From a virus (Duplodnaviria > Caudoviricetes), in the IMG/VR virus record IMGVR_UViG_3300036317_000036, positions 1 through 54,872 of that record: a stretch of DNA of 54,872 nucleotides. One strand, given 5' to 3'. Positions 1 through 54,872 of this stretch are shown one piece after another (within the stretch, counting starts at the first letter, position 1; every line of letters begins with the position of its first letter). Made by a program: the position numbers and the translations under genes. Below the pieces are notes generated by a model. The model was not told where the DNA came from. It was given only the letters and a program-made list of their open reading frames with translations, and made no database searches.

Positions 1-110
1 CCCTGATCAACGGTGAGGAACCCAACGGGCTCTCGCTGGCCAAGCTGACCCAGACCTTTCCAGAGGACTGGGCCGAGCAGCGCCGCCAGTTCGGCTTTGC
101 CACCGACTGA
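1..110 (+). CDS. 3' end of a gene of the large serine recombinase C-terminal/accessory type (partial, from a neighbouring element)
   Basis: Frame from nt 3 reads LINGEEPNGLSLAKLTQTFPEDWAEQRRQFGFATD* (TGA 108-110). This resembles the 'LxGxxP...L..L...P.DW.EQR..LG' ending of serine-recombinase cassette proteins. Not in the ORF track. Confidence 0.65.
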   Translation, partial: LINGEEPNGLSLAKLTQTFPEDWAEQRRQFGFATD

Positions 111-136
111 CGACCGGACCGGAGACCACCCCAGAG

Positions 137-167
137 AGCCGACCATCAGCGTCGGCTTTTCTTCTTT
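137..167 (+). terminator. Rho-independent terminator
   Basis: Stem AGCCGAC/GTCGGCT followed by TTTCTTCTTT, just after the stop at 110. Confidence 0.65.
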
Positions 168-476
168 GGGGGTCAAGAAACCGGAGTTGACCACGCTTCT
201 TTTCATGGGCGAAGCGGGTGATTTCGAAAAAAACGTCCGGTTGCGGCATCGAACGATGACCTAAGACAACCGTCAAAAATGGCAATCTGCCGCAAACCCA
301 TATCAATCAAGGATGTAACTTTCCGGACGCGCTTCGGACTTCGTCCGGAGAAAACAGAGAATCAGGGGCCAAACAGAGAAAGAAAGGCAGGAAGATGGGG
401 AGAATCGGTGGTGCGGAGATGTGCTTTGGAAAGATGTGAAACGGGCGCAAACCCTTTAGAAACAAGGGGAAAAAGA

Positions 477-518
477 AAACCCGTCACCCCGGAGAATGAC
501 CCCAGAGAGACGGGTTTG
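477..518 (-). terminator. Inverted repeat downstream of the tmRNA 3' fragment (terminator-like)
   Basis: AAACCCGTC ... GACGGGTTT with a long loop, flanked by A/T runs, immediately 3' of the CCACCA end on the minus strand. Confidence 0.4.
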
Positions 519-529
519 TCTTTTCTAAA

Positions 530-544
530 TGGTGGAGGTGGCGG
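530..544 (-). ncRNA. ssrA: tmRNA 3'-terminal fragment (acceptor end), att half-site
   Basis: Minus strand reads CCGCCACCTCCACCA, the typical tmRNA 3' end. Fragment only, not a gene. Confidence 0.65.
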
Positions 545-684
545 AGCCTTACCCCAATTCGTTCTCCAAACTAAAATACATCTGCAAACCCTGTTTATTC
601 AACACCTTACTGCACATCAAAACCCTTCAGCCTGCTGGACCCCGAGAGAAATTTAATTCTCTACATTTTCCCGAAACAGAGAAC

Positions 685-704
685 GGACGTGGGTTCGATT
701 CCCG
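685..704 (+). ncRNA. ssrA: tmRNA T-arm fragment, att half-site in the opposite orientation
   Basis: GGACGTGGGTTCGATTCCCG. Joined to 530-544 it gives GGACGTGGGTTCGATTCCCGCCACCTCCACCA, a complete tmRNA-like T-arm plus CCA end. Confidence 0.6.
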
Positions 705-759
705 ATTGAACACCCGACGGTGTGTTTTACAACTCATGTCTGAACTGTCTGACCTTTAT

Positions 760-1719
760 TCATGCGATTCCATATTTTTGCTTAAACTCATCGATCCAGT
801 CGTGGTGGCGACCAGATTCATCAATCGCGCTGACAAGCTGTTGAATAGTCACTCTCCCGATTCTATTGGCATATTCCGCAGGCACAGATTCCATGAGAAA
901 TGGCCACAAGCCTGATTCTTTTCCGTCCGTAGAAACCTTTAGGAAGGCTGGGTTTCTTTCATCATGCAAAAGCACGAAATAGCCATCCTTTTTGAGAGCA
1001 AACAGCGCCTCTCTGAAAAACTGGTAGTAGCTGATAAACGGGCAGATGGGACCTGATCCGAGTGCAGTCTCTCCAAAACCGAACTCGTTCATTCGCTCCC
1101 AATATTTCCGTCCAATGTGGTGAAGGTAGCAGCCTTCAAGTCCATACGAAACAGGATTCCTTCCATCACAATCACCGCCAGAAAAAACTGAACAGCCGCC
1201 AAACTCCCTCTCCACGAGCTTTGCCTCAATGAAGATCCTGCCGGTCTCCTCACCAGATATGGCCAGGTCAATTGATGTCGGCTGCCCGGAATCTTCGTTA
1301 AACACCGCTCGGTCGTCATATTCAAATCCAGCGGTGACATCTCCGGTCGGCCAAGGTATTCCTGCCTCCTCGAAAATTACACGCAACGGCTCAAGGTCCT
1401 TTTTGACAATCAATGGACCCACAAGATTGAAAACCATTGCCTGACTGCTCAAGCCGTGGTGAAGGTATTTGTGAAGCGGGAAAGAATCCTTCCCTAAGTT
1501 CCGTTCGTGTTCCTGTCTGATATACTCGGCCACCTCAGTGCAAATGATATTTTGTGGCCAGCTCTCAAGGGATTTGAGGCAATACCGCATTTTTGCATGT
1601 GCGGCCAATCCCTTTTGGGAAAACCATTTTGCAGCAGCATCCCGCAATTCACGCTCAAATGCCTTGTAACGCTTAAATGTCCACGTTCGTGCCAACTGTC
1701 TGCTATTCATGTCATCCAT
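760..1719 (-). CDS. Putative PD-(D/E)XK restriction endonuclease-like protein (PGN_0703-like)
   Basis: HHGLSSQAMVFNL, TSIDLAI...IEAKLVEREFGGCS (D...ExK), Cys cluster, YYQFFRE. Last gene of the defence operon. Confidence 0.6.
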   Translation of the reverse strand: MDDMNSRQLARTWTFKRYKAFERELRDAAAKWFSQKGLAAHAKMRYCLKSLESWPQNIICTEVAEYIRQEHERNLGKDSFPLHKYLHHGLSSQAMVFNLVGPLIVKKDLEPLRVIFEEAGIPWPTGDVTAGFEYDDRAVFNEDSGQPTSIDLAISGEETGRIFIEAKLVEREFGGCSVFSGGDCDGRNPVSYGLEGCYLHHIGRKYWERMNEFGFGETALGSGPICPFISYYQFFREALFALKKDGYFVLLHDERNPAFLKVSTDGKESGLWPFLMESVPAEYANRIGRVTIQQLVSAIDESGRHHDWIDEFKQKYGIA

Positions 1720-2668
1720 TGTTGCCCCTCGTTTCTGCTACAAGTCCTTCAGCCAGCTCCAACACATCCACCGGCCAGAAGCATTCCGGGCGTGGATGAC
1801 GTACTCGGGGATGTCCGGCCTCTGGGCGGCAGTTCTGCAGGGAGTCGAGCCACTGGGCCGGAATAGCATCCCGACCGCACACAGCGCCTAACAGCGCCCC
1901 GCAAATGGCCGCGTTGGTATCGGTGTCACCTCCGCGCATAACGGTGTCGACAACACCGTCCTCAAGACTTGGCGCATGGAGCAGCTGATAGAGGGCATTC
2001 TGAAAAGCGATCAAAACCCAGCCCTGCTGGTGGACATAGTCCGCTGGCGGTTCATCGGCGGCATTGTCAATGGTATCCAGCAACGCGGGTTCAACGGACA
2101 TGGCGACGGCCCATTGTCGGATGCTTTGGTATAGCTCCTTGCGATCGCAGCCGGATTGAATGGCGTGGGCAATCCCCATGGCAAACAATGCGTTGGCCTG
2201 CTGGCAAATCAGGTTGGGATGGGTAAGCGCCGCATCCTGCATTGCCCATTTGGCCACCTGATTTAGCTCAAATCCGGCACCAAAGATACCGAGCGGGCTG
2301 ACATGCATCATCGCTCCATTGGCCTGACTGTCCGGGTTGGGGTTCCCACGCAGCCCGGCCGAAATCGTCATGCCGCAATCAAACGGATCGGAACTCAGCC
2401 AGTATTGATATTCCTTCCGTGCTGCCTTCGGATCATACGAACCGGTTTTCACCAGCATCCGGGCAAGGAGCAGAGCCATCTCGGAATCATCCGTTGGCTG
2501 ACCGGCAATGGTATTCCATGTGCCACCATCCTCCAGCACCCGGACACCATTTGGGTAGCTGCGCCGGATCTCATCCGGGGACTGAAACTCAACCAGACTT
2601 CCCAGTGCATCACCGGCGAGCTGGCCAAGAAGGCAACCCTGGGCTCTGGATTGTTTGTCTATGCCCAT
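1712..2668 (-). CDS. ADP-ribosylglycohydrolase (DraG/ARH family)
   Basis: GQLAGDALG, PTDDSEMA, NGAMM, GGDTDTNAAICGALLGA. Start MGIDKQ overlaps the mcrC stop (track start 2728). Confidence 0.92.
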   Translation of the reverse strand: MGIDKQSRAQGCLLGQLAGDALGSLVEFQSPDEIRRSYPNGVRVLEDGGTWNTIAGQPTDDSEMALLLARMLVKTGSYDPKAARKEYQYWLSSDPFDCGMTISAGLRGNPNPDSQANGAMMHVSPLGIFGAGFELNQVAKWAMQDAALTHPNLICQQANALFAMGIAHAIQSGCDRKELYQSIRQWAVAMSVEPALLDTIDNAADEPPADYVHQQGWVLIAFQNALYQLLHAPSLEDGVVDTVMRGGDTDTNAAICGALLGAVCGRDAIPAQWLDSLQNCRPEAGHPRVRHPRPECFWPVDVLELAEGLVAETRGNNG

Positions 2669-4107
2669 GCGGCAACCTTCTCCTTGGTTAGAATCTTTGA
2701 CTGAATAGTATCCATAAACATACGACACTGTTCGCTCATGAGCCTGTTAAAATCAAGAGATGTATTATCAGGGATTTTCAGGAAAAGGACATGGAACGGA
2801 ATATCTTGGCCCTGCTGCCGGATTACATCTGAAATTAGCCCCCGTGATTTATCCAGATTGAGTGCGCTCCATCTGTTTTCTGATATCGGGTAAACAAAGC
2901 CGCACCCCTTTATAGAGGCTCCATTCCCATACTGACCTATGTATGTGTGCAGCTGGAAAAGATCCTCACGCTTGACCCCGAATTGTGGATCAAAGGCTTT
3001 ATATTTCACATCAAAGACGTAAAGGCCACCATCGCTTTCAAAGACAAGGTCAGGTTCAAGTTTACGCATATAGCTGCCAAGAGCACCGGCCGGTATTTCA
3101 TAGCGTTGCTCGAACTTGCTAAGCAGCCGAACCCCATCTCGCTTGATGAGCTTCCGGATAAAATATTCGAAAAGCATCGATATATCGAAAAAGAAGGCGC
3201 TCGAATCATGCTGGGAGTCAAAATCAGAACCCTTCTGGCTGATGACTTGCTTCGACAGATCTATCAGCACGTTATAGTCATTGTAGAAAGGATTGGTGAA
3301 ATACGGCGTTCTCAAGATTTCCTGACGGGACCTTTTCACTCCCTGATTGGCGGTAAGAAACGCGTTGTAGACATTCCTTGTTCGCTGGCAAAAGGAATAA
3401 TCCTCAACCGCCTCATAGGCTTTGATGAAAAGTGAGGTCGCGGGGCTGTCGTAGCTGTGTTCACGGTAGGAGCATAAATATTTTCCGGAGGTTTTGTTTC
3501 GGAAATAGTCAACCGCATCGATTGTTCCGCGAACGCGGGAAATCCGATCATTCTTTGTAATGTAGGTCTTGGGCAGCCCAAGCCGGTAAGCCCTCTTGAA
3601 CTTGATATTCCAAAGATATGCAAGGAGCCACTCGTAACCATCGGCGTGACTTTCACCGCCAATATTTTCCAGTTCAAGAAACCCGTCGGCATCGGCAATG
3701 ATGTATTGAAGGAAAGCATCACCAAAACGTGAGCTGATCTTCAGGGAATAATCCCCACGTTTGACAAACCCAATCAGATTGCCTGTGTTGAGATTGAAAT
3801 TTCTGGCATCCGTACCGGTTACACCGATAAAGCCGCCGTCGGTATTGTGTTCGTAATCTTCATCATTGAATAGGATTAGTGCATCGGCAATATTGTCATT
3901 CAGCGTTTTTTCGACATCACGAGAAACCGAATTTAAAAAATGCCAAATAGCAGACTCGTCGTTATGAGGATAGGTCCACTGACCTTTTGATTTGGTACTG
4001 AGGGCAATCGATTCACCCAAACGCCTATTGGTCAAGATGCCTTGATTGACCAAATAAGACTGGTTATCGACCAAAGTCCCGTTCTTTATGATATCGAACA
4101 GCCACAC
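2659..4107 (-). CDS. mcrC: McrC-family restriction endonuclease subunit
   Basis: LFEYFIR, LEPDLVF...FDVKYK, REDLFQLHTY; directly follows a McrB-like GTPase. Confidence 0.85.
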   Translation of the reverse strand: MWLFDIIKNGTLVDNQSYLVNQGILTNRRLGESIALSTKSKGQWTYPHNDESAIWHFLNSVSRDVEKTLNDNIADALILFNDEDYEHNTDGGFIGVTGTDARNFNLNTGNLIGFVKRGDYSLKISSRFGDAFLQYIIADADGFLELENIGGESHADGYEWLLAYLWNIKFKRAYRLGLPKTYITKNDRISRVRGTIDAVDYFRNKTSGKYLCSYREHSYDSPATSLFIKAYEAVEDYSFCQRTRNVYNAFLTANQGVKRSRQEILRTPYFTNPFYNDYNVLIDLSKQVISQKGSDFDSQHDSSAFFFDISMLFEYFIRKLIKRDGVRLLSKFEQRYEIPAGALGSYMRKLEPDLVFESDGGLYVFDVKYKAFDPQFGVKREDLFQLHTYIGQYGNGASIKGCGFVYPISENRWSALNLDKSRGLISDVIRQQGQDIPFHVLFLKIPDNTSLDFNRLMSEQCRMFMDTIQSKILTKEKVAAWA

Positions 4108-4109
4108 GA

Positions 4110-5753
4110 TTAAACCCCGAATGCCTTTCCGAAAGAACCGATGAGCTCAGCCTCCTTGCCGGTACCGCGAAGGTATTCCTGAAGCAAAGGCCGGATGCAA
4201 TCATCCCAGACACGCTCTCTTACTTCCGCAACCGTAAGGCTGGTGGCATACTTCAAGTTCATCAAATAGGCATGACCGATTTGGTAATCATGGCCCAGCA
4301 AAGGTTCCTGGGCTATCTGGGCGTTCAACCGTTCAAGGTTATCCGCCAGAGCGACCCAGGTTTTGCAGAACTGGTTCAGATGGTATCTCAACAGCCCTGT
4401 ATCCGGCGTCACTTCTTCCCAGCGGAATCTGCGTCGGAGAGCGAAATCAAAGCTTTCCACACTCCGGTCAATGGTATTCATCGTTCCGATCAGATAGATG
4501 TTTGTCGGGATGAAGAACAGGTATCCTTGACCGGTCTGAAGCATGCCGGTGCCTTCGTTATTCAAATTGGCATACTGGGTTTTGACACTGCCTTTAGTGC
4601 CTCGATATTCCAAGCAATACATCAGCTCACCAAAAACCCGAGACAACTCAGCCCGGTTAACTTCATCGATTATAAAGAAGAATGGAGGTACAGCATCGGA
4701 TACCAGCTTGGATGAGTCTGATATTTCGAAGATGTACTGCCAATGATCACCTGATAATTTCTCTCTATGGGGACGAAGCTCATCGATCGTAATTGATTCC
4801 CAGTCCCGATCGAGACCAAGACCGCAAACATCAATTTCCCACTTACCGGCGTTTCGGCAGAATTCTTTGAAAACACCATTCTGCAAAGTCAGTTGCGCAG
4901 TTCCATTACCGTCCAGAATGGGGCGTAAGCCCTCCATGAAATCCTCATAGCTGAAAGACGGATGAAATTGCACCAGCTCAATCTGACTTCCATGTGTGAG
5001 ATCGCTGTTTGGAGCAAACTCTTCTTTCCAGATATCAAACAACAGAGAGGTCTGCTGGCGAGCTTGGTATGTTTTCCCTGTTCCGGGAGCGCCGTATTTA
5101 ACGATCTGCTTTTTCAGGCTGAATGGATTGGACAGATTCTCGTAGAGCACCCAAACAAACTGACTCAGATAAAACTCGTCCGTTTTATTGTCCCGAAGCT
5201 CATCGCTGAACTCATCTTTGATGATCTTCAGTAGGAAAATGTTTTTTGAATACCAATCTTGATCCTCTTCGGCCGGATATACCGGGATAATTCCTTCACG
5301 AATAAGCCAGCTGAAGACCTGATTAAACTTACCGGAATCAACAGTAGTGGAGACTTCGAGTGTGCAGGCTGCCGCCACACGATTGACAAGAACCGGATTG
5401 TTGGATTTGCCTTGGGCCGACCACGCATCGTCAAATTTCTGGAAGTTCTCTTTGTTGGGGGTCTGGATGAATTCTTCCAGCGCGGATAGGAAATCCTTGT
5501 TTTTGATGAAAGCCTGAAAGTTTTCGTTGCTTAAAACAGACTGGCCGCGAGAAGCGATCCCGTTGCTTTTTTCATAGAGGAGCTGCTTCAGGAAAGCCTC
5601 ATCAGTTTGAGATAAGCCTTCTCCTGATTTGATACGTTCACGGATCTGCCCGACCTGACCGTAAAACTCACGATAGGCATCATGCCAGCCTTTGACTTCA
5701 TGTTTCCGGTTTTCAATCAGGTATTTGTAAAGATTCTTCAGTCTGCTTTTCAT
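4110..5753 (-). CDS. mcrB: McrB-family AAA+ GTPase
   Basis: YGAPGTGKT, QFHPSFSYEDF, IIDEVNRA, GTMNTIDRS, FALRRRF, IGHAY. Confidence 0.92.
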   Translation of the reverse strand: MKSRLKNLYKYLIENRKHEVKGWHDAYREFYGQVGQIRERIKSGEGLSQTDEAFLKQLLYEKSNGIASRGQSVLSNENFQAFIKNKDFLSALEEFIQTPNKENFQKFDDAWSAQGKSNNPVLVNRVAAACTLEVSTTVDSGKFNQVFSWLIREGIIPVYPAEEDQDWYSKNIFLLKIIKDEFSDELRDNKTDEFYLSQFVWVLYENLSNPFSLKKQIVKYGAPGTGKTYQARQQTSLLFDIWKEEFAPNSDLTHGSQIELVQFHPSFSYEDFMEGLRPILDGNGTAQLTLQNGVFKEFCRNAGKWEIDVCGLGLDRDWESITIDELRPHREKLSGDHWQYIFEISDSSKLVSDAVPPFFFIIDEVNRAELSRVFGELMYCLEYRGTKGSVKTQYANLNNEGTGMLQTGQGYLFFIPTNIYLIGTMNTIDRSVESFDFALRRRFRWEEVTPDTGLLRYHLNQFCKTWVALADNLERLNAQIAQEPLLGHDYQIGHAYLMNLKYATSLTVAEVRERVWDDCIRPLLQEYLRGTGKEAELIGSFGKAFGV

Positions 5754-6826
5754 TTCAGCCCCTTATTTTCTAAATCGTTCTCTTGTTCAGCGATCGGCAG
5801 TTCCTCCAGCTCGAAAAGGTCGTGTGACATGCGACGGACACCTATGTTGTATTCCATCAGAAGCGTGACCAGCTGTTCGCCATTCATGAGGCCCACGGGG
5901 GTTTTGTCCGGCTGATTGGCTTCCTTGATGGCCCCGGCGCTGAAGTCGCTGGTGGTGATGATCAATCCCTGTTCATGCGCACCAAGGCTGCCGCGTACCT
6001 GCTGAACAGTCGGGCTCTGGATATTTCCTTTCCAGCGTTTGGCCTGAACAGCCATCTTAATGCGGACCACATCGCTGATCAGCAGCGTGCCTCGGACATC
6101 AATACCGCCGTCGCCACCGTACTTAGTCACCTCGATGCTTTCAAAGCCCATCTCAGCCAGCAGCTGTCCAACCAGCTCCTCGAATTGAGCCGGACTCAGA
6201 TCCATCAGCTGGGAAAGCAGCTTCTTCCGGATCTCTCGGTTGTGCTTGGAAATCTGATACGGCAGGCCGGTTCCCATCCATTTGACGAGGCTGTAATACC
6301 CGGGTGAAGTTCGAACAAACCGACCGGGCTCACCACTGGCTTTTGCCCGTTTGAGTTCCGTCACCAATTGAGCGTTCATCGTCGCTTCGGGAGTCTTGCC
6401 GGAGGTGTTCAGCCAGCCTTGACTCATAGCCCTGTCAGTAATGTCTCGGTAATGCATGGAGTTCCGATTACCAAACTGATCCAGCACCTTTTCAGCAGCA
6501 TCCAGAAATGAATACGTACCTTTCGAGCTGGCCAAGGTGCTCTCGCTTTTGGACTCTGGTTCCTTTGCATCGCAAACAGCAACAATTTGAGTGTCCCGAA
6601 GGAAGAACGTCTGCGGCGCAACCTTCACAAAGGTCGACTGGTCCCCATGCTTTTTAATGTCCGAATACAGACGGGCACTAACAGTGGCCTCCGGTGTTTT
6701 ACCATCACTTGCCCACAGACCAGCTTCCATAATCCGCTCGGCGATCTCTTTGGCATGGAGAGGCTTTCCAGCGTCCTTCAATATCTGTATGGCTGCGTCT
6801 TGAACGTTCATATTATTTGCCTTCAT
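5750..6826 (-). CDS. mrr: Mrr-family endonuclease with two N-terminal HARE-HTH domains
   Basis: Duplicated ...GKTPEAT... winged-HTH domain; C-terminal FEELVGQLL...GDGGIDV...VQAKRW...LIITTSDFS...LMNGEQL. Confidence 0.88.
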   Translation of the reverse strand: MKANNMNVQDAAIQILKDAGKPLHAKEIAERIMEAGLWASDGKTPEATVSARLYSDIKKHGDQSTFVKVAPQTFFLRDTQIVAVCDAKEPESKSESTLASSKGTYSFLDAAEKVLDQFGNRNSMHYRDITDRAMSQGWLNTSGKTPEATMNAQLVTELKRAKASGEPGRFVRTSPGYYSLVKWMGTGLPYQISKHNREIRKKLLSQLMDLSPAQFEELVGQLLAEMGFESIEVTKYGGDGGIDVRGTLLISDVVRIKMAVQAKRWKGNIQSPTVQQVRGSLGAHEQGLIITTSDFSAGAIKEANQPDKTPVGLMNGEQLVTLLMEYNIGVRRMSHDLFELEELPIAEQENDLENKGLK

Positions 6827-7017
6827 CCAAGTTTACGTCTTTCCTCTCGTGCTATTTCTGCAATTCCGTCAAGGGCCTCGTCGTCCAGATCGAGATCCAC
6901 AAGCTCGCTGCGGAGCTCATCCCTTAAGTTCTTTGCTGCAGTTTCAGCGAATTCAAGTATGTAAGCCAAGTCAGTGCTTGAGATGTTGACTGTTGTTTCG
7001 ATCAGGTTGGCTGACAT
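6823..7017 (-). CDS. Small acidic hypothetical protein (64 aa)
   Basis: MSANLIET... fills the gap between the DUF2779-like gene and mrr; ATGA overlap with the mrr start; GAAGG upstream. Confidence 0.55.
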   Translation of the reverse strand: MSANLIETTVNISSTDLAYILEFAETAAKNLRDELRSELVDLDLDDEALDGIAEIAREERRKLG

Positions 7018-7028
7018 TTTTAGTACCT

Positions 7029-9020
7029 TCAGTTTTGTTGTTCCTGTTGCAGAAGGTCCTTCCAACCTTCATAAATCATGACCATTGCCATGGTATCCAA
7101 TTCACAATACTTGAGCAGAGCCTTCCGGATCTCCTCACGCTCATAGTCCGTCATTTCTTCAAACTGCATTCGGGCGTATGCTGTAAGAGCAGCTCCACCG
7201 TCTCGCAGCTCATCGTCATCACTCAAGATATCCATATCTTTGTCCGAGATATCCTGAAACATCTTCGGCAGCATTTTGTATGGATCAGCGACTTTCCCGT
7301 CTTTGATTTTGATCCACTGCCAGTCTTTGAAGTTGAGACTCGGGATTCCATCCGACGCGCCGTAAATGGGTTTTGAATATTTATCCTGCAGAAAGGTTGA
7401 GCTATTCAGGATTGCGGGTAGCACCTGTTTGATGGAGTTGGAGCCATTTGTGGCCGGGTCGTAATAGTAGCGCTTAACAATCTCCCACATATCCACCATA
7501 TTACGTTCACCGGTCCACTGCTCAACAGAGTCCTTCACGGCTTGGGTGATAGATCTGATGAACGCGCACAACTCCTCCCGGTCGGCAATTTCCCGCTGAT
7601 CAGCCTGAAGCTGACGGTAAATCATGTTCAGGAATGTGTTTTCGTGATTCGAGTATCTGAAGATGCTGCCGTTGTCGTTTTCAAGCTGAGTCTTAAGAGC
7701 TCGCACAAAGTCATAATTCGGAAACCCTCCCTGTTCTGTATTCAGGTACTCACCGAAGTGTTCAACAGAGCCATCCTCGTGAACGATATGGTGGGAAAAC
7801 TGGAACGCGATTCCCTCGTAAGGTCTGCGACCTGCATTAAACGGTATCGCCACCATTGTGGTTTCAAAGTCGATGAAATGGAGTGGAAACACCCAGCTGC
7901 TCATCTCGCTTTGCAGGTTATCCTGATCCAACCAGATCGAAGTGTCTGCGTTCTGGAACTTTTCAATCTGAAGCCACTGACGTTCGCTGGCAGAGATACC
8001 CGGCTTTTTGTCAGGCTTAGGAACCACATCCTCCTCGGTCAGATCGGACATTTTGATGCAGCCAGCTTCAATCAGCTTTGCCTTCTTTCTGAAGTTCCAG
8101 ACATCAAGTACGGTTGGACTCTCGAAGTCATCATCCTTCCAGCCTAGATTCGCTTTCCAGCATTCTTTCTTTCCGCTCAGCAAGCCAGACTGCTCCTCGC
8201 CGTCCTTTGTATAGAACTCGCAGCTTGAACAGTTGGTTGATACTGGTGACGGTATTTTGGTATCGGAAGCATAGTGTTCTGCAAACAAATCAACCCGCTG
8301 TGTAAAGCTCAGGGACTGATCGCTGCCACCATCTGTACCGGCATAGATCTGCTCGCATTCGGTATCAACATTCACCCTGCAGAGTATCGGAGGTGTCAGA
8401 TCCGCGTCGGTCAGGGTTTCTGATACCGATACCGACTTGCGTCCATTGGCGTCCTTCACCAACCGAAACTTCTGGTTAAGTCCATCAGTCGGACAGGTCG
8501 CCGATTTATCGGCCATCATGAGGTGGGCGGAGACAGTGTATTGGGGCAGTGCCTGATTGATCACATATTTCTGAAAAGCCACATCGTAGAGGTAGGACTT
8601 CCAGCCTGATTTGATCGTCCCGTTTTTATTGGCAAACGGATCTTCCGCTTCGGGATCAAAGGATTTGGCTTTCACCTCATAGAGGCTGAGGCGATTGCCG
8701 TTTTTAACCAGAATATCCGCACGGATGAATAGTTTATCGGTCGCTATTGCCGCTTCGTAAATGGTGACCTGATCCAATTCCAGCAGCTTGTTGGTTTCAG
8801 CAAGCGCCTCGTCGTAATCCAGTGTTTTGATATCGTGACCACCGGGGAAATAGCATTTAGCCAGGTCGCCCACCTGAAAGCCGCCATCAGCCAGTGCAAG
8901 AAGGAAGCTATCATCAAGGTTCTGGTTGGCGTACTCACTTTTCCCGGTATAGAAGAGCTTGGTCGGGCATTCAGTTGCCAGTTTGAATCTTGATTTTGTC
9001 AGGTATCTCCTTTTAGCCAT
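7029..9020 (-). CDS. DUF2779-like protein: Cas4-like PD-(D/E)XK nuclease fused to an RNase H-fold/DEDD exonuclease domain
   Basis: LTKSRF...CPTKL, RADIL...EVKAK, CSSCEF...C, then FIDFET...PYEGIAFQFS...SIKQVLP...YCELDT. Confidence 0.8.
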   Translation of the reverse strand: MAKRRYLTKSRFKLATECPTKLFYTGKSEYANQNLDDSFLLALADGGFQVGDLAKCYFPGGHDIKTLDYDEALAETNKLLELDQVTIYEAAIATDKLFIRADILVKNGNRLSLYEVKAKSFDPEAEDPFANKNGTIKSGWKSYLYDVAFQKYVINQALPQYTVSAHLMMADKSATCPTDGLNQKFRLVKDANGRKSVSVSETLTDADLTPPILCRVNVDTECEQIYAGTDGGSDQSLSFTQRVDLFAEHYASDTKIPSPVSTNCSSCEFYTKDGEEQSGLLSGKKECWKANLGWKDDDFESPTVLDVWNFRKKAKLIEAGCIKMSDLTEEDVVPKPDKKPGISASERQWLQIEKFQNADTSIWLDQDNLQSEMSSWVFPLHFIDFETTMVAIPFNAGRRPYEGIAFQFSHHIVHEDGSVEHFGEYLNTEQGGFPNYDFVRALKTQLENDNGSIFRYSNHENTFLNMIYRQLQADQREIADREELCAFIRSITQAVKDSVEQWTGERNMVDMWEIVKRYYYDPATNGSNSIKQVLPAILNSSTFLQDKYSKPIYGASDGIPSLNFKDWQWIKIKDGKVADPYKMLPKMFQDISDKDMDILSDDDELRDGGAALTAYARMQFEEMTDYEREEIRKALLKYCELDTMAMVMIYEGWKDLLQQEQQN

Positions 9021-9035
9021 CAGTATCTCTCCCTG

Positions 9036-12000
9036 CTATTCACTTTTAACCACCTTTGTACACCCCGGGCCGGACAGTGAACTGCGACCGCCGGATACAG
9101 GTGTGATGTTTATCTGGGTGCTGATTCTCTCCTTCAGTGCCGACACGTGGGAGATGATTCCGATCAGCTTGCCGTCCTGCTGCAGGCCGGACAATGTTTC
9201 CAGAGCCGTTTCCAGTGCCTCTTCATCCAAGGTGCCGAAGCCTTCATCCAGAAACAGGGAGTCCACCCGTACTTTCCGGCTGGCCATTTTCGACAGCCCC
9301 AGAGCCAGCGTCAGGCTGACGATGAAGCTTTCACCGCCGGACAGGTTCTTGGTCGAGCGGATTTCACCGGCCTGATAGTTATCGACGACGTTCAATTCCA
9401 GCGGCTGTTGTTCATCCCGGATCAGCAGATAGCGATCGGTCATTTTTTCCAGCTGCCGGTTGGCGTGGGAAACCATCAGTTCAAAGGTCAGGCCCTGTGC
9501 AAAATTCCGGTACTTTTTGCCGTCCGCCGAACCGATTAGGCCATGCAGCTTTTCCCAACGATGGCACTCTTTCTTCTGAGCCTCGATGGCGGACTGCTTT
9601 TCCTTTATCCGCTCTTTGGCTGCCGTATTTTCATTCAGCTTGTGCTTGAGCCCGGCAATGGCATCGCGCAGTGTTTTCAGGGACTCTTCAAACTCTTTGA
9701 ACTGCGGCTGCAATTCCTCAAGCGTCTTGTCTGTGAGCTTTTTGGCGATCTCCGTGGCCAGACGCGTCTCCCGGTCTTTCTGTTTAGCTTTGAGCTCAGT
9801 TCCCGCGTCATCGAGCTCCTTGGCCCGGGAAGATAAAGATTCCCGATCTTCCTGTGACAGTCTGGCTTCAAGGAAGGTTTTCTCATCGGCAAAGCCTGCC
9901 GGAATCAAAGCGACTGAAAAGTCCGCTTCCGCTTTCTTCAGTTCAGGAGTTCTTTGCTCGATGCGCTTCTTCAGGGAGTCAATATGGGTCTTGGCCGTTG
10001 TCAGTTTCTGCTGCAGCTCGGTGTTCAGGTCTCTGGCTTTCTTCTCGGCCTTTTCGGCATCGGCAATGGCTTTGTTCAGTCGGCCTTCTTCATCATCAGG
10101 CTTTTTATCGCCATACAATTGCTTCCGCTCTTCTGTTCCATCGGCCAGTTCCTTTTTGAGACGTTCAAGAGTTTCCTGTTTTTCAGCCAGAGCCTTGGCC
10201 TGCGTATCAATCACGGCATCCAGACGCTTCACCTCGCTGTCGATAGCGGCAATCTGTTTTTCGATGTCGGTCTTTTGTTTTACCTGCTCCTGCCATGCCT
10301 TCAGTCGTGACCTGAGGGATTCGAGCAATGACTCAACCTCTGCCTCCGGTATTTCAGTAATGCCAAGTGGCTGGAGTTTCCCGGAAACGGCCTGCTTGAG
10401 TTCATCAAAGCCGGTCCGAAGTTTCGTGAGGGCATCCTTTAATTCAGCGACGGTTTTTTCAGCGGCCTTCTTATCATTGGTCGCTTCGGTTTCCAGCTTC
10501 TCGCTGTCATTGAGGTTTTTACGGGCAGCGGTTTCCGCCTGTTCCAGTTTTTTGATGGTGGCTTCCTGTTCGTCTGCCTTGTCGATCAACTTGGTCAGCG
10601 ATTCTATCTTTTGTTCGATCTCATCGGGAACCGGAACGTTGCCCTCGGCAAAGGGATGATCGTTTGAGCCGCAGAGTGGACAGGGCTTGCCGTCTTCCAG
10701 TTTGGCCCGGTGGTCTTCAAGCTCCTCGATTTTCCTGATGAAAGCCATTTCACGAAGAAGGGTTTCCTTCTCAGTACGATATTCCCGGAGCAGCTTGTCA
10801 CCCAGTATTTCGCTCAGAGCATCCTTGCCTTGCTGCAGATTTTTACCTGCAGACTCCAGCTCCTGTTTCTTGAGCCCACATTGCTTGGTGGCTGCCTCCA
10901 GTTTCTTTGCAGCATCAGCCACGGCCGTATCGGCTTTTTTTAGTTCGGCTTCTTTCTGCGTAGTCTCCCGTTGTTTGGCGAGCAGGTTCCCGAGCTGTTC
11001 TTCAACACCGGCAAGCCCACTGACCAGCCATTCATCCCGGGCATTTTCTTTGATGTATAGCTCTGCTACCTCCAGCGTTTTTTCTGCGGCAGTCCGTTTT
11101 TCCTGTTCCTTCACCCGTGCCTGCTTGTCGGTCTCAATCTTTCCGGTTTCCTTGGTACAGGCATCAGCACCTTCTGATACAGCCTTTGTCTGTTCAGCAA
11201 TCTTTTGATCCAGTGACCGGATTTTCTGAATCAGCGGGGCTGCCGTTTTCAGCTCCTCTTTGCCTTTTATGGTGAGCTGTTCTGCAGCTTTGAGAGACTC
11301 TGATTGTGTGTTTGCAGATGATTCAAGCTCAGGAAGTGCGGCTTCATCCGTTTTCAGGGAGGTCTGGTCGTCGCCTTGTTGTTTACGGAGGGATGTGAGC
11401 GATGCGTATGTTCCGTCAAGTGAGGCGGCCTTGATGGCCTGTTCAAGTTTGGTTCGTTCCGGTTTGAATGCCTCGGTATCGGTCTTCAGTTTGGCGGCTT
11501 CATCCGTAAGGCTGAGGATCTCCTTTTGCAGGCCCTCAATAATGGTCAGCCATGTTATGGCTTTGCCTGTTTCGGTTGATTTACCAGCAAGCTCAGCCTC
11601 CTGCTTCTGCTTGGCCGCAAGGTCGTCTTGAATTTCTTTTTCCTGTTCCGGCTCCAGAATCACGATACCTGACGTTTCGGCGTTCAGGATGTTCAGCTTT
11701 TCCCGCTCATCACGCTGGCGTTCATGAACCCGGCGTGAGATTTCTGAATAAATTTCGGTGCCGGTGATCTGCTCGAGTATCTTGGACTTCTGCTCAACGT
11801 CAGCCTTGAGGAAGGTATCGAAGCCTCCCTGTGCCAGCAGAATGGAGCGGGTGAAACGGTCGAAGTCCATCCCGGTTTTTTCTTCAATGACCCCACCGAC
11901 AAGGCTTTTCTTGGTTTCGATAGGCTTGCCCGTAGCATCGTCTGCAATCTGGTGCTCCTGATCCTGCAGATTGCCTTCGGCCTTTTTTCGTGCCCGGCGC

Positions 12001-12293
12001 TGTTCCCAGTGGCAACGGAACCGGCCAGCCTGGGATTCAAAGAGTACTTCGGCGTAGCATTCACCGGTCTGGCGGGACATTATCTCATTCCCGCTCTTGG
12101 TGATTTTTCCGAGGCGGGGCGTGGCTCCATAGAGGGCCAGACAAATAGCGTCAAGAATTGTCGATTTGCCCGCACCGGTCGGACCGGTCAGAGCAAAGAT
12201 CCCGTTGGATACATATTCGGGATCGGTGAAGTCTATGACCCATTCACCATAAAGGGAGTTGAGGTTCTTAAATCTGAGTTCAAGTATCTTCAT
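9036..12293 (-). CDS. sbcC: SbcC/Rad50 ATPase
   Basis: GPTGAGKS, LLAQGGF, long coiled coil with CPLCGS zinc hook, LSGGE, FLDEGFGTLD, IISH. Confidence 0.95.
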   Translation of the reverse strand: MKILELRFKNLNSLYGEWVIDFTDPEYVSNGIFALTGPTGAGKSTILDAICLALYGATPRLGKITKSGNEIMSRQTGECYAEVLFESQAGRFRCHWEQRRARKKAEGNLQDQEHQIADDATGKPIETKKSLVGGVIEEKTGMDFDRFTRSILLAQGGFDTFLKADVEQKSKILEQITGTEIYSEISRRVHERQRDEREKLNILNAETSGIVILEPEQEKEIQDDLAAKQKQEAELAGKSTETGKAITWLTIIEGLQKEILSLTDEAAKLKTDTEAFKPERTKLEQAIKAASLDGTYASLTSLRKQQGDDQTSLKTDEAALPELESSANTQSESLKAAEQLTIKGKEELKTAAPLIQKIRSLDQKIAEQTKAVSEGADACTKETGKIETDKQARVKEQEKRTAAEKTLEVAELYIKENARDEWLVSGLAGVEEQLGNLLAKQRETTQKEAELKKADTAVADAAKKLEAATKQCGLKKQELESAGKNLQQGKDALSEILGDKLLREYRTEKETLLREMAFIRKIEELEDHRAKLEDGKPCPLCGSNDHPFAEGNVPVPDEIEQKIESLTKLIDKADEQEATIKKLEQAETAARKNLNDSEKLETEATNDKKAAEKTVAELKDALTKLRTGFDELKQAVSGKLQPLGITEIPEAEVESLLESLRSRLKAWQEQVKQKTDIEKQIAAIDSEVKRLDAVIDTQAKALAEKQETLERLKKELADGTEERKQLYGDKKPDDEEGRLNKAIADAEKAEKKARDLNTELQQKLTTAKTHIDSLKKRIEQRTPELKKAEADFSVALIPAGFADEKTFLEARLSQEDRESLSSRAKELDDAGTELKAKQKDRETRLATEIAKKLTDKTLEELQPQFKEFEESLKTLRDAIAGLKHKLNENTAAKERIKEKQSAIEAQKKECHRWEKLHGLIGSADGKKYRNFAQGLTFELMVSHANRQLEKMTDRYLLIRDEQQPLELNVVDNYQAGEIRSTKNLSGGESFIVSLTLALGLSKMASRKVRVDSLFLDEGFGTLDEEALETALETLSGLQQDGKLIGIISHVSALKERISTQINITPVSGGRSSLSGPGCTKVVKSE

Positions 12294-12304
12294 AATCAGC
12301 CTCT

Positions 12305-13543
12305 CTATTCCGCGTTGACGTCTTCTTCATGGAGAGACTTGATTATTTCGTTATAAGAGACCGTCAATTCCTCACGGTCTTCATCGGGCACCTCAAAAGC
12401 ATCCAGACAGCGGGTAAAAACATCTCCGGCATCCAGATCATCGAGGGTTTCATCTTCCGCGACCGTACTGATCACCCGGTCCATGACACGCCGGTTCTTA
12501 ATCCGCCTGATTTCCATGGCGGAGTCGGCCATGGCCTCATCGAGCATCTCGCGCAGGTTGCCGATGATGTCGCTGCCGGTGTATTCGATCTCAAGCCATG
12601 CGGAGCTTTCCTCTTTTTTAAGTCCCTCCAGCTTGGCATGGATATCATCCAGCGATCCGACAATGCGGACCAGCTCCTGAAAACAGGGTACAGGGAGTTC
12701 TTGGATATTTGGCGTGGTGCTGTTGAACTCTATGAGCACGACCTTCTTTTCCTGAGTCGCTTCGCCATAGCCCATTGGAATAGGCGAACCACAGTAACGG
12801 ATGTGTTCCGCGCTGCCGACCGGCTGAGGAACATGCAGATGCCCAAGGGCCAGATAATCAATTGACGGAGGAAAAACCTCCTCACCGACATGTGCCAGAG
12901 ATCCCACATAGAGTTCCCGGACCCCATCACCGTCAACGGTCTTACCGCCTGCCGTGAAGAGGTGTCCCATGGCAACGATGGGAATACCTTCATGCCCGGC
13001 ACGTTTGAATTCGGCCCGTTTCTGTTCAGCAATGGCGCAGACATCTGCGTAATGGTTTTTCAATCCTTCAACGAGCTTGGCGTTTTTATCGTCGATGGTT
13101 TCTCCCGGTTCAACCGTGCGGATATCCTTGTCCCGCAAATAAGGCACAGCGCAGACAATGGCCTCCGGCTTATCATCTGCGTGAAGAACAAAGACCTCAT
13201 CCTCCAAGGCTTCGGTCATTGAGCCGACCACATACACATTGAGCGCACGCAGCAGCTCCTTCGGGGCATTCAGAAATGACGGTGAATCATGGTTCCCGGC
13301 AATGACCACAACATGACGGCAACAGGATGCAGCCACACGGCACAGGAAACGATAGTAGAGCTCCTGCGCCCGGTTGCTGGGCGTGCTGGTATCAAACACA
13401 TCACCGGCAACCAGCAGAGCATCGACCTTTTCATCTTCAATGGTCTGGGTCAGCCAATCCAGAAACGCACTGAACTCCTCATAGCGTTTCCGGCCATAAA
13501 GGGAGCGGCCTAAATGCCAGTCTGATGTGTGGAGGATCTTCAT
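12305..13543 (-). CDS. sbcD: SbcD/Mre11 nuclease
   Basis: HTSDWHLG, AGDVFD, AGNHD, ALGHLH, YCGSP; adjacent to sbcC. Confidence 0.95.
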   Translation of the reverse strand: MKILHTSDWHLGRSLYGRKRYEEFSAFLDWLTQTIEDEKVDALLVAGDVFDTSTPSNRAQELYYRFLCRVAASCCRHVVVIAGNHDSPSFLNAPKELLRALNVYVVGSMTEALEDEVFVLHADDKPEAIVCAVPYLRDKDIRTVEPGETIDDKNAKLVEGLKNHYADVCAIAEQKRAEFKRAGHEGIPIVAMGHLFTAGGKTVDGDGVRELYVGSLAHVGEEVFPPSIDYLALGHLHVPQPVGSAEHIRYCGSPIPMGYGEATQEKKVVLIEFNSTTPNIQELPVPCFQELVRIVGSLDDIHAKLEGLKKEESSAWLEIEYTGSDIIGNLREMLDEAMADSAMEIRRIKNRRVMDRVISTVAEDETLDDLDAGDVFTRCLDAFEVPDEDREELTVSYNEIIKSLHEEDVNAE

Positions 13544-16125
13544 TGAGCCTCCTGCAAGGCTGGCGTCAAAGGTCTCTTTTTGAATTCTGCCTGCCAGTCT
13601 TTTAACGCGGTAAAGTCAGTTTCAAGCTCATCTGGTTCTGGCAGTGGAACTGGCGCTTCAAGTGGCTGGGAGTGTTCATACCTCGAATACTTGGTCATCA
13701 AATCGTCAAAGTATTTGCAGTCGGCTTCTGATATCTTGGCCAGATTGCCGATTTTCCCCATCGTATTTATTGCCCGACGGTATCGCTGAACAACGTCAGC
13801 GATCAGCTCGCACTCAATCATACGCTCTAGAAGGATTCTAAAATCACTGCAAAGTGCTTTTGCATAGGGCTCATAAACCTCTTTCCCGTGTTCATTCAGG
13901 AGTTTCTTTGCTTTTGAAAGTCGATCATTGATGAGTTGGTTGAGAGCCTTATCCGGTTTCTTTGCAAACAGCGGAGTATCACCCGGCTCCCCAGTCCCCC
14001 AAGATTCCTCCCGAATGCAAATAATTTCAGGCTCAATACTGACCTTTTTAGCATAATCCTGAACCATCCCTAAAAGTGAAAGGCGATGAGTGAATATGAT
14101 TACTTGTCGTTCGGAGGCAATAGCGCAGAGGCGTTGAACGACCGCCTCTTCATAATCCTGATCAAGTGATGAGATAGGGTCATCAAATACAAATGGGGCG
14201 GGATAGGTTCTACCTGTAACATCAGCAAGAAACGCCGCAATTGATACGATACGATTCTCACCTTCACTTAGAACTTCATTCAGGTTGTGGGCGGCTCCGT
14301 CCAGTTGAAGTGTATGGAGGACCTTGCCTTTTGAAACTTTGGATTTGATGAGCTTTACCTTGAGTCGAGATGCCCCTAAGGCTTTGAGCTCGTCGTTAAA
14401 CCGCTGAACAAAAGCATCCGTAATAAGCGTCTCTGCCAACTCTCCCTTTTTTGTGGATAAGGCTCTGGAGTTGGTTTTCTTTTTGGCTTCCTGAAGGCGT
14501 TCGAGTGACTGCAGGCGGTTTACCTCTTCCTGAATGGCTGTTTTCTGTTCAGCAAGCCACTTCTTTGCCTGAAGGTTTTTTAATTTGGCCTGCAGTTCAA
14601 CACGATTATCCTTTTCAGCATCTTCCTCATATTTCTTGGCGCTCTCCTCATAGCCTTTTGAAATATTCCGTATTTCTTCAATCCATTCAGGGGATTGGCT
14701 GGCGGTCCCCAAGGCATCTTCTGAGTCAAGTGACGGTACTTTGGTTTTCCTGTCTTGAAGAGAGGTGACTGTATCATTCAAAGCCTTGATGATGTCCTGA
14801 TTCTCAATCCCAGCAGCGTCGATTTTGGTTTTTAATGCCTCGCCACTGGGAATATCAGGCAGAGCATCAATTGCCTGTTTGGCCTCTCTGGCTGCTTCTG
14901 TGGCCTGCTTTTGTGTTTCACCTTTTATGTACGATTCAAAAGAGGTGAACCGTTGTTTGGCTTCCTCGGATAAAGGTTGGTGACAAAGTACACAAACAGA
15001 ATCATCCTGAACATGGGGAAACTCCTGTCCAGTGTATGCCACTTCTTCCGAATATTTTCGTGCGGCACTCCATAGCTCTTTCCAGACATCAGATCCAACG
15101 CCTTCGAGTTTTGCACCACTGAAAACATCTTTTGCAGCTGCTTCAGCGGCTGACTTTTTCAGAATCGATTTCTTTTTTGCTGCGATGATCCTTTTGCAAT
15201 TCTCATCAGACAGTTGGCTGAGATAAGCCTGTACATCCTTAACAAGGCCATCAGCATGGCTTTTTTTAGTCCTGAATTGCTTCGCTTTGTCAGCGGGGGA
15301 TGTCACAGAAATTCTTTTTTGAAGATCCCCAAGTTCTTTTTCATTTTCCGGCGAGAAAGAACAATGGGAATCAAGATCATCAGTCGTTGTTTTTGCGCTG
15401 ATTTTTTCAACCCAAGCCGATCCGGTGGTGCCGAGGAGAGCATTAGGAACGCTCGGCATTTTCGATTTTAATGCACCAGCCTCTGCATCAAGTTTTGCCG
15501 CTACTTTTTCACAGACATCGATCAGCCTGCTGAAAAAAGACAATACTGGAGGTTCATAGCTGACCTCATCTTCACTCCCCATAAACACCCGGCCAAACGA
15601 AGTATCAAAAATGTCAACGGAACAAAGGTCGTCACACACTCCCGAGCCTGCCCATTCATGTTCCGCTGGGGTGCTACTCTTTAGAAAGGAGACTTTTGCC
15701 TTCTGCGCTGTATCCTCTGGTGAAAACACATTTTTATGTAGTTGACCACGGATACAATCACGGGCTCCGCAAACATGCTTCAAGAGCCTGACATAGCCGG
15801 ATTTTCCGGAGCCGTTGTGGCCGTAAACAACGGCAACGTTGCTCTTACCGAAATCGAGTGGTGTCCGAGGAGCCAGCTTGTTTACCCCGGCAACCTCGCT
15901 AATGGAACATAAACGAATTTCTTCGGAATCATGCGCATCAAACGCCCCAGCGGGGATGCTACAATCGATATCAGGAAACTCATTATTGGCTTCCTGCTGA
16001 CACAATACTGCCAAATCAGAAATAACTGCATCATTCAGATCGCCGGATTCAAGCAGACGCTTTGCAGCGACCTGCAGCCACTTTGGCCTTTGTGTTAACC
16101 ACTCCGTTGTTGTTGAAGAAACCAT
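13540..16125 (-). CDS. RloC-like ABC/SMC ATPase with zinc hook and possible C-terminal HEPN-like domain
   Basis: Walker A GHNGSGKS, CVLCHQ hook in a coiled coil, LSEGE, FDDPISSLD, FTH; helical C-terminus ending ...KYSRYEH. Confidence 0.75.
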   Translation of the reverse strand: MVSSTTTEWLTQRPKWLQVAAKRLLESGDLNDAVISDLAVLCQQEANNEFPDIDCSIPAGAFDAHDSEEIRLCSISEVAGVNKLAPRTPLDFGKSNVAVVYGHNGSGKSGYVRLLKHVCGARDCIRGQLHKNVFSPEDTAQKAKVSFLKSSTPAEHEWAGSGVCDDLCSVDIFDTSFGRVFMGSEDEVSYEPPVLSFFSRLIDVCEKVAAKLDAEAGALKSKMPSVPNALLGTTGSAWVEKISAKTTTDDLDSHCSFSPENEKELGDLQKRISVTSPADKAKQFRTKKSHADGLVKDVQAYLSQLSDENCKRIIAAKKKSILKKSAAEAAAKDVFSGAKLEGVGSDVWKELWSAARKYSEEVAYTGQEFPHVQDDSVCVLCHQPLSEEAKQRFTSFESYIKGETQKQATEAAREAKQAIDALPDIPSGEALKTKIDAAGIENQDIIKALNDTVTSLQDRKTKVPSLDSEDALGTASQSPEWIEEIRNISKGYEESAKKYEEDAEKDNRVELQAKLKNLQAKKWLAEQKTAIQEEVNRLQSLERLQEAKKKTNSRALSTKKGELAETLITDAFVQRFNDELKALGASRLKVKLIKSKVSKGKVLHTLQLDGAAHNLNEVLSEGENRIVSIAAFLADVTGRTYPAPFVFDDPISSLDQDYEEAVVQRLCAIASERQVIIFTHRLSLLGMVQDYAKKVSIEPEIICIREESWGTGEPGDTPLFAKKPDKALNQLINDRLSKAKKLLNEHGKEVYEPYAKALCSDFRILLERMIECELIADVVQRYRRAINTMGKIGNLAKISEADCKYFDDLMTKYSRYEHSQPLEAPVPLPEPDELETDFTALKDWQAEFKKRPLTPALQEAQ

Positions 16126-16149
16126 TTCTATCTGCTCCTCATATCCGTA

Positions 16150-16620
16150 TCAATTTCCATTTTGCAATTTCCCTTCCGGCGTTGTTTCGGCTAGTCGAGA
16201 ATCCCCGGCAAGCCATTCAATAACTTGTTCTACGAACGGGGATGGATCATGCCGACAAGCATGAAGCGAGCACTCCCAAACTGTTAAGACTCTCCATTCA
16301 AGCTCCAGCAGGGCTTTTTTGCTGGCCACATCCCTGTCCCGGTTGCCTTCCAGTTTCTTTTTCCAGAACTCCTTGCGCGTGGCGGGGATTTTGGAGTTCC
16401 TGCATCCTTCATGCAGGTGCCAGAAACAGCCGTGTACAAAGATAACTGCTCTGAATTTCGACAAAACCAGATCCGGTCGTCCCGGGAGGTCTTTCTTGTG
16501 GAGACGGTATCTAATACCTCGGGCGTACAGCAGCTTCCTTAAGAGAATTTCCGGTTTGGTATTCCGGCCTTTGATCCTACTCATATTCCAGCTACGTTTT
16601 TCCCGGGTGATCCGATCCAT
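16150..16620 (-). CDS. vsr: Very short patch repair endonuclease
   Basis: MDRITREKRSWNMSRIKGRNTKPE, LPGRPD, FVHGCFWH, VWEC. Confidence 0.95.
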   Translation of the reverse strand: MDRITREKRSWNMSRIKGRNTKPEILLRKLLYARGIRYRLHKKDLPGRPDLVLSKFRAVIFVHGCFWHLHEGCRNSKIPATRKEFWKKKLEGNRDRDVASKKALLELEWRVLTVWECSLHACRHDPSPFVEQVIEWLAGDSRLAETTPEGKLQNGN

Positions 16621-16621
16621 C

Positions 16622-17449
16622 CTATCCTCCTTTACGTATGCAAAGGAGCTCATCGGGAGTCAGGGCGGGTTTGCGTCTGTGAAGCATTGCGTGGCAATTC
16701 GGACAAACCGGGAGAAGATCTTTTCCAGGATCGAGAGAATAACTTCCGCCCATCTCAGAAACCGGGACAATATGATGGACGTGAATAAAACCTTCGCCCA
16801 GCTCTCCGAATTGAGCACCGAAATCGAAATCGCAAATCCGGCAGGCCGTTCCGTGAATTTCAATACAGGCCGCCCGGTTGATTCGGCTCCTTTCATATTG
16901 TTTAACCAACTTGAGCAGCGCTGCACCTTCGCTTTCACCTTCAATTGCAGATTCATCAATTTCTTCAAGCGGGAGAAGCGCAAGAGCAAGACCGAAAAAG
17001 CCGGTTGCCCACGGAAAGGTAGCATCAAAATCATACCCTGATGACTTCTCTACAACAACACCAACCTTTTTCATTGAGATTCGAATGGTTCCCCAGTCAT
17101 TTGGCCAAGAAGATGGCTTAGATGCATCAACTTGCACAGAATCCAGTTCTAAAGAAACTTGGGCTCCTTTTGACTTAAGACTGTCTGAAAATACCGCGAA
17201 AGCAGCCTGTTGCGAAGGTGTTGCGGCTTTCATCCCGAGGACGAGTCCGGATGCATAGTTCCCTGGAATAAAAGCTGCTGAGACCGTCCTCCAGCCAAGG
17301 TGGAGCTCGACACGAAAGGATATGGTGCGCTCAATCCCACATGGGCCGATAATAATTTTTTGCCCGTTATTCTCCGCAGTTGCGCTTGCTTCCACTTCCA
17401 GACCAAATCGCTCTGTCAGAGCACGGGACAGATGTGCCGTATCAATCAT
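16622..17449 (-). CDS. HNH endonuclease (McrA-like C-terminal domain, unrecognised N-terminal domain)
   Basis: YERSRINR..CIEIHG..CRIC.FDF...IHVHHIVP...CPNCHAMLH. Confidence 0.88.
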   Translation of the reverse strand: MIDTAHLSRALTERFGLEVEASATAENNGQKIIIGPCGIERTISFRVELHLGWRTVSAAFIPGNYASGLVLGMKAATPSQQAAFAVFSDSLKSKGAQVSLELDSVQVDASKPSSWPNDWGTIRISMKKVGVVVEKSSGYDFDATFPWATGFFGLALALLPLEEIDESAIEGESEGAALLKLVKQYERSRINRAACIEIHGTACRICDFDFGAQFGELGEGFIHVHHIVPVSEMGGSYSLDPGKDLLPVCPNCHAMLHRRKPALTPDELLCIRKGG

Positions 17450-17454
17450 AATTA

Positions 17455-19053
17455 TCAGTCTTCCAGATCAGGTTCAGGAAGATCCTCAACCAGCTTTCTT
17501 AAGAGGCGTGAAACCTCGAAACGCAATTCCTCAAAATGGTTTTTTGTGGCTTCGTTGATTGTTCCAAGCTCTGCTTCGACCAAAGCCCAAAGCAGGGAGT
17601 CCATTCCTTGAACAGTCACATCAGATGCCAGGTTGGGAACATAGACCTTGTGGTAATAGGGATGGCCAGTGTTTACCCTTACTGCATGATGGCCGTCAAT
17701 AATTGCCGGAGCCCACAGGATTCCGTCATCAATGCTATCTGCCGGTTGCACACAAACCTGCCCGGGAGCCGTGGATTCGCTCACTTTCAATTTCAGGCGG
17801 ACTGTGCCGGATTTGTTCTTAACTTCCACATCACCGGCAGCAGGATCGACAACAGTGACTTCTGCTTTACGGAGATCCTGTTCTTTGCTTGAAATGGAGC
17901 GATTAGAGCCTTCATGGGCGTCTTTGGCCTCATCGCCAACCTTCTTGCGCTGCCCACGTCTGTAACGCTCGTTGGCCGCATTTCTCGGTGCTGGAAGAAA
18001 CTCGTTCAGAACCCAGTTATACAATTCTTCATTCAACAGAATCCGGGATTTTTTGATATCAACCTGGAATGCTTCATCTGACTCGTGGTTGAACGAGAAC
18101 TCAACCCTGAGAAGCGACAAGTGAGGCTCTTTTGTAAACATGCCCAGCCAATCGGCAGGATGAATAAGGCGGTTTTCCCGATAGATATAAATGCCCTGCA
18201 TGTTGTTTGTCAGGCGTGCACGTTTAGCAGATTCCTGAGAGGAGAAGTGTTCCCGTCGTGGGAGGACAAAAGCACGGATAGTGAATTCAACCGGGCTGCC
18301 GTCCGGAAGTTCGGCTTCGAGCATTTTTTCTGCAACAAGCTCGGTTTCACCTTCATCCTCGCAAAATGGGTCCCAAGGAGCAACTGGCTGTCCATTCAGA
18401 GTCATTACGATATTTCGCGAACGTTCATCGGTATCATTCAGGAAACGTTGATACACCATGGCTGCATGATCTCTGAATCCGGCCACAACCCTGTCCAATG
18501 CATTACGGGCATGCTTGCCACCCGGCTCAGAATAGTTCTTCATCATCCGGTCGACTTTGTCCCACATGACGAGTGTGCCGGATGAACTTGGAGCAACCTC
18601 GTTAAGCAGATCCTCTTCAAATTCTGTAGGAGCATCAAGAAGGAGCTCCCATTCTGAAGCACTGACCACATGATCGAGATCCCACGTAGCCTTCACCAAA
18701 CTATTTTCACCTGAACTGCGTGTGATAACCGAGAGCCTTCGGCAAAAGGCGGTGGATGCTGTCTTCAGACCAAGACCGAATTTTCCCAAGCGCTTCGGAT
18801 CAACACGTCCCTGCGCCCCATATGTCATTCCGTTTAAGAGAGCCTGCTCATCCATCCCGCAGCCATCGTCGGCAACAGAAACAAGAATATCTCCATCGGG
18901 GTCCATGTTGATCCTGATATCGATTTTTGTTGCACCGGCGTCGACAGAGTTGTCCACAATATCAGCAAGTGCAGTGTTGAAGTCATATCCGGTATCTCTA
19001 AGTCCTTCGATAAGGCGCGCCGGATTTGGAGGCAGAGTTTGTTTTCGCGTCAT
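17455..19053 (-). CDS. MORC-type GHKL ATPase
   Basis: LRDTGYDFNTALADIVDNSVDA, DDGCGM, LGKFGLGLKTAS, SGTLV, QGIYIYRENRLI, DIKKS, VNTGHPYY. Confidence 0.9.
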   Translation of the reverse strand: MTRKQTLPPNPARLIEGLRDTGYDFNTALADIVDNSVDAGATKIDIRINMDPDGDILVSVADDGCGMDEQALLNGMTYGAQGRVDPKRLGKFGLGLKTASTAFCRRLSVITRSSGENSLVKATWDLDHVVSASEWELLLDAPTEFEEDLLNEVAPSSSGTLVMWDKVDRMMKNYSEPGGKHARNALDRVVAGFRDHAAMVYQRFLNDTDERSRNIVMTLNGQPVAPWDPFCEDEGETELVAEKMLEAELPDGSPVEFTIRAFVLPRREHFSSQESAKRARLTNNMQGIYIYRENRLIHPADWLGMFTKEPHLSLLRVEFSFNHESDEAFQVDIKKSRILLNEELYNWVLNEFLPAPRNAANERYRRGQRKKVGDEAKDAHEGSNRSISSKEQDLRKAEVTVVDPAAGDVEVKNKSGTVRLKLKVSESTAPGQVCVQPADSIDDGILWAPAIIDGHHAVRVNTGHPYYHKVYVPNLASDVTVQGMDSLLWALVEAELGTINEATKNHFEELRFEVSRLLRKLVEDLPEPDLED

Positions 19054-19067
19054 ATTCTTCTCCCGTT

Positions 19068-19490
19068 CTATATTTTTACAACTTTCCATGAATTACTGAG
19101 CTTCAGCGGACCAGAGCCAATTTTTTTAACACCGTCTTTCTGATATTTCACCGAGTAAAAGCCATTTACATCCCTGGACAGAGTGAGTGTATCCCCCGAC
19201 TTAAGATTGTATGCATTCATATACCTGGTCATGCCGGTCAGACGATATTCGTTCCGGGTACCACCAAAAAACTTGTTGTTATAGTAGATGAAGGAGAATG
19301 ACCACTGTTCACCCATATGATCATGGAAGGTAATAAGGAACCTTGGATTCTTCTCCTCATTATTCAGCTCTGGAAAAAAGGACAGGATCTCTGGCTTTTT
19401 AGGGATGAGAATGCCAGCCTGATGTCCACCAGTTTCACCTGTATCATTGCGACTCAGCATTTTTTCAATAGCATTTGTTCTTGTTATCAT
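19068..19490 (-). CDS. Stand-alone EcoRII N-terminal-like (B3/pseudobarrel) DNA-binding domain
   Basis: KMLSRNDTGETGGHQAGILIP...YYNNKFFGGTRNEYRLT matches the EcoRII effector-binding domain; ATGA overlap with the upstream stop; no catalytic domain. Confidence 0.8.
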   Translation of the reverse strand: MITRTNAIEKMLSRNDTGETGGHQAGILIPKKPEILSFFPELNNEEKNPRFLITFHDHMGEQWSFSFIYYNNKFFGGTRNEYRLTGMTRYMNAYNLKSGDTLTLSRDVNGFYSVKYQKDGVKKIGSGPLKLSNSWKVVKI

Positions 19491-19882
19491 TGGACTCTCC
19501 ATTCTGAAATTCTGCCGTTGTAGTCGGGGTTTGTGCTTGGAATGAGCTCGCAATGTACATTGCCGTCTCGATCATAGCCGATCACGATATTGTCTCCCTC
19601 TGTAGCCATGTTCATTACGGGATTCCCCTGAAAATAGAGCCTGTACTCAGATCTTGTGGCGTGCGCTTCTCTGGCATCATACCAAGTGATAGCAGACTGA
19701 AATACTTGAGAATCTCCGCGAAGGGAGAACAAGGCTTGGAGTTCCAGCCTTGCCTCACCAAATATGCTTTTGAGCTGTGTTACGCCATTAAATTCATGCT
19801 GATTGGATCGGGCGGGATTAGCTTCAACGGCAGATAGAGTCTTTATACATGAACAACGGAATACCACTGGTTGAATTGACAT
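19487..19882 (-). CDS. Second stand-alone EcoRII-N-like DNA-binding domain
   Basis: KTLSAVEANPARSNQHEFNGV...TWYDARE...RSEYRLYF...GD, same fold pattern as its neighbour; RBS GAGG before MSIQP. Confidence 0.65.
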   Translation of the reverse strand: MSIQPVVFRCSCIKTLSAVEANPARSNQHEFNGVTQLKSIFGEARLELQALFSLRGDSQVFQSAITWYDAREAHATRSEYRLYFQGNPVMNMATEGDNIVIGYDRDGNVHCELIPSTNPDYNGRISEWRVQ

Positions 19883-19894
19883 AATTAGCACCTC

Positions 19895-19984
19895 TTATAG
19901 TAAAATCGGTTTCGTATTATTCTGAATATCCTGAAGTGGCAACTTCAGAGGAAATGTGCTCGTCTGGAAACTTGAGTTGATCAC
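19895..19984 (-). CDS. Possible 29-aa coupled ORF or gene remnant
   Basis: AAGGAG-N7-GTG overlaps the SNF2 stop; reads MINSSFQTSTFPLKLPLQDIQNNTKPILL* and fills the intergenic gap. Confidence 0.3.
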   Translation of the reverse strand: MINSSFQTSTFPLKLPLQDIQNNTKPILL

Positions 19985-21948
19985 TGTTTCACTCCTTTCG
20001 GAGTGTTGATTGGTGATAGCTGAAGTGCCCTTGCAATATCTGCGGTTTCCACCTCAGGAGCTTCGGTGCCAACTACAGCTACCTCCGCAAGTTGGCGTTT
20101 CCGATCCAAACGGTCGTTGATGACTTCTTCCACAGTATCTGGATAGAAAAGACGGTGGACAGTAACAGGCAGGATTTGGCCTCGCCGAAAAGCACGTGCA
20201 GTTGCCTGGTCCTCCACTGCCGGATTCCATTCAAGCGTATAGTGAATCACATGGTTGGCAGCAGTGATGTTCAGCCCTGTTCCCGCAGCCCTTGGGTTCA
20301 AAATCAGCACAGCAGAACCGGCAACAGCAGAAAAAGCATCGACCACTTCCTGCCTTTCTACTACAGGTGTTCTTCCATCAATTTGCCAGGATGGAATGGA
20401 GAAGCGTATTGGCAACTCACTGGTCAACAGATCAGACATAGAAATGAACGAAGTAAAGATGATAGCCTTTTCTTCGTTTAGAACTATTTCTTCAAGGATT
20501 TCGAGCAAACGACAGAATTTCGAGCTCTGCATTGGAGATATGTGTGCACCATTCGCATCTTCCTCCAAGAGGAGCGGATGAGTGCAGAACTGACGCAGGC
20601 GTAACAGGGAGATCAGAGTGGCAGACTTCCCGTATTCATCAGCGATCTGCTGCCTTATGAGATCATATTGCCCTATTTCGGCGTCACTCATATTGACCGG
20701 CTGCGGTATAATGATCTTCTCCGGAAGATCAGTGGCAACATCAGCAACTCTGCGTCGGAGCATGAGTGGGGAGACGACGGTTTCCAGCTTCTCCGCGCTT
20801 TGATAATCATCACCATAGGTGTGGTCAAATGCCTCGCGGGAACCTAACAGGCCCGGGCAGGAGAAGTCCATGATGGACCAAAGATCCGCCAGTTTGTTCT
20901 CAACGGGAGTTCCTGTAACAGCAATAGCGACCCGTCTTTTCAGTCCCTTGGCAGCTATAGCCCGGCGTGTTTCAGGGTTTTTGATCGCTTGGGCTTCATC
21001 CAGAACGACAAATCCCCACTCTATCATGCCAAAGAGCCCTTGATCCCTGACAGCTGTGTCGTATGAACACACAACAATATCATACTTCTTCAGTTGTGAG
21101 GGGAAGCCGGTACGTCCGTTGCCGGAATGGACATAAACCGTCATTCCGGGAGAGAATCGTGCAAACTCCCTTCGCCAGTTTTCAAGAAGCGTGGCCGGAG
21201 CAATAATCAGTGCTGGTTGATTCCATGCAACCTTGAAATAACTCAGAACAGCAATGACCTGAAGAGTTTTACCCAAGCCCATTTCATCAGCCAGAACACA
21301 TCCAAGCCCTTCTTCAGAAATACTCTTTAGCCAAGAAAAACCGTTTTTCTGGTAGGGGTACAAGTCGGCTTGGAAGCCGTTACATGAAAGGAGCTCCAGT
21401 GCCTGATCGCATCCACCATCGGATATGCTGCAGTCATTTGGCAGTTCTGATGCAGTTTCAACAGAAATCAATGAGGAATCCATCTTCGTGAGTTCCAGAG
21501 CCTGCCTGAGTGTAACTGGTCCTGAGACATCAGCCTTGATTTCATTCAGGATTGAGCGGATATCTTGGATGTTTTCAGGAATAAGCGGATACCAGCTGTC
21601 GTTGCCAACGATGATCTGGTCTGAGTGAGGCACCTGTTCAATGGAAAAGGAACGACCACCGGAAGAAGCACACAGTTCCACTGCCGGCCGCTGCAACGGG
21701 CTGGTCGGCATCCGGAGTTTTATTCTCAATTCACATGGGAAACGGTTAAAGCGAAGAACAGGCAAGTGATCTGACGGTTTTGCATCCACCACCACACCGG
21801 CAGCCTTCTGATACCCCTTGAATTCGACACGCACAATTTCTGCGGCGCTTACAGAACGCTGTTTTTTCGTAAGCTGTATGGCCACGACTCCATCTGAAAG
21901 TACCCAGTTTTTGAAGAGATCTTCTGTGTGTTCCCGCAGTTCCCCCAT
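19981..21948 (-). CDS. SNF2-family helicase/ATPase
   Basis: LYPYQ, LADEMGLGKT, LDEAQAIKN, TGTPVEN, GTGLNITAANHVIHY, WNPAVEDQATARAFRRGQ. Confidence 0.93.
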   Translation of the reverse strand: MGELREHTEDLFKNWVLSDGVVAIQLTKKQRSVSAAEIVRVEFKGYQKAAGVVVDAKPSDHLPVLRFNRFPCELRIKLRMPTSPLQRPAVELCASSGGRSFSIEQVPHSDQIIVGNDSWYPLIPENIQDIRSILNEIKADVSGPVTLRQALELTKMDSSLISVETASELPNDCSISDGGCDQALELLSCNGFQADLYPYQKNGFSWLKSISEEGLGCVLADEMGLGKTLQVIAVLSYFKVAWNQPALIIAPATLLENWRREFARFSPGMTVYVHSGNGRTGFPSQLKKYDIVVCSYDTAVRDQGLFGMIEWGFVVLDEAQAIKNPETRRAIAAKGLKRRVAIAVTGTPVENKLADLWSIMDFSCPGLLGSREAFDHTYGDDYQSAEKLETVVSPLMLRRRVADVATDLPEKIIIPQPVNMSDAEIGQYDLIRQQIADEYGKSATLISLLRLRQFCTHPLLLEEDANGAHISPMQSSKFCRLLEILEEIVLNEEKAIIFTSFISMSDLLTSELPIRFSIPSWQIDGRTPVVERQEVVDAFSAVAGSAVLILNPRAAGTGLNITAANHVIHYTLEWNPAVEDQATARAFRRGQILPVTVHRLFYPDTVEEVINDRLDRKRQLAEVAVVGTEAPEVETADIARALQLSPINTPKGVKQ

Positions 21949-21950
21949 GA

Positions 21951-23216
21951 TCAGCCTCTTTCTTTAAATGTTTTGGCTATTTCTTTAGCTGCAGAGCGGA
22001 TGGCCGGAACAACTACGCTATTGCCGATCTGTTTGTACGCTTGGGTCTTGGAGACCGGGAACACAAAGCGTTCAGGATCATATCCTTGGAGCTGCATTGC
22101 TTCTTCCACGGACAGTCGTCTTGGGCGGTCGCCTTTTTGCGCAATCAGGATCTCAGCCCCATCCTTATGGTACCTGGCGGAGATTGTCCTGGTAACAGTG
22201 TCATCGGCGATTGGAAAATGATGAATACCGTAGCCAAATCCATTTCCTTTAGCGGCGTGGTTTGCTTTGTGACGCTCCAGGGTATCCCATGTGCCCGGAC
22301 CGAGAGTGTATCCGGCAAGTTTTTTATGAATAATTGACGGTAGAGTCGGATAGCTGTATCCGGCTCCAGGTGCTCCAGGAATGATAATTTCATCCTTATC
22401 TATCTTGAGCTGCTTGGGATCATATCCAACAATGAAGATCCTTTCCCGGTGTTGTGGGACCCACTTTGCTCCGTCAACCACTTTCCAGTTGATCACATAC
22501 CCAAGGATATCTTCCAGTGCATGCCGGATTACTTCAAACGTTTCACCTTTGTTATGTGAGAGCAGGTTCTTCACGTTTTCCAGGATAAATGCCTTCGGGC
22601 GTTTGATACGAAGAATCTCTTTAATTTCAAAGAACAGCGTTCCTTGGGTTTCATCCTCAAATCCATGTTTACGTCCAAGCGAGTTCTTCTTTGAAACACC
22701 TGCCAGAGAAAACGGCTGACAGGGAAAACCGGCACAAAGCACATCGTGATCAGGGATTTCCTTTTTGGCTATCTTCCGGATATCACCATACGGGGCCTCC
22801 CCGTAGTTTGCCTCATATGTTTTTTTCGCATACTTATCCCATTCACTGGAAAACACACATTTGCCCCCCACATCTTGAAATGCTTGGCGGAAACCGCCGA
22901 TACCGGCAAATAGATCAATGAATGTAAAATCCCAAGCCTTTGGAGGAGGATATGGTAAACCATTCCAAGATAAAGAAAGCAGAGGTTGGTACGGTTCACT
23001 GTCTTCGGCTACTTTCCATCTGTCTTCAATTTCCTCTGGCTTGGTATAGCCCGGCAAAAGTTCGGAAAGGACACGTTTTTTGTGATATTCCGTAAAAAAC
23101 GGTGGAAGAGTATGGGGATATTGGAACCAATGCGTTAATGCCGCCCGAAGTTCCTTGCTCTCAGAACTTGATTCCAGTGCAGTGAGAGCTCTTTCTATAG
23201 CCAAATCATACTTCAT
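21951..23216 (-). CDS. dcm: DNA (cytosine-5)-methyltransferase, Dcm/EcoRII-like
   Basis: FIDLFAGIGG, AGFPCQPFS, ENVKNL, PQHRERIFIVG, GNSV. The TRD segment KGNGFGYG...RTISARYHKDG resembles CCWGG/CCNGG enzymes. Confidence 0.93.
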   Translation of the reverse strand: MKYDLAIERALTALESSSESKELRAALTHWFQYPHTLPPFFTEYHKKRVLSELLPGYTKPEEIEDRWKVAEDSEPYQPLLSLSWNGLPYPPPKAWDFTFIDLFAGIGGFRQAFQDVGGKCVFSSEWDKYAKKTYEANYGEAPYGDIRKIAKKEIPDHDVLCAGFPCQPFSLAGVSKKNSLGRKHGFEDETQGTLFFEIKEILRIKRPKAFILENVKNLLSHNKGETFEVIRHALEDILGYVINWKVVDGAKWVPQHRERIFIVGYDPKQLKIDKDEIIIPGAPGAGYSYPTLPSIIHKKLAGYTLGPGTWDTLERHKANHAAKGNGFGYGIHHFPIADDTVTRTISARYHKDGAEILIAQKGDRPRRLSVEEAMQLQGYDPERFVFPVSKTQAYKQIGNSVVVPAIRSAAKEIAKTFKERG

Positions 23217-23433
23217 TTCTTTTTCCTTCAGTCACATCGGGCTGTTGATCTGAAGCCGCGCCTCCAGCCTTAACCCATGCATCTACCTGATCTTTTTTGA
23301 ACTTCCACAGGCGGCCCATTCGGTGAGCGGGCATGCCGTGCTTATCGATCCATTTGTAAACGGTATCCTTACCGATACCGAGGTATTTGCATATTTCGTC
23401 CACTGACAACCAGCGATCATCTATTTCTGCCAT
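23206..23433 (-). CDS. Excisionase-family HTH DNA-binding protein
   Basis: WLSVDEICKYLGIGKDTVYKWI...MPAHRMGRLWKFKKDQVDAWV. Confidence 0.9.
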   Translation of the reverse strand: MAEIDDRWLSVDEICKYLGIGKDTVYKWIDKHGMPAHRMGRLWKFKKDQVDAWVKAGGAASDQQPDVTEGKRNEV

Positions 23434-23535
23434 GTCTCATACTCCTCTTGGGGGCTATTGCTTTTTGCCATGACCTCAACAGAGGCAGTTAAGGAATGCT
23501 GCAAATACAACACTCCCAAATTAATTCACCTTGCA

Positions 23536-23564
23536 AATATACTGATATGAACACCGGTTGTCAA
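23536..23564 (-). promoter_or_regulatory. sigma70 promoter of the defence operon
   Basis: Minus strand TTGACA-N17-TATATT, ~100 nt upstream of the HTH gene. Confidence 0.8.
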
Positions 23565-23573
23565 AAATTCTTT

Positions 23574-23591
23574 GCCGATTTAAGCCGATTT
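23574..23591. repeat. Direct repeat, candidate operator
   Basis: GCCGATTT twice with a 10-bp period, just upstream of the -35 box. Confidence 0.5.
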
Positions 23592-23598
23592 CGTTCTA

Positions 23599-24090
23599 TT
23601 ATGATGGATACCAGCATCCCGAGGCTATCCTCTCCGCATTATGGCCGAGCTTGTAATTGTACAGCCAAACGGGCCTGATCAAGTCGTTGGTCTCAACCGC
23701 CACCAGAACCCGTGTATAAACACAGCGACCATTCGGGTCGAATGCCTCCAGCCGATCTATGGGCGGCAGGTCGAAGCCGGGATTGGCGAAGGTCATCATC
23801 TCCCCGTGGACCAGATCCCAGTCGCCTTCGGGGCGGGTCATGGCATTTTCGGGGAGTTTGATGGTGTTCTGTATTCGGGTATCGGCCAGCGGATCGGCGG
23901 TGCCGATGGCCAGAACTGAGCTCTCCGGGACTTCCAAGGCCGGGAATCCGGCTGGCAGGTGGTAGAGCCTGCCCCAAGTGGTGGCGGGTTCGATGCTGAT
24001 GGCCCGGGTGCAGAACCGGTCAAAGTTCCAGAATCCCTTTTTCAGGGTTCCGTAGACAAAAAGCCGGAGATGGTTGTCGTTATTCTTCAT
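23599..24090 (-). CDS. Gamma-glutamylcyclotransferase (AIG2-like)
   Basis: LFVYGTLKKG, GRLYHL, VHGE, IDRLE, YTRV. Confidence 0.88.
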   Translation of the reverse strand: MKNNDNHLRLFVYGTLKKGFWNFDRFCTRAISIEPATTWGRLYHLPAGFPALEVPESSVLAIGTADPLADTRIQNTIKLPENAMTRPEGDWDLVHGEMMTFANPGFDLPPIDRLEAFDPNGRCVYTRVLVAVETNDLIRPVWLYNYKLGHNAERIASGCWYPS

Positions 24091-24884
24091 GCTTTCACTC
24101 CTTCGGGTAAGGTTCCTTTACGTTCCTGACAGACAAATCTGAAGGGATGGCTTTGCCACTCTTTGAGGGCTTCATGGCGGAAGGTCATCATGGTGAGCGG
24201 TGGTATTTCCAGCTCGCGCCAACCGTGCAGGTCATCCAGAGCGGCTTCGATGTATTCGGGTTCCGAGGCGTAGAGCACCGCCCGGTGTTTGCGGCTGTAA
24301 CGCAACGACAGCGGCTTGTTCCCCTTGATGACGGTAATGGCCCCGGGATCGAGCCGTGAGGCCATCACGGCGCTCATTTGGCCCCGACAAAGGCGCAGGG
24401 CTTTGCGGAAGCCTCTGCCGTCGATGGTTCCGTCGGGTGCAAAGCGATCGGCCAGCCGGAAAAGCAGCTCGCTGTCCACTTCGGCATAGCGCGGCAGGCC
24501 GAGCCTGCGGAACAGGTAATCGGCGTTGTAGATGGTGCCATTATGGGTGCCGATGATGATGCCGGAGCGGATCGGATGGTTGTTGCGGCTGTTGTCTTCA
24601 CTGCCCCGGGTACGCCAGCGGGTATGGCCCATGAGGATGGTGGTATGGTTGTCCACCTCGGCCATCAGCTCATGAAAGGTCGATTCCCTGACCAGCCGGT
24701 GTGCCCGGATGGGCCGTTTGAAAAGCCGGAAGTCACCGTCGGTTCGGAGCCATGCCATGCCGCTGGCGTGGGGACCGCGCTCCTCACTGCAGAGCAGCAT
24801 GCGGATAAAGACCTCGTTCAGGTATTCCCGCTCGGCAATGCGTCGTCGCTTCTGGCCGAAGATGATGCCTACTTGTCCGCACAT
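24087..24884 (-). CDS. Class II (Ntn) glutamine amidotransferase
   Basis: N-terminal MCG, RGPHASG, GHTRWRT, NNHP, HNGTIYN, DSE, YASE. Confidence 0.9.
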   Translation of the reverse strand: MCGQVGIIFGQKRRRIAEREYLNEVFIRMLLCSEERGPHASGMAWLRTDGDFRLFKRPIRAHRLVRESTFHELMAEVDNHTTILMGHTRWRTRGSEDNSRNNHPIRSGIIIGTHNGTIYNADYLFRRLGLPRYAEVDSELLFRLADRFAPDGTIDGRGFRKALRLCRGQMSAVMASRLDPGAITVIKGNKPLSLRYSRKHRAVLYASEPEYIEAALDDLHGWRELEIPPLTMMTFRHEALKEWQSHPFRFVCQERKGTLPEGVKA

Positions 24885-25210
24885 AGGTCATCCTCCTTGT
24901 CAAAGGTGTCCTCCTGCGGCAGGTCGATGAAGGCGTCATCCGGCAGAAACTCCACCAGTCCATGCTTTCCCAGCAGGGTCAGAAATTCGGCTGCGGCCGC
25001 TTCGGGATCTTCAGGCAGCTTGAGTTTCCGGTCCGGCTCGATGCGGCAGAGCACACCGAGCATGTAATCCCGGGCGGTCGCTTCGATGGTGAACGGCGTC
25101 TGGCCCTTCATGATCTCCACCAGCTCCGCGCAGTTTTTGCCTTCCAGAGCGATGCCGTCTGCCTCCAGCGGTTCGCCGTCCAGTGTCGTCGAGTGGATCA
25201 GTATCTTCAT
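24869..25210 (-). CDS. Acidic hypothetical protein in the amidoligase operon
   Basis: 113 aa, GGAGG RBS, overlaps both neighbours. Confidence 0.75.
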
Positions 25211-26169
25211 GATTCACCTCCTAAAACAGAAAGGCCGGGATTAGACCCGGCCTCTGTGGTTTGAATGGTGGTTTCGGTTTCATCCGGTTTGGGACGACCG
25301 TTCTTGAAGGCCGCGTCACCGGGCATGTTTTTCATCAGGTGTAATCGGGCGGTTTTGAACTCATCCCCGATCAGGCCGAGGTGGAGCAGGAAGACCCGGA
25401 AGTCATACTTGGCGCTTTGCGGATCGAAGTCCCGCTTGCGGCTGGATGCGGCCCTGCCGTTGAGCGCCTTGGCGGCGATGCCCAAGCAGAACTGCAGGTA
25501 GGCTTTGATCTTTCCGGCATGCAGGGTCGCCTCGAACCAGCGGAACTCCACCGTGCCCCGATACCAGACGTTGTGCAGGTTGACTCCGTGGTAGCGCGTG
25601 TTGTCGTAATGCTGGGGCTGGTTGTTGTGGTAGCCGTACCAGATTCGGTTCAACTGGGCCTTGGTCTTGGGCCGTTGCCGTTCGATGTTCCGGATAAGCT
25701 CATCACTGACCGGACGAGTGTAGCGGCGCAGGCGGTCGTTGTTGATTCCGAGGGCATGGAGGATCAGCGGCTCCTGTTTGTAAACCACCTTGGCAAGGTT
25801 GCCCAGTTTGCGCCCGTCGAAGGGTTCGGCGTCGATATGGATATGAATGCCGCACTGGCTGTTGATTTTTCCACCGGCCTTGCGGATGGCTCGAACCACC
25901 TCCTGCAGTTGCTCGAGGTCGTCATAGGTCAGCACCGGGCTCACCAGCTCCGCCCGCAGGTGCGATGGCACATTGGTCAGGGAGGCGTCGTTGACCACCT
26001 TCCACTTGCGGCCCCGCAGGTCCTCCACCTCCCAAGGATCGTAGCAGGACGGTGCGCCGATATGCCTGACATGGCCGCCAACCACCGAGTGGATTGCCCA
26101 GGCTATCTGTTCCCGGGTGCGTTTTACGGTCTCGATCTCGATTCCGTATCTGAGTTCTCTTAAATCCAT
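25207..26169 (-). CDS. Putative amidoligase (COOH-NH2 ligase, Amidoligase_2)
   Basis: YGIEIET, DASL, ELVSPVL, CGIHIHI, RYHGVNL, TVEFRWF. Confidence 0.9.
25223..25253 (-). terminator. Intragenic terminator-like hairpin
   Basis: AGGCCGGG-tctaat-CCCGGCCT followed by TTCTGTTTT, in the last codons of the amidoligase gene. Confidence 0.45.
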
Positions 26170-26348
26170 TCACAGTCTCCGTTTTACGGTTTCTAACTTG
26201 TTGCCGGGCTTGTGTTTAAGCCTTCAGCTTACATGTGAATGAATGCTTTAATTCCGTCAGAAAGCAAGTAGAAGAACAGAAAGAATCGACATTTAACACC
26301 TTTATTTTCAACATGTTACGATACTGGCCGCATTCAGGCGAACACATC

Positions 26349-26389
26349 AAAAGAAACGCCCCGGAAGCGTGCTGGCGTTCCGGGGCGTT
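26349..26389 (-). terminator. Rho-independent terminator ending the virion operon
   Basis: 12-bp stem AACGCCCCGGAA/TTCCGGGGCGTT followed by TCTTTT on the minus strand. Confidence 0.8.
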
Positions 26390-26415
26390 GGCTGTTTTTA
26401 ACGGATGGGATGGGC

Positions 26416-26673
26416 TCAGGAATCTGGGCTGCTACCCGTGATCAGGCTGGTATGAATGGCCGCATTTCGGGTTTCATCCTGCTTCATCTTATCCAGAAAG
26501 GCGGTACAGGCTTCGGCCTCATCGAGCGGCAATCCGAGTTCCTCCTCCAATCGGCCCAACCTGTGATGCAGGTTTTCGATCAGATTGAAGGAATGATCCC
26601 GAACCAGTCCTTCCCGCTTTTCCTGTGGAGACGGTATGAATTCGGTCATCCCGCCACGGCGTTTAACGATCAT
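26416..26673 (-). CDS. Hypothetical phage protein (85 aa)
   Basis: GGAGG RBS; last gene before the terminator. Confidence 0.7.
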   Translation of the reverse strand: MIVKRRGGMTEFIPSPQEKREGLVRDHSFNLIENLHHRLGRLEEELGLPLDEAEACTAFLDKMKQDETRNAAIHTSLITGSSPDS

Positions 26674-26686
26674 TTAATGGCCTCCA

Positions 26687-29600
26687 TCAGCTCAGAGTTG
26701 CACCAAGGGTGTGAATCCTCGGATAGGTCAATACGGTTCCGGTCATCTCGGCTTTGTAGCGCACCTTGCTACCCGACGGATCGCTGAAGGTTCTGACCAG
26801 CGTGTATTCGGTCCAGTCCTCATCGATGGGCCGGGTGTCATCGACAATCAAGGCTTCCCATGTTTCACCGCCGTCATTGGAGGCGAACCACTGAACGCTG
26901 GTGCCGCTGGGGATATCCATCTGGGTGTAGACCTTGGTGGATTCCACGCCCTGCGTCAGTTCGTTCTCACGGGTCAGATAGGTTCCGGAGGTATTGTTCA
27001 GGTAGCCGATCAGGTTGACATCCCGGAAATTGAGCGCCGGAGTGTCGTTACCCATGCCGGTGCTGAAGCGCACCCTTACCAAAACGCCATTGGCCAGATT
27101 GGGCAGGCGCTCTTCCTCGGCCGGAACAACCGCATCCCATGTCACTCCGCCATCGGTAGAATATTCCCAGATAAGATGGGTGCCTTCAGGGATGGCCGAG
27201 TATTCATCGATGTTCAGATCAGAGAACTGCACACCGCTGACTGGCTGGAACTGGACCGTACCTTCGTTCTCGAACTCGTAACCATAGAGCTTCATGGTGA
27301 GGTCGGAGCCGTTGAGCGGAGTCCAGGTCTCGGCATTGGAGCTTTCCAGAAGCACACCTTCCGCATAGGTCTGCCGGGTGATGATACCCTGACGGCCGGT
27401 CTTGCCGAGGGTAGCGGTGCGTACCTTGTAATTGGTGCTGTTGGTCAGCAGGACCACCGCATAGCTGGTATTGGCTTCCGCGTAGAAGGGATCGTCGAAG
27501 CTGATCTTGGTTTCACCGCCGAGATTGATTTCCGACGGTGCGATTACCTTTTCGGCAAAGATGGTGTCGTTGGGCAATCCGGTGGTGACACCTCTAATCT
27601 GAACCGTTACCGGAATGGAGGCATCCCGCTGGGTGAACTGAATACCCACCGCCGACAGCACCCGGTTTTCCGTGAAGCTGAATGTCTGAGCCAACGGATC
27701 GCGGCGGACAAAGATGGTGCGGGTTCTCCAGACGGTACGCACCACCGGCACACGAACGATGCGGGTGATGATATTGGTCTGGATGAAACGCTGAATACGG
27801 GTGATTACCAGCGGATCATTGATCTGCAGGCTGGCCCGGGCGGTGTACTGACCATCGGCCATTTCCACGATACGGTTGCCGTTGCGGGCTTCCGTCGGCA
27901 CCGTGAAAGAGGCGGTCACACGTCCGGCATCGTCACTAACCAGATTGCTGGCCATGACACGACCGTCACAACGCAGAACAATCCCGGAGCGATCCGGCGT
28001 GAAGTTGATGCCTGTGACCGCAATACCGGTCTGACCACGGCGGCCGATATTGGGTGTGACCTGCAACATGGCAGGCGGCTTTTCAAAGACCGCATACGGG
28101 TTAATGTTGCGTTCCTCGGACCAGTCGCTCTGTTCGAGCACCACCTGTTCCGAACCCGGCAACAGCGCCAGACTGCCGAAGAAGCTGGCATCGCTGCTGC
28201 CTGAATCCACCTCGAGCGCCGTGGAAATAGCAGAACGATCCGGAGAGGCGAACTTGCCCAGTTCGTTTACCCGGGCATCCCACTCGGCGTGATAGATGTC
28301 CGACTGCGCCGTGTTGGAGAAGTCATCCGAATAGATGCCTTTCTTGGACTGAGCGTCGCGGTTCTGCAGCTCGTTGTTCATCTGATACTGGGCATCGTTG
28401 TATTTCAGGTCCTCCACATCCTTTATGATGTCATGGATCTGATCCATGGTGATGCGGGTGAGCCCGAAATTGCGGATGGTCATATCGGTGGAGTTGGGCG
28501 GGCAGTCGATACTGCACAGACCCAGTGTATCCTCCGGAACGATCGGCAGCTTGGGAAAGTCCGCCGGAGCGCCTTCGAGTCGTTTGATCTCCCGGGTGGT
28601 GGCGTAAATGATGTCCTTACGGCCAAGGAAATAATCGTAATCGATACTGCAGTTAGAGCCGTTGACCGGTTCATCACCCAACGCTCCGCGACCGAAGTTG
28701 ACCACATTGAGATTGCCCATCTCGATCTGGGTCGTGGACATGGAAACCGCCGCCGAGCTGCTGGCCGGTGGATTGGATGCCACGGGCTCGTCCACCGCAT
28801 CATCGATATAAGAGATGGCTTCGCTGCCCAGTTCCTTGATGCGCTGGAAGTCGGTTCTGGAGCCGTTGGTCGTGGCCCGGTAAACCCGGTAGCCGTTGGC
28901 ACCGTTGACCGGCAGCCATGAAAGACGGTTCATCTCTCCGGCCAGAGTCATTCTCGAAAGCACACTGCCGGAGTTGAAGGCGGTTTCACCGGAGCCGTCA
29001 AAAGCGGTCACCACATAATGATAGGTACCGGCCGTCGGATGGGCGGTAATGCCGAACCAGCCGCCGTCCACATAATCCTCGCCTTTGATCATCTGCTTGG
29101 TGTAGGTCCAGCGCACGGTATAGGTGGTACCGATGGCCGGTTCATTGCCGGAGCCGATCCAGTCCACATGATTGCCGGACTGCTGCCAGTCGATACCTTC
29201 CTGAAAAATGGTGGCCCCCTGACTGACTTCCAGAATATCGACGACCGGATTGGGATCGAGCAGATCCTCACCGCCGCCGACCGAGCCACGAGTCACATTG
29301 GCGGTCATCTCCACAATGGCTTCCACCTGCGTGGTCTCTTTGAGCGGTGTGGAGTTGACCGGGTAACGGCGCTGACTGATGTTGTAGGTCTTCTGTTCAC
29401 CACGCACCGACTTGATGGCCACCGACTTGGGAACCAGCGTGGAGGTGGGCAGATCCCGCTGATGGCGGAAGCCCTGAATGTAGGCCCGGCCCGCGTTGGT
29501 GATCACCTCGACGTCGGTATCATCCACCGAACCGATAAAACTGTCGAAACCGCTGACCAGATAGCTTCCCGCCTGATCGAAGGTACGCTCGGCAAGGTTC

Positions 29601-30247
29601 TGCAACAGCGAATTGAGTCCTTCAGCGGCGGCAAAGGAAAGCTGGTCTTCGGTAATGGAGGAAACCGTGATCCGGCTGCCGGGCAGCGTGCCCAACAGGT
29701 CGCGCAGATACAGATTGGATTTTTCCTGCACCGTTGCTGTGACATCGCCGGTCTCGCGGTCGAATTTGTAAATCGGCACCACCTTACGCTCGGTCACGTT
29801 GTTGGGAAGCGTCAGGCCGGTGGTGTCGGTGGTCTTCAGGGCGAGTATCCATTTCTCACGCTCGGCGGTGGGCTCACCGGTGGCCGGATTGATCAGCGAC
29901 GGGTCCTGCGTGTAGCCGTAATTGTATTTGAGCAACTCGGCATAGACATAGTCCGCGCCGCTGGTGGTGGCGGGATCATAAGTCAAGGTGGCTCCGGCGA
30001 CCGCTTCCACATGGCCGTCGATATAGACCATTCCCGGCGTCAGGGTGAGCACGTTATCCTGTACCGTGACATCGAGACCGCTCAGAATCGAGCCTTCCTT
30101 GAAAAGGATATCGGCAATCTTGCGGCGCTCGAGGTTGATCAGTTCCTGCTGTTCATTGAGCTCGGAATCGAGCAGATCCCGGTCCTGATGATAGCGGATG
30201 CGTTTGTAGTTCTTGGCGGGATCGAATGTATCTCTTGAAATACTCAT
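26687..30247 (-). CDS. Large virion/baseplate structural protein (DUF4815-like)
   Basis: 1186 aa; FDPAKNYKRI...SELNEQQ N-terminus, RDPLAQTF motif, beta-rich, FN3-like segment. Confidence 0.8.
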   Translation of the reverse strand: MSISRDTFDPAKNYKRIRYHQDRDLLDSELNEQQELINLERRKIADILFKEGSILSGLDVTVQDNVLTLTPGMVYIDGHVEAVAGATLTYDPATTSGADYVYAELLKYNYGYTQDPSLINPATGEPTAEREKWILALKTTDTTGLTLPNNVTERKVVPIYKFDRETGDVTATVQEKSNLYLRDLLGTLPGSRITVSSITEDQLSFAAAEGLNSLLQNLAERTFDQAGSYLVSGFDSFIGSVDDTDVEVITNAGRAYIQGFRHQRDLPTSTLVPKSVAIKSVRGEQKTYNISQRRYPVNSTPLKETTQVEAIVEMTANVTRGSVGGGEDLLDPNPVVDILEVSQGATIFQEGIDWQQSGNHVDWIGSGNEPAIGTTYTVRWTYTKQMIKGEDYVDGGWFGITAHPTAGTYHYVVTAFDGSGETAFNSGSVLSRMTLAGEMNRLSWLPVNGANGYRVYRATTNGSRTDFQRIKELGSEAISYIDDAVDEPVASNPPASSSAAVSMSTTQIEMGNLNVVNFGRGALGDEPVNGSNCSIDYDYFLGRKDIIYATTREIKRLEGAPADFPKLPIVPEDTLGLCSIDCPPNSTDMTIRNFGLTRITMDQIHDIIKDVEDLKYNDAQYQMNNELQNRDAQSKKGIYSDDFSNTAQSDIYHAEWDARVNELGKFASPDRSAISTALEVDSGSSDASFFGSLALLPGSEQVVLEQSDWSEERNINPYAVFEKPPAMLQVTPNIGRRGQTGIAVTGINFTPDRSGIVLRCDGRVMASNLVSDDAGRVTASFTVPTEARNGNRIVEMADGQYTARASLQINDPLVITRIQRFIQTNIITRIVRVPVVRTVWRTRTIFVRRDPLAQTFSFTENRVLSAVGIQFTQRDASIPVTVQIRGVTTGLPNDTIFAEKVIAPSEINLGGETKISFDDPFYAEANTSYAVVLLTNSTNYKVRTATLGKTGRQGIITRQTYAEGVLLESSNAETWTPLNGSDLTMKLYGYEFENEGTVQFQPVSGVQFSDLNIDEYSAIPEGTHLIWEYSTDGGVTWDAVVPAEEERLPNLANGVLVRVRFSTGMGNDTPALNFRDVNLIGYLNNTSGTYLTRENELTQGVESTKVYTQMDIPSGTSVQWFASNDGGETWEALIVDDTRPIDEDWTEYTLVRTFSDPSGSKVRYKAEMTGTVLTYPRIHTLGATLS

Positions 30248-30262
30248 CTTGTTTACCTCCGG

Positions 30263-30796
30263 TTATATTTTGATGATCCCGACCAGCTCCACGCGGGTAT
30301 CGGAAATCTTGTTAAAATCTGGAATGTTCTTCACTTCGTACAGGTAGCCCGGGCGCAGCACCTCTCCGACCGGGTTGGTGTCCTGATGAAACACACCGTC
30401 CATGGCGAGATCACCGCTCACGCTGGCCACATACTCGACATCGCCGCCGAAAAAGCCGTATTCACGAATGGTGATGCCGTTGGCTTCGGCCTCATCAAAA
30501 CGAAAGAAGATGCCGATGGTGTTGGTCTCTTCCCCGGTCTCCAGATAGCGGACACCATTGACCACCAGCGCACCTTCTGCGTCCTCCTTGAGGAAGGTCC
30601 GTTTGTAGAACCGCTTTCTGGCCCGCTCGTTTTTAAGGGCTGTCTGCTCGATATCCGGCGCAGGCGGATTCTGCGGCTCGGTGAATGTTTCATCTCCATC
30701 CCCGATGGCGCAGTGGGTTATGCCTTCCACTGCCTGTCCCATCAGGAGCTTTGCCGTCAATACACGGCCTGATTTGACTATGAGTCCCAATGCCAT
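30263..30796 (-). CDS. Tail collar/fibre attachment-like protein
   Basis: ITHCAIGDG...LKNERAR...EANGITIREYGFF pattern; position after the baseplate genes. Confidence 0.65.
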   Translation of the reverse strand: MALGLIVKSGRVLTAKLLMGQAVEGITHCAIGDGDETFTEPQNPPAPDIEQTALKNERARKRFYKRTFLKEDAEGALVVNGVRYLETGEETNTIGIFFRFDEAEANGITIREYGFFGGDVEYVASVSGDLAMDGVFHQDTNPVGEVLRPGYLYEVKNIPDFNKISDTRVELVGIIKI

Positions 30797-30806
30797 GGTC
30801 TTCTCC

Positions 30807-31268
30807 TTATGTTTGAATCTCGTGTTCTTCGTTGATAATCACATTGAAAATGGTCAGCCCCGCGTCGGCGGAACGGCCAAACTGCTGCTCCAGATGCTGG
30901 GCAGTGTCGGCAATCAATGCCCGGGAACCGCTGATCCTGAGCGCTGTATCCAGCACTGCCTGCCGGGGATGCGTCACCCGGACGGCGGCAAAAACCAGCT
31001 GCTCAAATGTCTGCGGGATGATCAGCCAGATGTCGGAATCCCGCTCGATATTGCCTGCCACAATGACCTGACTGTCAGCCACCGTTGAGCGCTGGTTTGA
31101 TGCCCTGACAGAGGCATCCGCCTGAATCACAACGGTGCGTCTTTGATCCCGGGGGCCGAACAGGTCGAAATAGGCTCCCTGCACAGGCGGCAGGTTGACC
31201 TGAAATTCGGGTCTGCGAATGCCCCGGATAACGGCAGGTCGAATGATGGCTCCCTTATGCACGGCCAC
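30807..31268 (-). CDS. Hypothetical protein with (A/S/L)D-x4-(V/I) repeats
   Basis: GTG start with GGAGG; repeats ADASVRA, ADSQVIV, SDIWLII, LDTALRI, ADTAQHL, ADAGLTI. Confidence 0.7.
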   Translation of the reverse strand: MAVHKGAIIRPAVIRGIRRPEFQVNLPPVQGAYFDLFGPRDQRRTVVIQADASVRASNQRSTVADSQVIVAGNIERDSDIWLIIPQTFEQLVFAAVRVTHPRQAVLDTALRISGSRALIADTAQHLEQQFGRSADAGLTIFNVIINEEHEIQT

Positions 31269-31386
31269 GACGAATCCTCCCGGTCATCTTGAAAGCCATT
31301 CCCTTGTTGAGATTGGCCAGCGGTTGCGGAACACGCCGACCTTTCACTTGGGTTGTGGTTTTGAATTGTCCTTTAACAACAGCCAT
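31255..31386 (-). CDS. Small basic protein (43 aa), paralogous to the N-terminus of the next gene
   Basis: AAGGAG/AAGGA RBS; MAVVKGQFKTTTQVKGRRVPQPLANLNKGMAFKMTGRIRRGRA*; below the ORF-track cutoff. Confidence 0.7.
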   Translation of the reverse strand: MAVVKGQFKTTTQVKGRRVPQPLANLNKGMAFKMTGRIRRGRA

Positions 31387-31391
31387 GATCC

Positions 31392-32381
31392 TTACTCCTT
31401 AATTGCACACCAGCCGCCGCCGGAGAGGTTGAATACCCGATAGGAATCCGAGCCGATTTCGACGGTGTCCTCGGAAGCCACATTGGCTCCGCCGGTGGCA
31501 TAGATTTCGATGAGTTCTCCGCGCAGTTCCTGATAGCTGTCAGCGCCGTTCATGCTGACCAGCCATGGAAAAAGAATGGTGGTGTCGTAGCGGCGTTCCG
31601 GATCGGTATCGCTTTGCAGGTTGCCGTGGGCCGCACCACAACGGCCGCGTTGTCCACTGGCGGAAGTCCAGCCGTCGAACTTGTTCACGGCGTAAAAGGT
31701 GCTTGGCATGTTGTAGTAACCGGTGATGACCGGCTGAGGGTCCTCGCCGATTTTGGCTCCGGCCGCATAATCGCTGACGAGTGTTTCGATGGTCACGGTA
31801 TTGGGCGTGGCAACCGTATCGATGGCGGTAATTTTGACCCGCTCGATATTGGCGTCGTCTTTGATGATGTAATGCTGATCGGGTGTGAAGATCGATGCAT
31901 CGTTAACCTGCACCACCACGGCGCTGCCGTTGACAATCGGTGCTTGAGTGATGGCAACCGCCGAAGACCAGAACCGTTTGATGGAACCGCTGTAATGGCC
32001 GTAGTAGGTCGAGACAATCTTGCTGACGACGAATACATGGTCGAGGTCGGCATACAGCCAGTAAATGAAATCGGCGGTATCCTCCGCCCGGAGATAGGTG
32101 TAACTGCTGGAAAACCCTTCATTGACAGCGGTCTGGGTGGTGTTGTCCCAATACTGGAAAGCGGCCACCTCAATGCGACCGGAGCTTTGTCCGATCTGAA
32201 AACGCAGATAGATATCTTCCGCTCCGGATTCCCCGACAGACTTGAATACATAGTATGGCCGTGCATCGGCGGACTGGTCGTCATGCAGTGTCCAGCCGAC
32301 GGTGGTGACCAGAAAATCTTTAATCTTGTTCAGCAGGTCCAATCGGCCGCTGGCTGTTCCCTGAATACTTTGATAAGCCAT
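31392..32381 (-). CDS. Putative virion structural (tail fibre/appendage) protein
   Basis: 329 aa, beta-rich; DLLNKIKDFL..GWT N-terminus and LRGEL..IY C-terminus seen in virion proteins; operon position. Confidence 0.6.
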   Translation of the reverse strand: MAYQSIQGTASGRLDLLNKIKDFLVTTVGWTLHDDQSADARPYYVFKSVGESGAEDIYLRFQIGQSSGRIEVAAFQYWDNTTQTAVNEGFSSSYTYLRAEDTADFIYWLYADLDHVFVVSKIVSTYYGHYSGSIKRFWSSAVAITQAPIVNGSAVVVQVNDASIFTPDQHYIIKDDANIERVKITAIDTVATPNTVTIETLVSDYAAGAKIGEDPQPVITGYYNMPSTFYAVNKFDGWTSASGQRGRCGAAHGNLQSDTDPERRYDTTILFPWLVSMNGADSYQELRGELIEIYATGGANVASEDTVEIGSDSYRVFNLSGGGWCAIKE

Positions 32382-32391
32382 GGTTCACTCC

Positions 32392-32985
32392 TTATAAAAC
32401 GGGGTTCTCTGTTCCGGTGAGGCGCAGCTTGATATCGATCTTGTTCTGGACAGGAGTGCCCGAAAGCACCGTGCAGCGACGCCAGAAAGAGATGGTCTGA
32501 TTGTGGGCCTTGGCTCCGAGGTTGAGCGGAGCGCTTTGGGTGGCGGTATCGAGTTCGGCCTGCGTGAGCGCGAGCTTGTACCAGACCGATTCGTCGGTTT
32601 CGAACTCGTCGACCGGGTCCACCACCAGCCCTGTATAGTCGTATCCGGAATAGACCGGCGCATCGGCCGCGTGGGATGTTGCCACGGTGTTGGCCACGGC
32701 GCGTCTTACGGTCAGATTGATGGTTCCGCCGCCGGAAAGGATCTGCATCTGCTCGGTACCGATCACGATGTATTCCGCATCGGCAAAGCGGGGTTCAATC
32801 AGTTCTATGTCAGTCTGGATGTCATCAATCGGCGCGGCGAGCGTGGTCTGTTCATTGGCCACGAAAATCTGCCGGTCTTTGATTTCTCCATCCGTACCGT
32901 TGTAGTTGTCCGCATCCGGATTGCTGAAATCGCCTTCCGAAATCTGCTGGGTCAACTGTTCATCGAGGTATAAGTGAATTGCCAT
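32392..32985 (-). CDS. Putative virion structural protein
   Basis: 197 aa; TTLAAPI...IVIGTEQM...LTVRRAV.NT.ATSHAADA module typical of tail proteins. Confidence 0.6.
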   Translation of the reverse strand: MAIHLYLDEQLTQQISEGDFSNPDADNYNGTDGEIKDRQIFVANEQTTLAAPIDDIQTDIELIEPRFADAEYIVIGTEQMQILSGGGTINLTVRRAVANTVATSHAADAPVYSGYDYTGLVVDPVDEFETDESVWYKLALTQAELDTATQSAPLNLGAKAHNQTISFWRRCTVLSGTPVQNKIDIKLRLTGTENPVL

Positions 32986-32994
32986 AATCTCTCC

Positions 32995-34569
32995 TTAAAC
33001 AGGCCATTGGGTTACTTGATATTTGTTCACGGCGCTCTCTGTTGCGGCTTCCTGCGCCTCGCCGAAATCCTGTTGACGGAACAGCCATCGGTAGGAAGGC
33101 TCGGTGAACCGGAAACCCGCCTGATTGAGTTTCATTCGGCCAATGCGGAGCGGTCGGGTCCGGTCCACAGAGAGGCGTAAAGAGGTCGTGTTGAGGGCGC
33201 GTTGGTTCAGGCTCAAAGGCACGATCCGTGGGCGTTGGAGAGAACCTGTATCCACATAGACTTCAAGCGATGCCCGTTCTCCGGTGAGGTTCGCATTGGT
33301 CAAAGTCCGGTTGTTGAGGACATTCGCGTTGAGCTTGAATACAGGCCCTCTCCGACGCCAGCGGTTAATCAGATCTGATGCTTCGGTGACACCGGCTTTG
33401 CATCCGGCGGCGGCAACCAGCAGCGCACTGCTGTGTCCACCCTGAATGGCATTGATGACCACATTCCCGTTGAGGGGCGAGCGGCCCAACTGGAAGCATT
33501 GCCGGTTTCTCGCCTCGGTGTTGAAGCCCAAGGTCTGTCTGTTCTGCAGGGCTTCCGAAGCCTCTGCCTGCAGAATTGAAAAGAGGTCTTTCTGCCGAAA
33601 GCAGTAAAGGGTTTCCGCATCGGCAAAGGACAGTTTGCGGCGGTTGAGATGGTCAGCTGATAGGTTGAAGCCGGACTCGACAATATCGCCGAGGTAATCT
33701 CTCCCGGTATAAATCGGATTGCAGAAGGACAGCCTGTCCTCGCGGATGGAAGTATTCACCAGCCGTCGTTCGTTGAGCGGCCTGTGATTGAGTCGCATCC
33801 TGTTTTGACGGCCATGAAAACGGGAGACCTTGTTGGCGGCCCGATCGATTTCCGGAACCATCTCCACCGTACTGGTCAGCTGCAGGTAATCGTATATCCG
33901 CTGCTTGTTGGTCAGATGGCGACAGGAGCCTAGACGGCTTCTTCCCAGCACGAAGGTTTCATCGAGAAAAGCCAGAACCACACTGCGGACATGGGCGGCG
34001 TTCTGAAATTCCAGATCGGACCCGATTTCCAGAAAAGTAGCGAGCCACTGCAGGAAAAACGCCCGAGTGCCAGCCGGGTGATGAAAAGACAATGCATCCC
34101 GCACACCTTCGGCCAGGTTAAGACTGTGAACCCGATACACTCCGAGGCTGAACACATTGCCGGGGAGTTTTGCCGAGCTCAAACGGGATCGGGAATTCAA
34201 ACGAAGGGCGCTGCGGAAAGTTTCCTCGATATGCCCCTCCCAACCGACAGACCCAAGACTGCGATCGATTGCTGGAATGGTTCCTTTGCGACGGTATATC
34301 TCGACCGCTTCACGGATCAGCCGACGCTGGTTTTCCGGCGTGTCTGTGCCGTCATAGTGGTGACCGACCAGATACGCGAGCAAGGGCAGAAAGCGCTCGT
34401 CACAGCGCTCCACATCAAAAATGTCGGGGAACCTGTCAATGGCCTCCTTGATCTCATCGAGTGTGCCTGCCGGGAGTGAAAGCAGAGAGCGAAAGTCGCC
34501 GCTTTCATCCTTGTGCTCATACAGCGGCGGCAGCAGGTCGATGAGGTTGTTCTGGAACCAGTCCGCCAC
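32995..34569 (-). CDS. Baseplate wedge/tail protein I-like, with extended repetitive C-terminus
   Basis: LLPPLY, RFLPLLAYLVG, RRLIREAVEIYRRKGT, HPAG; follows baseplate J. Confidence 0.8.
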   Translation of the reverse strand: MADWFQNNLIDLLPPLYEHKDESGDFRSLLSLPAGTLDEIKEAIDRFPDIFDVERCDERFLPLLAYLVGHHYDGTDTPENQRRLIREAVEIYRRKGTIPAIDRSLGSVGWEGHIEETFRSALRLNSRSRLSSAKLPGNVFSLGVYRVHSLNLAEGVRDALSFHHPAGTRAFFLQWLATFLEIGSDLEFQNAAHVRSVVLAFLDETFVLGRSRLGSCRHLTNKQRIYDYLQLTSTVEMVPEIDRAANKVSRFHGRQNRMRLNHRPLNERRLVNTSIREDRLSFCNPIYTGRDYLGDIVESGFNLSADHLNRRKLSFADAETLYCFRQKDLFSILQAEASEALQNRQTLGFNTEARNRQCFQLGRSPLNGNVVINAIQGGHSSALLVAAAGCKAGVTEASDLINRWRRRGPVFKLNANVLNNRTLTNANLTGERASLEVYVDTGSLQRPRIVPLSLNQRALNTTSLRLSVDRTRPLRIGRMKLNQAGFRFTEPSYRWLFRQQDFGEAQEAATESAVNKYQVTQWPV

Positions 34570-35978
34570 TATTCGGCCCTCCGCATATCGAGATTGACCG
34601 AGCCGAGAACCGGTATTTCACCTCGCCCGAGTTCCACGTCCAGCTGGGGCGTATAGAGACGAATGTGACTGACTCCCCGAACACCATCGATCAGGGCAAT
34701 GAGATCGGAAGAATGGATGGTCTGCCCGAAGCTCACCTGATCGAAGGCGAAGAAATCCGCCAGAGCCGATTCAATTCGACTGCGCACATTTTCGAGCGCT
34801 TCGCCCGGCCATGCATAGACTTCACAATCGATATGGATGGACCGGTACAACGGATCGAACAGCTTCACCTCGACGGTGATCACCTTGCGGCGTTCCAGAT
34901 ATTCAGCCAGATCACGCTTGAGCAGCCCGGAAGGCATGCCGCCGCCATTGGGGGCGATGGCCAGATGGACGTTGTAATAACGGATGTTCTGGCAGTCGTT
35001 GGTGTCGAGCACCTTGGCCTTGGCAACTCCGGGATAGCCCTCGGCAAGCGCCTTGTAGTCCTGAAGCGTTACCGCCTTCCAGAGACTGCGCAGTTCGGCC
35101 GGAGCCTGATTGCGGGCGTGTTGAATGGTCTCCCGGGATGAGCCGCCGGTCGCAGCCACCGGATTGGAAATGGTAAGCGGGATCTGAGCGCCATCATGAT
35201 AGACGGCTGATAAAAGCTGTGTGATGCGGCCCGGTCCGATATTTCCCTTGGCTCCGAGGCTTTCGAGCCAGCTCACTGAAATGGTTTTCCCTGCAGCGGG
35301 AACCGCTCCGGCTTGGCCGTCACCAAAGAGAATGGAGGTAATATCCAAGGCATCCGTGTCGGCCATAAAGTGAAGGCTGCCGTCGTCGCTTTCCTGAAAA
35401 TGGCGGACCTCACTCCAGGTATTATCATCGATAAGAACACGGATGGTTGCCTGCGCGATGGAGACCCCGCTCAAGTGGAAACGCTGCCACGGTTTTCCAG
35501 TGGCTTCCAGCTCCTCGGATTTGCGGATTCCCTGACGGGCGTAAATGTCCACCGAGAGTTCCCCATGGGGAATGAAGGCGTCCTCCACGGTTTCAAAGTC
35601 GGCCTTGCCATCCTCGAGCAGTGCCCGGCACTGAGTTCCGGCCGGAATCGGCAGATCAGACTCGAGCGGTGCAGCCAGTGAAAAACGGATGGTGGTCGTG
35701 GAAGAGACCGGCGTATCGAGCTGATAGCCGATGAGCTTGCAGAGGTTGATCACGTTCTGACGCTGGCGTGCTGTAGGCAGAAATGCCTCGGCAGCCTGCG
35801 CATCGAGGTAATAGGCCAGCATATCACCGACACCACAGAACAGTTCCAGCAGAACGACTCCAAGGTCGGAGTGATTGAAATCGGTCCAGCGGTCTGTCAG
35901 CTGCGGCACTTTGGCCAGCAGTTCCTGCCGGATCGATTCATAATCCTTGTTGATATATTCAATGCTTGCGCGGCCCAT
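34569..35978 (-). CDS. Baseplate J/gp47 family protein
   Basis: KDYESIRQEL, WTDFNHSDLGVVLLE, FGDG..G.VP, AVTLQDY; RBS GGAGG before MGRASI. Confidence 0.92.
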   Translation of the reverse strand: MGRASIEYINKDYESIRQELLAKVPQLTDRWTDFNHSDLGVVLLELFCGVGDMLAYYLDAQAAEAFLPTARQRQNVINLCKLIGYQLDTPVSSTTTIRFSLAAPLESDLPIPAGTQCRALLEDGKADFETVEDAFIPHGELSVDIYARQGIRKSEELEATGKPWQRFHLSGVSIAQATIRVLIDDNTWSEVRHFQESDDGSLHFMADTDALDITSILFGDGQAGAVPAAGKTISVSWLESLGAKGNIGPGRITQLLSAVYHDGAQIPLTISNPVAATGGSSRETIQHARNQAPAELRSLWKAVTLQDYKALAEGYPGVAKAKVLDTNDCQNIRYYNVHLAIAPNGGGMPSGLLKRDLAEYLERRKVITVEVKLFDPLYRSIHIDCEVYAWPGEALENVRSRIESALADFFAFDQVSFGQTIHSSDLIALIDGVRGVSHIRLYTPQLDVELGRGEIPVLGSVNLDMRRAE

Positions 35979-36036
35979 TGTGCCTCCGATTGGTTCGTCG
36001 TTTTTAAAGCGGAGCGATAAACTCCGCACACGCCGA

Positions 36037-36067
36037 TTACTTACCGGAAGCAGTCTGGAAGTGTCGG
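36037..36067 (-). promoter_or_regulatory. Repeated putative late-promoter motif, copy 1
   Basis: Minus strand CCGACAC-N10-CTTCCGGTAAGTAA, upstream of baseplate J. Confidence 0.7.
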
Positions 36068-36071
36068 AGGT

Positions 36072-36485
36072 CTAAGGAAGTTCCCGGAAGAACGGGTAAA
36101 CGAGGTTTCCTTCGACCTGAGTCTGGATGACCCGATAGGAAATGATGACAGGCAGTTGATTGAGGTCTTTGTTGCGGGCGGAATCATCGAAGGACACGTC
36201 CGTGATCACAACCCGTTTTTCCCAGCGGCGGATCGCATCGATGACATGATGGCGGATGAGACCTTTGAGCACTTCATCGTTCTGCTCGAACACAAGGTCT
36301 TTCAGCTTTGAGCCGAATTCCGGGTTCATGAAGCGCTCGCCGGGCCGGGTTCCAAGGATCTGAATGATGCTTTCTCGGATATGCTCATGCTCCCGGGAGG
36401 TCGATGTGGAGACTTCGGCTCCACCGGATATGGATTGAAAGTTCAAAGGGAATTTTAGCCCTGTACCGAGAAAATCGTAGTTCAT
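36072..36485 (-). CDS. Baseplate wedge gp25/GPW family protein
   Basis: IRESIIQILGTRPGERFMNPEFGS, IRRWEKRV, NLVYPF. Confidence 0.92.
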   Translation of the reverse strand: MNYDFLGTGLKFPLNFQSISGGAEVSTSTSREHEHIRESIIQILGTRPGERFMNPEFGSKLKDLVFEQNDEVLKGLIRHHVIDAIRRWEKRVVITDVSFDDSARNKDLNQLPVIISYRVIQTQVEGNLVYPFFRELP

Positions 36486-37372
36486 AGATCACGCTCCTCG
36501 CATTCAAGATTACAGAGCCCCTGACAGCTGATGGAGCCGCCATTTTCACCCGAGCTATCATCTGGAAAGCGGACAATCAGACTGGTGCCGCTTTTCATGG
36601 AGAGATGAATGGTGCCGCCGCTCTCGATGAGGCCGCCATGACCACTGTCCTCGCAGGAGAAACCTTTGGCTCCATCGGCCAGAATGCGGACGGTGATGGT
36701 CTCGCCGACACCTTCAATTCGGGCAATGCCAAGGATATCGATGCTGCCGGATGGATTGATGACGGACAGTGTTTTCAACTGCTGATCGAGCAGCAACCTG
36801 TATGGGGCAAGCTCGATACTGAAGCGATGCTCGGTCAGTTGATCCACTTGGGCAGAGATCGGGAGCCCCTCGATTCCGGCTTGTTCCACTGTGGTTTCGA
36901 TCCATTCGGGCACCAGTTCATAGATGCGGCCGGAACTGACTTCCACGGATGTTGCCGGTCCGGGGATGATGACATGGGGCTCGCCATCGACAATGACCGA
37001 AATGGTGTGATCATCGTTGGTCTTGAGGATCATGCCGTCAGACAGGGTAAACAGACGATTGCCGTCCGGCAGGTCTTTAACTTGGCACCCTTCGGGAAGT
37101 GACACAAAGGGATAGAAATCCGGTGGCGGCTCGGTCGTGACCTGATCCATATAATCCTGTGTATTCTGAATGTGTGCTTCCAGCGCCTCCTGTGCCTGCT
37201 GTTTCAATGCTTCCGATGCATTGTGAGAGGCTTCGATAATGGTCTTCATGCCTGCAATTTCAGCTTTGATACCCGCAAGCTGCAGCGCCATGTCTCTGAG
37301 GATGAAATGGTTTTCGCCGGAATCGGTCTGTTCGACCACGGCTCCGGCCTGAGGTTCTTCTATGGATATCAT
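36482..37372 (-). CDS. Hypothetical protein (N-terminal coiled coil, beta-repeat body)
   Basis: 296 aa, AGGAG RBS, ATGA overlap with gp25. Confidence 0.75.
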   Translation of the reverse strand: MISIEEPQAGAVVEQTDSGENHFILRDMALQLAGIKAEIAGMKTIIEASHNASEALKQQAQEALEAHIQNTQDYMDQVTTEPPPDFYPFVSLPEGCQVKDLPDGNRLFTLSDGMILKTNDDHTISVIVDGEPHVIIPGPATSVEVSSGRIYELVPEWIETTVEQAGIEGLPISAQVDQLTEHRFSIELAPYRLLLDQQLKTLSVINPSGSIDILGIARIEGVGETITVRILADGAKGFSCEDSGHGGLIESGGTIHLSMKSGTSLIVRFPDDSSGENGGSISCQGLCNLECEERDL

Positions 37373-37382
37373 GGGCGTTCTC

Positions 37383-38399
37383 CTAAATTCCTACGCTGCC
37401 CGGATTCGACTCAAACTCCATCTGGTTGAGGGCGGTGATCGCTCCGGTGGTTCCGTTAATTTCAAATACATTCCAGACGGTCCCGGGCTGGTTGGGCACA
37501 TTGAAAGTGTATTCCCGGCCGTCGTAATAAAACACTTTCACGGTCGCGCCTGATCCGGCCAGACCTGTACTGGTGCTCGAGTTGCGGTTGGTGTAGTCGT
37601 GAACACTGTAGCGATAGGTTCCGGCCACCAGCCGATGCATGGTGATGGTCTCCGGCCCGTAAGATGAGGTGTCATCCACATCCAGCTCGCCGCAATCTTC
37701 AACATAATCCGTCGAGTAATAGACATGAAAAGTGCCGCCACCCGGACGGGGGCCGCGCAGATGAGAATCGAGATCCCGGGGATTGAGTCCCCACTGCAAA
37801 ACGATGCGGGCCACCTGTCCGTTGAGCTCCGGAGAGAGCACGATATTCTGGCCGGAACTTCCGGATTCAAGGACGTTCAGCAGGCCATGGGCGTCGATAT
37901 AGTTGGGCGTGCTCGCCTCGTAGACATAGAGCCCTTCAAACAGCTCCATTTCATACTGGCCGGATGCATCGGTAATCTGCTGCGCCACAATCGGGCCTTC
38001 CTCGCTGCGCCGAATGGTTACCAGAACGCCTGCAAGCGGCCGGGCATTGAGTGCATCCACTACAGATCCGACAAGATGAACGCTGGTGCCCAGATCGAGC
38101 AAAAAGTCCGGATGGTTGGCGAACCACGAGGGATCTCGGACCTCGACATTCAAATGGCGCAGGCTCTGCCGGGCATCGGAATCCCAGGCCATGATCATGG
38201 CGTTGCCAATCTGCATTCCGCTGACCAGAAAGCCCTCGTCATCCACATAGGCCACAGCCGGGTTGGATGAAATGAACTGCGGGCTCAAGCCACTGCCGCG
38301 AACAGAGAGCGGGATGCGCTGCTCGAAATAGGATAGCGAGAGCCGGACGCTCTGAGGATAGATCTCCCAATAAGCCGGAATGTCGAGTTGCTCGGTCAT
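37383..38399 (-). CDS. Ig-like + carboxypeptidase-regulatory-like + YfaP/DUF2135-like protein
   Basis: SSNPAVAYVD (Big_2-like); GSVVDA...PLAGV.V...TDASGQY; LQWG..PRDLDSH...LDVDDTSSYGPETIT. Confidence 0.75.
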   Translation of the reverse strand: MTEQLDIPAYWEIYPQSVRLSLSYFEQRIPLSVRGSGLSPQFISSNPAVAYVDDEGFLVSGMQIGNAMIMAWDSDARQSLRHLNVEVRDPSWFANHPDFLLDLGTSVHLVGSVVDALNARPLAGVLVTIRRSEEGPIVAQQITDASGQYEMELFEGLYVYEASTPNYIDAHGLLNVLESGSSGQNIVLSPELNGQVARIVLQWGLNPRDLDSHLRGPRPGGGTFHVYYSTDYVEDCGELDVDDTSSYGPETITMHRLVAGTYRYSVHDYTNRNSSTSTGLAGSGATVKVFYYDGREYTFNVPNQPGTVWNVFEINGTTGAITALNQMEFESNPGSVGI

Positions 38400-38701
38400 G
38401 AGGGCATTTCTCCTCCGCCCATTGGCGTGCCGTACACTTCTACCTGAACATGGCGAACACTCAAACGATCATCTGAATGCCAGACCATGACAATGGCAGC
38501 GCCGGGCTGCATACCGCAGGTCACGTTTCCGGCTTCATCCACCTCGGCGACATCGCTGCTGGAAGATTCAAACACCGGCGATTCAACCGAGCCCCGAATG
38601 GACAGCGGAATGGTTTGCGGCCATTCAGAAGTAGAGACGCGGATCAGTTTGGGGAAAACGTCCCAATATGGATATGTCGGTATGGTTGATTCTTCCGGCA
38701 T
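38396..38701 (-). CDS. Stand-alone Ig-like (Big_2-like) domain protein
   Basis: FESSSSDVAEVDEAGNV; clear paralogue of the N-terminus of 37383-38399. Confidence 0.7.
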   Translation of the reverse strand: MPEESTIPTYPYWDVFPKLIRVSTSEWPQTIPLSIRGSVESPVFESSSSDVAEVDEAGNVTCGMQPGAAIVMVWHSDDRLSVRHVQVEVYGTPMGGGEMPS

Positions 38702-38711
38702 GCAAAGCTCC

Positions 38712-38978
38712 TCAGTTGTCTATGGTGTTCGGGCTGCCCGCCACAATCACCGCACCGCAGGCAGTAATGTCGCCGATTCTGGCGTTGGGGCTGCCTTCGG
38801 TAATGGTGGTCATGCTTCCGGTCACGATGGGAGTAACGCCGTGTCCGGGGATGGGACAGACGTGCAGGTCACCCATGCGGGCCACCGGAATGCCGTTCAC
38901 CATGGTTCGAACGGCCGATGTGATGATCACACCGCCGTGACTGCTGACATCTCCGAGACGTGCCTGTGGTCCGCTCAT
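38712..38978 (-). CDS. PAAR spike-tip protein
   Basis: PQARLGD..SHGG, PVARMGDLHVCP..GHG, PNARIGD..ACGA; start MSGPQ overlaps the upstream stop. Confidence 0.92.
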   Translation of the reverse strand: MSGPQARLGDVSSHGGVIITSAVRTMVNGIPVARMGDLHVCPIPGHGVTPIVTGSMTTITEGSPNARIGDITACGAVIVAGSPNTIDN

Positions 38979-39343
38979 GGTTTCAGCCTCAAGGTTAAAT
39001 TGATCAGATAGCCGATCAGCCCGCCGACAGCGGTGCCGATTCCCAGTGTCAGACCGATAATCTTCCACATGGTCTCCGTGCCCACCTTGCCGCTGACCCG
39101 GGTGTGAAGCCGGTCAATCTCCTCGGCATGGCGGTGCAGATCGGAATTGATGCCGCGAACCAGCACCTCGACATTCTCCTTGTCAGATTTCTTTTCGATT
39201 TCCCGTTCGATCTTTTCCAGCCGGTCCTGAATTTCACGGCGGTGGTTTTCCAGAATCCCTCGAAATTCCTTACGCCATGTGTCGAAGGTTCTGGCGAGCA
39301 TCTCTTCGGATGCGGTCAGCCCGGGTTGTTTTGAATCACTCAT
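38975..39343 (-). CDS. Coiled-coil protein with C-terminal transmembrane helix (possible holin-like lysis protein)
   Basis: Charged coiled coil, then WKIIGLTLGIGTAVGGLIGYLI; near the putative endolysin. Confidence 0.55.
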   Translation of the reverse strand: MSDSKQPGLTASEEMLARTFDTWRKEFRGILENHRREIQDRLEKIEREIEKKSDKENVEVLVRGINSDLHRHAEEIDRLHTRVSGKVGTETMWKIIGLTLGIGTAVGGLIGYLINLTLRLKP

Positions 39344-39354
39344 GCAGCTTTCCC

Positions 39355-40404
39355 TTATGTGTTAATCAATACTTGGTTTGTCGATTTGATGATGATGTTG
39401 CCGACAACACCATCCATGAAAATGAGGCTTCCCGCCTTGTCGGTTGCGCTGATGCTTTCCGTTCCCGGAGCCGCGTTCATTCTGACCACCTGTCCGGCTT
39501 TGTCGGTCAGGCGGATCTGTTCAGCGCCTTTGGTGGAGTCGATCAGGATTTCCTGCGTGCCGTTGAGTCCCCAGATATGAACTTTTTCCCGGCCTTTGGT
39601 GGTATCGATCAGAATCTTTTGCCAGCGGGAACGGCCTTTGTCGCAGGAGAGGATGTGAATCTTTTCCTTGTCCTGCCATGCCTCAAGCAGCACCTGTTGA
39701 CGGCAGAGGTCGGTGAGCTGGACCCGGGCTTTCGATCCGACGATCTGTGAAGCGATATCCAGCTGGTCGCCTTTTTCGGCATCCTTGGTTCCGCGTCTGA
39801 GGCTGTTGCCGCTCTGCATTTCCGGTTTGACCTTGGCTTCCATGGTGAGAATCTGACCGGCCCGGTCTATCAGACGCATGAGTTCATCGCCGTCACGGTC
39901 ATCGGCCAGAATGGTGTGCCCGGTTTCTGTCTTCATCAGGACCCTGAAACGCGGGCAGTAGTATTCCGGATGGCCATGGTATTTCCGGTGTTCGAGATTG
40001 TCGTGGGGATTGCTTTGGTGCTCCAGCTTGTCCTCACAGTCATGGCAGAAGGCATTGCTGCAGGTTCGCTTGGACTCCTCCGGCTGTTCGCCGGGATTGC
40101 TTCCCGCGAGCCAGACTCCGGTCCAGATTGGATATTGAACAATGCCGCCTTCAAACTCGGCCCAGACCGAAGCGCCTTCTTCTGGCACGAGGAACATGCC
40201 GCAATCATCATTGCCGCCATAGGGAAAACAGGGTGCTGCCCAGTCAGACCAGTTTTCACGGCCTGTGCCCAGCACTGCGGGGATTTCGAGCCGAACCCTT
40301 CCGAGCCGCTCCGGATCATTGTTGTCCCGAACAAAAGCCCGGTACTTGCCGTACCAGCGATTGCGATAGCGTTCTTCGGTCTGTTTATCGGAGGTTTCAA
40401 GCAT
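39355..40404 (-). CDS. Baseplate spike protein (gpV/gp5 OB-fold)
   Basis: YGKYRA.V.DNNDPERLGRV, WAAPCFP, VPEEGASVWAEFEGG...PIWTG, then beta-helix repeats. Confidence 0.9.
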   Translation of the reverse strand: MLETSDKQTEERYRNRWYGKYRAFVRDNNDPERLGRVRLEIPAVLGTGRENWSDWAAPCFPYGGNDDCGMFLVPEEGASVWAEFEGGIVQYPIWTGVWLAGSNPGEQPEESKRTCSNAFCHDCEDKLEHQSNPHDNLEHRKYHGHPEYYCPRFRVLMKTETGHTILADDRDGDELMRLIDRAGQILTMEAKVKPEMQSGNSLRRGTKDAEKGDQLDIASQIVGSKARVQLTDLCRQQVLLEAWQDKEKIHILSCDKGRSRWQKILIDTTKGREKVHIWGLNGTQEILIDSTKGAEQIRLTDKAGQVVRMNAAPGTESISATDKAGSLIFMDGVVGNIIIKSTNQVLINT

Positions 40405-40816
40405 GGCTGCTTTCCCTCCGGCGGCTGTCATTCCAAGCCTTCCAGCCACCCACGCGGACGGCCCAATACATCAGTCGGCGTTTCCATGCCGGAACACCGA
40501 GCTTGGTCATCAGGTCGAGAAAGATTTGGTCGGCTTCAACTCGGGTCACGAGTCCGGTGTGATAGAGAAAATCATGCACAACAGCGGCTGGTGAATAGCG
40601 TCCCCATGGCGGCACAATTCGCCAGAACAGACGAGGCACCGAGGCAAAATCCGTTTCAAATCCGGCAGGCACGGTAATGGTTCGGCTGTCAGAGATCCTG
40701 ACCTTGTAGTCTTTGATCAGACGGGCACTGCGGCCATTGGGCAGCAGTTCAAACTGCAAAGGTCCGTTCAGCCCGATCCCCGAACCGACGGTGACGGTTT
40801 TCTGAAACTCAGTCAT
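40397..40816 (-). CDS. DUF1353-family protein
   Basis: VPAGFETDFASVPR, AAVVHDFLY, EADQIF, MYWAVRVGG. Confidence 0.88.
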   Translation of the reverse strand: MTEFQKTVTVGSGIGLNGPLQFELLPNGRSARLIKDYKVRISDSRTITVPAGFETDFASVPRLFWRIVPPWGRYSPAAVVHDFLYHTGLVTRVEADQIFLDLMTKLGVPAWKRRLMYWAVRVGGWKAWNDSRRRESSHA

Positions 40817-41186
40817 TGCGCCACCTCGCTTTCCCGGTTGTCCGGACATCGAGATGGACCCATGACGGATAGATTCCGATGCCGCCTTGTTGAAAGGCAG
40901 GGATGGCTTCCGCCGCCTGAGCCAGGTCTTCGGCTGTCATTCCCTCCGGGCAGGCCACATCGGCCGCCATGCCCAATGTGTGAAAACTCCGGGCAGCACC
41001 GCCAACAGACTCATTGTGCCGGTTACAGCGAAAACCGCTGGTAATGCTCAGTGGCAGATTCAGTTGATTGCGCAGAGCCTGAAGCGCCGAAATCAGTTCA
41101 GGCTGCACCGGAGCCGAATACCCGCAGCAGTTGGTTCCTTTGCAGGCGAATTCGGACCGGCTGAAATTTTTACTCAGATCTCCCAT
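40809..41186 (-). CDS. Peptidase M15A (putative endolysin)
   Basis: NFSRSEFAC, ITSGFRC..HN..VGGA..SFH..G.AAD, GIGIY..WVHLDVR. Confidence 0.9.
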   Translation of the reverse strand: MGDLSKNFSRSEFACKGTNCCGYSAPVQPELISALQALRNQLNLPLSITSGFRCNRHNESVGGAARSFHTLGMAADVACPEGMTAEDLAQAAEAIPAFQQGGIGIYPSWVHLDVRTTGKARWRND

Positions 41187-41194
41187 GGTTCCTC

Positions 41195-42460
41195 CTAAGA
41201 AACAGCTCCGGAATCCGCATTGATGGTCACCATGGCCGGTGGCTCATTCTGCGGGGTCGCCGGTGCTTCTTTATCGTTTGGTTTTCCCTTGGTCTGGGCG
41301 GACTTGTCTCCGGCACCTTTGCCAAGGGCGTTCTTCTTGAGCTTGATTTCACAGGAATAGCCGGATGAGCCGATGCTGTGGCGAACCGAGTGGCAGTAGT
41401 AAATGCCGGAAAACTTGCGGCCCACGCCTTTCACTTCGAGGTTCTTTTTGGCCCGCAGTGACGGAATGCCGATGGTGACGGCAGTGGCTTCCACCTGTTT
41501 GAGCTCGGCCTCTCTGAATTTGCCTTCGGCTGTATCCTGAGCAGGCTCCTGTGCCGGTTCTTCATGGAAGGCTTCGGAACGTTCGTAGGCGGGAACAACC
41601 TGACCGGTCTCCTGATCTTTGAAGCTGCCTTCGCCCGTATTGCCATCCACCAGATAGGTCTGCTTGCCAAGCGAAGTCCGTTCAGGCGTCGTGTCGTTGT
41701 TGGCTTTGTGTTCCACCACGTCCTTTTTGCGGGGATCGACACCGACTGATTTGGTTTCGACTCCAGCGCCCTTGGCTCCCTGTGATTGGGTCGATGGTCT
41801 GAAAGAGCGCAGAATACCTTTGCGGTCGGTGAAATATTCCAGCGTCAAAAGCGGAGCCTGTTCCAGCTCCCGTGGATGGAAATGGAGTTCATCGTCCTGA
41901 ATGAAAAAGGAGTAACCGCTGACACCCTGACCATCCCGGTCACGGGCTTTGGTTGCCAGTTCTTTGAGAAAGACGGCATCGGACTGATTGCTCTGGGTTA
42001 CGCGAAGGTGGTGGCCCTTCGTGGGTGTCACGACCGGCTTGAGGCCATTAGCCGAAGCGATCTGCTCGGCAATTTCAGAATAGAGAATGCCCGGCGCAGA
42101 TTTCTGCCAGACCTTCTGGTTTTCCTTTCCGGCTAGCTTGAAGCCTTTGTCGTAGGCTTTGATGCGGATGGTGGGGTCGCCGTTTTCAGGAAAGTCGTAA
42201 TCGATATCCTTGATGACCGCCTTCTTGCGTGGAGAGAGATTTCCCACATAACCGAACCGGGCAATGATCTCGTTGCCTTCCTGAAAAAGCGGATCGTCCA
42301 CAAACTGCAGGTTGCGGTTTGTGATGGACAGCTCGAGAACATCCAGTTCCTCTTCATTGTCGGTAAAAACAAATGAAGTGATCTCCTGAGTGATATCCTT
42401 GGAGAGCGATTTGCCCTCTATCTGAATCAAAAATGTCGGTTTGAATGTATCGAGTTCCAT
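41195..42460 (-). CDS. Baseplate hub / late control D (gpD) protein
   Basis: QSNQSDAVFLKELA, FFIQDDELHF, IGIPSLRA...GVGRKFSGIYY..SVRH. Confidence 0.88.
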   Translation of the reverse strand: MELDTFKPTFLIQIEGKSLSKDITQEITSFVFTDNEEELDVLELSITNRNLQFVDDPLFQEGNEIIARFGYVGNLSPRKKAVIKDIDYDFPENGDPTIRIKAYDKGFKLAGKENQKVWQKSAPGILYSEIAEQIASANGLKPVVTPTKGHHLRVTQSNQSDAVFLKELATKARDRDGQGVSGYSFFIQDDELHFHPRELEQAPLLTLEYFTDRKGILRSFRPSTQSQGAKGAGVETKSVGVDPRKKDVVEHKANNDTTPERTSLGKQTYLVDGNTGEGSFKDQETGQVVPAYERSEAFHEEPAQEPAQDTAEGKFREAELKQVEATAVTIGIPSLRAKKNLEVKGVGRKFSGIYYCHSVRHSIGSSGYSCEIKLKKNALGKGAGDKSAQTKGKPNDKEAPATPQNEPPAMVTINADSGAVS

Positions 42461-42490
42461 GCACGTCTCCGGCTGTTCGCAGTTCACTGC

Positions 42491-42521
42491 TTACATACCG
42501 GAAGAGCCGATGGAGTGTCGG
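42491..42521 (-). promoter_or_regulatory. Repeated putative late-promoter motif, copy 2
   Basis: Minus strand CCGACAC-N10-CTTCCGGTATGTAA, upstream of gpD. Confidence 0.7.
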
Positions 42522-42524
42522 GGC

Positions 42525-42815
42525 TCAGTCGAGAATGTGCATGCTGATGTGGTCCATGGAAGGGATGCGAAGCACCGTGCCCGGCGTCAGTTCCAGCGGG
42601 AAAAAGATGTCGTTGTAATCACAGATGAGCCACCAGAGCTTTGCCTCACCCAGATACCTGTGGGCCAGAAGATCCAGCCGGTCACCGTCGGTCACAGTAT
42701 GAAAGCGGTCATCGAATCGCGGTGATGTATCGATGGGAAAGCGCATGCCAAGGGAATCACCATCGTTGTCTCTATACCGGAGACAGTTTGCGTATCTGGA
42801 ATCCTTGTCGATCAT
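42525..42815 (-). CDS. LysM/tail protein X-like baseplate protein
   Basis: HTVTDGDRLDLLAHRYLGEAKLWWLICDYN...PGTVLRIP. Confidence 0.85.
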   Translation of the reverse strand: MIDKDSRYANCLRYRDNDGDSLGMRFPIDTSPRFDDRFHTVTDGDRLDLLAHRYLGEAKLWWLICDYNDIFFPLELTPGTVLRIPSMDHISMHILD

Positions 42816-43285
42816 GAGAGCACCTCCGACCAGTTGACCGATTGATCGACGTATTCTTCGAGGGATATATCCACCTCGGCCCGCTGTGGAGCGAGATTGG
42901 TCTGGTCGAAAAGGCCGAAAAAGCGGGCCTTCACCTGTCTGACAATGCAGGTTACGCCCGGATAGAGATCACCGAAAATGAGAATGACCCGGTGCGGCGC
43001 GTTCTTGAGCATGCTGCCAGCGTGTTCCGGGTATTGCAGAGACCGCAGCCAGTCGACCTTTTGTTTGACCGGTCCTTTGAATAATTCGATCTTGAAAACA
43101 ATCCGGCGTGGTTCACCGGCCACATACTGATAACGAGGATGGCTCATACCGGGAATCTTGATGGCGGCATAGCTGGTCGATTTTTCATCGCTGATATTGT
43201 TGGGGTTGTATTGGAATTCCAGTCGCTCGCCGGTATCGGCATCGACCAGATATCCCTTTATCGGTTGCCGGTCCCAAGCCATCAT
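42812..43285 (-). CDS. Tail tube initiator (CIS tube-like) protein
   Basis: FQYNPNNI, IPG...YQYVAGEPR, APHRVILIFG, PQRAEVDISLEE. Confidence 0.78.
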   Translation of the reverse strand: MMAWDRQPIKGYLVDADTGERLEFQYNPNNISDEKSTSYAAIKIPGMSHPRYQYVAGEPRRIVFKIELFKGPVKQKVDWLRSLQYPEHAGSMLKNAPHRVILIFGDLYPGVTCIVRQVKARFFGLFDQTNLAPQRAEVDISLEEYVDQSVNWSEVLS

Positions 43286-43596
43286 TCGACCTCGTGGACT
43301 TCAACGACCGTCTTGCCGATCTCTCTGGCATGAGACAACTCCTGCTGCATCCCCTTGGAAATACCGTTTCCGGTAAACGCCCAGACTTCAGAGCAGGTTT
43401 CCATGTATGCAAGCCCGCAGCTGATACCAGCGGAACGCTCTTGCGGATCTTGGTCATCGACAAAGCGGGGATACAGCAGGTGCGGCGCGAATGGCGCATA
43501 GCCTTGGTCCATGGCCATGCGGCACAGCTTTTTGGCCACTTCAACGTTTCTTTCAATATCCCCGGCAAAGGGACTGCAAATAAACACTCTTTTCAT
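43282..43596 (-). CDS. DUF4406-like (nucleoside deoxyribosyltransferase-fold) protein
   Basis: VFICSPFAGD, PFAPHLLYP, CSEVWAF, ISKGMQQE. Confidence 0.75.
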   Translation of the reverse strand: MKRVFICSPFAGDIERNVEVAKKLCRMAMDQGYAPFAPHLLYPRFVDDQDPQERSAGISCGLAYMETCSEVWAFTGNGISKGMQQELSHAREIGKTVVEVHEVE

Positions 43597-43604
43597 CGGT
43601 TGCC

Positions 43605-46600
43605 TCACAGGGTTTCATAGTTTCTGATTTTTCGCTCCCGGAGGTCCTTGTAGACCGCCTCGGCCACCTGACGTCCATCGATATGCGTGGCCACGGAGAC
43701 CTCCATGGGTCGTTCCGAAAGCGCATCGAGCTTGTTCAACAGCGCCTCCAGAAGGCTGGTCATATCGGGGCCTTCCTGTTGGCCTGCAGGCGGTGAGACA
43801 AACGCATTCGTTCTTGCCGCTGACAGCTTTTCAGGCGGATGCGGTTCCGGCTGCATTACCGAAGCGGCATTGACCTCCTGCAACATGCCGGTCCCGGCCG
43901 TATCCACCGAAGCTCTGAGATCGGCCGGAATGCTCAACGCGGGAATCATCCCCATCGACGGGGCGATCTGCCCGGCAATGGTCACTGGCGGAACCGAGGG
44001 AGCCGCAATGGCGTCCGGGAACTGATAAGCCTTACTTACCGGAATTTTCGGTGTAATGTCGGGTGTTCCGGCTGGTCCTGCATTCATGACCGGCATTGCT
44101 GAAGCCATGACAGGCGAAAGCATAAGCACGGCGGAGAACAGGGTCGGGATCAGCTTTTTATCGAGGCTCGGAATCAGAGCGAATCGTCCGGCGCTTTGCT
44201 GCACAACAGCAGGTTTAGCGGAAGCGGTCTGCAATCTGGGGGCAGCCTTGGCTTCAGGTGCTGGTGAAGAAGAGAACAAGGACTTGATACCGGTCCAAGC
44301 ACCACTGAGCAGTCCGGAGGCTTTCTGTTTCACCGACTGAATGACACCACCCACACCGGACTTAACCTGGCTCCAGAGGGCTGTTCCTTTTTCAGCTACC
44401 GCAGAGATCCCCGAGCCAATGATGTTTTTCAGCCCGCTGAAGGTGGAGGTGAACGTCTGTTTAACCGCCGTCGCACCGGCAGTCAGTTTATTCCAAACGC
44501 CACTCCAAGAATCCGGCAAAGACAGTTCCGGGATGAGATTACTTAACGCGCCTTTGATCAGCCCACCGGCTTTGGATACCATCGATCCGGCACCCTCAAC
44601 CAGTGAACCCCAGAGATTGCCTGCCGTTCTGAAAGGAGCAGCAAGCAGATTCATTGCGGTCTGGCCCGCTGATTTGAGGCCGTTCCAGACACCAGACAGT
44701 GCAGACAGAACTCCACGAGCAGCAAAGGAGAACACTTTTGCAGGTAATGCCAATGTTGAAAGCATTCCATCCGCCAGAGTTGTGAGTAGTGCTTTACCTG
44801 ATGCTGTCAGGGTCGATAGCGGACCTTCTTTGGCGTCGGAGAACGGCAGCAGGCTTCGCAGCTTGCTGAGGGCACTTTTCAACATGCGGAATGGATAGGT
44901 AACCGCCGACCAGATGCCTTCACCCAGTGTGACCAGCATCTTTTTCCCGGCCTCGAAAAAAGTCATGTCGCCCGAGAAGAAGCTCCTCACAGTTGCAAAC
45001 AGGTTCCGCAATGTGCTGACGATCGGCAGATTCATGAAGACACTGACGATGCGTTCACCGGCAGCAACAAAGAACCGAATCATCCCGTCAAAAACCGAGG
45101 TGATAAAGCTCCAGACGCCGCCGATGACATCGCGTGCCCATCTGAATGGAGTAGCCAGAAAATCGAAGACCGCTCCGCCAATGGCCTTCAAACCATCCAG
45201 CAGGGAGACATCTCCGGTCAGTATCTGCCAGACGGAATAGATAATCTTCCCGGCAGCCACAAACGCCTGCGCAATCAGCCGGACCGGAAGCAGAAATTTG
45301 TAGATGAACTTGGTGGCATAGATCAGTGAGCCGACGATCACCTTGCCGACCCAGACGACGCTTCTCACCACAATGGCGAGCGCTTTGACAACCATCGTGA
45401 TATTCCAGACCACGATGCGGAGTGCATAGGCCAGTCCCTGCAGCAGAACACCGGCAACCGTTCCGACCACGGAACCGAACTTTCGCCACGCCGATCCGTC
45501 CACTGAATTGGCCGAGACACCGAATACTTCCACCACCGAGAAGATGGCTTTGTAGAGGGTTGCGTAGGCTGAAATCATTGCCTTTACGGCCGGTTCGAGA
45601 ATGGCCCGGATTCGACCGAAGGCATGTGAGAAGGCTTCCCACAGCCCGGACAGGTATTCCCGTACCCGGTAATAGACCTTGAAGACGGTCACGACAAACC
45701 CGAGGAGCCCGGCTGACTTGAGCCGGTTGGCAAGCTCGGCCGACATCTGGCCGGTGGAGCCGCTCAAAGATGAGATGAGCGTCTTCACACCCTCGAAGAC
45801 CAGTTTGATCTTGTTCCACGTCCCGAGCACCACATCCCGGATTCCTCCGAAGTTTGTCTCCCATGCCCGTTTCAGCAGGTAGACCGCCAATACCACACCG
45901 GCAATGGCGGCGGTGACCGGCAGAAAATATGTGGCAATGGCAGAGCCGACACCTGCGGCCGCTGCGCTGATGGCGACGAAACCGGCCTTGATAGCCGGAA
46001 GCATGAGACCTACGAGCCCGACGGCGGACGTGACCGCTCCGGCAACGACCAGCACCGCTCCAAGCGCCATGGAGAGCGTCAAAACTACCCGGGTGACTCC
46101 GGGCATGGATTTGGCCAGTTTCTGCAGGAACAGAATGAAGCGGGAGATACCGTTCATCACCGGAGTGACGACCGGTAATAGTGTGCGACCCAATATCTCG
46201 GTCAGGTTGGACATCTGCTGCCGGATTAATCCAAACTGGGCTCCGGTATCCTGATTCATGGCACTGGCCATCTGATTGGTTACCGCTGTTCCCGTTTTCA
46301 TGGCTGCGCCAACTGACTTGATATTGCTTTCGAGCGATTCCGTTCCGGCAGCCATCTGCAGGAGGAACTTGACCGCCTCATCGGAACCAAAGGCTTTCTT
46401 TAGTTTGACTTGAGCTGCAGCCTGCGACAAATCCGGGAACTGTTGTTTAATCTCCTGCAGAATGGGAATGACGCCTTTGAGACGGCCGGTTGTATCGGTG
46501 AACGAGAGCCCGAGCTGGTCACCGGCCTCGGCTGCTTTCATGATGAATGCCTTGTAGAGCGTTCCGGCTTCTGAGCCCGGCATGGTGGTCTGCAACTGAC

Positions 46601-47273
46601 CGAGGATCGCCAGCTGTTCCTGCAGAGGAATGTTGTTGGCAGCAGCAACGGCACCGATGTTTTTGATCGCATCGGCCATCTGGGTTCCATTGGTCTTGAA
46701 CGATGCCACGGTTTGGGCCATGGCTCCTGAAAAGGCGGTGGCCCACTCCATATCGGTCATATCCGCCATGATGGGTTTGAATATGCCGTAAGCCGTGGTG
46801 AAGGTTCCGACCATCTCCTGTGTGGTCGCTTTGGTGGCTTTGGCTGTGAGACCGGCCATGTTGGTGAAGACGCCGACCGCCTCATCGCTGAGGTTGGACA
46901 GCGCCGACTTCACATCGTAGGTGGCCGTGATGAAGGCCGCCTTGTTGGCTCCCGACCACTGGTTGGTGAAGGATTCTGCGGCATCTTCAATGGCTCCGAG
47001 ATCCTTGACTCCAAGTGAAGCCAACTCCCCGAGGGCTTTCTGAGTGGCAGCGGTGGATGCGACCAAGGCAACAGGCGCGGCCATGAGCGCAAGACCGGCT
47101 CCCACCATCATGGTGCCTTTCTGGATACGATCCAGATTTCTGGTCATGCGTTCACTGGCGGCCGCGACGGTTCCGTCAAGGCTTGTCATCGAACTTTCAA
47201 TGCGCTGGGCGTTCTGCGAGAACGCATCCTTCATCGATACGACAATGCCCAGTCCAAGGTCGTTATTCATCAT
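43605..47273 (-). CDS. Tail tape measure protein
   Basis: 1222 aa, Ala/Gly-rich helical repeats, GSEAGT, hydrophobic middle; follows the chaperone. Confidence 0.93.
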   Translation of the reverse strand: MMNNDLGLGIVVSMKDAFSQNAQRIESSMTSLDGTVAAASERMTRNLDRIQKGTMMVGAGLALMAAPVALVASTAATQKALGELASLGVKDLGAIEDAAESFTNQWSGANKAAFITATYDVKSALSNLSDEAVGVFTNMAGLTAKATKATTQEMVGTFTTAYGIFKPIMADMTDMEWATAFSGAMAQTVASFKTNGTQMADAIKNIGAVAAANNIPLQEQLAILGQLQTTMPGSEAGTLYKAFIMKAAEAGDQLGLSFTDTTGRLKGVIPILQEIKQQFPDLSQAAAQVKLKKAFGSDEAVKFLLQMAAGTESLESNIKSVGAAMKTGTAVTNQMASAMNQDTGAQFGLIRQQMSNLTEILGRTLLPVVTPVMNGISRFILFLQKLAKSMPGVTRVVLTLSMALGAVLVVAGAVTSAVGLVGLMLPAIKAGFVAISAAAAGVGSAIATYFLPVTAAIAGVVLAVYLLKRAWETNFGGIRDVVLGTWNKIKLVFEGVKTLISSLSGSTGQMSAELANRLKSAGLLGFVVTVFKVYYRVREYLSGLWEAFSHAFGRIRAILEPAVKAMISAYATLYKAIFSVVEVFGVSANSVDGSAWRKFGSVVGTVAGVLLQGLAYALRIVVWNITMVVKALAIVVRSVVWVGKVIVGSLIYATKFIYKFLLPVRLIAQAFVAAGKIIYSVWQILTGDVSLLDGLKAIGGAVFDFLATPFRWARDVIGGVWSFITSVFDGMIRFFVAAGERIVSVFMNLPIVSTLRNLFATVRSFFSGDMTFFEAGKKMLVTLGEGIWSAVTYPFRMLKSALSKLRSLLPFSDAKEGPLSTLTASGKALLTTLADGMLSTLALPAKVFSFAARGVLSALSGVWNGLKSAGQTAMNLLAAPFRTAGNLWGSLVEGAGSMVSKAGGLIKGALSNLIPELSLPDSWSGVWNKLTAGATAVKQTFTSTFSGLKNIIGSGISAVAEKGTALWSQVKSGVGGVIQSVKQKASGLLSGAWTGIKSLFSSSPAPEAKAAPRLQTASAKPAVVQQSAGRFALIPSLDKKLIPTLFSAVLMLSPVMASAMPVMNAGPAGTPDITPKIPVSKAYQFPDAIAAPSVPPVTIAGQIAPSMGMIPALSIPADLRASVDTAGTGMLQEVNAASVMQPEPHPPEKLSAARTNAFVSPPAGQQEGPDMTSLLEALLNKLDALSERPMEVSVATHIDGRQVAEAVYKDLRERKIRNYETL

Positions 47274-47440
47274 CGCTTATCCATTTGCTCCCGTTCAAAA
47301 TCAATCTGCCGCTCCAAGGCTTCCACAAACTGCTGCCTGCGCCTGAGCGGCAGTGATCGGATTTCCTGATAACTCCAGTGGAGCCCGCCATAGGCGAGAA
47401 AGAAGCTGTCGCTTACAAGCGAACTCCTGGAAATAAAAAA
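47270..47440 (-). CDS. Tail assembly chaperone -1 frameshift extension (gpGT-like)
   Basis: -1 frame from the slippery T TTT TTA reads FISRSSLVSDSFFLAYGGLHWSYQEIRSLP...DKR*; no good independent start. Confidence 0.75.
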   Translation of the reverse strand, partial: FFISRSSLVSDSFFLAYGGLHWSYQEIRSLPLRRRQQFVEALERQIDFEREQMDKR

Positions 47441-48090
47441 GCCGGTTCGGCCTCGAGACGTGTTCTGATCCGGGTGCCGCATCCATCGCAGTCGACTTCG
47501 ACCGTGGTATCGATACCGGCATCCACCCGGGCCATTTCCTGTCGCAGGGCACTACGGTCGCGCATGGGCATTTCAGCGAGTGATTTCTTGCTGGGTGCCT
47601 TTCCGTCAATCTCGATGAGTCGAATCATCATGGCCGATGAAATGTTCGGCTCGCGCAAGGCGGCCAGACGCTTTTCTTTGTGGCCGTCAAGCAGGCCGAA
47701 ACGGACCGCTTTCTTGGAGCCGGGCAGCTTGAATTCAAACTCACGCTCCTCGGTGTAAGGAGTGACTTTGAGATCCTCCAGATTGACCGTTACATAGTTG
47801 GTCATGCGACACGAGGCATTGGGACACGTCAGTTCCAGTTCCACTTCGTCTCCGAGGGAAATCTGGCGCAGCTTGACCAATGCAAAAAGGCGGTCACCCG
47901 AGAGCAGATCGAGAATATCGTTCACCGCAGGCTTGTCATTCTCGCCAAGGCGGACGGTACAGTTTCTGAGCACCTGATTGATCGCCTCTCCATTGCGGAT
48001 CAGGCGTTGGTTGGTCAGGAGCTCTTCCTCGGCACCGGTCATCTCCTTGAGTTCGATCTCGATGCCACTGGGTAATTCGTAGGTATACAT
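47413..48090 (-). CDS. Tail assembly chaperone (gpG-like)
   Basis: Between tube and tape measure; LLSGDRLFALVKLRQISLG; two Cys pairs (CPNASC, CDGC). Confidence 0.8.
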   Translation of the reverse strand: MYTYELPSGIEIELKEMTGAEEELLTNQRLIRNGEAINQVLRNCTVRLGENDKPAVNDILDLLSGDRLFALVKLRQISLGDEVELELTCPNASCRMTNYVTVNLEDLKVTPYTEEREFEFKLPGSKKAVRFGLLDGHKEKRLAALREPNISSAMMIRLIEIDGKAPSKKSLAEMPMRDRSALRQEMARVDAGIDTTVEVDCDGCGTRIRTRLEAEPAFLFPGVRL

Positions 48091-48108
48091 TGCTTTACTC
48101 CTTGTTTA

Positions 48109-48570
48109 TCAGGTCCAGTACTGGTAGCAGATGGTCAGTTTCTCGATGGTGTTTTCGGTGTTGCCGCCTTCGAGATCGTCGTATTCCAAGGTCTTGATCC
48201 ATGCGCCATGCAGCGTCCAGCGTCTGGTTTCATTACCGCTGCGGTCATAGCGCACCACATCGATGTCCTTCAGATAATCGGCAGGCAGACCACCGGTCAC
48301 GGCATTGACATCGACCTGCTTTTTCACCCACTCCCGGGCCGCCTCATCAGAGCCGTCCTGCAGGATTCCTTTTTCGAGGGTGATATCTTCAAACTTCACA
48401 CGTCCGGCCACCTTCTGGTCGAACATGGAACCCGCTGGCGCAAAGGCCACTTCCTCGAATTCCGTTTTCGGCTCCTGTCCCTTGTGAAACAGGGCCACGT
48501 CAAAGCCGTTCACCTCGATGGCAAATTGCCAGTTCTGGTAAAGGCTCTTGGGCATATTTCCACTTCTCAT
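48109..48570 (-). CDS. Tail tube protein (T4 gp19-like)
   Basis: FAIEVNG, GRVKFEDITLEKG, RWTLHGAW, IEKLTI. Confidence 0.92.
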   Translation of the reverse strand: MRSGNMPKSLYQNWQFAIEVNGFDVALFHKGQEPKTEFEEVAFAPAGSMFDQKVAGRVKFEDITLEKGILQDGSDEAAREWVKKQVDVNAVTGGLPADYLKDIDVVRYDRSGNETRRWTLHGAWIKTLEYDDLEGGNTENTIEKLTICYQYWT

Positions 48571-48585
48571 GGTTGTATCTCCTGA

Positions 48586-50115
48586 TTAAATGATTTCACT
48601 GAAGTCCGCGCCGGTGCCGGTCAGGATGAAATTCAGTTCGATGAATTCCGCTGTTTTGGTCGGCTTGACGAACACCCGGGCAATCATTTCATTGCGATCG
48701 ATAACCGCCGGAGTGTTGGTTTCCTCATCACACTGGAAGGCGTAATCATAGAGACCGCCTTTCTCCTTGATGTCCTGCAGGAAGGGGTTGATCAGACGAC
48801 CGAGCGCCCGCCATGTCTGCGGATTGTTCGGCTCGAAGACCACAAAACGGGATGACTCGGAGATGGCTTCCTCCATGTACATCATCAGACGACGGACATT
48901 GATTCGGTCCACCGCTGACGGCTGACTCTGGAGAGTCTTTTGACCCCAGATGTTGATGCCGGTGTCCGGGAAAACGGCAATGACATTGACCCCTTCGGGA
49001 TAGAGCACATCGCGTTCGCCACGGCTGGTCTTGTAGGCGACCGACACCGCGTTGAAAATGCGGCCACGGTCGATTCCGGCTGGAGCCCACCAGACGTAGG
49101 TCTTCTGGTCGCTTCGGGCACAGCACCCGGCTACAGCGCCACAGGGCGGGATGTATTTCTTGCGGGCGGTGATGGGATCGCTGATCTCCAGCCACGGGTA
49201 ATAGAGAGCTGCGTAAGACGAGTTGAAGGCCGCGTGTGTGTAGGTTCCCTGACCCTTCCTGAAGTCAACGACCTCCAGCGGTTCAAGCATGAACGGTGTG
49301 TCGGCAATGAATAGCAGATCCTTGCGGTTCTCCGCATAGGTGATTCCGGCATTGATGACCGGGACGGTTGTAACACCGGGGACCATGAGCAGGTTCAGCG
49401 CATCGATCTCATCGAAGGCATAGAGCCCGGTATGCTGGGACGGGTCGCCGATATAATCTGAATCGGTCACACCGGTGAGGCCGTTGTCGCCGCCGATAAG
49501 CTGATAGGTGCCGTTGGCTGGCCTGTCCTCGGCCGTCCCGGTGCTCGGAGAAAGGTCGCTGACAGTGATGTAATCTGAGACCTCATTGACCATAAGTTCC
49601 ACATGATTGGCCGACGTCTCATCCATAGATAGGTCTTTGAACACCTCGACGATGTTGTCCTTGTGTTTGACAACAAGATTGAAGGCGTTGGCCGGGTCCA
49701 GAGAGCCGTCCTCGACCGTCACGGAAATACGGTCGCCCCATGTTCCGGGGTTGGCCGCATTGATCTGAAGAGCGGGTGCCGGTGTCGCATTACGATCGGC
49801 AATGGTCATGGTTGAGTTCAAAGCCGTCAGCGTGCTCTTGTCGGTGATATCGGTATAGTGGGCAACGCGGCAGACATAGAGAATCGAACCGCCATTGTCG
49901 AAAAAGGCTCTGGCCGCATAAGCCAGGTATCCTTCATTGATGTAGGAGCCGAATTTATTGATGAACTGCTCCCAGCTCGTTACCAGTACCGGTTTATTGA
50001 CCGGGCCTTTTTCGGTGATGCCCACCATGGCAGCCGCCGAGGTGGAGATCTGTTTCACATAAAAACTGAAGTCGGTTTCCCGGGTGTAAATGCCGGGCGA
50101 TAGATAGGCAGGCAT
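48586..50115 (-). CDS. Tail sheath protein
   Basis: YLSPGIYTRE, AFFDNGG, AALYYPW, PPCGAVAG, WWAPAG, INVRRL, VFEPN, PTKTAEFI. Confidence 0.96.
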   Translation of the reverse strand: MPAYLSPGIYTRETDFSFYVKQISTSAAAMVGITEKGPVNKPVLVTSWEQFINKFGSYINEGYLAYAARAFFDNGGSILYVCRVAHYTDITDKSTLTALNSTMTIADRNATPAPALQINAANPGTWGDRISVTVEDGSLDPANAFNLVVKHKDNIVEVFKDLSMDETSANHVELMVNEVSDYITVSDLSPSTGTAEDRPANGTYQLIGGDNGLTGVTDSDYIGDPSQHTGLYAFDEIDALNLLMVPGVTTVPVINAGITYAENRKDLLFIADTPFMLEPLEVVDFRKGQGTYTHAAFNSSYAALYYPWLEISDPITARKKYIPPCGAVAGCCARSDQKTYVWWAPAGIDRGRIFNAVSVAYKTSRGERDVLYPEGVNVIAVFPDTGINIWGQKTLQSQPSAVDRINVRRLMMYMEEAISESSRFVVFEPNNPQTWRALGRLINPFLQDIKEKGGLYDYAFQCDEETNTPAVIDRNEMIARVFVKPTKTAEFIELNFILTGTGADFSEII

Positions 50116-50117
50116 CG

Positions 50118-50357
50118 TTATTTCCTCCGTTTCGTGGTTTTGGGTTCAGTGGTTGCAGCCGTCTCATCTGAAACGGAGGGCTTTTTCTCTTCCGGTTTTG
50201 AAAGGCCCACCAAGCCGCGTTTTTCAGCAAGCGTGATTTCTGGTGAGATATCCTTTTGCGGAATCGAGGTGCGCTCACGCGGGCCGAGATGCAATGTTCT
50301 GTCTCCGGCCAGATTGAAGGTGAGCGGTTGAAACTGAAGGTTTCTGATTTCAATCAC
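50118..50357 (-). CDS. Hypothetical phage protein (79 aa)
   Basis: GTG start overlaps the upstream stop; basic C-terminus; in operon. Confidence 0.7.
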   Translation of the reverse strand: MIEIRNLQFQPLTFNLAGDRTLHLGPRERTSIPQKDISPEITLAEKRGLVGLSKPEEKKPSVSDETAATTEPKTTKRRK

Positions 50358-50917
50358 TGTTCATCTCCTTTGGGTTCATAGGTTCGTTCTTCATTCACGC
50401 TGCCGTGAAACTGGAAAGTTCGGTCCTTGATCAGATGGCCGTTTCTGATTTCGCCATCGTAAACAGGACAGTCTTCAATGCGGATGCGTCCGGAGCTTTG
50501 CTTCAGATTGGAAAGGTTGACCCGGTTCAGGCCGCCCAGCGGAGCGATCTCCGTCAGGTTGAGTTGGCCCTGATCCGTAATGGTCAAAACGGGGTTGCGC
50601 TGGACAAAGCGGGAGACCGACTCCTGAAATTCAAGGAGCTCGACCTCACGGTCCACCGTGACGATCAAGTCAAAATCGAGATGATAGAGACGCGGAAAAG
50701 AACACTCCTCGAATGACAGAGCGTCCACGTCCTTTTCAATCAGGCGGCTTTGGCTGCGGCGCAGTTTGTTTTCACTTAACTTAGGCCCTTGCAGAATGAC
50801 GCTGGGCGTGCGCTGAACTTCAAAAACATCATCAGGCAGCACCAGCACGGCATCGGGATGGATGTCGGCCTTGACCTGCCTGATCAGTGTTTCTGTAACG
50901 GTTCGTATTGTGCTCAC
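50354..50917 (-). CDS. Putative tail terminator/completion protein
   Basis: Position before the sheath; PSVILQ...PRLYHLDFDL pattern. Confidence 0.65.
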   Translation of the reverse strand: MSTIRTVTETLIRQVKADIHPDAVLVLPDDVFEVQRTPSVILQGPKLSENKLRRSQSRLIEKDVDALSFEECSFPRLYHLDFDLIVTVDREVELLEFQESVSRFVQRNPVLTITDQGQLNLTEIAPLGGLNRVNLSNLKQSSGRIRIEDCPVYDGEIRNGHLIKDRTFQFHGSVNEERTYEPKGDEQ

Positions 50918-50943
50918 GGTAGCCTCCGGTTATTTCTGCCAGA

Positions 50944-50974
50944 TTACTTACCGGAAGCGTTGCGGATGTGTCGG
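50944..50974 (-). promoter_or_regulatory. Repeated putative late-promoter motif, copy 3
   Basis: Minus strand CCGACAC-N10-CTTCCGGTAAGTAA, upstream of the terminator/sheath genes. Confidence 0.7.
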
Positions 50975-50975
50975 A

Positions 50976-51461
50976 TCAGAGAATGCCTTTCAGGGCTGCG
51001 CGATAATTTTGCTCAATCTCTTTGCGGTATTTCTGCATGACGGGATGAAGAAAGGGTCTGGCCGGGATGATAATGGTCGCCCCGTTCGGGTGGTTGATGG
51101 TGGCTCCGTATTCCATGACAGCGCCGATGTTCACCATGCTTTCACCGTCCTTGTTGACGGTTCCCCGGAGCAGACCGACAAATGCCTTGTCCGCCATGAT
51201 CTTCTGGGTGATGGAATTGATCAGAAATCCGGTGTCGATGAGGGCTTTGCTGGAGCCTTTACGTTCAATGGTGCTGTCGGCCAGCTTGGCAAAAGCCTGC
51301 CCGCCGGGGGCCTGATTGCGGATGCCGCGTTGAATCTCCCGAACAAGAAACAGGGCATTGCGGATGGTAGCCTGCTGGAGAGCCATGGCAATCCGGGGGC
51401 CAAGGGTGCCATTCAGCTTTGCTTTGGCCTTGTTCCAGTCGCCGGTCCGCTTAGCGCCCAT
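50976..51461 (-). CDS. Neck / virion morphogenesis protein
   Basis: LADSTIERKGSSKALIDTG.L..SI, EYGA, IPARPFL. Confidence 0.85.
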   Translation of the reverse strand: MGAKRTGDWNKAKAKLNGTLGPRIAMALQQATIRNALFLVREIQRGIRNQAPGGQAFAKLADSTIERKGSSKALIDTGFLINSITQKIMADKAFVGLLRGTVNKDGESMVNIGAVMEYGATINHPNGATIIIPARPFLHPVMQKYRKEIEQNYRAALKGIL

Positions 51462-51810
51462 GGATCTTCACCAGCTTGATAGATTGGTGGGTAATGACTC
51501 CAAAGAAGTGTTCTTCTTCGAGTGTCTGTATTCTGTATGTGATTGTCTCTATCTGGAGCCTGTCCTCCGGGAGCACGTCAGCTTCCGGCAGAACAGAGAC
51601 GGTGGCATCGATTTTTCCGGCGAGATCTTCCGGAGGTGTGTGGACTACTTCCACGGGGATCGAGCCTATTGGACTGTATTCCTGATCGTCGCTTCCATAC
51701 AGATTTTCACCGGGAACAATGCGCAGCACTGTGGCAGTGATGCCGGAGGATACAATCAACTCTCTGACATCCTTCACGGCCTGTTCTTTTTCCCGATCTG
51801 TCAAAAGCAT
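51451..51810 (-). CDS. Putative head-closure protein
   Basis: Size, position, and DVLPEDRLQI...YRI beta-barrel pattern. Confidence 0.65.
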   Translation of the reverse strand: MLLTDREKEQAVKDVRELIVSSGITATVLRIVPGENLYGSDDQEYSPIGSIPVEVVHTPPEDLAGKIDATVSVLPEADVLPEDRLQIETITYRIQTLEEEHFFGVITHQSIKLVKIHGR

Positions 51811-52274
51811 CAGCAATCCTCTTCAAGGCAGATTCCCTGTTCGTAAATCACAGGAGTCAGGCCGCCGGGGGTGATGATATAGCCATCCTCGTTGACCTCG
51901 GTTCCCGGCTTCAATGCGGCGAGCCTTTTGCGGTATTCATCCAGCAGATCCACTTCGAGCTTGGCCCAATGTTCAGGCTGCTTGGATTTGTCGACCCGTT
52001 TGTCGCCGCTGGAAAACGAGAAGGCATTGGCGGTGGCAGAGCGCATCACCTGACAGGCATGTTTCTGCCCAAGCAGCAGAAGCAACTCCCTGAGTTCACC
52101 GCTAATGTCCGGCAGAATCTGCTCGCCCTCGATGGTCAGCGTAATCTCCGCATCCCGGGACAGTTTAAAAACCGCCTTCCGGACGCATCTCTCCAGTGTT
52201 GAATCAACAAAGAGAGACGCATCCGGATCGGACAGATCGATGCGCAGGTCGGCTATGAGCTCAGGAAGCGTCAA
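51810..52274 (-). CDS. Putative head-tail adaptor protein
   Basis: LIADLRIDLSD...LF.DSTL; FSFSSGDKRVD; position after the capsid genes. Confidence 0.65.
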   Translation of the reverse strand: MTLPELIADLRIDLSDPDASLFVDSTLERCVRKAVFKLSRDAEITLTIEGEQILPDISGELRELLLLLGQKHACQVMRSATANAFSFSSGDKRVDKSKQPEHWAKLEVDLLDEYRKRLAALKPGTEVNEDGYIITPGGLTPVIYEQGICLEEDC

Positions 52275-52614
52275 CGTCAACCTCCGCAAGACGGTTCTTC
52301 AGCGCGTCGATGACGGTTCTGCGTTTTTCACCTTCCATATAGCCTTTGAGTTTGGCCGGGTCGGCTTCTTCATTAACCTTGGATATGGCATCGGTCGCGT
52401 TGAGCTTACTCAGATCATCATCCTGATCCTGCTTGCCCTGAGAGGAAGCATTGCCTGCTTTCTCCTTGTCGACCTGAATCACCACTCCGGTTTGCAGGCA
52501 GTGTTTGATCTGGTCGGTCTGCTCTTCAACAGGTGTAACCTCTCCGGGAAACAGCTTCAGCGCGGCATCCGGGATGATGAGAATGCCGGGACGGACATTT
52601 TTTATCGTCAACAT
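52261..52614 (-). CDS. Hypothetical head-associated protein
   Basis: GGAGG RBS; C-terminal helical EKRRTVIDALKNRL motif. Confidence 0.7.
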   Translation of the reverse strand: MLTIKNVRPGILIIPDAALKLFPGEVTPVEEQTDQIKHCLQTGVVIQVDKEKAGNASSQGKQDQDDDLSKLNATDAISKVNEEADPAKLKGYMEGEKRRTVIDALKNRLAEVDVDAS

Positions 52615-52630
52615 GATTCCTCCTTCGGCA

Positions 52631-53494
52631 TTAAACACCAAGTTTCACTCGGGCCAGAACGTCCGGGCGGGTAATGCCCTGACCGATTTCAGACCATACC
52701 AGCCAGCCGGTTTTGAAGCGGGTCTTCTGGTCGATGGATTCAGCCTTGAGCTTCTCACGGACCGGCATTTTGCCCACTTCTTCATCCGGAATGATCAGGA
52801 TTTCATCGAGAGGCATGGATGCCGTCAGCAGAATGCCGCCGGTGCCATAGTTTTTGACCACGCCTTTCTGACGCAGCTCCAGCTTGGTCTGAGGGTCTAG
52901 ATCCCAGCCGCGCAGATCATTGAAACGGCGACCACGCATGACGATATACTTCACCGACAACTCGAGATCCTCGATGATGGAGATCGCCTCGTTAAGGGCT
53001 TCCTCGGTCAGTGTGTTTCCGGCCACTTCAACGGTATTGGCCGCCGGAACCGCAGCCGACAATACGGAGATGGTTCTGCGGTCCATCTCTTTTCGAATGG
53101 CGTCCGAGGCACTGGTCTGGATATCCATCAGCGTGCCGATGTTGCCGTTCTTGAGGACGGAGATATCCACCATCGGGTTGGAGTGGATGCGGTTGGTCGG
53201 AAACTCGACTTCATCCTTGCCGATCTCCTGTTCCTGCGCTTCACCGTCCTTGCTGATCCAGTGTGCTTTAACGGTCGGCTTTTTCTGGTAAAGCGGACGT
53301 TCACCCTTGGGCAGCGTGTGTTTGGTCAGCAGCAGCGAGGAGATTTCCTTGCGCCGGATCTCCTGTTCGATCGGAGCGGCAATTGCAGCAGCCAACGCCT
53401 GCATCCCTTCCGGGGACTCAAGAGCTTCACTCATGAGCCTTGCCATGGTCTCCATGTATTCCTGGCTGTGAATGTTCATTGGGTTGTTCTTCAT
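52631..53494 (-). CDS. Major capsid protein (HK97 fold)
   Basis: 287 aa after scaffold and decoration genes; AHWISKDGE, AIRKEMDR, EEALNEAISIIED, final RPDVLARV pattern. Confidence 0.82.
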   Translation of the reverse strand: MKNNPMNIHSQEYMETMARLMSEALESPEGMQALAAAIAAPIEQEIRRKEISSLLLTKHTLPKGERPLYQKKPTVKAHWISKDGEAQEQEIGKDEVEFPTNRIHSNPMVDISVLKNGNIGTLMDIQTSASDAIRKEMDRRTISVLSAAVPAANTVEVAGNTLTEEALNEAISIIEDLELSVKYIVMRGRRFNDLRGWDLDPQTKLELRQKGVVKNYGTGGILLTASMPLDEILIIPDEEVGKMPVREKLKAESIDQKTRFKTGWLVWSEIGQGITRPDVLARVKLGV

Positions 53495-53511
53495 GTGTAC
53501 AGCTCCTGTGG

Positions 53512-53877
53512 TTAAATAAGCAGTTTGAATTTCAAAACGCCGCTCTGGACGGAAATGGCCTGAGCGATGACAAACTCGTCATTCCCGACATTTCCGCCGG
53601 TCAACTTACCGGTGCCCGATACCTTCAGGTCGTCCCCGGGATTGATCGTCCCTTCGAAGACGTCCGTTTCGTACACACCGCCGTTGCAGTAAATGCCGGG
53701 CATTTCACCGCCTGCGTAATCCTTGATCAGGATGCCGAAAGAACGGACCTCCGGATCGGTGTTGACAGAAAACAGATCGTTTCCCGCCAGACTCACCAGA
53801 TGGCCAAGCTGGCCATCGCCTTGCATATAGCCGTCACCGTAAGCGAGGCCCCTGTGACATGGATTGATAAAAGACAT
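53512..53877 (-). CDS. Capsid decoration/cement protein
   Basis: 121 aa, Gly-rich beta protein between scaffold and capsid. Confidence 0.65.
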   Translation of the reverse strand: MSFINPCHRGLAYGDGYMQGDGQLGHLVSLAGNDLFSVNTDPEVRSFGILIKDYAGGEMPGIYCNGGVYETDVFEGTINPGDDLKVSGTGKLTGGNVGNDEFVIAQAISVQSGVLKFKLLI

Positions 53878-53891
53878 AGCTCTTCTCCTTG

Positions 53892-54872
53892 TTAGTTGAT
53901 TTCCACGGTTTCGTTCGATTCGTTACCGACACGGTTGTTGTAGGCAGCCATGAAGCCGCTGCGCAGGCGATCCTCGAGGGAGAGCTTGCGGTCATCCACG
54001 TCGTGCGGTCTCACCCCGGCTGAACTGCGCATGGGTGTTTCGCTCGATGCTTTGGACTTCTGCTTGTCAGGCTCCTTTTCCGGTTCCGGCTGAGCCTTGG
54101 CATCCGCCTTCTGGCTTTTGGCCATCTTTTCATAGGCGGCTTCGGTGGCGGCAAAAGCGTCATCCGACAATTCCGCCAGACGCTTGAGTTCCGTGTCGCG
54201 GTCTTCGCCGAAATCCATGCCTTGCTTTTCGAGCTTTGAAATCAGCTTGTGGGCGCGGGCTTTCGAAGCGGCAGCCTTCTGTTCGGCTTCCAGTTCCTGA
54301 ATGCGTTTCTGAAGTTCGGCCACCTGAGCTTTCAGCTGGCGGTTTTCCTTTTCCAGCTCGCCTCCGGGAGCCGGATTGTCTTCCTGCCGTTCCTGTTTTT
54401 TCTTAGCGGCGTCGGCGGACGACTCATCTGGTTTCTTGGTTTTTTCGTCCATAGTTGGATCTCCTTTGGGTTGGTGTTCAACAGATGGTTCCTGAACCGA
54501 CGCCACCTGCAGAATGCGGGCATTTTCATCTGCCCCTTTGCGGTCCAGCAGGCCCAGGCCCGTAAAAGTCACGCCGTGAAGAATCTCGAAGACGGGTTCC
54601 CCATCGAGTTCACGGCCTTTAAATTTTCTGAGGTGAGTGCAGTAATCGGCTTTGTTCTTGAAGCGCTTGTGGCAGACGGAGCATTCACCTTCTTCGTAAT
54701 CACACTCCATCGATACCTGCGTGATGATGCCTCGCTTCATGAGCTTGTAGGCCAGCTGGGCATTGGGCGTGTCTCCGGTATAGAGCTCACCCACGCATTC
54801 GACCCGGCCGCCGATTTCATCTTCCAGATAGTCAGCCGCCACAATTCCACCGACGATGTCGCCAAACTCCTG
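53892..54872 (-). CDS. Prohead protease-scaffold fusion (5' end outside the window)
   Basis: Frame open to the window edge; QVSMEC...CSVC...CTH...FTGLGLL...GADENARI protease-like part, then a charged coiled-coil scaffold. Confidence 0.8.
   Translation of the reverse strand, partial: QEFGDIVGGIVAADYLEDEIGGRVECVGELYTGDTPNAQLAYKLMKRGIITQVSMECDYEEGECSVCHKRFKNKADYCTHLRKFKGRELDGEPVFEILHGVTFTGLGLLDRKGADENARILQVASVQEPSVEHQPKGDPTMDEKTKKPDESSADAAKKKQERQEDNPAPGGELEKENRQLKAQVAELQKRIQELEAEQKAAASKARAHKLISKLEKQGMDFGEDRDTELKRLAELSDDAFAATEAAYEKMAKSQKADAKAQPEPEKEPDKQKSKASSETPMRSSAGVRPHDVDDRKLSLEDRLRSGFMAAYNNRVGNESNETVEIN

Follow-up and report, generated by a model that had tools for sequence, protein, structure and literature searches.

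Prokaryotic MORC proteins were assigned in 2008 to predicted restriction-modification (R-M) operons, which include a SWI2/SNF2 class and a Z1-helicase/PD-(D/E)xK class, the latter being one of three MORC operon classes (Iyer, Abhiman and Aravind, Biol Direct 3:8; PMC2292703). As that paper describes it, a SWI2/SNF2 helicase is joined in the second class by a VP1/RAV (B3) DNA-binding protein and by nucleases of the HNH or EcoRII-like type, with a cytosine methylase and Vsr frequently present, and eukaryotic MORCs are held to derive from such bacterial systems (PMC2292703). The class has been a prediction on paper since then, and a 2026 preprint still terms the role of prokaryotic MORCs 'proposed'. 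Our search of the literature on the MORC/SWI2-SNF2 class found neither an experimental test of any member nor a system name. MORC, SNF2, B3 and C5 methyltransferase, united in this class, are also the families that eukaryotes use together in DNA-methylation-linked silencing; this is a likeness of parts and not membership, and the eukaryotic pathway has no nuclease. Among other systems with related components, Mza comprises the MzaB GHKL ATPase together with Z1-helicase and AIPR partners, and class 2 DISARM comprises a SNF2-like ATPase, a C5 methylase, DrmA, DrmB and DrmC. MADS is an eight-gene operon, mad1-mad8 (PMC13662399).

The window analysed here, the whole 54,872-nt stretch of an IMG/VR viral record, is a phage contig with myovirus structural genes. 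Eight closely packed open reading frames, all on the minus strand and in the same direction, occupy positions 16150-23433, and this gene array is real. An HTH_17/MAD1-like regulator (23206..23433; HTH_17 4.6e-17) is followed by genes for a Dcm-type C5 cytosine methyltransferase, a SNF2-family ATPase, two small proteins termed smA and smB, a MORC ATPase, an HNH nuclease and Vsr, with successive junctions of -11, -4, +98, -4, +14, +5 and -32 nt. No tRNA was found in the window by ARAGORN, no RNA family by Rfam at the gathering threshold, and no match to the cassette by megablast against E. coli genomes.

Every feature of the SWI2/SNF2 class is found in this array, namely a MORC with GHKL and S5 motifs, a SWI2/SNF2 helicase, an HNH nuclease, a VP1/RAV (B3) protein, a cytosine methylase and Vsr in one neighbourhood. 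The first-pass annotation had called the gene set undescribed and had taken a Z1 helicase with a PD-(D/E)XK protein as the norm for MORC operons; the set is the class predicted in 2008, and the supposed norm is only one of the three classes (PMC2292703). That prediction was comparative and made without experiments, and the passages of the paper on this class describe no smA family, two-pair architecture, fusions or phage carriage. New here are the definition of the core, the smA clade, the reader fusions, the carriage in a phage hotspot and the contrast in CCWGG content between phage and cassette. The locus is in addition a compact, intact, phage-borne seven-gene copy that can be cloned, and it gives clear predictions in its SNF2/smB and MORC/HNH pairs, a mutable HNH active site and a CCWGG target.

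Named defence systems match the cassette only in part, as the first-pass annotation had expected of PADLOC, which returned partial matches to MzaB, DrmD-like, DrmMII-like, mad1 and type IV models. The MORC protein partially matches MzaB (PADLOC 2.4e-54), but its NCBIfam score of 199 bits is far under the MzaB equivalog cut-off of 850 bits, and the window yielded neither a Z1 helicase nor AIPR nor any further Mza gene. Likeness to class 2 DISARM consists of the SNF2-like ATPase, with weak DrmD matches, and the C5 methylase (DrmMII model 2.5e-120), and PADLOC found DrmA, DrmB or DrmC among none of the 23 window proteins scanned. The absence of DrmA/B/C and Z1, claimed at first pass, was borne out by profile scans and tblastn of the window, as was that of EcoRII-C and AIPR. 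The MADS operon is represented among the scanned proteins only by the MAD1-like HTH (PADLOC mad1 2.1e-15; NCBIfam MAD1 79.4 bits, cut-off 80), with mad3 and mad8 giving no more than weak matches to ABC-type ATPases. DISARM, Mza, MADS, Zorya and Dpd were set aside as identities after the PADLOC and NCBIfam scans. With the type IIE system EcoRII, the cassette shares a Dcm-type methylase, Vsr and, in smA and smB, the fold of the EcoRII N-terminal effector domain, but it is without EcoRII-C, its readers are separate proteins and its nuclease is an HNH enzyme with ATPase partners. The EcoRII-C model PF09019 matched no cassette protein, the same model scoring 6e-63 in a related locus (L012), and when three EcoRII-C domains were compared with the window by tblastn, the best match was a short stretch in a tail gene (E 0.018).

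The arrangement recurs widely. Among 40 related loci, defined by a MORC of at least 45% identity and spanning many phyla, plasmids and viral contigs, SNF2 was present in 35, smB in 38, HNH in 39, Dcm in 36 and Vsr in 33, so the linkage is beyond chance, and the seven-gene unit recognised at first pass behind the HTH is kept across this neighbourhood survey. Of the four loci without Dcm, three sit where the contig stops at or inside the module, and in the last one the contig end truncates Dcm. HNH directly follows MORC in 38/40 loci and smB directly follows SNF2 in at least 29/40; both pairs also persist in L014 and L031, where the gene order is permuted, and a Burkholderia plasmid carries the same seven-gene content in a different order. 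The core is SNF2-B3-MORC-HNH, arranged as the two pairs SNF2/smB and MORC/HNH. B3 readers are also fused to SNF2 (P0245), to the HNH protein with its N-terminal domain (P0244, P0246 and P0247) and to GHKL ATPases (13 clusters).

All seven cassette genes are intact and under purifying selection in comparison with the related loci L001 and L002. The SNF2-family ATPase (19981..21948, 655 aa; SNF2-rel_dom PF00176 2e-59) has its helicase core at residues ~195-640, with GLGKT and DEAQ motifs kept in 26 relatives, behind a variable N-terminal stretch of ~195 aa; residues 1-196 had no Pfam match. In the MORC protein (17455..19053, 532 aa; HATPase_c_3 1.1e-28), the S5 motif QGIYIYRENRLI fits the pattern GhXhhpXXRhl and is kept in 33 sequences together with the GHKL boxes (N-box, DDGCGMD and GKFGLGLKTAS), and judged by these motifs the product is a true MORC (GHKL and S5) ATPase. 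The start of its gene is most likely 19053, because the MzaB profile match begins at residue 13 of the longer open reading frame. smB (19068..19490, 140 aa), a stand-alone EcoRII-N/B3 protein whose start, set at 19490, shares an ATGA with the stop of smA, is the predicted conserved reader of the four-gene core; a profile of its relatives matches 3hqf, the EcoRII N-domain solved with cognate DNA, at 2.5e-16. Dcm (21951..23216, 421 aa; PF00145 4.3e-82) and Vsr (16150..16653, 167 aa; Vsr match 1.2e-31) are both homologous to the CCWGG pair of E. coli. Aligned with E. coli K-12 Dcm, the Dcm of the cassette shows 45% identity in 366 columns, which take in PCQ, ENV and the target-recognition region, and its specificity is probably CCWGG; Vsr is 42% identical to its E. 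coli counterpart.

We consider it reasonably probable that the cassette is a mobile, ATP-dependent, multi-subunit R-M system of the MORC/SWI2-SNF2 class, carried as phage cargo, a model that follows Iyer et al. 2008 (PMC2292703). Gene content, folds, intact catalytic motifs, conserved linkage, domain fusions and the hotspot setting are shown here; we infer the target motif, the methylation sensitivity, the protein-protein contacts and the cleavage, and the cassette most likely restricts unmethylated CCWGG DNA. Dcm would methylate the CCWGG sites of the carrier and Vsr would mend the T:G mismatches that arise from 5-methylcytosine deamination, leaving the four-gene core, with its SNF2/smB and MORC/HNH pairs, to attack DNA with unmethylated sites. 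Within this core, smB would recognise the site as the EcoRII effector domain does, SNF2 would translocate along the DNA, and a MORC dimer would clamp or compact the DNA and license the McrA-like HNH to cut. smA, which shares this fold, also stands alone and comes from an old, dedicated family that accompanies Dcm, may read or modulate the same sites in trans as an additional factor. The sequence of reader, motor, HNH and Vsr put forward by the first-pass annotation remains a reasonable suggestion.

The cassette occupies a cargo/defence hotspot of a tailed phage, behind the HTH. A related phage locus (L171) has an HTH 84% identical to this one that precedes a type I-like R-M system, and because the same HTH stands there before different R-M cargo, it leads the hotspot and is not specific to the cassette; nor was the HTH found adjoining the cassette in any other cassette locus surveyed. 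Site counts distinguish the cassette from its carrier: CCWGG occurs 17 times in the contig outside the cassette against ~118 expected, and 10 times in the structural region against 69 expected, whereas the cassette has 14 sites against 17.3 expected, and CCSGG shows no depletion. Avoidance of CCWGG is thus strong in the phage backbone and missing from the cassette, and the scarcity in the structural region reflects long exposure to CCWGG-directed restriction. Together, the swap of cargo behind a common HTH in a sister phage and this contrast between backbone and cassette illustrate how such systems enter phages.

For a phage, the methylase might be the main use of the cassette. As a full explanation, Dcm would shield the few CCWGG sites from EcoRII-like or MORC systems of the host, with the nuclease genes as passengers or used against competing phages or host DNA, a reading favoured by the viral nature of the window with its myovirus structural genes, by the depleted structural region and by the position in a hotspot of swappable cargo. 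We regard it as fairly unlikely, given that a lone methylase would suffice for protection, but all seven genes are intact, under purifying selection and with their catalytic motifs kept, and the nuclease genes run in the direction of Dcm, closely packed with it.

The R-M model must also accommodate the classical complete EcoRII-type nuclease that is encoded in 19/40 of the related loci and is lacking from the other 21. Where it stands beside the module, the module may assist that nuclease or do something else, and not be the restriction enzyme itself. SNF2-B3-MORC-HNH would then be an auxiliary machine for a neighbouring EcoRII/Dcm/Vsr set, for instance in joining distant sites for the multi-site EcoRII enzyme or in MutL-like support of Vsr repair; Iyer et al. 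2008 (PMC2292703) cite the cooperation of MutL, a GHKL ATPase, with Vsr in E. coli. Stand-alone smA, which is found beside Dcm with either kind of nuclease, also fits such a role. The auxiliary role is unlikely, however, as no EcoRII-C nuclease is present in the window or in those 21 loci, which include compact six-gene forms (L004 and L083-L085) with HNH as the sole nuclease; moreover, the HNH residues C203, C206, H225, H226, C249, C252, H253 and H257 are invariant in 25 sequences, and Vsr is absent from 7/40 loci.

The HNH nuclease (16622..17449, 275 aa; HNH 4.2e-07) consists of an N-terminal domain of ~160 aa and a McrA-like HNH domain, the latter homologous to that of EcoKMcrA (6ghc, 8e-10), which aligns over residues 167-274 only. 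McrA is a modification-dependent enzyme, and this relationship counts against the restriction model. No match to the McrA reader domain was obtained for the N-terminal domain, and the cassette HNH gene, in contrast to type IV HNH enzymes, is linked to a methylase. Foldseek returned nothing below 1e-3 for this domain, the best matches to residues 1-162 in the wide VIA-align search were DUF1054-like proteins at Z 7.2, within the noise range, and the protein atlas gave a lead with a score of 0.76. A modification-dependent (type IV-like) or abortive system, with modified foreign DNA as the target of the HNH and Dcm as a mere neighbour, is favoured by the EcoKMcrA homology and by a type IV enzyme model as the sole PADLOC match of the HNH (E 1.8e-06), but is very unlikely given that Dcm is present in 36/40 loci with all four exceptions at contig ends, that Dcm in the window overlaps its neighbour genes and is co-directional with the rest, and that an enzyme cutting 5mC would attack its own carrier. 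The matches for the N-terminal domain, within the noise range (best Z 7.2), included no SRA, EVE or McrA-type reader fold.

The remaining small protein, smA (19487..19882, 131 aa, start set from sequence at the ATG at 19882), belongs to a family outside Pfam coverage. Neither a Pfam search nor a sequence profile against PDB sequences (E up to 10) gave a match, but the AlphaFold2 model of smA (pLDDT 78.4) has the EcoRII N-terminal effector domain 3hqf as its best Foldseek match in the PDB (E 2.5e-4), with BfiI, UbaLAI and plant B3 domains next in rank. The first-pass identification of two EcoRII-N-like small proteins is supported for smA by this match and for smB by the EcoRII-N profile (1.2e-19). 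Truncation of an EcoRII gene is ruled out as the origin of smA by several observations. Its length is exactly 131 codons in three lineages with saturated synonymous divergence (pS 0.83-0.87), the stand-alone family numbers at least 494 clusters of ~131-aa proteins beside Dcm genes, and a quick tree separated 29/31 stand-alone rows, as a single group with SH-aLRT 95, from 67 fused N-domains, with the stand-alone and fused copies of one locus sorting into different groups. The first-pass annotation had named decay of an EcoRII-type gene as one of the outcomes that would undo its proposal, and by the kept length and stand-alone clade of smA the small genes are not debris. Constraint on smA is looser than on the neighbouring genes (dN/dS 0.31 against 0.04-0.10), an observation that counts against the restriction model.

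This locus brings out the stand-alone family as a whole, whose members carry the NCBI label 'type II restriction endonuclease' despite having no nuclease domain. They accompany Dcm with either EcoRII-type or MORC-SNF2-HNH nucleases, at variable positions relative to Dcm. We tentatively suggest, as a possibility we hold with some doubt, that they form an unrecognised class of trans-acting readers of Dcm sites, long kept as a separate gene whichever nuclease cuts. Such proteins could set when and where restriction fires, for example by activating or inhibiting it in trans or by sensing the state of methylation. If so, smA readers and a motor-driven MORC-HNH could attack site-poor DNA such as the CCWGG-depleted phage backbone. 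A role for smA as a controller binding CCWGG in its own promoter is not supported, with 1 CCWGG found in the 200 nt upstream of 25 stand-alone genes and with the variable position of smA relative to Dcm. The density of 0.2 per kb, where the loci as such have 2.15 per kb, says little in either direction because these upstream regions are AT-rich.

Two candidate regulatory elements were noted on the minus strand. A putative sigma-70-like promoter, TTGACA-17-TATATT (23536..23564; 11/12 consensus matches), lies upstream of the HTH gene, and an inverted repeat, CTGAAG-N6-CTTCAG (19931..19948), lies inside the 98-nt spacer between SNF2 and smA. Its counterpart in L001 is CTGAAA-N6-TTTCAG, in which both arms have changed and the repeat is kept, as judged from two informative sequences.

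The interval 16150-23433 was occupied by eight minus-strand ORFs, confirming the genes that the first-pass annotation had placed there, and domain searches (Pfam, PADLOC and NCBIfam) assigned them to an HTH protein (HTH_17, MAD1-like), a C5 methylase (Dcm), a SNF2-domain protein, two small proteins (smA and smB), a MORC protein (HATPase_c_3), an HNH nuclease and Vsr, with the Pfam EcoRII-N domain found in smB only. From the DNA, the start of smA (19487-19882) was corrected to an ATG at 19882, downstream of the ribosome-binding site AAGAGGTG, and that of smB (19068-19490) to 19490, where it overlaps the stop codon of smA as ATGA; the MORC start most likely lies at 19053, because the longer ORF is matched by the MzaB profile only from residue 13 onward. 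Gene junctions measured -11, -4, +98, -4, +14, +5 and -32 nt in cassette order, and a putative strong promoter-like site (TTGACA-17-TATATT, by consensus match) was located at 23564-23536 on the minus strand. The SNF2-smA spacer holds an inverted repeat, CTGAAG-N6-CTTCAG, at 19931-19948, whose counterpart in a Thermodesulfobacteriota MAG (L001), CTGAAA-N6-TTTCAG, has both arms changed and the repeat retained. The same-strand array runs on unbroken past the cassette into AAA_13 ATPase, sbcD and sbcC genes, and therefore close packing by itself gives no system boundary. The 861-aa ATPase (13540-16125) matched PADLOC candidate system PDC-S06 over its full length (E = 0). An sbcD-like gene (12305-13543) comes next, overlapping it by 4 nt, and then, after an 11-nt gap, an sbcC-like gene (9036-12293); both score below the NCBIfam equivalog cut-offs.

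A scan with the MORC protein, using one genome per species, found 259 relatives, of which 80 loci were kept, and the window proteins were mapped onto these together with four viral contigs, a plasmid and loci recovered through smA. Across all 40 loci with MORC at ≥45% identity and 80% coverage (duplicate L090 excluded; the threshold also leaves out cassettes of greater divergence, L093, L094, L097 and L104 among them), the gene set proved to be a recurrent unit, with SNF2 in 35, smB in 38, HNH in 39, Dcm in 36 and Vsr in 33, absences being mostly at contig ends; an EcoRII-C nuclease was encoded in 19. HNH immediately followed MORC in 38 of the 40, and smB immediately followed SNF2 in at least 29. 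Hosts spanned Thermodesulfobacteriota, Kiritimatiellota, Planctomycetota, Verrucomicrobiota, Bacteroidota, Bacillota and Pseudomonadota. Dcm and Vsr were placed differently relative to the core between loci, and in L014 and L031 the order was Dcm-MORC-HNH-SNF2-smB-Vsr, where the unbroken MORC-HNH and SNF2-smB pairs suggest a core made of two sub-modules. These six genes were arranged as in the window in L004 and in viral contigs L083-L085, which had neither smA nor an EcoRII-C gene. Genes for AIPR proteins flanked the MORC cassette in four of the first 33 loci (L006, L010, L011 and L015), and in L006 a GreA/GreB C-terminal domain closes the AIPR protein.

Iyer, Abhiman and Aravind (2008; PMC2292703) described three classes of MORC operon. 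In the second, an SWI2/SNF2 helicase is accompanied by nucleases of HNH or EcoRII-like type and, in some cases, by a VP1/RAV DNA-binding protein; cytosine methylases and Vsr are frequent in all three. On gene content the cassette belongs to the second of these predicted classes, and the earlier description of it as an undescribed system is thus withdrawn. Full-text literature searches, with subscription-only papers and REBASE outside their scope, returned neither an experimental study of nor a name for a MORC-SNF2-HNH-B3/EcoRII-type system, a 2026 preprint on Tiamat still terms the antiphage role of prokaryotic MORCs proposed, and PADLOC 2023 and NCBIfam 2026 held no model naming the system. 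Within that class, the cassette represents a recurrent subtype without the EcoRII nuclease but with a second dedicated stand-alone reader, the putative role of smA.

The enzymes retain their characteristic motifs. Dcm shares 45% identity with the E. coli K-12 enzyme over the catalytic motifs and target-recognition region, and Vsr shares 42% with its E. coli counterpart. In MORC the N-box, DDGCGMD and GKFGLGLKTAS are conserved, together with an S5 motif, QGIYIYRENRLI, that conforms to the GhXhhpXXRhl signature setting MORCs apart from other GHKL proteins (PMC2292703). SNF2 retains GLGKT and DEAQ behind a variable stretch of about 195 residues that found no match in Pfam. The nuclease has invariant CxxC...HH...CxxC-H residues in an HNH part matching EcoKMcrA (8e-10), and fold searches with its N-terminal 160 residues (model pLDDT about 90) gave no convincing match. 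Its family is large, with 5032 proteins at E up to 1e-30 in a profile search of 1.84 billion representatives; the best 150 were nearly all full-length matches of 270-300 aa.

Fusions offer classical evidence that SNF2, smB, MORC and HNH would act together, because the reader is found joined to each of the three enzymes. Among 224 longer candidates, 26 matched the smB-like domain. It lies at the C-terminus of an SNF2 helicase in P0245 (783 aa), with P0243 a fragment of such a fusion, and at the N-terminus of a whole NTD-HNH protein in P0244 and P0246 (each 436 aa) and in P0247 (296 aa), P0244 matching the HNH profile at positions 3-278. Thirteen clusters join it to GHKL ATPases of about 840-920 aa and six to EcoRII-C; one further match carries EcoRII-N alone, and one with acyl-CoA dehydrogenase domains was taken as an artefact. 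The proteins P0249-P0262 (~840-920 aa) form a family with EcoRII-N/B3 at the N-terminus and HATPase_c at the C-terminus, along with HATPase_c_3. A 2020 preprint on domains linked to paraMORC, which concerns a different GHKL family, has histidine-kinase-like paraMORC relatives that this family may represent.

Both small proteins are stand-alone and EcoRII-N-like, as first proposed. Of the two, smB is the plain EcoRII-N/B3 protein: it has a Pfam EcoRII-N match (1.2e-19), and a profile of 24 relatives matches the EcoRII N-domain structures 3hqf (2.5e-16) and 1na6 (2e-15) and plant B3 domains near 1e-8. smA had no match in Pfam, NCBIfam or PADLOC; the structure that best matched its AlphaFold2 model (11-row alignment, pLDDT 78.4, pTM 0.75) was 3hqf, the effector domain at the N-terminus of EcoRII (E 2.5e-4, TM 0.54), followed by BfiI, UbaLAI-B3, the LlaJI.R1 N-domain and plant B3 domains, and profile-profile comparison of smA relatives with smB relatives gave a probability of 79% (E 1.6e-5, 112 columns).

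That smA acts as a simple autoregulator is unsupported, its position and strand varying among loci and CCWGG being almost absent from the regions upstream of stand-alone smA genes. A decayed EcoRII fragment was our first reading of smA: in L007, L012, L018, L019, L021, L026, L028 and a Marinobacter plasmid, smA-like sequence makes up the first ~120 aa of a protein of ~405 aa whose C-terminal half is Pfam EcoRII-C (6e-63, 5.5e-66). This reading was overturned by length retention, by common stand-alone relatives and by phylogeny. The window, L001 and L002 all have an smA of precisely 131 codons, with pN 0.21 and pS 0.87 (saturated) against L002; dN/dS against L001 was 0.31, indicating purifying selection, though looser than on smB (0.04), MORC (0.10) and HNH (0.08). 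Stand-alone proteins matched at E up to 0.001 in 494 of 496 candidates of 72-230 aa; the best 120, often named 'type II restriction endonuclease' at NCBI, were mostly 127-136 aa and 53-97% identical, had no precomputed Pfam domains and came from Aeromonas, Vibrio, Pseudomonas, Serratia, Citrobacter, Pectobacterium, Shewanella, Massilia and others. Longer relatives numbered 1821, and the 120 matches listed carried EcoRII-C in 118 and PIN_8 in two. In a quick maximum-likelihood tree covering 98 stand-alone and fused domains, 29 of 31 stand-alone rows fell in one group (SH-aLRT 95), the exceptions being L114 and the fragmented L005 gene, with the window inside it beside L001 and L002 (SH-aLRT 97); where one locus had both a stand-alone and a fused copy, the two lay in different groups. 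The closest long relatives among the matches listed, P0123 and P0124 (60-63% identity, ~455 aa), have PIN_8 N-terminally and the smA-like domain C-terminally, a reader-nuclease combination other than EcoRII.

smA goes with the methylase rather than with any particular nuclease, since among 24 loci with full-length stand-alone smA (L090-L113), Dcm lay within the fetched DNA in 21, with a complete EcoRII-type nuclease also present in nine, a MORC cassette without EcoRII-C in six and only Dcm seen in six, some on short contigs. A Burkholderia plasmid carried the window's seven-gene content in changed order (smA-dcm-vsr-MORC-HNH-SNF2-EcoRII-N).

CCWGG occurs 31 times in the window, with 14 sites in the 7.3-kb cassette (17.3 expected) and 17 in the other 47.6 kb (about 118 expected; Poisson P about 1e-31), including 10 against 69 in structural genes, 1 against 11.1 in sbcCD and 0 against 5.7 in AAA_13; CCSGG showed no depletion (237 against 211). 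Selection has thus long acted on the phage backbone to avoid CCWGG, consistent with pressure from EcoRII-like or MORC-type systems and pointing to CCWGG over CCNGG; the cassette has been outside that selection, as expected if it always travels with its own Dcm and arrived recently. This pattern lends CCWGG indirect support, short of proof, as the target motif. As the most likely function of the cassette we predict, with moderate confidence, methylation-sensitive, ATP-dependent restriction at CCWGG.

The window makes up an entire IMG/VR virus record, which is linear, has an estimated CheckV completeness of 20% and encodes tail sheath, tube, tape measure, baseplate and major head proteins at 24-55 kb. 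G+C is lower at 1-24 kb, where defence-type genes lie: REase-ARP with ADP-ribosylglycohydrolase, McrB- and McrC-like, HARE-HTH plus Mrr, DUF2779, sbcCD, the AAA_13 ATPase and the cassette. The REase-ARP nuclease and ADP-ribosylglycohydrolase, McrC-like, McrB-like (AAA_5) and HARE-HTH plus Mrr_cat (PADLOC PDC-S02) genes occupy 760-6826, on the backbone side, and therefore modification-dependent nucleases share the element with Dcm. A sister phage (L171) matched the window at 509-741 and 1754-6811 (92-93% identity) and at 23273-26311 (90.5%); between these flanks (L171 12737-20959), HsdM, a 265-aa protein, a 1086-aa DEAD helicase and HsdR replace DUF2779, sbcCD, AAA_13 and the MORC cassette, behind an HTH gene 84% identical to that of the window. 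With flanks and HTH shared and contents different, ~6811-23273 is swappable cargo and the HTH the fixed leader of a hotspot. L001 holds a collinear 10-kb block, 88% identical to window 12976-22962, that includes the AAA_13 gene and part of sbcD besides the cassette. At 53892-54842 a DNA methyltransferase (phrog_27806, 5.9e-154) is cut by the contig end, its match covering only the last 320 positions of the 798-position profile. Directly upstream of the hotspot, at 23599-26169, amidoligase, class-II glutamine amidotransferase and GGACT genes form a cluster that four related viral contigs retain at 90-94% identity.
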